A DNA stretch of 32,000 nucleotides from Dickeya dadantii NCPPB 898 (GCF_000406145.1 NZ_CM001976.1:2042161-2074160); one strand, 5' to 3'. Numbered from the stretch's first letter, positions 1 to 32,000 are shown. Notes: generated by a model from the letters alone, not told the origin. A program made the numbers and translations.

Positions 1-903
1 CAGCGTCAGCCCGGTATAAAAAATTAGTCCGGCGATCACCGCCAGCCGCATCAGCAGGCGCTTGCCTAACCGGCTGGTGAGGTAGCCGGCCAGCAGCATC
101 ACCGGGATTTCCAACCCGGCGGCGGTGCCCATCATGACCCCGGCGAGTTTTTCTGGTAACCGCAATTCATTAACCAGATACAACGGCATATTGATCAGAT
201 AGATGCCGTTGCAGGTCCACATCAGCGTGCAGGCGGTAAACAGCAATAGCGTGTCGCGCCGGTTCTGCCGGGGCGACTCCAGCGTCGCGGCGGATTTAAC
301 CCGGGTTTTGGGCATTGACGGCAACAGCAGCCACACCAGCAGTCCGCACAGTACGAATACCACCGCCGCCGTCAGGTACATCGCCGGGAAACCGAAGCCC
401 AGAGCCAGCGCGAAGGCGACCGGCGGCCCGATCACCCAGGACAGCGAAATCTGCGCCCGCATTACCGAACTGAACATGGCGGCGCCGCGGCCGGTGCGGT
501 CGGCGTGTTCCCGCGCCAGCGCAAACAGTTGCGGGTTGGCGGTGGAGCCGAAACTCGACAGCAGTACGCCGATAAACAGCAGTACGAAATAGTTACGGTT
601 CCAGGCATACAGCAGGCAGGCCAGCGCGCCCAACAGGCAGCACTGCAATATCAGCGTTTTGCGGTCGCCCTGACGATCGGAATAGGTCGCCAGAATCTGG
701 CTGACGACGATGCCGATCACCGCGCTGCCGGTATAAAACAGCCCGACCATGAACGGGCGTACCTGTACTTCCATTGATAAAAACAGACTGAGCGTGGGGA
801 GCTGCAGCGCACCGGCAATCCCGGTCAGAAAAGCAATCACCAGAAACGCCGAAGACGTCAGATCGGGCAGGCGTCGGGCCGTGCGGGCAGAAGAAATTGT
901 CAT
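1..903 (-). CDS. setB: Sugar efflux MFS transporter, SetA/SetB family (N-terminal ~301 codons; the 3' end lies beyond the window start)
   Basis: Reverse-strand reading frame is open to position 1, with ATG at 903..901. It is absent from the ORF track because it runs off the edge. My translation starts MTISSARTARRLPDLTSSAFLVIAFLTGIAGALQLPTLSLFLS and continues ...GSTANPQLFALAREHADRTGRGAAMFSS...LPEKLAGVMMGTAAGLEIPVML. I recognise this as SetB-like. It is divergent from fruB, as in E. coli K-12. Confidence 0.85.
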   Translation of the reverse strand, partial: MTISSARTARRLPDLTSSAFLVIAFLTGIAGALQLPTLSLFLSMEVQVRPFMVGLFYTGSAVIGIVVSQILATYSDRQGDRKTLILQCCLLGALACLLYAWNRNYFVLLFIGVLLSSFGSTANPQLFALAREHADRTGRGAAMFSSVMRAQISLSWVIGPPVAFALALGFGFPAMYLTAAVVFVLCGLLVWLLLPSMPKTRVKSAATLESPRQNRRDTLLLFTACTLMWTCNGIYLINMPLYLVNELRLPEKLAGVMMGTAAGLEIPVMLLAGYLTSRLGKRLLMRLAVIAGLIFYTGLTL

Positions 904-1134
904 GCTGAATTCAGGTTAAAAAAGAAGCAGGGAGAAAACTGAACGCGCTATCTTACGCTGATGGAGTAGAAACGAAAGTCCGTTTCAGTTTTTTTTCTTC
1001 AGCACCTATTCAGCATGTGTATGTCAAAGTGTTACGGATTCTGGTGTTTCGTGGTGAAAATGTGCGTGACCTCTAAGATCTGTCATTTTATCTATGCAGA
1101 ATGCTTGCATACATATAGTGAAAAACGCAGAATT

Positions 1135-1150
1135 TTTGAAACGTTTCAGC
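1135..1150. promoter_or_regulatory. Cra (FruR) operator, distal, in the fruB promoter region
   Basis: Perfect palindromic core 'tgaaacgtttca' at 1137..1148, followed by 'gc'. It matches the Cra consensus core TGAAWC-GWTTCA. It lies about 90 nt upstream of the fruB ATG. An extra half-site 'gctgaaac' sits at 1159..1166. Confidence 0.65.
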
Positions 1151-1202
1151 GAGGTTTTGCTGAAACTACCCTGAGAGAGTCAGCAAATTTTTTCTCATAA
1201 AA

Positions 1203-1218
1203 GCTGAAACGATTCAAG
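1203..1218. promoter_or_regulatory. Cra (FruR) operator, proximal, in the fruB leader
   Basis: 'gctgaaacgattcaag' matches the GCTGAAWCGWTTCA-type Cra site about 20 nt upstream of the fruB ATG. E. coli fruB is known to carry two Cra operators in the same arrangement. Confidence 0.65.
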
Positions 1219-1238
1219 TTCAGCAAGAGAGGAGCGTT

Positions 1239-2378
1239 ATGTTTCAGTTGTCACAGCACGACATTCATTTAGGTGCTTCCGCCGGCAGTAAAGAAGAGGC
1301 CATTCGTCAGGTGGCCGCCGCACTGACCGAGGCTGGTTGCGTGAGCGAGGGCTATGTCGAGGGGATGCTTCAGCGTGAGCTGCAGACCTCTACCTATCTC
1401 GGCAGCGGTATTGCCATTCCGCATGGCACCACCGATACGCGCGATCTGGTGCAGAAAACCGGTGTTCAGGTGTTCCAGTTCCCGCAGGGGATCGCATGGG
1501 GCGAAGACCAGACCGCGTATGTGGTGCTGGGGATTGCCGCCCGTTCCGACGAACATCTGGCGCTGCTGCGTCAACTGACCCACGTGCTGAGCGATGATCG
1601 CGTCGCGGCTCGTCTGGCCAGCACCACGTCAGCTGACGAACTGCGCGGGTTACTGATGGGCGAACAACTGGCGGGCGCGTTCCGTTTTGATACCTCGCTG
1701 ATTAGCCTGAATGTGGCGACCGACAACCTGATGACGCTGCAGGCGCTGAACGCCGGCCGTCTGCAACAGATTGGCGCGGTCGACGCCAGCTTTGTCAGCC
1801 ATGTGGTCGGCAACAAGCCGGCGTATCTGGGGCAGGGTATCTGGCTGAGCGATAGCCTGACCGGCAATCTGGTGAGCGCGCTGGCGGTGAGCCGCCCGGC
1901 GGAACCTTTCGCGGTGGATGGCGAAAGCGTAGGGCTGTTGCTGACGGTTTCGGCGGCGGATGAGCAGGTGTTCGCGCCGATGGATTACCTCAGCACACTG
2001 CTGATCGCCGGCAAGGCAGATAGTTTGCTGTCCGCTGACGAAACCACGCTACTGGCGCTGCTGACCAGCGAAGAAGAGGAAGAAGAAGAGGGCAACGTGC
2101 TGACGGCGGAGTTTACCATTCGCAACGAGCACGGTCTGCATGCCCGTCCGGGGGCGATGCTGGTTAACGTCATCAAACAGTTCTCCAGCGAGATCACCGT
2201 GGCGAACCTCGATGGCACCGGCAAACCGGCCAACGGCCGTAGCCTGATGAAAGTGGTGGCGCTGGGCGTCAAGAGCGGCCACCGTCTGCGCTTCACCGCC
2301 AAAGGCGGCGATGCTGAAGCGGCGCTGAAAGCCATCGGCGAAGCTATTCAGTCCGGCCTTGGGGAGGGCGCAGCATGA
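1239..2378 (+). CDS. fruB: PTS fructose-specific multiphosphoryl transfer protein FruB (IIA-M-FPr/HPr-like)
   Basis: 379 aa. The N-terminus [29 protein letters not shown]...GIAIPHGT carries the IIA His motif. The C-terminus has [16 protein letters not shown], the HPr-like His motif. SD 'agagaggag' lies upstream. There is an ATGA overlap with fruK. Confidence 0.95.
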
Positions 2379-3313
2379 GCAGACGCGTTGCCACCATCAC
2401 CCTGAATCCCGCCTATGATTTAGTAGGGTACTGCCCGGAAATTGAACACGGCGAAGTCAACCTGGTTCAGACCACGGGCCTGCATGCGGCGGGCAAAGGC
2501 ATCAACGTCGCCAAGGTGCTGAAAGACCTCGGTATCGATGTCACCGTGGGCGGTTTTCTGGGCAAAGACAATCAGGACGGTTTTCAGCAGCTGTTCAGCG
2601 AGTTGGGCATCGCCAACCGTTTTCAGGTGGTGTCGGGGCGTACTCGCATTAACGTCAAACTCACCGAGCAGAGTGGTGATGTGACCGACCTGAATTTCTC
2701 CGGTTTTGAGGTAACCCAGCAGGACTGGCAGCGTTTCGTCAACGATTCGCTGAGCTGGCTGGGGCAGTTTGACATGGTCGCCGTTAGCGGCAGTCTGCCG
2801 AGCGGCGTTGACCCGGACGCGTTTACCGATTGGATGTCGCGCCTGCGCAGCCAGTGTCCGTGCATTATTTTTGACAGTAGCCGCGAAGCGTTGGTGGCTG
2901 GCCTGAAAGCCTCGCCGTGGTTGGTGAAACCCAACCGCCGGGAGCTGGAAATCTGGGCCGGACGCAAGTTGCCTACGCTGGCGGATGTGGTCGATGCGGC
3001 GCATGCGCTGCGTGAACAGGGTATTGCCCATGTCGTGATTTCGCTGGGAGCGGAAGGCGCGCTGTGGGTCAATGCGTCTGGTGCCTGGCTGGCAAAACCG
3101 CCGGCTTGTGAAGTGATCAGTACGGTAGGTGCGGGTGACTCCATGGTGGGGGGATTGATTTATGGCTTATTGATGCGTGAGTCCAGTGAACACACGTTGC
3201 GCCTGGCCACCGCGGTGGCAGCATTGGCCGTCAGCCAGAGCAACGTAGGCATTAGCGATCGTCCGCAGCTGGCTGCGATGATGGCGCGTGTCGATCTCAA
3301 ACCATTTAACTGA
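2375..3313 (+). CDS. fruK: 1-phosphofructokinase
   Basis: 312 aa, starting [18 protein letters not shown]. The C-terminal [11 protein letters not shown] is the PfkB-family signature. Its position between fruB and fruA supports the call. Confidence 0.95.
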
Positions 3314-3329
3314 CAGCAGGAGATAAACA

Positions 3330-5015
3330 ATGAAAACGCTGCTGATACTTGATAAATCACTGGGACTGGCGAAAAGCCGTCTGGTGAAAAATTTGCTCGG
3401 TGCTGCTGCCGCTAACGCAGGACTTACCCTCACTGAGCAGTTTGCCGACGCGGAGCTGGCCATCGTGCTGGGTGCGCCCGTACAGGCAGACAGTGGTCTG
3501 AATGGCAAAAAAGTGTTTGCCGGGGATAGTGAGCTGGCGTTGAGTCAACCGGCGGCGTTTCTGGAAAAAGCCAAAGCGGAAGCGCAGCCGTATCAGGCGC
3601 CTGCCGCCGCAGCGGCGGCTCCGGCTACCGCCAAACGCATCGTGGCGGTGACCGCCTGTCCGACTGGGGTGGCGCACACCTTCATGGCGGCGGAAGCGAT
3701 TGAAAGCGAAGCGAAAAAACGCGGCTGGTGGGTGAAAGTGGAAACCCGCGGTTCCGTGGGCGCCGGCAACCCGATCAGCCCGGAAGAAGTCGAGCAGGCG
3801 GATCTGGTGATCGTGGCGGCGGACATTGAAGTTGACCTCAGCAAATTCGCCGGCAAAAAGATGTACCGCACCTCCACCGGTCTGGCGCTGAAGAAGACGG
3901 CGCAGGAGTTTGACAAGGCGCTGTCCGAGGCGACGGTGTTCCAGCCGTCCGCCCAGAGCAGCGCGGCGGCCGGCGGCGAGTCCGCCAGGAAAGGCGGCGC
4001 AGGCCCATACCGTCACCTGCTGACCGGCGTGTCCTACATGCTGCCGATGGTGGTGGCTGGCGGCCTGTGTATCGCCCTGTCGTTCGTGTTCGGGATTACC
4101 GCGTTCAAAGAAGAGGGGACGCTGGCTGCCGCGCTGATGAAGATTGGCGGTGGGTCTGCCTTTGCCCTGATGGTGCCGGTACTGGCCGGTTATATCGCGT
4201 TCTCGATTGCCGACCGTCCGGGTCTGACGCCGGGTCTGGTCGGCGGTATGCTGGCGGTTAGCACCGGCGCCGGCTTCCTCGGTGGTATCATCGCCGGTTT
4301 CCTGGCTGGTTATCTGGCTCGCGCCATCAGCAACCATGTGACGCTGCCGCAGAGCATGTCGGCGCTGAAACCGATCCTGATTATTCCGCTGGTCGCCACG
4401 CTGATCACCGGTTTGATCATGATCTACGTGGTGGGTACGCCGGTCGCGAAAATCCTGACCGGTCTGACCGGCTGGCTGCAGTCCATGGGCACCGCCAATG
4501 CGGTCATTCTGGGCGCGATTCTCGGCGGTATGATGTGTACCGACATGGGCGGCCCGGTGAACAAAGTGGCTTACGTGTTCGGCACCACGCTGTTGAGTAG
4601 CCAGGTGTATGCGCCGATGGCCGCCGTCATGGCTGCCGGTATGGTGCCGCCGTTGGCGATGGGTCTGGCGACCTTTATTGCCGGCAAGAAATTCACCGCC
4701 AACGAACGCGAAGGCGGCAAAGCGGCGGTGGTGCTGGGTCTGTGCTTCATCTCCGAAGGAGCCATTCCTTACGCTGCCCGCGACCCGATGCGTGTGCTGC
4801 CGTGCTGTATCCTGGGTGGCGCGCTGACCGGTGCTATCTCCATGGCGATTGGCGCGAAGCTGATGGCGCCGCACGGCGGTCTGTTCGTGCTGCTGATTCC
4901 GGGTGCGATTACACCGGTACTGGGCTACCTGTTCTCCATCATCGCCGGTACGGTGGTGGCTGGCGTGCTGTACGCCGTGCTGAAACGTCCGGAAGAGCAA
5001 CTGGTCAAAGCCTGA
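3330..5015 (+). CDS. fruA: PTS fructose-specific EIIB'BC component
   Basis: 561 aa. VTACPTGVAHTFMAAEA is the IIB phospho-Cys motif, followed by a polytopic IIC domain. SD 'aggag' sits 7 nt upstream of the ATG. Confidence 0.95.
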   Translation: MKTLLILDKSLGLAKSRLVKNLLGAAAANAGLTLTEQFADAELAIVLGAPVQADSGLNGKKVFAGDSELALSQPAAFLEKAKAEAQPYQAPAAAAAAPATAKRIVAVTACPTGVAHTFMAAEAIESEAKKRGWWVKVETRGSVGAGNPISPEEVEQADLVIVAADIEVDLSKFAGKKMYRTSTGLALKKTAQEFDKALSEATVFQPSAQSSAAAGGESARKGGAGPYRHLLTGVSYMLPMVVAGGLCIALSFVFGITAFKEEGTLAAALMKIGGGSAFALMVPVLAGYIAFSIADRPGLTPGLVGGMLAVSTGAGFLGGIIAGFLAGYLARAISNHVTLPQSMSALKPILIIPLVATLITGLIMIYVVGTPVAKILTGLTGWLQSMGTANAVILGAILGGMMCTDMGGPVNKVAYVFGTTLLSSQVYAPMAAVMAAGMVPPLAMGLATFIAGKKFTANEREGGKAAVVLGLCFISEGAIPYAARDPMRVLPCCILGGALTGAISMAIGAKLMAPHGGLFVLLIPGAITPVLGYLFSIIAGTVVAGVLYAVLKRPEEQLVKA

Positions 5016-5038
5016 TTGCCGCTATAACCTGATGACAA

Positions 5039-5068
5039 ACGCCAGTCTTGCGACTGGCGTTTTTTTTT
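5039..5068 (+). terminator. Rho-independent terminator of fruBKA
   Basis: 9-bp stem 'acgccagtc'/'gactggcgt' with a 4-nt loop, followed by a 9-T run (5060..5068). Confidence 0.85.
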
Positions 5069-5141
5069 ACGTTTTTTCCGCCGGGTCGGGTAATAGCGGT
5101 ATGATTTTGCCTCGCTTTGGGGGAAGAGAAAGGAGAACCGT

Positions 5142-5852
5142 ATGCCGCGTCACCATGCCAGTCGTGGAATTTTGGTGCTGGAATCGCCCTGGGAGCTGGA
5201 TGAGCACGATGCCAACCGCTCATCCGTGGTGCCGTTTATTGAAGGTATCGCCAAAGTCGCCGGTGATACCGAGGTGTATTACGCGAATTTCTACGATAAG
5301 AAGAGTTTTCGTACCGCACTGCATTGCCTGTGCAAGATCCCGTTCAAAAACATCATTATTTATGTCGCCGCGCACGGTCAGGGAAAGGAGCTTGGCGGCA
5401 CGCATATCCGGGATGTGCTCATACCGGTAGGTGAATTGTCCCATCGTTTCAATATTACCGGGCTGCTACTCGGCGCTTGTTTCGTGGGCGCGCATACCGA
5501 TCTAATGGAAACGTTCACCAGCGGCAATCATTTGCGCTGGTGTGCCGGATACGCCTCAGAAACCGAATGGCTGACTGGTACGCTGATTGACTGCGCCATC
5601 ATCAATCAGATGCTGTCGCTAAAAAAGAATGCCTTTGCAGATCGCGATACTATCGTCGAGAACCTGGCGCTGGCGATTTCTCCCTTCCACGATAAATACG
5701 CGATTGGGCGTGATGCGCACGGCAAACCGATGCAATTGCGCGATGCCTTTCAGTGTGTGGTTCAGCCCAGCGGGCAAGGGCATAAGCCGCGCACGGTGTC
5801 GGACAAACTCTTCCAACTGGCGGGGCAATTGAGGCGGCAGGAAGTCGAATAA
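5142..5852 (+). CDS. Hypothetical protein, possible caspase/CHAT-like (clan CD) fold
   Basis: 236-aa ORF with a good SD ('aaaggagaa', 4 nt before the ATG). Motif order is ILVLESPW ... EVYYANF ... IIIYVAAHGQG ... GLLLGACFVG ... WCAGYASETEW. That resembles the beta-strand/His-Gly ... Ala-Cys arrangement of caspase/CHAT peptidases. GC looks lower than fruA by eye. The function is motif-level inference only. Confidence 0.6.
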   Translation: MPRHHASRGILVLESPWELDEHDANRSSVVPFIEGIAKVAGDTEVYYANFYDKKSFRTALHCLCKIPFKNIIIYVAAHGQGKELGGTHIRDVLIPVGELSHRFNITGLLLGACFVGAHTDLMETFTSGNHLRWCAGYASETEWLTGTLIDCAIINQMLSLKKNAFADRDTIVENLALAISPFHDKYAIGRDAHGKPMQLRDAFQCVVQPSGQGHKPRTVSDKLFQLAGQLRRQEVE

Positions 5853-5855
5853 GCG

Positions 5856-5877
5856 GGCGGCCTAAACGCTGGCCGCC
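5856..5877. terminator. GC hairpin between convergent genes (possible bidirectional terminator)
   Basis: 7-bp all-G/C stem 'ggcggcc' (5856..5862) / 'ggccgcc' (5871..5877) with an 8-nt loop. No clear U-tract follows. Confidence 0.4.
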
Positions 5878-5903
5878 ACGTGAATATTTAGGCGAGTGAG
5901 TGC

Positions 5904-6761
5904 TCAGACGACGCTGACGGGCGACTGCTGTGACTTCAGCCAGGCGATTTCCTGCGCCCAGATATCCGGGTTGATGGTTTCCAGAATCAGCGGAATACCG
6001 TCAAAGCGCGGGTCGCGCATAATATAGCTGAACACGGTTTTGCCGATGTTGCCTTCTCCCAGGCTGTGGTGGCGGTCTACCCGGCTGTTGAATTCGCTTT
6101 TGGCGTCATTCAGGTGCATACCGCGCAAATAGCGGAAACCGACTATGCGCTCCAGCTCGGCAAAGGTGTGCTCGCAATCGGCTTCGGTACGCAGATCATA
6201 GCCGCCGGCAAAGGCGTGGCAAGTGTCGATACAGACGCCGACCCGACTTTTGTCTTCCACCTGATCGATGATTTCCGCCAGATGTTCAAAGCGGAACCCC
6301 AGGTTGCTGCCCTGACCGGCGGTGTTCTCAATCACGGCGGTCACGCCGGCGGTGGCGTCCAGCGCCAGATTGATAGACTGGGCGATGCGGCTCAGACAGG
6401 TGCTTTCGTCGATCTGGCGCAGGTGACTGCCGGGATGGAAATTCAGCAACGTGAGCCCCAGTTGCTGACAGCGCGACATTTCGTCGATAAACGCCGCCTG
6501 GGATTTCTGCAAGGCGTCGTCGTCCGGGTGCCCCAGATTGATCAGGTAGCTGTCGTGCGGCAGAATCTGGGCCGGGGCGAACTGATACTGCGCACAGGCG
6601 GCCTGGAAGCGATCGATGACGTCCGCCGCCAACGGCGGGGCCTGCCACTGGCGCTGATTTTTGGTAAACAGCGCGAACGCGGTGGCGCCGATGTCATGGG
6701 CGCGGGCCACCGCCTGATCCACGCCGCCCGAGGCGCTGACGTGGGCTCCGACATATTTCAT
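5904..6761 (-). CDS. nfo: Endonuclease IV (AP endonuclease)
   Basis: The ORF 5904..6827 contains [13 protein letters not shown]...LFTKNQRQW...LNFHPGSH...[13 protein letters not shown]...[15 protein letters not shown]...HLNDAK...[12 protein letters not shown], which is collinear with E. coli Nfo (285 aa). I place the start at the internal ATG 6761, preceded by 'ggagaaaagc'. This trims 22 codons from the track ORF. Confidence 0.9.
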
Positions 6762-6869
6762 GCTTTTCTCCTTTTTATACCCGCGCATTATGACATTACC
6801 GCTTAGCCGGCTGTAGCCTTGTTTCACTCATGTTATTTCACCCATGTCATCTCATCTATGTAGCTTCGT

Positions 6870-7952
6870 TCAGGCGAAGAGATGCTGTACCCCCAGATTG
6901 ATGGCCGCGCCGCCCGCCACCAGCCAGAGAAACAGGACCGCCGCCAGCAGCAGCGGCTTGATACCGGCCTGTCGCAGCGTGCTCAGGCGCGTAGCCAGCC
7001 CCAGCGCCACCATCGCCATGGTCAACAGTGCATTATCCAGTTGCGTCAGCATGGCGACCCAGCCCGCCGGCAGCCAGTTGAGCGAGTTGACCCCGCACAT
7101 CAACACAAAACCCAGCGCGAACCACGGATAACCGGCGGTGGCGGGCGCGGCGGCCTGATGCGCGGGCTGACGCTGCTTCAGCCACAGACCGAGGAGAAAC
7201 AGGAACGGCGCCAGCATCATGACACGCAGCATCTTGCCGATGACCGCCGTATTCTCGGTCACCGGGCCGATGGCGTGGCCGGCGGCTACCACCTGTGCGA
7301 CTTCATGCACCGTTGAGCCGAGGTAGAGTCCGAAAGTCTGCGGGGTAAATAACCAGCCGCTATACTGGATAAAATGTTGGTACAGCCACGGGTAAAAAAA
7401 CATGGCGGTGGTGCCGAACAGCACCACGGTCGATACCGCCACCGCCACCTTGTCGGCCGAGCTTTTCAGCACCGGCGCGGTGGCCAGCACGGCGGCGGCG
7501 CCGCAAATGCTGCTGCCCGCGCCGATCAGCAATACGGTGTGCCGATCCAGCCGGAACCAGCGCTGTCCCAGCCAGCAGGCGAGCAGCAGGGTGGACGTGA
7601 GCGTCAGCAGGTCGATCACCAGACCAGCGGCGCCGATGGCGGTGATTTGCTGAAAGCTGAGTTTGAAACCGTACAGGATGATGCCCCAGCGCAGCAGATG
7701 ATGCCGGGACCACTGAACGCCGGCGTCGCACCGGGGTTGCAGATGTGTGTAGACGGTATTGCCCAGCACCATGCCAACCAGTATCGCCAGCGTCAGGGAA
7801 CCCAGTCCTAATCCGGCTATCGTCGGTTGGCCGGATAACCATAATACGCCTCGGGTCAGCAGACCGGTCAGGATGATGCCGGTCAGCAGGTGGCCGGCGG
7901 CGGACAAAGGGGAAAAACGTTGTACCCTGGAAGAAAATGAAAACATAGTCAT
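6870..7952 (-). CDS. yeiH: UPF0324/YeiH-family inner membrane protein (putative sulfate-exporter family)
   Basis: 360 aa and polytopic. LTLAILVGMVLGNTVY...LLRWGIILYGFKLSF...LIGAGSSICGAAAVLAT...GSTVHEVAQVVAAGHA...KMLRVMMLAPF matches E. coli YeiH. It is divergent from yeiE, as in E. coli. Confidence 0.88.
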   Translation of the reverse strand: MTMFSFSSRVQRFSPLSAAGHLLTGIILTGLLTRGVLWLSGQPTIAGLGLGSLTLAILVGMVLGNTVYTHLQPRCDAGVQWSRHHLLRWGIILYGFKLSFQQITAIGAAGLVIDLLTLTSTLLLACWLGQRWFRLDRHTVLLIGAGSSICGAAAVLATAPVLKSSADKVAVAVSTVVLFGTTAMFFYPWLYQHFIQYSGWLFTPQTFGLYLGSTVHEVAQVVAAGHAIGPVTENTAVIGKMLRVMMLAPFLFLLGLWLKQRQPAHQAAAPATAGYPWFALGFVLMCGVNSLNWLPAGWVAMLTQLDNALLTMAMVALGLATRLSTLRQAGIKPLLLAAVLFLWLVAGGAAINLGVQHLFA

Positions 7953-8056
7953 ACCCGCTCTGAATGGAGGTTGAGGGCACAGCCTATGATCAGCGCACTT
8001 AAAATAGAAATTGATTATATATTTATAACCTATAGATATTTACGATAAGAGCCCCT

Positions 8057-8935
8057 ATGCATATTACGTTACGTCAACTGGAAGTGTTTACCGAAGTCCT
8101 GAAAAGTGGTTCAACGACCCAGGCATCGGTGGTATTGTCGCTGTCACAGTCGGCCGTCAGCGCGGCGTTGGCTGATCTTGAAAGTCAGTTGGGGGTGCAG
8201 CTGTTTGACCGCGTCGGTAAACGGCTGGTGGTCAATGAACACGGCCGTCTGCTGTATCCCAAAGCGCTGGCGCTGCTGGAGCAGTCGGCGGAAATCGAGC
8301 AACTGTTCCGGCGCGATAACGGCGCGCTGCGTATTTATGCCAGCAGTACCATCGGCAACTATCTGATGCCGGCGATGATCGCCCGCTACCGGCAGGATTT
8401 TCCGGCCATTCCGCTGGAGCTGTACGTGGGCAATACGCTGGATGTGGTGAATGCCGTTTCCGAGTTCCGGGTCGATCTGGGGCTGATTGAAGGGCCGTGC
8501 CACCATCCCGATTTAATCACCCAGCCCTGGCGGGAAGATGAACTGGTGGTGTTTTGCGCGCCGGGAAATCCGCTGATCGATCATGAGTTTACGTTGCAGA
8601 TGCTGGCGGACGCGCCCTGGATCCTGCGTGAACACGGTTCGGGGACACGCGAAGTGCTGGACCATTTGCTGTTGGCACGCCTGCCGCATTTCCGGCTGGT
8701 GATGGAATTGGGCAACTCGGAGGCGATCAAGCACGCGGTGCGGCACGGCATCGGCATCAGCTGTCTGTCGCGTCATGTGATCGCCGACCAGCTTGCCACC
8801 GGCGCGCTGGTGGAACTGCCGGTTCCTTTGCCGCCGCTGAGCCGCACGTTGTATCTGGTGCATCACCGTCAGAAACATTTATCCGGCGTGCTGCAATGCT
8901 TTCTCGGGTATTGTCAGGACGATGACGGTATATAA
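8057..8935 (+). CDS. yeiE: LysR-family transcriptional regulator YeiE
   Basis: 292 aa. [68 protein letters not shown] is near-collinear with E. coli YeiE. Synteny is conserved. Confidence 0.9.
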
Positions 8936-9098
8936 ACAGACTGGCAACATCGGCGTAACCAACCGGGCGTCAATCCAGAGGGATTTCTTATGATGCCGGC
9001 TGAGTTATGAAGCTCTCTTATAATCCGCGCTATGCGCTATTCAGCGGGTAGCGGATTGCCTACAATCCGCCCTCAAATTTTCAAGGGCATGAATTGTA

Positions 9099-10586
9099 AT
9101 GGCTCAACATGAAACTCACTCCGCCGAACAGCGGGGAACCACACTGCGCCGTGAGCTGAAAGCGCGGCATTTGACGATGATCGCCATTGGCGGTTCGATC
9201 GGCACCGGGCTGTTTGTCGCATCCGGCGCGACGGTGTCGCAGGCCGGGCCGGGCGGCGCGATGCTGTCCTATGCGCTGATCGGCCTGATGGTCTATTTCC
9301 TGATGACCAGCCTTGGCGAACTGGCGGCATTCATGCCGGTTTCCGGCTCGTTCTCCACCTATGGCGCGCGCTATGTGGAAGAAGGGTTCGGCTTCGCGCT
9401 GGGCTGGAACTACTGGTACAACTGGGCGGTGACCATCGCGGTCGACCTGGTGGCGGCGCAACTGGTGATGGGATACTGGTTCCCGTCGGTGCCCGGCTGG
9501 GTGTGGAGCGCGCTATTCCTGTCGCTGATGTTTTTGCTGAACTACATCTCCGTTAAAGGGTTTGGCGAAGCGGAATACTGGTTCTCGTTGATTAAAGTCA
9601 CCACCGTCATCCTGTTTATCGCGGTCGGGCTGCTGATGATGTTCGGTATTCTGCGCGGCGGCGAGCACGCCGGCTGGCATAACTGGCAGATTGGCGATGC
9701 GCCGTTCGCCGGCGGTTTTTCGGCCATGATCGGCGTGGCGATGATTGTCGGCTTCTCGTTCCAGGGCACCGAACTGATCGGCGTGGCGGCGGGGGAATCA
9801 AAAGACCCGCAGACCAACATCCCGCGCGCGGTTCGTCAGGTGTTCTGGCGTATTCTGCTGTTCTATATTTTCGCCATCCTGATCATCAGCCTGCTGGTCC
9901 CTTACACCGACCCGAACCTGCTGCGTAATGATGTGAAAGACATCAGCGTCAGTCCGTTCACGCTGGTGTTCGAGAACGCCGGGCTGCTGTCGGCGGCGGC
10001 GGTGATGAATGCGGTGATCCTGACCGCGGTGCTGTCGGCAGGCAATTCCGGCATGTACGCGTCGACCCGTATGCTGTTTACGCTGGCGCAGGAAGGCAAG
10101 GCGCCGGCCTGTTTCGGCAAACTGTCGAAAGGCGGGGTGCCGCGCAACGCGCTGTACGCCACCACGGTGGTGGCCGGTCTGTGCTTTCTGTCGTCGATGT
10201 TCGGCAACCAGACCGTGTACCTGTGGCTGCTGAATACCTCCGGCATGACCGGGTTTATCGCCTGGCTGGGGATTGCCATCAGCCACTACCGTTTCCGTCG
10301 CGGTTACGTTATGCAGGGACTCGACCTGAACGCGCTGCCGTATCGCTCCGGTTTCTTCCCGCTGGGGCCGATCTTTGCTTTCGTACTGTGCCTGATTATT
10401 ACGCTGGGCCAGAACTATCAGGCGTTTTTGGCTGACAAGATCGACTGGTACGCGGTGACGGCGACTTACATCGGCATTCCGCTATTTCTGGTGATCTGGC
10501 TCGGTTACCGGTTGGTAAAAAGTTCGCGGGTGGTGAAATACCGCGACATGACCTTCCCGGAACATACTTTCCCGGAACATAAGTAG
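9099..10586 (+). CDS. lysP: Lysine-specific permease (APC family)
   Basis: 495 aa. LRRELKARHLTMIAIGGSIGTGLFVASGATVSQAGPGGAMLSY...GFGFALGWNYWYNWAVTIAVDLVAAQLVM matches E. coli LysP. It follows yeiE, as in E. coli. Confidence 0.95.
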   Translation: MAQHETHSAEQRGTTLRRELKARHLTMIAIGGSIGTGLFVASGATVSQAGPGGAMLSYALIGLMVYFLMTSLGELAAFMPVSGSFSTYGARYVEEGFGFALGWNYWYNWAVTIAVDLVAAQLVMGYWFPSVPGWVWSALFLSLMFLLNYISVKGFGEAEYWFSLIKVTTVILFIAVGLLMMFGILRGGEHAGWHNWQIGDAPFAGGFSAMIGVAMIVGFSFQGTELIGVAAGESKDPQTNIPRAVRQVFWRILLFYIFAILIISLLVPYTDPNLLRNDVKDISVSPFTLVFENAGLLSAAAVMNAVILTAVLSAGNSGMYASTRMLFTLAQEGKAPACFGKLSKGGVPRNALYATTVVAGLCFLSSMFGNQTVYLWLLNTSGMTGFIAWLGIAISHYRFRRGYVMQGLDLNALPYRSGFFPLGPIFAFVLCLIITLGQNYQAFLADKIDWYAVTATYIGIPLFLVIWLGYRLVKSSRVVKYRDMTFPEHTFPEHK

Positions 10587-10600
10587 CCGTTTCGTAAACA

Positions 10601-10633
10601 AAAAAGCCAGTCGGATTATCGACTGGCTTTTTT
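10601..10633. terminator. Bidirectional rho-independent terminator (lysP / sotB)
   Basis: 9-bp stem 'agccagtcg'/'cgactggct' with a 6-nt loop. It is flanked by an A-run on the left and a T-run (10628..10633) on the right, and lies between convergent genes. Confidence 0.85.
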
Positions 10634-10666
10634 ATGAGCGCGTTTTATGAACGAAAGCGGTGGAAC

Positions 10667-11854
10667 TCAAACGCGGGAATGTACCAGTCGCACGCTGCGG
10701 TAGACGCTGAGCAGGGTGGCGAACAGCGCCACCAGCACCAGCGGCGCGCCGACATAACCGATTTTATCCATCCCCAGATGCAGGCTGACCTGGCTACCCA
10801 GCAGCGCGCCGCCGCCGATGCCGAGGTTGAACAAGCCGGAGAAAATCGACATGGCGACGTCACTGGCGTCAGGCGCCAGCGACAGCACTTTGGCCTGCAT
10901 TGCCAGCCCGATGGACATCATCGCCAGCCCCCACACCAGACACAGCAGCGTCAGGCCGAACGGATAACCGGACAACGGCATCAGCAACGTCAGACAGGCC
11001 AGCAACAGCAGCATAGCGGTCACCAGAAAGCCAATCGGGAAACGGTCGTTGTAGCGGCTGTAGAGCATACTGCCGGCGATCCCGGCGCAGCCGAACAACA
11101 GCAAAATCAGGGTGGTGAAGTTTTCCGGCAGACCGGCGACCGTCTGGATAAACGGCTCAATATAGCTGTAAGCGGTGAAATGCGCGGTCACCACCACCAC
11201 GGTCAGCAGGTAGATACCGACCAGCGCCGGGCGACGGAACAGCTTCGGCACGCTGCCTAGCGAACCGGAATGCTCGCTGGGCAGCAACGGCAGCAGGCGC
11301 GCCAACAGGATCATGGCGACCGTGGCGCCGGCGGCGATGGTCAGGAAGGTTACGCGCCAGCCGAGATACTGACCGATGACCCGCCCCAGCGGCAGCCCCA
11401 GCACCATCGCCAGCGACGACCCGGTGGCGATCAGCCCCAGCGCCTGCGCGCGTTTACCGGGGGGCGCCATGCGAATCGCCAGCGAGGCGGTAATCGACCA
11501 GAATACCGAGTGCGCCAGCGCCACCCCGGCGCGGGAAATAACCAGCACGGTAAAGTTCCAGGCGACGGCGGACAGCAGATGGCTGAGGATAAACAGGCTG
11601 AACAGGCCAATCAGTAATTTACGGCGCTCAATACCGCTGGTCAGCAACATGCAGATCAGCGAAGCCACCGCCACGATCCAGGCATAAATGGTGATCATCA
11701 GCCCGACATCTTCGGTTTTCATGGCAAAGGAGTTGGCGATGTCGCTCAACAGCCCCACCGGAATAAATTCCGTGGTGTTGAAAATAAACGCGGCGATAGC
11801 CAATGTGACCACGCGCAGCCAGGCGGTGGAGCGCGAGGGTGATGCGGATGTCAT
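10667..11854 (-). CDS. sotB: Sugar efflux MFS transporter SotB/YdeA family
   Basis: 395 aa. [33 protein letters not shown]...[28 protein letters not shown]...[13 protein letters not shown]...[30 protein letters not shown] matches E. coli SotB (YdeA). Confidence 0.9.
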
Positions 11855-12668
11855 AACAGGATCCTGAACGGGTGTGACGGGCGTTCTATTGTAGCCAATC
11901 GCAAGTCAAAATGCGATTACGATCACATTTCAGCCGAGAGGCACAGGGCCTGAATTGTGATTCGGCGCGCTGCTTTCGACGGACGTTTAGCGTCCGCGCC
12001 GATGGCCGGCACAGTCGCGAAGACCGTCGTCGGCGAGGGGCGCCGCGTTCGCTATCGTGAGCGGTGAGGTTTGAGGGCTTACCTATCGGCGAGCCATGCC
12101 GGGATGCAATGAAGGCATGATGGCGGCTTTGGGCGGTACCGATGTCGCGATTCATTGCAGGATACCGCCTAATATTTAATATTATTGTGGATAGAATTAC
12201 GCTGCCAATAATTGGTGTTGGAAATTATGAGAAAGAATGAATATTCTTAGTTCGTTGCGTTTGTTTTTAAATAAAATACATAAATAAAGATTATTTGTTT
12301 ATTTTGATGACTGGTTATTTGTAGCGCAAAGAAAATATTATTTATGAATATATTTTTGGCGCAAATTCATGGTGCTTTTTATGTTTTCTATTTTAAGGAG
12401 GAATGCCGGGAATTTTGCTTTTTTCAGGAGCTTATCGCTCTTGGTTAACATTATTTTCATTTATTTTATATTTCTTTAACTATTTCTTTATTCCTGTCCA
12501 TAGAAAAAGAAATTGGTGTGCCTAAAAATTACCCTGATAATTATTATATTTTACGGAGCGGTAACGTGCATAAGGTGAAATAGGTTTTTATAATAATGGG
12601 TGAAATTGCAGTTGCAAAAGAAAAGCAGGTGTGAGAGCTTTATCACAAGCTTCGATGAGGGAACAGCA

Positions 12669-13694
12669 ATGAGCATATATATTAATGCGGTGGAAACCTA
12701 TTTGCCTGGTCCGGTTATTAGTAATCAGGAGTTAGGGAATAAAATCGGATTTAAACCTGAGTTAATTAAAAAGCTTTTTGGGAATACTGGTCGGCATTTT
12801 TCAGTTAATATGAATACCGGTAAACCTATCGCGTCGTCAGCGGAATTAATTACCATCGTAATCAAGAAACTCCTTTCCAGCGCCGGTATCAATAAAGAAC
12901 GCATCGATTTTATTATTGTAGCGTCCGCCACGCCGGATACGCTCTTGCCAAGCAGTGTCAATCAGGCATGTCATGCGATGGGGTTTCGGCAGATTGAAAC
13001 TTACCAGATTATTTCGGGGTGTTCCGGCGCGGTACAGGCGCTCAAGCTGGCTCGTGAGCTGGTGGCGACGCCGGATAATGGCCTGGACAACGGCCTGGTC
13101 ATCGGGGTTGAGACAGCCTATAAATTCCTGGATGTCTTTGATGAACATGCCGTTAAGAAAGAAACGAAGGAACTGGTGAATTATACTCTGTTTGGCGACG
13201 GTGTAGGCGGATGCCTGATTTCCAATCAGCCATCAGCATCCAGTATTGAGATTGAACATATTTCTTTTAAATATCTGGGCGTTGATGAAGCTGTCGGGCA
13301 ATTGGCTAATTGGCGTGGCTCCCGTAATGATATTGATTATGGCGCTTTGCTGAACGAGGAATATAAGTTGATTGAAAAACTGGTGCCGGTCATTACCCAG
13401 GATACGATCAATGCATTGACGGATAAATTAGGTGGGCGTCCGGACTGGCTGTTGCCGCCGCAACTTTCCGGCTCGATGCTGGAGAAAATTTTATCCGATA
13501 TCGGTTATACGGTAGATGAAATATTCAGCCTGGTGGCTGAAATCGGTAATACCGCTAATGCCGCGTTATTTTTTCAGATAAAAGAATTCAGCGATATCTC
13601 CCTTGCCAATGAATGCGGCATTGGTATTTCTGTTGAGTCGTCGCGTTGGCTGGCAGGTGGTCTGATTCTAAGAAACAGGAAAGGTCTTTTATAA
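12669..13694 (+). CDS. KASIII (FabH)-like condensing enzyme, candidate tetronate-ring-forming enzyme
   Basis: The track ORF starts at GTG 12600. I prefer ATG 12669 (MSIYINAVETYLPG...), preceded by 'gagggaa', giving 341 aa. It has FabH-like features: an ISGCSGAVQAL nucleophile Cys, LFGDGVGG, and GNTANAAL for the Asn. Where FabH has 'VPHQAN' this protein reads 'LLPPQLSG', so the His appears to be missing. The gene is AT-rich. Confidence 0.8.
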   Translation: MSIYINAVETYLPGPVISNQELGNKIGFKPELIKKLFGNTGRHFSVNMNTGKPIASSAELITIVIKKLLSSAGINKERIDFIIVASATPDTLLPSSVNQACHAMGFRQIETYQIISGCSGAVQALKLARELVATPDNGLDNGLVIGVETAYKFLDVFDEHAVKKETKELVNYTLFGDGVGGCLISNQPSASSIEIEHISFKYLGVDEAVGQLANWRGSRNDIDYGALLNEEYKLIEKLVPVITQDTINALTDKLGGRPDWLLPPQLSGSMLEKILSDIGYTVDEIFSLVAEIGNTANAALFFQIKEFSDISLANECGIGISVESSRWLAGGLILRNRKGLL

Positions 13695-13911
13695 CATCAT
13701 GTAAAAAGGACTTTTATCTGTACCCAAAAGAATTTTAGGCGCAGGCCAACCGACAGGCGTGGCGCGCAACGCAATGCGGCCGTAAACCATGTGGAATGAA
13801 ATCTACTGCGGCCCAAAAAGAACAGGCCCGTAGGTACACCAATGGGCCGAGCCGTGAAGCGGATACGCCTGCAACCTGAAATCTGACGGGATAAAGAGAA
13901 TAAGGACATTT

Positions 13912-15660
13912 ATGAAACCGAATAATGCATTAAGTCGGATCGCCGCCTCCAAAAAAATCACGGCGGAAGGAAAGCGCGTCGTTAATATCGCCACTTTCAG
14001 TAATTTCAATCATAAAGCATTGAATGACTTGATTACGTTCAGTTTGAATGACCTGGGTTGTTATCCATCCTTTTATGACGGTGTTTACAGCGACTACTTT
14101 CCCCACGTTTTGGGTAATGCCGCCGACATTAAGACGTTCGGGGCGCAGTTTCATTTTTATGTCCTTGATTCCTCCTTTATCGAAAATGACATTGGTTCAC
14201 TGCTGCCGGCGGACGATATCCGCGAAAATATCCAGGAACACAAAAGTCGGCTGGCGTATCTGCTGAATTTTTCCGCTACCGGCTGCGATGCCCACGTTGT
14301 GCTGAACACCGTCCATATCGCTGAATCGCAGTTCAAACAGATTATCGCGCAGGATCAGCGGGCGGCGTTGAAGCAGCTGATCGGCGAGTTCAACGCGTAT
14401 CTTTTGGCGTTGGGGCAAACGGAAGATCGCGTGACGGTGGTCGATCTGCAGGAAACCGGCGGGGCAGTGGAGGATGCTGCCACCCGCCGAACGGCGCAGT
14501 TACTGGGGCTGGGCGTTGGTCTGGATGCGCTGGACGTCATTGCGCGCGTCGGCGTCGCCGCTATTCGGCACGCGCTGGGGAAAACGCTGAAATGTGTGGT
14601 CAGCGATCTGGATAACACCTTGTGGAAGGGCATTTTGGCGGACGATGGCGTCGACGGCATCCTGATGGCGGATAAACATATCGGCACGGGGCACCTACGC
14701 TATCAGGAGTATCTGCGCAATCTGTACGATCAGGGCATCATTCTGGCCATTTGTAGCAAAAACGATCGGGAGAATGTGGAGGCGGCGTTTAAACGCCGCG
14801 CCGACGAGATGCGTATCTCGCTGGACAAGTTTTCCGTGGTTAGCGCCAACTGGCAGGGGAAAAGCGGCAACATCCAGAACATCGCCAACGAGTTGAACAT
14901 CTCCCCGGAACACATGCTTTTTATTGACGACTCGGCGTTCGAATGTGCGGAAGTCAAAGCCCGTATTCCGGCAATCACCGTGCTGGAATTTTCCGGCGAC
15001 GTGGCGGAGAACCTCGCCGCGCTGATTGCCGCCGACTATTTCCTGCGTCCGAGCATCAGCAGCGATGACCGTATGCGCAATCTGAGTTATGCGCAGAACA
15101 AACTCCGCACGGAGCTGCAGAAAGATTTTGCGGATGACCACGCCTTTCTGGCCAGCCTGGGGATGACGCTGACTATCCTGCCGGTGGAAGCGTCCACGCT
15201 GGATCGCGTATCGCAACTGACGCTACGCACCAACCAGTTCAATATGACGACGCAACGGATGACCACGCAGGACGTGGCCGGCTACCTCGCGCGGGAAGGG
15301 CATCTGGCGGTTACGCTGGCGTGCCGCGACCGAATCGGCGACTACGGCACCATTGGCGCGATATTCCTGCGTTTCGACGGCGACGGCTGTCACATCGACA
15401 ACTTCATCATGAGCTGCCGTATCTTCGGGCGTCAGGTCGAGTTCGCGGCGATGCGCTGGCTGTTCGGCTTATGCCGGGCGCGGGGTGTCGACCGGATTAC
15501 CGCCGCGTACGGCCCGACCGAAAAAAATAGAAAATTCCAGCGTTTTTATCCGGATTGCGGGTTCGCCGAAACCGCAAGCAATGTGTTCACCGTTATCGAC
15601 CCGGCGCCTGCGTTGCTGGCCGAGAACAGTAATACCGTCACTGTCAAAGAGGGGGAATGA
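13912..15660 (+). CDS. FkbH-like glyceryl-S-ACP synthase (HAD phosphatase plus acyl-transfer domain)
   Basis: 582 aa. The HAD motif I 'VVSDLDNTLWKG' is typical of FkbH-family proteins. Later motifs are 'LAICSKN' and 'MLFIDDS', and a C-terminal 'IMSCRIFGRQVE' cysteine motif is present. SD 'taagga' sits 6 nt upstream of the ATG. Confidence 0.85.
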   Translation: MKPNNALSRIAASKKITAEGKRVVNIATFSNFNHKALNDLITFSLNDLGCYPSFYDGVYSDYFPHVLGNAADIKTFGAQFHFYVLDSSFIENDIGSLLPADDIRENIQEHKSRLAYLLNFSATGCDAHVVLNTVHIAESQFKQIIAQDQRAALKQLIGEFNAYLLALGQTEDRVTVVDLQETGGAVEDAATRRTAQLLGLGVGLDALDVIARVGVAAIRHALGKTLKCVVSDLDNTLWKGILADDGVDGILMADKHIGTGHLRYQEYLRNLYDQGIILAICSKNDRENVEAAFKRRADEMRISLDKFSVVSANWQGKSGNIQNIANELNISPEHMLFIDDSAFECAEVKARIPAITVLEFSGDVAENLAALIAADYFLRPSISSDDRMRNLSYAQNKLRTELQKDFADDHAFLASLGMTLTILPVEASTLDRVSQLTLRTNQFNMTTQRMTTQDVAGYLAREGHLAVTLACRDRIGDYGTIGAIFLRFDGDGCHIDNFIMSCRIFGRQVEFAAMRWLFGLCRARGVDRITAAYGPTEKNRKFQRFYPDCGFAETASNVFTVIDPAPALLAENSNTVTVKEGE

Positions 15661-15902
15661 CCATGAAACTGGACGATTTTATCGGCTTTATCAACACCAA
15701 AACCGGCATGGCGCTGGCGGCCGAACAGGCGCAGGAAGATTTGACCAACCTTCCGGAGTGGGACTCGTTGACCTTCGTCTATCTGTTGATGGAAATCGAA
15801 AAGCAACAGGACGTCAAAATCGATGTCGAGAAGGTATTGCAGTGCACCACGCTGAATGACATTTACAGGGTCGTGAGCCATGAAGTTGCTGAAAGTTTCT
15901 AG
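15657..15902 (+). CDS. Stand-alone acyl carrier protein
   Basis: 81 aa. 'LPEWDSLTFVYLLMEIE' contains the DSL phosphopantetheine-attachment serine motif. The ATG overlaps the FkbH-like stop (ATGA). An alternative ATG lies at 15663. Confidence 0.75.
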   Translation: MTMKLDDFIGFINTKTGMALAAEQAQEDLTNLPEWDSLTFVYLLMEIEKQQDVKIDVEKVLQCTTLNDIYRVVSHEVAESF

Positions 15903-16626
15903 GGAAAGGCGCCAGACGCTCTCTTTTCTGGCGATATCCAGGGGCATCCCGGCCATTACCGTCATGCGCGAGATCGATGTCTCGCGCATTGTGGCGGGCG
16001 GGCTGCAGCGCAGCATGACGGCGATTACCATCAAAGCGATCAGCGAGGCGCTGCGTCAGTTTCCGCAACTGAACACGATGATCAGATTCGGCAGCGACAG
16101 CACGCTGATTTGCCCGGATAACATCAGTACCCGGGTGACGCTGGAAAAGGCGCTGAACGGCGTCTCCGGGGTGTATTCACGGGTGATCAAAAATACGGAT
16201 CGGCTATCTGTCGCTGATATCGAACGGACTCTGCAGCAGTTCAAGCAGGAGGACGCGGCTACCAGCGAGCATTACAAGAAGATTCGCTTTATTCAACGTT
16301 TGCCGCCGTTACTGGCCGGTCTGCTGTTGCGGCTGGCGATGCTGTCGCCGGCGCTGCAGGCGGAAACCTGGGGCAGCTTCACCGTGACATCACTGGGGAA
16401 AAACAGCCCCGACGCCTGTATCCCCCTATCCGGTTCCACGTTCACGTTTACGCTGGGGTTGATTAACGAAAAGTTGTCGCGAAACGTGCATGAAGTGACG
16501 ATGTCGCAGGTGGCGAATCTATCGATGATTTTCGACCACCGCGTGCTGGACGGCCGGCTGGCGTCGGAATTTCTGGCGCAGATAAAAAGCAACATGGAAG
16601 GTTTTGCACTGGAGTCATCATCATGA
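15880..16626 (+). CDS. 2-oxoacid dehydrogenase E2 catalytic-domain-like acyltransferase (Agg4/ChlD3-type)
   Basis: 248 aa. 'MIFDHRVLDGRLASEFL' carries the DHRxxDG catalytic signature of E2/CAT-fold acyltransferases. No lipoyl or E3-binding domains are present. It overlaps the ACP gene by 23 nt. Confidence 0.8.
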   Translation: MKLLKVSRERRQTLSFLAISRGIPAITVMREIDVSRIVAGGLQRSMTAITIKAISEALRQFPQLNTMIRFGSDSTLICPDNISTRVTLEKALNGVSGVYSRVIKNTDRLSVADIERTLQQFKQEDAATSEHYKKIRFIQRLPPLLAGLLLRLAMLSPALQAETWGSFTVTSLGKNSPDACIPLSGSTFTFTLGLINEKLSRNVHEVTMSQVANLSMIFDHRVLDGRLASEFLAQIKSNMEGFALESSS

Positions 16627-17696
16627 TGCTTGATGAACTCAAGAATTTTGTGCTGCTGCACAGCAATGTGCTGAATGTCGGCGCGGAAACCCGCTCCATC
16701 CTGTCGGATATTCATCATCTGGGCGACGATTTGCCGCATAGCTGGAGCCAGGTGTTTTACCGTCAGGCGCAATACCATGAAAACCAAGGCGAGTTGCTCA
16801 AGGCGTGTTCGCTTTACAATCTGGCGCGTTTTCCCTATCCGGAAACACCGCTCCAGCATGAGTGCAACCGGCATTGTCAGCGCTTGTTCCGCCGGCAATA
16901 TATCGAGAGCGGCACGGTGACGAGGGTCAGTCTGTCGCAGGGGCGCCAGGTGTGCTACGTCAGAAAAAAGAACACCCGCAATGTCGTCATTATTAATGGG
17001 GGCATCATCTCGCTGAAAGAGCAGTGGGTGAACCTGGTGGGGCTGTTCGAACGTTTCGACGTTACCGTGGTGTTGACGGAAATGCCGGGGGTGGGGGAAA
17101 ACCAACTGCCCTATAACGAACAATCTTTCCGCATGTACAGCGATGTGTTGGATTATCTCGCACAGGATCGCTCCGACATCCGGTGCCATATTTTCGGCCT
17201 GAGCTTCAGCGGGTTTATCGCGTACAAGAACAGCCTGACCGATAGCCGCATCGTGGGCATCACCATGGCGGGCACGCCGCTGGATTCGCTGTACCACGAT
17301 CGGGATGTCTATCGGCGGTTGCCTTACGTTACACGGCTGGTTATCGGGCATAACGTGGGGAAAACGCACCCGGAACTGGATGACGACGACAAGGTATTTC
17401 GTTATCTCGATAACACCTTCGTGATGCGCCAGGAGGATATCAACCATAACGTCAGGCTGTATTACGTTCAGAGCCTGCGCGACGAAGTGATCCCTAACGT
17501 CGAAGCGGACGCGATCCGCCGTTTGTCCCGGCAGCACCATATTCTGTCGCTGGATGACGTGCATGGATCGCCCGGATACGGCAAAACCGTGCGGGTTTAT
17601 TTACTGTGGTCGTTGCTGGATTCGTTGCGCCTGTCGCGGGTTCTGCTCGGTGTCGCCAGGCTGGGGTTTCGCGTCCTGCGGCGTCTGAAGCGATAG
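16623..17696 (+). CDS. Alpha/beta-hydrolase-fold protein (FrsA/DUF1100-like; Agg5/ChlD4-type candidate eliminase)
   Basis: 357 aa. 'CHIFGLSFSGFIAY' is a nucleophile-elbow-like motif, and the protein has an N-terminal helical region. There is an ATGA overlap with the preceding gene. It is the last gene of the operon. Confidence 0.72.
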   Translation: MMLDELKNFVLLHSNVLNVGAETRSILSDIHHLGDDLPHSWSQVFYRQAQYHENQGELLKACSLYNLARFPYPETPLQHECNRHCQRLFRRQYIESGTVTRVSLSQGRQVCYVRKKNTRNVVIINGGIISLKEQWVNLVGLFERFDVTVVLTEMPGVGENQLPYNEQSFRMYSDVLDYLAQDRSDIRCHIFGLSFSGFIAYKNSLTDSRIVGITMAGTPLDSLYHDRDVYRRLPYVTRLVIGHNVGKTHPELDDDDKVFRYLDNTFVMRQEDINHNVRLYYVQSLRDEVIPNVEADAIRRLSRQHHILSLDDVHGSPGYGKTVRVYLLWSLLDSLRLSRVLLGVARLGFRVLRRLKR

Positions 17697-17810
17697 GCGG
17701 CGTCTCGCTATGATTCCGCGTGCTGACGCGGATCCCAAACGCGGTAATCGGCGTACGGAGCACCGTGCATAGCCTTTTAGTCTGTAAACCGTTTGGCCTT
17801 TTGTCAGTTT

Positions 17811-17838
17811 GGGGTGGTGATACCGGCCCCGTTTTTTT
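17811..17838 (+). terminator. Candidate rho-independent terminator of the five-gene operon
   Basis: 'ggggtggtgataccggcccc' is an imperfect G/C stem, followed by 'gttttttta' (T-run 17832..17838). Confidence 0.5.
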
Positions 17839-17845
17839 ATGTGCC

Positions 17846-17886
17846 GCGCCGTCTCGTCGGTCGGCGTGAGGGAGACGAGACGGCGC
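17846..17886 (-). terminator. Strong hairpin immediately downstream of the ABC permease stop
   Basis: Perfect 13-bp inverted repeat 'gcgccgtctcgtc' (17846..17858) / 'gacgagacggcgc' (17874..17886) with a 15-nt loop. It starts 6 nt past the permease stop on the minus strand. No U-tract follows on the minus strand. Confidence 0.5.
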
Positions 17887-17891
17887 CGGCG

Positions 17892-18887
17892 TCAGCGTTT
17901 CTGGAAGTAGGTCATCGCCAGCGCCAGTGCCAGCACCAACCCTTTGATGATATCCATGGCGTAGTAGGGGACGGACAACATCACCAGACCGTTTTGCAAC
18001 ACGCCGAGGATCACCGCGCCGATCAGTGTTCCCAGCGCGTTGGGCTTGCCGGAACCCGCCAGCGAAAAGCCGATATAAGCGGCGGCGACCGCATCCATCA
18101 GATAACCTCCACCCGCATTGACCTGAGAAGAGCCGATGCGCGATGCCAGCAGGATGCCGCCCAGCGCCGCCAGCAACGAGGAGAGCAGATAGGCCAGCAC
18201 ACGGTAACGCGCGGTACGGATCCCGGCCAGTCGCGCCGCTTCCGGGTTGCCGCCAATCGCGTACATGCGTCGGCCGTGCTTGGTCAGCGACATATACAGC
18301 TGCACCAGCACCGTCACCACCAGCATGATCACCACAATCACCGGCACCTGTCCCAGCGTGGCGAACACCTCGGGGATCACGCCTTCCGCCATATCGCCGC
18401 TCGGCAGCAGCATATTCTGGGTGATGGAGCCGCCGTAGCTGTAGGTCATGGCGACGCCCTGAATCACGAACAGGCTGGCCAACGTCGCCAGCATGTCGGG
18501 AATGCGTAGCACCACGATCAGAAACGCATTGAACAGCCCTACCAGCAGGCATAGCGTCAGCGTCAGCGCGATGGCGGCGGTGGCGCCAAGCCCGTGCCAG
18601 ACAAACAGCGAAATCACCAGCGCGTTCGCCAGCGAGGCGGTCGACCCCACCGACAGGTCGAAGCCGTCAACCGACAGCGAAATGGAAACGGCTATCGCGA
18701 TCACCGTAACGATAGCGATGGAGCGCAGGATATTGATGATGTTGTTCGGATCGAGAAAATTGTCCGACGCCAGCCCGAACAGGGCGATCAGCGCCACGAC
18801 GGTAATCAGCATCCCCCATTTGTAGAACAGGTCAAACAGACGGTGATGAAAGGGCTGCGCCCCGTTGGATGCAAGTGGCTGACTCAC
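17892..18887 (-). CDS. Sugar ABC transporter permease (CUT2, RbsC/AraH-like)
   Basis: The track ORF (367 aa) has an Arg-rich N-terminal extension that overlaps the ATPase gene. I place the start at GTG 18887, preceded by 'ggaggaactcccgc' and overlapping the ATPase stop (GTGA), giving 331 aa. The protein is polytopic. 'RTARYRVLAYLLSSLLAALGGILLASRIGS' is typical of the RbsC-type family. Confidence 0.85.
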   Translation of the reverse strand: MSQPLASNGAQPFHHRLFDLFYKWGMLITVVALIALFGLASDNFLDPNNIINILRSIAIVTVIAIAVSISLSVDGFDLSVGSTASLANALVISLFVWHGLGATAAIALTLTLCLLVGLFNAFLIVVLRIPDMLATLASLFVIQGVAMTYSYGGSITQNMLLPSGDMAEGVIPEVFATLGQVPVIVVIMLVVTVLVQLYMSLTKHGRRMYAIGGNPEAARLAGIRTARYRVLAYLLSSLLAALGGILLASRIGSSQVNAGGGYLMDAVAAAYIGFSLAGSGKPNALGTLIGAVILGVLQNGLVMLSVPYYAMDIIKGLVLALALAMTYFQKR

Positions 18888-20395
18888 GCGGGAGTTCCTC
18901 CGGTTGAATAAAGTAACAACGTCTCTTCGTCGGCGTCGGCGCCGTCCAGTTCGGCGACGATACGCCCGTCCCACAGCACGCAGATTCGATCGCACAGGCC
19001 CACCAGTTCGGAGAACTCGCCGGAGGCGTAAATCACGCCTTTGCCCTGCTGCGCCAGGGAATCGATCAGGGTAAACAGATCCTGTTTGGCTTTGATATCC
19101 ACGCCTTTGGTGGGTTCATCCAGAATCAGCACCTGCACGTCGCTGCGCAGCCATTTACCGATCGCCACCTTTTGCTGATTACCGCCGGACAGACGGCGCA
19201 ATCGCTGCTGCGGCCCGCTGGTGCGGATGGTCAGCCGCTGGATCAGCTCGCGGGCCCAGGCCAGCGCCTGACCGTGCCCGAAAACGCCGTAGCGGGAAAA
19301 GCTGTCGCTGGCGCCGATGCTGAGATTCATGGTGACGGATTCGTCGATAAAAATGCCTTCTTTGCGCCGCTCTTCCGGCACCAGCGCAATACCCTGTCGT
19401 ACCGCGTCGGCCGGCGAGGTGGGGTGCCAGGGCCGGCCCTGATAGCGCCCGGATTCGATGCGGCTGCGGGCAGCGCCGAACAGCGCCTTGCACAGCTCGG
19501 TTTTGCCGGCGCCGGCAAGACCGGCGATGCCGAGAATCTCGCCCTGACGTAGCCGCAGCGAAATGTTGTGCAGTAGGGTGTCGTCATGCAGGCCGTCTAC
19601 CTGCAACAGGATGTCGTTGTCGAGATGTGGGCGGCGCGGCGGAAAAATATCATCCAGCCGGTGGCCCAGCATCCGCTCGACAATTTCTCCGCCGCTCAGC
19701 CCCTGCATCGGGCCGCTGCTGACAAATTGCCCGTCGCGCAGCACGGTCAGGGTGTCGCAGATGGCTTTCAGCTCGTGGATACGGTGCGAAATGAAGACGA
19801 CGCCGATACCGTCCTGCTGCAAACGACGCACTACCGCGAACAGCCGGGCGCTTTCTTCCTGATCGAGCGGAGCGGTGGGTTCGTCAAGAATCAGAAACCG
19901 GCAGCGGTGGGAGAGCGCGCGCGCCAGCAGGATTTGCTGTTTTTCCGCCAGCGAGCACCGCTCCAGCCGCTGGCGAACATTGATGCTGACCCCCAGTTGC
20001 GCCAGCAGCGCCTGCGCCTGCTGATAGAGCGCCGGCCAGTTGAGCACGTGGCCGCTTTCCGCCAGTTGATCCAGCATGATATTTTCCGCCACCGACAGCG
20101 TAGGCACCAGCGCGGCGTCCACTTCCTGCTGCACCAGATGAATACCGTGGCGTTTGGCGTCTCGGGGGGAATGAATTGCGACTTTTTCACCATCCAGCAG
20201 GATATCTCCGCTGTAATGGTCATAAGATCCAGAAAGAACCGCCATTAGCGTGGATTTTCCCGCACCGTTGGCGCCGGTCAACGCGTGGATAGAGCCGCCT
20301 TCCAGCGTGAAATTCACCTGTCTGAGCGCCGGGAATCCGGCAAAAGAGATGGAAATGTAGCGCATTTCCAGACGCGAACGCGGGTTTATGGACAT
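18884..20395 (-). CDS. Sugar ABC transporter ATP-binding protein (duplicated ABC domains, RbsA/MglA-like)
   Basis: Walker A motifs 'GANGAGKST' and 'GLAGAGKTE'. The second signature is 'LSGGNQQKV', and the Walker B motifs are 'LILDEPT' and 'LILDEPTKG'. The track start is TTG at 20407. I prefer ATG 20395 (MSINPRSRLEMRYISISF), giving 503 aa. Confidence 0.9.
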   Translation of the reverse strand: MSINPRSRLEMRYISISFAGFPALRQVNFTLEGGSIHALTGANGAGKSTLMAVLSGSYDHYSGDILLDGEKVAIHSPRDAKRHGIHLVQQEVDAALVPTLSVAENIMLDQLAESGHVLNWPALYQQAQALLAQLGVSINVRQRLERCSLAEKQQILLARALSHRCRFLILDEPTAPLDQEESARLFAVVRRLQQDGIGVVFISHRIHELKAICDTLTVLRDGQFVSSGPMQGLSGGEIVERMLGHRLDDIFPPRRPHLDNDILLQVDGLHDDTLLHNISLRLRQGEILGIAGLAGAGKTELCKALFGAARSRIESGRYQGRPWHPTSPADAVRQGIALVPEERRKEGIFIDESVTMNLSIGASDSFSRYGVFGHGQALAWARELIQRLTIRTSGPQQRLRRLSGGNQQKVAIGKWLRSDVQVLILDEPTKGVDIKAKQDLFTLIDSLAQQGKGVIYASGEFSELVGLCDRICVLWDGRIVAELDGADADEETLLLYSTGGTPA

Positions 20396-20728
20396 AATTG
20401 ACAACAACGGGTTCTTAACAGCGATAATGACGGGAACTTGACGTTGAAAAATATCATATTAACCGCAGAATGGCATGCCTGAATGGGTTGCCGGACGCCT
20501 CGGGGAAGAAATGAAAAAGCATAACTTAAGCAAAAACGTTATTAAGACCGACGCCGGTTATCCTTAACTATGGTTTTTCCGCGCAGAGTTCCAGATTAAA
20601 CAGAACATTATCCAGACCCAACATCATTCGAGGTGCGGCATAACCGGCTGGCGTGTTGAACAATGCACCGGCAACGTGAAGTATGGTGGGGATAGACAAA
20701 AATCGATTCAGACAGGAATGCATCCGTA

Positions 20729-21817
20729 ATGAGCACAACTGATATCCGGGTCCAGGTGGGACCGGCCAATTATTTTTCTTTTCCCGGGGCGATTGACAAA
20801 CTGAGCGAATTTTATCCGGACGAGGTGCTGGCCCGCGCGTTCTGGATACACGGCGAGCGGGCGCTGGCGGCGACGCGCGCTTATCTGCCGGCGGCGTTTT
20901 CTGCGCCGACGGCCCGGTCGGCCAGCTTCTCCGCGCATTGCAGCGAAAGCGAGATTGCACGCTTAACCGCAGCGGCGGGCGGTGACCGCTCCGTAGTGAT
21001 TGGCGTTGGCGGCGGCGCGGTACTGGACACCGCCAAGGTGGTGGCGCGACGTCTTGGCTTGCCGCTGGTGGCGATTCCGACCATTGCCGCGACCTGCGCC
21101 GCCTGGACGCCGCTCTCGGTCTGGTACAACGACGCCGGGCAGGCGCTACGGTTCGAGATTTTCAATGATGCCAACCATCTGGTGCTGGTGGAACCGCGTA
21201 TTCTGCTGGCGGCGCCGGTGGAGTACCTGCTGGCGGGGATCGGCGATACGCTGGCGAAATGGTATGAAGCGGTGGTGTTAAGCCCGCAGCCGGAAACTCT
21301 GTCGCTGACCGTGCGTCTGGGATTGCAAACCGCGCAGGATATTCGTGACGTGTTGCTGAACCAGAGCGAATCCGCGCTGAAAGCGGCGCGTAATGCCACA
21401 CTGAACCAGGATTTTCTGGATGTTGTCGACGCGATTATCGCCGGCGGCGGTATGGTGGGCGGGTTGGGCGAGCGTTACACCCGGGTGGCGGCGGCGCATG
21501 CGGTGCACAACGGTTTGACGGTGCTGCCGCAGACGGCGCATTTTCTGCATGGCACCAAAGTGGCTTACGGCATTCTGGTGCAGTGCGCGCTGCTGGGGCA
21601 AACCGAGGCGTTGCGTCAGTTGAAAGTGGCGTTTCGGGTGTTCGGGTTACCGGTGTCGCTGGCCGAGTTGGATGTGGATATTACCGATGAGACGGCGTTG
21701 CGAGCGGTTATCGCCCGGACGTTACAGGCTGGCGAATCCATTCATTATCTGCCCGGCCCGCTGGACGCTGATACGCTGCTGACCGCGTTTCGGACGGTGG
21801 AACTGGCGAACGGCTAA
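20729..21817 (+). CDS. ybdH: Iron-containing (group III) alcohol dehydrogenase family, YbdH/HcxA-like hydroxycarboxylate dehydrogenase
   Basis: 362 aa. IRVQVGPANYFSFPG...DRSVVIGVGGGAVLDTAKVVARRLGLPLVAIPTIAATCAAWTPLSVWYNDAGQAL...LLAGIGDTLAKWYEAVVLSPQPETL...AAHAVHNGLTVLPQT..FLHGTKVAYGILVQ matches my recollection of E. coli YbdH nearly end to end. Confidence 0.85.
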   Translation: MSTTDIRVQVGPANYFSFPGAIDKLSEFYPDEVLARAFWIHGERALAATRAYLPAAFSAPTARSASFSAHCSESEIARLTAAAGGDRSVVIGVGGGAVLDTAKVVARRLGLPLVAIPTIAATCAAWTPLSVWYNDAGQALRFEIFNDANHLVLVEPRILLAAPVEYLLAGIGDTLAKWYEAVVLSPQPETLSLTVRLGLQTAQDIRDVLLNQSESALKAARNATLNQDFLDVVDAIIAGGGMVGGLGERYTRVAAAHAVHNGLTVLPQTAHFLHGTKVAYGILVQCALLGQTEALRQLKVAFRVFGLPVSLAELDVDITDETALRAVIARTLQAGESIHYLPGPLDADTLLTAFRTVELANG

Positions 21818-21823
21818 TGAAAC

Positions 21824-21852
21824 GACGGGGCGGTTTTTTAAACCGCCCCGTC
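21824..21852. terminator. Hairpin terminator between convergent genes
   Basis: 11-bp stem 'gacggggcggt' / 'accgccccgtc' around a T/A-rich loop ('tttttaa'). Confidence 0.6.
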
Positions 21853-21865
21853 ATGACGGGCTAGG

Positions 21866-22078
21866 TTATTGCAGTTTGTCATACGGAAAGGAATTCCTGA
21901 TGTAACGGGCGTAATAACGCGCTTTGGCGTTGGAGGCCATCAACTCCTCGTAAATCATTCGTGCTACGTTTCTGTACCGATACAAACTTCCGTTCAGTAA
22001 TTCTACTTCTAATGTGCTGGTTTCCGCATCGTAACCTACGGCGAACAGCTCGGTGGAAGATACACGCTTGCGTTGCAA
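21866..22078 (-). CDS. KTSC domain-containing protein
   Basis: 70 aa. 'VSSTELFAVGYDAETSTLEVELLNGSLYRYRNVARMIYEELMASNAKARYYARYIRNSFPY' follows the KTSC-domain pattern (S..i..vgYd....L.V.f..G..Y.Y..V....y..l..a.S.G.y....Ir). Confidence 0.72.
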   Translation of the reverse strand: MQRKRVSSTELFAVGYDAETSTLEVELLNGSLYRYRNVARMIYEELMASNAKARYYARYIRNSFPYDKLQ

Positions 22079-22407
22079 AACAAATTGCTCCCTGTGTTAA
22101 TGGTTGCGATGTAACGGCAATGTTACTTGCTGTGCTTTTTTGGTCAATGTCGACACCAGAGGGCCGAAAAATCGTCAGCGAAACAGACGAAAGAATGCAA
22201 GAAAATCTTATTATTTCCCTATTTCATCTGCACATCGGCAGATGGTGCCACGGTTGCAGGAATCCATCCGTCAGTCAATGATTGGTCGTCAGGATAGATT
22301 CCCGTTTTGGCGGCGATCACGTTTTTAATGTCATACCGGCACATTGACGATGATTCAATCTGAACCGTCGGTTGTGCCGGGTTTATCGCATTATTAAACA
22401 ACTCCGA

Positions 22408-23273
22408 TCAGTTCGACTGCAAGTGCTTTGCATGAAAACGCAGATGATCTTCGATGAAGCTGGCGATGAAGTAGTAGCTGTGGTCATAACCCGGCTGAAT
22501 ACGCAGCGTCAGCGGCCATTGCCGCGCGCTGGCGACGGCTTCCAACTGATCGGGCTGCAGCTGGACGGGCAGGAAGCTGTCGCCGTCTCCCTGATCGATT
22601 AACGTCGGCAGCGGCGCGTCGCTGTGAGCGAGCAGGTGGCAACTGTCGTACTGCAACCACTGCTGCCGGTCGTCGCCCAGATAGGCGCTGAAGGCTTTCT
22701 GCCCCCAGGGCACCTGTGACGGGTTGACGATCGGCGCAAAGGCCGACACCGAACAGAAACGCCCCGGATGACGCAGCGCCAGCATCAGCGCGCCGTGTCC
22801 GCCCATCGAATGACCGCTGATGGACACCCGATCGCTGGAGCTGACGTGCTGGCGTACCAGCGCCGGCAGTTCGTCGCTGATATAGTCGAACATTCGGAAA
22901 TGCCGGTTCCAGGGCGCTTGCGTGGCGTTGACATAAAAGCCCGCGCCTTTGCCCAGGTCGTACTGGGCGTCGTCCGGCACGTCATCGCCGCGCGGGCTGG
23001 TGTCCGGCATCACCAGCGCCAGCCCCAGTTCCGCCGCCACCCGCTGGGCACCGGATTTGATGGTAAAATTCTCGTCGTTGCAGGTCAGCCCCGACAGCCA
23101 GTACAGCACCGGCGGCGGAGCCTCCCCGGCGAGGGGAGGGTAAAACACGCTGAAGGTCATGTCGCTATTCAGCGTGGCGGAGGCATGGCGATAGCGCCGC
23201 TGCCAGCCGCCGAACAACCGGTGTTCTTCCAGTAATTCCAGTGACGCGGTCATGGTGTGCGGATTTCCTGTCA

Positions 23274-23274
<1 letters not shown>
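22408..23274 (-). CDS. frmB: S-formylglutathione hydrolase
   Basis: 288 aa. [10 protein letters not shown]...[15 protein letters not shown]...MPDTSPRG...[13 protein letters not shown]...[12 protein letters not shown]...[21 protein letters not shown] is collinear with E. coli FrmB/YeiG (esterase D family, GHSMGG nucleophile). The ATG shares one base with the frmA stop. An alternative ATG lies at 23253. Confidence 0.92.
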
Positions 23275-24410
<1,136 letters not shown>

Positions 24411-24426
24411 TCATATTCATAGTGGC

Positions 24427-24454
24427 GCAGCCGCCGGAATGACGCGGCGGCTGC
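24427..24454 (-). other. Perfect 10-bp G/C hairpin between the LysR gene and frmA
   Basis: 'gcagccgccg' (24427..24436) / 'cggcggctgc' (24445..24454) with an 8-nt loop. No U-tract follows. It may be an attenuator, an RNA-stability element or an operator. Confidence 0.4.
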
Positions 24455-24498
24455 CAGGGATAATGCGGCATTGACATCGAATGCCGACAGGGAATGCA

Positions 24499-25362
24499 TC
24501 AGACGCCGAGTTCAATCATCAGTTTTTTCAGCGCCTCGACATTGGGACCGAAGGCGTCCCGCCGCCAGATAAGCCAGGTGCTGACCGAGGCGATATCGGT
24601 CGGCAGGTGATGGACCTGGACCTGCTGGCCGGCAGGCAGGGCTTCCAGTACGCTGAGCGGCACCATCGCTACGCCGCTGCCGCCGGCCACGCCCGCCAGC
24701 AGGGCGCTATACGACGGCATATCTACTACGGCGGCGGGGGAGATGCCCTGTCCGCGAAACCAGCCTTCCAGCCGCTGGCGGTAGCCGCAGCCGGACGCGA
24801 AGGCCAGCAACGGCAGGTGGCGCACCTGCGACGCTTGAGAAACCGGCGGTATGCCGGCGGCGGTAATCAGCGCCAGCTGCTGTGAAAAGACCCGGCAGCT
24901 GTTGATGGCGTCATGATTAATCGGCCCGGTCACCAGCGCTGCCGCCAGTTCGCCGGCGTTCACGGCATCCAGCAGCGCGTTGCAGGTGTCGCCGCGCAAC
25001 GCTAACTGAACCTGCGGATAGCGGCGGTGGTACAGCGCCAGCAGAGTGGGCAACGAAGCGATCAGCAGGCTCTCCACCGCCCCTAACGTGAACAGGCCGG
25101 CCGGTTCGCTGGTGTGCGCCATCGCCAGCGCTTCATCGCTCAACGCCAGAATACGCTGGGCGTAGCACAGGAAATTATGGCCTGCGGGTGAAAGGCGAAC
25201 GCGCTGGCGCTCACGAATAAACAGATCGGTACCCAATTCCTGCTCCAACTGACGCAGCCGGGTGGTGAGGTTGGAAGGCACGCGGCCAAGCTGCGCGGCC
25301 GCGCGCACCAGTGAGCCGGTTTCCGCCACCAGACAGAACATACGCAGTTGGGTCAGGTCCAT
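24499..25362 (-). CDS. LysR-family transcriptional regulator
   Basis: 287 aa. The N-terminal wHTH reads 'MDLTQLRMFCLVAETGSLVRAAAQLGRVPSNLTTRLRQLEQELGTDLFIRERQRVRLSPAG', followed by a LysR substrate-binding domain. It is co-directional with and immediately upstream of frmA-frmB. Confidence 0.85.
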   Translation of the reverse strand: MDLTQLRMFCLVAETGSLVRAAAQLGRVPSNLTTRLRQLEQELGTDLFIRERQRVRLSPAGHNFLCYAQRILALSDEALAMAHTSEPAGLFTLGAVESLLIASLPTLLALYHRRYPQVQLALRGDTCNALLDAVNAGELAAALVTGPINHDAINSCRVFSQQLALITAAGIPPVSQASQVRHLPLLAFASGCGYRQRLEGWFRGQGISPAAVVDMPSYSALLAGVAGGSGVAMVPLSVLEALPAGQQVQVHHLPTDIASVSTWLIWRRDAFGPNVEALKKLMIELGV

Positions 25363-26014
25363 ATATTCTCTTTAAGTGAATAACTTTTGTTGAGTTGTTT
25401 ATTTATGGTGAGTGTAACGGTTGTATCTGCTACTGGCAACCCGGTTGTTTATCCGTTCGCTGGCCGTCAGGAATGGGGCGGAAAGACGTACAGCGACATC
25501 ACCGTGCCGGATACGGCCTGATGGGTATCATCGGTAGTGAAAATCAGGTGATAATAGTTATATTGAAAGCCAATATTTGGCTATCAGGTTATATCTATAA
25601 AATGTCGGGCGTACGTCGACGGCTGTTTTTATTTTTTGTGACATTTAAATCAGCCGTCGGGTAATAGCGCGGCTTTTTTTTTATCGTTAAGTAAGGATAA
25701 GATGGCATTCGGGTTTTGGCACGGAGCCTGCTTAATTCTTCTTTTTTCTTTGCGACATCCTATGGACAACACAGACGGTCATTACTGACCGATCTCCTAC
25801 CCGTTATACCCGCCGTGCTTCAATTGCGGATGCGCTGGTCGCTTTCATTGATTTCCGTCTCTTACCGGTGTAAGCGACCGGGATTCAGTGGATTGCAGCT
25901 TGCACACGACTTGAATTATTTAGGGTAAATAGCTTGATGCATCCTGGCGCCATCGCGTTTTACTGTGCCGTGGATGAAACATTATTCAAATCAGACTCAT
26001 ACTATCTGGATATC

Positions 26015-27643
26015 ATGATGCGCATTTTAAAAAATATCACCATCAGGGCCATGCTGTTGATCATACTCACCGGATTCACCTTAATCTGGGGTGTCAGCGC
26101 GATTACTACTATCGTGTCATTAAATAAAGTCGAGTCCTTATTGGACACCAATCAGACCGAGAAAAAAAATTACACTATTCTGTCCAACGGCCGGGAAGCC
26201 TTTACCCAGTCCATCGCGCTGATTAATCGCAGTACGTTATTCCAGCAGCGGGGGGATAGCGCTCAGGCTCAGGCGCTGTTGCAAAAAGTACAAGGTAATC
26301 TCGACAACACCCGCACCTTGCTGACGGCTTTCCGCGCCGCCGGCCATGACGGCATCAATGCCACACTGGCGGGGCAAATCGCCGACTCGTGGGATAACGC
26401 CATTTCCCAGGCGCTGATGCCGATGCTGAACGCCAGCCGCGCCGGCCGTTTCGATGAATACCAGCATTTTTACCTGGACGTTTACCCCGCACTGGCGCAG
26501 GCGTTTGGCAACAACGTGGCGCAGTACGGTGAAGCGATACAGGCCGACGACTCATTGACCCGGGCGAATCGCCTGGCCTCTATTAGCCGGGATGTGCTGA
26601 GCGTCGCCTTGATTCTGGGGGTGTTGGCGTTGCTTCTGTGCGATCGCTATCTGGTCAACTATCTGGTTAAACCGGTCGGGGATATCAAACGTCATCTGAC
26701 TGCCCTGACGGAAGGGCGCCTTGGCGCGGATCTACAAGAATTCGGTCGCAACTGCGTCGGGCAGTTGATCCCCTATATCCGACAGATGCAAAGCAACCTG
26801 CGCGATACCGTGAGCGTGATCCGCGATAGCTCGGCGGCGTTGCATGTCGGTGCGAGCGAGATTAGAAGCGGCAACGACGAGCTGGCCAGCCGGACGGAAG
26901 AACAGGCGGCGGCGTTGCAACAGACGGCCGCCAGCATGGAGCAGTTGAGCGCGACCGTGACTCAGAACGCGGATAACCTTAAGCAGGCGAGCAAACTGGC
27001 GCAGGAAGCGACCGAGCGTGCGCTTAGCGGCGGCGAAGTGGGTAAATCGCTGGAGTCGATGATGAAGGGGATTTCTGACAGTTCACGTCAAATCAACGAC
27101 ATTATTACCCTGATTAACGGTATTGCGTTCCAGACCAATATCCTGGCCTTGAACGCGGCGGTGGAAGCGGCGCGTGCCGGTGAGGCCGGACGTGGCTTTG
27201 CCGTAGTAGCGGGCGAAGTGCGTAATCTGGCTCAGCGCAGCGCTCAGGCCGCCAAAGATATCAGCGCATTGATCGGCGATTCCGTTCAGCGCGTTGAAGC
27301 GGGATCCATCCAATTGGAGCAGGCCGGCGCGGCAATGGGCGATATTATTAACAGCATCATGAGCGTGGATGCGTTGATCCGCGATATCGCGTCGGCGTCT
27401 GAAGAGCAAAAGCACGGCATCATGCAGGTGGGCCAGGCCGTGACGGAAATGGACAGCGTGACCCAGCAGAATGCGGCGCTGGTGGAAGAAGCGGCATCAT
27501 CGGCGGCATCACTGGAGTCTCAGGCCCGACAACTAGCGGACGCCGTCACCGTGTTCAGCCTGTCGGAGGAGGAGCACCGGTATTCCGCCAACAGCATGCT
27601 GCCTGCGTCACGACTGGCATTGGGCGCAGCAGCATCCCGCTGA
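26015..27643 (+). CDS. Methyl-accepting chemotaxis protein 1 (Tar-like four-helix-bundle sensor, HAMP, signalling domain)
   Basis: The track ORF starts at TTG 25934. By alignment with the two downstream paralogs ([11 protein letters not shown] / [11 protein letters not shown]) the start is [14 protein letters not shown] at 26015 or 26018. The signalling hairpin is canonical: '[40 protein letters not shown]'. The protein ends ...ALGAAASR with no NWETF-type pentapeptide. Confidence 0.88.
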
Positions 27644-27696
27644 GATTAATTGCCGTGTCGTGAACGACGCGATTGCGCTTTCACCCATCGCATAAT

Positions 27697-27730
27697 AAAA
27701 ACCACCGGTTTCGTTACCGGTGGTTTTTTT
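27697..27730 (+). terminator. Rho-independent terminator of MCP1
   Basis: 9-bp stem 'accaccggt' / 'accggtggt' with a 6-nt loop and a 7-T run, preceded by an A-run. Confidence 0.85.
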
Positions 27731-28294
27731 ATCGCTGGCACACCTGAACTATGTCCCTGCCATATTGCGGGTCGTCGGCGCGACGACTGGCCCTCTCTGC
27801 TTGCTCTTACAGCATCACGGCACGTTCGCTTATGGCTTTCCTGTCACTCGCATAATTTAGGTTATAACGATGGCAGTGATAGATATTATTAATGAAGGGG
27901 AAATAACCAGTAATATTAAAGGGAAATCGTATGCGTATTTTATAATGTGATCGATGACGGTATTGTATTTTTAAATTTAAGGCTCGCTTAATTTTCTCTG
28001 AGTAATCTTTGAAATGAAGATTGTCGGGCTCTCGGGTTATTTTTCTGAGCAACGAGAACGGTAAGTTGAAGTGCTATTCCATTTGTTTAATTGGCAATAG
28101 TTTATACCGGAAAGATTAGTGCCGTGACTGATTTTCAGTACAGCTTTACCGGTTTGACCAGGGTTTTTCTTGTCACGATGCGAAGATAAGTAAGCAGCGG
28201 TAAATAATACCTCTGATTACATAGGTGACAACCAACGCAGGTGACTATGATTAATAGTCGTGCCATGCACGCAGAAAATGATTCGGAGCCTGTT

Positions 28295-29968
28295 ATGAAT
28301 TTCTTAAAAGATATTACCGTCAGACGAATGATGTTAATTATTCTGGCGCTATTTTCGGTCGTGTGGGGAATGGCATCTTCGTTTACCTTGTATTCACTTG
28401 GTAATGTCAATAGTTTATTAAGTGACAATCAGGACCAGAAAAAAAGTTATTCCATTTTGGTTCGCGGCAACGATCAGTATTCTCGTGCGGTAACGCGTAT
28501 GTCGCGCATTCCGGAGTTTATACAGCAAGGCGAGATGGATAATGCCCAGAAAACGTTGATCTCTGCGACGGACGCGCTGAAAAATACCAAAGAGGCGTTG
28601 ACGCAGTTTAAGCATAGCCGGCAGGTTGGCGTCAGCGATGAACAGGTCCAGCAACTGATTGCCTCATGGGAACAGGTTCTCGGCAATGCGGTCGAGCCAA
28701 TGATGAGCGCGCTGAAAGACGGGCGAATAGACGAATTTAAACGAGTTTTCCTGAAACAATATCCGCCGATGAGCGTGGAGTTCGGCGAATTGACGGAAAA
28801 ATACGCCGCTGCTATCCAGGCCGACAGTACTATTACGAATGTCGGGCGCTACATCGAGATTAGCAAAAACGTGTTACTGGCTGCCCTGATTATTGGCGTC
28901 ATCGTGCTGCTCCTGAGCGACCGTTATCTGGTCAACTATCTGGTGAAACCGATTGGTCAGATTAAACGCCATCTGGAATTGCTGACCAGCGGCAAACTTG
29001 GGGTGGAGCTGGATGAATTCGGCCGCAACTGTGCCGGCCAGTTAATCCCTTACATTCGGGCGATGCAGCACAGCCTGCGCAATACGGTGCAGACTATCCA
29101 TGCCAGCTCGTCGGTGATTTACACCGGCACCAGCGAAATCCGCCAGGGTAATGATGAACTGTCGCGCCGTACCGACCAGCAGGCGGCGGCCTTGCAGGAA
29201 ACCGCCGCCAGCATGGAAGAGCTGACCTCGACGGTGAAAAACAACGCCGATAACGTGCGTCAGGCGCGGCAGATTTCGGAAGAGGCGCAGCGGATGGCGC
29301 GTCAGGGCGGCGACATTACCGACAGCGTGGTGACCACCATGCAGGGGATTGCCGACAGCTCACGCAAGATTGCCGATATCACCAGTGTGATTAACGGCAT
29401 CGCCTTCCAGACCAATATCCTGGCGCTGAACGCGGCGGTGGAAGCGGCGCGGGCCGGCGAACAGGGTCGCGGTTTCGCGGTGGTGGCCGGGGAAGTGCGC
29501 AATCTGGCGCAGCGCAGCGCGCAGGCCGCCAAAGAGATCGAGACGCTGATTGGCGAATCGGTCAGCCGGGTGAGTACCGGTTCTGAACTGGTGCGGGAAG
29601 CGGGCAACGCGATGGAAGTGATTATCTCCTCGGTGTCACGGGTGCATGGGCTGATGGGCGAGATTTCGGCGGCGTCTGATGAGCAAAGCCGGGGCATCGC
29701 GCAAATCGGTCAGGCGGTGACGGAAATGGACGGCGTGACGCAGCAGAACGCGGCGCTGGTGGAGGAAGCCTCGGCGGCGGCGGCGTCACTGGAAGATCAG
29801 GCGCAGAGTCTGGCGGTGGCGGTGGCGGCGTTTGACCTGGGCGATACGCCGACGGCGCTGCACTCCCCGCGTGCTAGCGCTGCGGCGCTGAAACGGCCTG
29901 TATCGGCCTCTTCGCTGGGCGCGCGGCCGGTCACGGCTTCCGCTAAGGGGGACTGGGAAACGTTCTGA
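28295..29968 (+). CDS. Methyl-accepting chemotaxis protein 2 (Tar-like), with C-terminal DWETF tether motif
   Basis: The start is taken at ATG 28295 ([17 protein letters not shown]), preceded by 'cggagcctgtt'; the track start 28241 is an upstream extension. This gives 557 aa. The signalling hairpin is '[42 protein letters not shown]'. The last residues 'GDWETF' resemble the NWETF CheR/CheB-docking pentapeptide. Confidence 0.9.
28883..29826 (+). repeat. Copy A of the ~0.94-kb near-identical segment shared by MCP2 and MCP3 (TM2-HAMP-signalling module)
   Basis: It aligns without gaps to 31057..32000 at a constant offset of 2174 nt. By eye there are roughly 25-30 mismatches, about 97% identity, mostly at third codon positions. 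The reverse-strand shadow ORFs 29302..29697 and 31476..31871 in the track differ at only one residue. Confidence 0.9.
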
Positions 29969-29995
29969 CAGGCTTCTGGTTCTCTTGTGTTAGCT

Positions 29996-30029
29996 CAGAA
30001 TGCACCGGCTTGCCGGTGCATTCTGTTTT
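29996..30029 (+). terminator. Rho-independent terminator of MCP2
   Basis: 13-bp perfect stem 'cagaatgcaccgg' / 'ccggtgcattctg' with loop 'cttg', followed by 'tttt'. Confidence 0.85.
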
Positions 30030-30468
30030 ATGGCGATGGTGGCAGGTTTTTATCCGGGTGGTTGCCGCTGGGATGATTACCCGGGACTCAATAACTAAGG
30101 GAATTAAAAAATAAACAAGGCTGAAATGAAATAACGTGATCCTGGTCAGCTTTACCTTTTTATTTTAAGGCTCACTTAATTTTCAATCGGTAGTATTAAC
30201 GATGAAGACACATTGAACGTGTTGCCGGTTATGAAAGAGAAACGGGTCGCTAAAAAGGAATGCGGTTTATTTAACCGCTATCTATGCCGGAATAAAAATA
30301 TTGTTATTACATTGTTGAAAATAATTTATTGAGCCAGGGTTTTTCTTGTCACAAGGCGCAGCAGGTGCACAGTGGTGATCGATGCACTATTTACACTGGG
30401 GAATACCAACCGCAGGTGGCTATGACTAAGCAAGCGCTGAATGCGCGACTAATTATCCGGAGCCTGTT

Positions 30469-32000
30469 ATGAATATCTTAAGACACATCACTGTCAGAAG
30501 AATGCTGTTAATTATCCTGACACTGTTTACCGTTATCTGGGGAATGGCATCCATTTTTACTCTGAACTCATTCAGCAGCATGAGTGATTTGCTGAATGAC
30601 AACATGGCACAAAAGAAGAGTTACTCGACGCTGGTCAAAGGCAACGATCAATATTTCCGTGCGGTAACCCGGATGTTGCGTGCGGTGGATTACCTGCAGA
30701 CCGGCGATGCCGACAATGCGCAGAAAACCCTGAGCTCAGCCGCCAGCGCACTGAAAAATAGCGAAGAAGCGCTGGCACAGTTTAAAAGCAGCGAGCATAT
30801 CGGTGTAGACAAAGATGTGGTGCAGCAGATGACCGATGTCTGGGGTCGGCTGCTGCAAAGTGGCGTGGAGCCGATGCTGACGGCGGTTAAAGACGGCCGG
30901 ATGGACGATTTCCGCCAACTGTTTCGCAAACAGTATCCGCCGCTGAGCGTGGAATTCGGTGGCGTGGCGGACAAGTACGTGACGGCTATTCAATCCGATG
31001 ATGCCATTATCTCAGCGGAAAAACATATTGCCATCAACAAGGATCTGCTGCTGGTTGCCCTGATTATCGGCGTCATCGTGCTGCTCCTGAGCGACCGTTA
31101 TCTGGTCAACTATCTGGTGAAACCGATTGGTCAGATTAAACGCCATCTGGAATTGCTGACCAGCGGCAAACTCGGGGTGGAGCTGGATGAATTCGGCCGC
31201 AACTGCGCCGGCCAACTGATCCCTTACATCCGGGCGATGCAGCACAGCCTGCGCAATACGGTGCAGACTATCCATGCCAGCTCGTCGGTGATTTACACCG
31301 GCACCAGCGAAATCCGCCAGGGTAATGATGAACTGTCGCGCCGTACCGACCAGCAGGCGGCGGCCTTGCAGGAAACCGCCGCCAGCATGGAAGAGCTGAC
31401 CTCGACGGTGAAAAACAACGCCGATAACGTACGTCAGGCGCGGCAGATTTCGGAAGAGGCGCAGCAGATGGCGCGTCAGGGCGGCGACATTACCGATAGC
31501 GTGGTGACCACCATGCAGGGGATTGCCGACAGCTCGCGCAAGATTGCCGATATCACCAGCGTGATTAACGGCATCGCCTTCCAGACCAATATCCTGGCAC
31601 TGAACGCGGCGGTGGAGGCGGCGCGGGCCGGCGAACAGGGTCGCGGTTTCGCGGTGGTGGCCGGGGAAGTGCGCAATCTGGCACAGCGCAGCGCGCAGGC
31701 CGCCAAAGAGATCGAGACGCTGATTGGCGAATCGGTCAGCCGGGTGAGTACCGGCTCTGAACTGGTGCGGGAAGCGGGCAACGCGATGGAAGTGATTATC
31801 TCCTCGGTATCACGGGTACATGACCTGATGGGCGAGATTTCGGCGGCATCTGATGAGCAGAGCCGGGGCATCGCGCAAATCGGTCAGGCGGTGACGGAGA
31901 TGGACGGCGTGACGCAGCAGAACGCGGCGCTGGTGGAGGAAGCCTCGACGGCGGCGGCGTCGCTGGACGATCAGGCGCAGAGTCTGGCGGCGGCGGTGGC
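30469..32000 (+). CDS. Methyl-accepting chemotaxis protein 3 (Tar-like), 3'-truncated by the window end
   Basis: ATG 30469 follows the same 'cggagcctgtt' RBS context as MCP2. My translation is [32 protein letters not shown]...[25 protein letters not shown].... The frame is open to 32000, which is why it is absent from the ORF track. From TM2 onward it is nearly identical to MCP2. Confidence 0.9.
31057..32000 (+). repeat. Copy B of the near-identical MCP signalling-module segment (continues past the window end)
   Basis: See copy A. High identity begins abruptly at 'gccctgattat' (TM2). Upstream of that point the two genes are only about half identical at the protein level. Confidence 0.9.

Follow-up and report, generated by a model that had tools for sequence, protein, structure and literature searches.

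The agglomerins are tetronate antibiotics active mainly against anaerobes. Strain PB-6042 is an agglomerin producer, and its biosynthetic cluster, attributed to 'Pantoea agglomerans', was reportedly characterised in 2013 by Kanchanabanca and colleagues. The individual agglomerins differ from each other solely in their acyl chain (PMC11350110). PMC4979870, PMC7489565 and PMC9324945 assign pathway roles to Agg1–Agg5, including acetylation by Agg4 (PMC4979870) and elimination of acetate by Agg5 (PMC4979870, PMC7489565), and PMC4979870 describes reconstitution of the agg pathway in vitro.

Actinomycete tetronate and spirotetronate operons, such as those for abyssomicin (AbyA1–A5), tetronomycin, RK-682 and tetromadurin (Mad7/8/16/17/18), draw on the same five families of enzyme and follow the same chemistry. 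They lie within large modular PKS clusters, from which the beta-ketoacyl chain is supplied. A more distant parallel is the FK520-type methoxymalonyl-ACP pathway (FkbG/H/I/J/K), which has in common an FkbH protein and an ACP that load a glycerate-derived unit (PMC7489565). Closer to the present locus, a 2024 survey of 516 Dickeya genomes recorded the agglomerin cluster (HF565364.1) in 178 of them, and also in 2 Musicola genomes (PMC11350110). The suggestion of an earlier note on this DNA, that such a cluster was undescribed in a soft-rot enterobacterium, is contradicted by this survey and by the 98.8% identity of the 'Pantoea' record to D. chrysanthemi. The cluster, its enzymology and its occurrence in Dickeya have all been published, so the operon described here is correctly recognised but not new.

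An agg-type operon in Dickeya dadantii

In the 32-kb window (the whole stretch of D. dadantii DNA analysed), ORF calling identified five intact co-directional genes at 12669-17696 on the plus strand (Table 1), ordered as FabH-like ketosynthase, FkbH, ACP, E2-like acyltransferase and AbyA5-like alpha/beta hydrolase. As judged from sequence, this operon is very probably the D. dadantii orthologue of the agglomerin (agg1–agg5) biosynthetic operon (probability about 0.92), and its predicted product is almost certainly an agglomerin-type tetronate antibiotic. The DNA itself shows which genes are present, how they are arranged, that they are intact and that they keep the catalytic motifs, as well as their orthology to Agg2 and the cassette of D. 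chrysanthemi; we infer that the operon is expressed in D. dadantii and that it yields agglomerins, not close analogues of them.

Table 1. Features of the putative agg operon and its upstream region
Feature	Position	Strand	Length and main evidence
Intergenic region between divergent MFS gene and agg1	11855..12668		AT-rich stretch inside; presumed promoter and leader
Gene 1, putative agg1 orthologue, FabH-like (KASIII-fold)	12669..13694	+	341 aa; ACP_syn_III, PDB 5by7
agg1-agg2 spacer, non-coding	13695..13911	+	217 nt
Gene 2, putative agg2 orthologue, FkbH-like glyceryl-ACP synthase	13912..15660	+	582 aa; TIGR01686
Gene 3, putative agg3 orthologue, dedicated ACP	15657..15902	+	81 aa; PF00550
Gene 4, putative agg4 orthologue, E2/CAT-fold acyltransferase	15880..16626	+	248 aa; PF00198
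Gene 5, putative agg5 orthologue, alpha/beta-hydrolase-fold acetate-eliminating enzyme	16623..17696	+	357 aa; AbyA5 match

The earlier note had outlined a compact operon of overlapping or abutting genes at 12160-17840. The five co-directional genes stand, as do the three overlaps (ATGA at 15657-15660 and 16623-16626, and 23 nt at 15880-15902), but genes 1 and 2 are set apart by the spacer, and 12160-12668 is non-coding, an AT-rich leader or promoter region lying outside gene 1. The agglomerin-type assignment was right as to the type of cassette, and the relationship is closer still, the operon being the probable orthologue of the agg cluster itself.

All five proteins are 87–94% identical to those of the D. 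chrysanthemi cassette (locus L081), and the flanks are syntenic too. The gene 2 protein aligns without gaps over 582/582 aa to Agg2 of PB-6042 (CCP37722.1, "Glyceryl-ACP synthase") at 89% identity, and the FkbH protein of the D. chrysanthemi cassette is 99.0% identical to Agg2. The direct protein comparison with the agg cluster covers Agg2; the orthology of Agg1, Agg3, Agg4 and Agg5 is taken from the published whole-record blastn and from D. chrysanthemi as a proxy, and nucleotide collinearity with HF565364.1 likewise from the supplement of PMC11350110 and the same proxy locus. In that supplement, HF565364.1 matches D. dadantii 3937 at 97% cover and 88.51% identity, and D. chrysanthemi EC16 and NCPPB 402 at 100% cover and 98.78% identity (PMC11350110). 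The agg cluster and the present operon thus share five genes, their order and a stand-alone architecture without a PKS, and the flanking chromosome context matches, as judged in D. chrysanthemi. They differ in species, in ~11% protein divergence and in an AT-rich leader that cannot be aligned, and the D. dadantii pathway is known here from its genes. The five ORFs are full-length in D. dadantii, D. solani, D. dianthicola, D. fangzhongdai, D. chrysanthemi and D. oryzae.

Enzyme families and the predicted route to the tetronate

The family assignments proposed for the five proteins were confirmed far beyond chance by profile and PDB searches, and all the motifs quoted earlier (the GCSG Cys, DLDNTLW, SCR, WDSL, DHRVLDG and GLSFSG) are present in the translations. 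The gene 1 ORF can be read from a GTG (12600..13694); the annotated 341-aa form begins at the ATG at 12669, which is preceded by a Shine-Dalgarno-like site (GAGGGA), and exactly this protein is annotated in D. dadantii. It matches Pfam ACP_syn_III above the cut-off (1.3e-7) and NCBIfam fabH at 1e-25, but its 79-90 bits fall far under the FabH equivalog cut-offs of 249-292, and gene 1 is therefore not the housekeeping FabH. Its best solved relative is the FabH-like structure 5by7 (1.1e-47, full length), it carries the GCSG Cys, and its D. chrysanthemi orthologue shares 94% identity with it.

The 582-aa gene 2 protein belongs to the FkbH family, as had been claimed, scoring 293 bits against TIGR01686 (2.4e-87; cut-off 147). 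Its HAD phosphatase core DxDxT corresponds to D232/D234/T236 (within DLDNTLW), and Cys502 lies in the C-terminal SCR motif; D232, D234, T236, S501, C502 and R503 are invariant in 12 homologues. Directly downstream, and joined to this gene by the first ATGA overlap, gene 3 matches PP-binding PF00550 (2.8e-6, 27.9 bits; cut-off 20.8). Its WDSL motif supplies the Ser to which phosphopantetheine is attached, and DSL is kept in 5/5 cassettes compared. Its true start may lie two codons downstream, because the orthologues are 79-80 aa long.

Genes 4 and 5 form an adjacent Agg4-type/Agg5-type pair overlapping by ATGA. The placement of the 248-aa gene 4 protein in the E2/CAT fold was upheld by a match to 2-oxoacid_dh PF00198 (3.2e-17, 63 bits; cut-off 23), its PDB matches are E2 catalytic cores, and DHRVLDG is conserved across all cassettes compared. 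Gene 5 matches the abyssomicin AbyA5 crystal structures 4ywf and 5no5 (9e-46, residues 4-333), with the active-site Ser, Asp and His motifs aligned (GLSFSG/ALSFSG, RDEVIP/RDEIIP and DDVHGSP). The proposed tetronate chemistry, with glyceryl-ACP, ring closure and acetylation-elimination, is supported by the domain calls, the AbyA5 match and the 89% identity to Agg2. Among the matches listed, the proteins of the actinomycete tetronate operons are ~30-35% identical to those of the window.

By analogy with the agg pathway, the FkbH-like protein (Agg2) would take up a glycolytic C3 unit, with its HAD domain removing the phosphate, and its C-terminal Cys would relay the C3 unit to the holo-ACP (Agg3) to give glyceryl-S-ACP. 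The FabH-like enzyme (Agg1) is predicted to condense glyceryl-ACP with a 3-oxoacyl thioester from fatty-acid metabolism, forming one C-O and one C-C bond and releasing a 3-acyl-5-hydroxymethyl-tetronate. O-acetylation of the tetronate 5-hydroxymethyl group by Agg4 and removal of acetate by the AbyA5-like Agg5 would then give the exocyclic 5-methylidene tetronate, so that the end products would be agglomerins varying in acyl chain only. The absence from the window of a PKS such as those supplying the actinomycete operons means that the chain would have to derive from primary fatty-acid metabolism.

The upstream leader, the spacer and alternative readings

The region upstream of gene 1 differs from the rest of the window in composition: GC content is 28% over ~440 nt (12160-12600), 45% in agg1 and 58% in the rest of the window. 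The interval 11932-12585 is the sole stretch near the operon that cannot be aligned to D. chrysanthemi, and 11855..12668 contains no noteworthy ORF. One sigma-70-like site was located at 12445-12472 (+), but such sites are no commoner than in shuffled sequence, and promoter and terminator scans across 11800-18000 returned site numbers not above those of shuffled sequence. The agg1-agg2 spacer is predicted to fold strongly (MFE -72.6 kcal/mol, z = -4.2 vs shuffles) and is ~86 nt shorter than the 303-nt spacer of the D. chrysanthemi/PB-6042-type locus; alignment to L081 shows that D. chrysanthemi conserves the 3' ~130 nt. An Rfam scan of the whole window, this spacer included, gave no match. A minus-strand 70-aa ORF filling the spacer was rejected for lack of conservation in D. 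chrysanthemi, and a repeat search returned short matches only, consistent with chance.

Three other explanations of the operon were weighed. The low GC content of the leader and of agg1, set against 58% elsewhere in the window, may point to silencing of the operon under laboratory conditions. An intact operon that D. dadantii does not ordinarily transcribe, for instance because nucleoid proteins bind its AT-rich leader, would explain why the product has gone unnoticed in a species whose strain 3937 serves as a model, and the literature searched held no report of agglomerin production by any Dickeya. Yet the five ORFs are full-length across six Dickeya species, which argues for selection on function, and agglomerins are made by PB-6042, apparently a D. 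chrysanthemi; we regard a cryptic operon as conceivable but doubtful. A change of product, in which the same chemistry operates and the D. dadantii FabH-like enzyme picks other 3-oxoacyl chains, giving tetronates other than agglomerins A-D, seems unlikely. Chain choice is already loose, given that the agglomerins vary in this part (PMC11350110), the proteins of genes 1 and 2 are 94% and 89% rather than 100% identical to their D. chrysanthemi/PB-6042-type counterparts, and a divergence of ~11% at the protein level from the enzymes characterised so far could alter which acyl chains are preferred. However, the catalytic motifs carry no residue changes, and a switch to another substrate class is improbable when the chain-selecting enzyme is 94% identical.

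Far less credible is a role for the FkbH/ACP pair in feeding methoxymalonyl-ACP or another glycerate-derived extender to a PKS elsewhere, or in modifying a lipid or polysaccharide. Some database records do bear the name 'methoxymalonyl-ACP biosynthesis protein FkbH', and among the matches listed FkbH genes that stand alone turn up very widely in other settings. The methoxymalonyl-ACP pathway relies, however, on the FkbG O-methyltransferase, the FkbI acyl-ACP dehydrogenase and the FkbK 3-hydroxyacyl dehydrogenase encoded beside FkbH and the ACP, and the ORFs of the 32-kb window, the largest of which encodes 582 aa, include no FkbG, FkbI or FkbK family and no PKS or NRPS, in agreement with the earlier note. 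The window instead holds a tetronate-forming FabH-like enzyme and the Agg4/Agg5 pair. This tetronate-specific pair of Agg4-like and AbyA5-like proteins always accompanies the cassette, whose orthologue, the agg cluster, has been reconstituted experimentally. The absence of the FkbG, FkbI and FkbK genes effectively refutes the methoxymalonyl-ACP reading, and an agg operon remains the preferred assignment.

Strain PB-6042 and the distribution of the cassette

The sequences of PB-6042, a strain recorded as Pantoea agglomerans, make it look like a D. chrysanthemi: its Agg2 is 99% identical to the protein of that species and its 8-kb record is 98.8% identical over the full length. On balance, we lean slightly towards a broader proposal, in which about one third of Dickeya genomes, including the model pathogen D. 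dadantii, belong to natural agglomerin producers, PB-6042 is a misidentified Dickeya chrysanthemi, and agglomerins serve as a soft-rot weapon in oxygen-poor macerated tissue. If this is true, agglomerins would be a so-far unstudied anti-competitor weapon of soft-rot pathogens rather than a Pantoea biocontrol trait. The data suggest that their textbook attribution should probably move from Pantoea to Dickeya.

Stand-alone five-gene cassettes were also identified in Brenneria, Photorhabdus and one further organism, where the five genes diverge in parallel and the catalytic motifs are kept. A profile search of genome contigs with the FkbH alignment listed matches of 28-40% identity, mostly from actinomycetes and MAGs, with no Dickeya locus among them. 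Given the cassettes in Brenneria/Prodigiosinella and Photorhabdus, small acyl-tetronates may be commoner in Enterobacterales than the sole characterised example implies. For work on how a minimal PKS-free tetronate pathway is regulated and what ecological role it plays, D. dadantii would make a convenient host, given the genetics and transcriptomics available for it.

The neighbours of the operon in the window comprise PTS components, transporters, LysR regulators, dehydrogenases and MCPs. The divergent MFS gene upstream was considered as a dedicated exporter and rejected on an equivalog-level match to the conserved sugar transporter PRK03545. This gene adjoins the cassette in Pectobacteriaceae only, being absent from that position in Photorhabdus and at locus L085; on both grounds it is probably mere chromosomal context.

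Gene layout and protein families

Five plus-strand ORFs, g1–g5, were listed and read as orthologues of agg1–agg5 (FabH-like, FkbH, ACP, E2-like acyltransferase and alpha/beta hydrolase), bearing out the five co-directional genes of an earlier note made from the sequence alone. The overlapping or abutting arrangement proposed there holds from g2 to g5 (ATGA at 15657 and at 16623, 23 nt shared at 15880), but a spacer lies between g1 and g2. Similarly, the operon had been placed from 12160, but the genes run from 12669 onward and the preceding segment is non-coding. The most likely start of g1 is ATG 12669, with a GAGGGA site upstream; this form is the annotated version in most Dickeya genomes. 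Exact database matches annotated as Dickeya dadantii were found for all five proteins, and every diagnostic motif quoted in the note (GCSG, DLDNTLW, SCR, WDSL, DHRVLDG and GLSFSG) was recovered in the translations. This copy of the cassette is intact.

Features of the operon, with protein identity to the D. chrysanthemi (L081), Brenneria uluponensis (L083), Photorhabdus sp. APURE (L084) and fourth comparison (L085) loci
Feature	Position	Strand	Description	L081	L083	L084	L085
Leader	12160-12668		non-coding, AT-rich; 28% GC over 12160-12600				
g1	12600/12669..13694	+	ORF listing; 341 aa from ATG 12669	94%	69%	51%	51%
g1-g2 spacer	13695-13911		217 nt				
g2	13912..15660	+	582 aa	89%	58%	37%	33%
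g3	15657..15902	+	81 aa	87%	67%	36%	41%
g4	15880..16626	+	248 aa	90%	63%	41%	37%
g5	16623..17696	+	357 aa	93%	63%	40%	41%

HMM searches placed g2 inside the FkbH family (TIGR01686, 2.4e-87, 293 bits against a cut-off of 147 bits), with the HAD-IIIC core present, and g3 among PP-binding carrier proteins, over the Pfam cut-off. The 2-oxoacid dehydrogenase E2 catalytic fold was identified in g4 (3e-17), whose PDB matches are E2 cores. Residues 4-333 of g5 match the AbyA5 structures 4ywf and 5no5 (9e-46), and the alignment pairs the nucleophile-elbow Ser, RDE(V/I)IP Asp and DDVHGSP His motifs. The g1 protein has a KASIII fold and scores far under the housekeeping FabH cut-offs; its closest solved structure is the FabH-like 5by7 (1e-47, full length).

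Both the Cys of GCSG and the Asn of GNTxN are retained in the cassette FabH-like proteins and 5by7. A PPQLSG motif (LLPPQLSG near residue 270 of g1) is common to all five cassette FabH-like proteins and 5by7, apparently at the position where housekeeping FabH carries the His-containing PHQAN motif. Judged from sequence, this replacement would fit a non-decarboxylative condensation by g1.

Match to the agglomerin cluster and identity of its producer

The protein cluster that contains the D. chrysanthemi FkbH also includes CCP37722.1, 'Glyceryl-ACP synthase [Pantoea agglomerans]', the Agg2 protein of PB-6042, which produces agglomerins. This Agg2 shares 89% identity with g2 over 582 residues, gap-free, and the window operon is a species-level orthologue of the characterised agglomerin cluster. 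The agglomerin-type tetronate route read by the earlier note is thus supported in function, but its view that the cluster was undescribed in a soft-rot enterobacterium did not stand: the cluster is already known and its spread in Dickeya is published. In a 2024 survey in Front Microbiol, a blastn query with the GenBank agglomerin record HF565364.1 (8,009 bp, seven ORFs) found homologues in 181 strains, including 178 Dickeya (34.5% of Dickeya genomes) and 2 Musicola, and among Pantoea only PB-6042 itself matched (PMC11350110). D. dadantii 3937 matches the record with 97% cover and 88.51% identity (PMC11350110 supplement). The literature searched contained neither an experiment showing that any Dickeya produces agglomerins nor work on the ecological role of agglomerins in Dickeya.

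Agg2 of PB-6042 is 99.0% identical to the FkbH of D. chrysanthemi L081 (comparison of window 13912-15660, P0185 and L081 10001-11749). Additionally, HF565364.1 matches D. chrysanthemi EC16 and NCPPB 402 with 100% cover and 98.78% identity (PMC11350110 supplement). Because this 8-kb record reaches past the 5-kb operon into chromosome flanks and is near-identical to D. chrysanthemi throughout, the sequences point to PB-6042, the classic agglomerin producer, probably being a misidentified Dickeya chrysanthemi; the 2024 paper says only that confirming the strain's identity had not been possible (PMC11350110).

The cassette and its non-coding segments in other genomes

In the FkbH search, close homologues were observed only in Dickeya, Musicola and the Brenneria/Prodigiosinella group, and distant ones (33-37%) in Photorhabdus and some further assemblies. 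The D. chrysanthemi gene order, MFS(-), KASIII, FkbH, ACP, E2, alpha/beta hydrolase, ABC permease(-) and ABC ATPase(-), is that of the window, and about 21 kb (cassette and both flanks) align at 83-89% nucleotide identity. Catalytic motifs are kept in all compared cassettes. The shared layout, identities and conserved motifs indicate that the cassette is, at the sequence level, a coherent unit inherited together.

In Brenneria, too, the cassette follows the MFS gene, sharing its chromosomal location with the Dickeya cassette. This locus lacks the ribose-type ABC transporter and Fe-ADH-family oxidoreductase gene that follow the cassette in the window (17892-21817), and its cassette is preceded, two genes upstream, by a Y1-type transposase gene (L083 segments 4540-4998 and 11999-12211). 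The Photorhabdus cassette adjoins a lux operon with luxCDAB-type luciferase genes (L084 98-4605 and 6137-10907). Downstream of this 36-51% identical cassette are a carbamoyltransferase and a short-chain dehydrogenase, so its product may be a modified tetronate.

Over 11500-14500, which takes in the leader, agg1 and the first part of agg2, GC content drops to 39-49%, while the rest of the window has about 58%. This drop, taken with the finding that only about one in three Dickeya genomes has the cluster, suggests that the DNA is of horizontal origin or is AT-rich regulatory DNA. Leader segment 11932-12585 gave no alignment with D. chrysanthemi L081, the sole such segment near the operon. The agg1-agg2 spacer has a predicted fold far more stable than shuffled sequence (z = -4.2), and comparison of D. 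dadantii with D. chrysanthemi shows its 3' ~130 nt to be conserved at about coding-sequence level; a 99-nt insertion in its 5' part is carried by D. chrysanthemi. It is missing from Brenneria (30-nt gap) and Photorhabdus (genes overlap), and had no Rfam match. The spacer may be an internal promoter or leader.

Predicted pathway and remaining genes

Reconstitution of the Agg pathway, both in vitro and through knockouts, has been published: FkbH and the ACP form glyceryl-ACP, tetronate ring closure is catalysed by the FabH-like enzyme, and acetylation of the product by Agg4 is followed by elimination of acetate by Agg5 (review PMC4979870; PMC7489565, PMC9324945). The gene content of the window operon, its intactness, its conserved motifs and its orthology are observed; with enzyme chemistry taken from the literature, the best-supported mechanism would have g1–g5 follow this published route. 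The 3-oxoacyl partner would be drawn from fatty-acid metabolism because no PKS is present in cis. We infer that D. dadantii expresses the operon and makes agglomerins proper with it, not variants of other chain length.

As the earlier note had stated, no PKS, NRPS or FkbG/I/K-type genes were found in the remainder of the 32-kb window, whose other genes encode a fructose PTS, transporters, LysR regulators, dehydrogenases, an esterase and two chemoreceptors. A 236-aa ORF (5142-5852, +), flanked by the fructose PTS genes and a xylose-isomerase-like TIM-barrel gene, has no match in Pfam or NCBIfam; no gene is called at the equivalent position of the D. chrysanthemi locus L081, to which window 5117-5919 does not align. 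Furthermore, a tandem pair of methyl-accepting chemotaxis protein genes with TarH-type sensor domains (25934-27643 and 28241-29968, +) shows a GC content of 45-51%, below the surrounding DNA.
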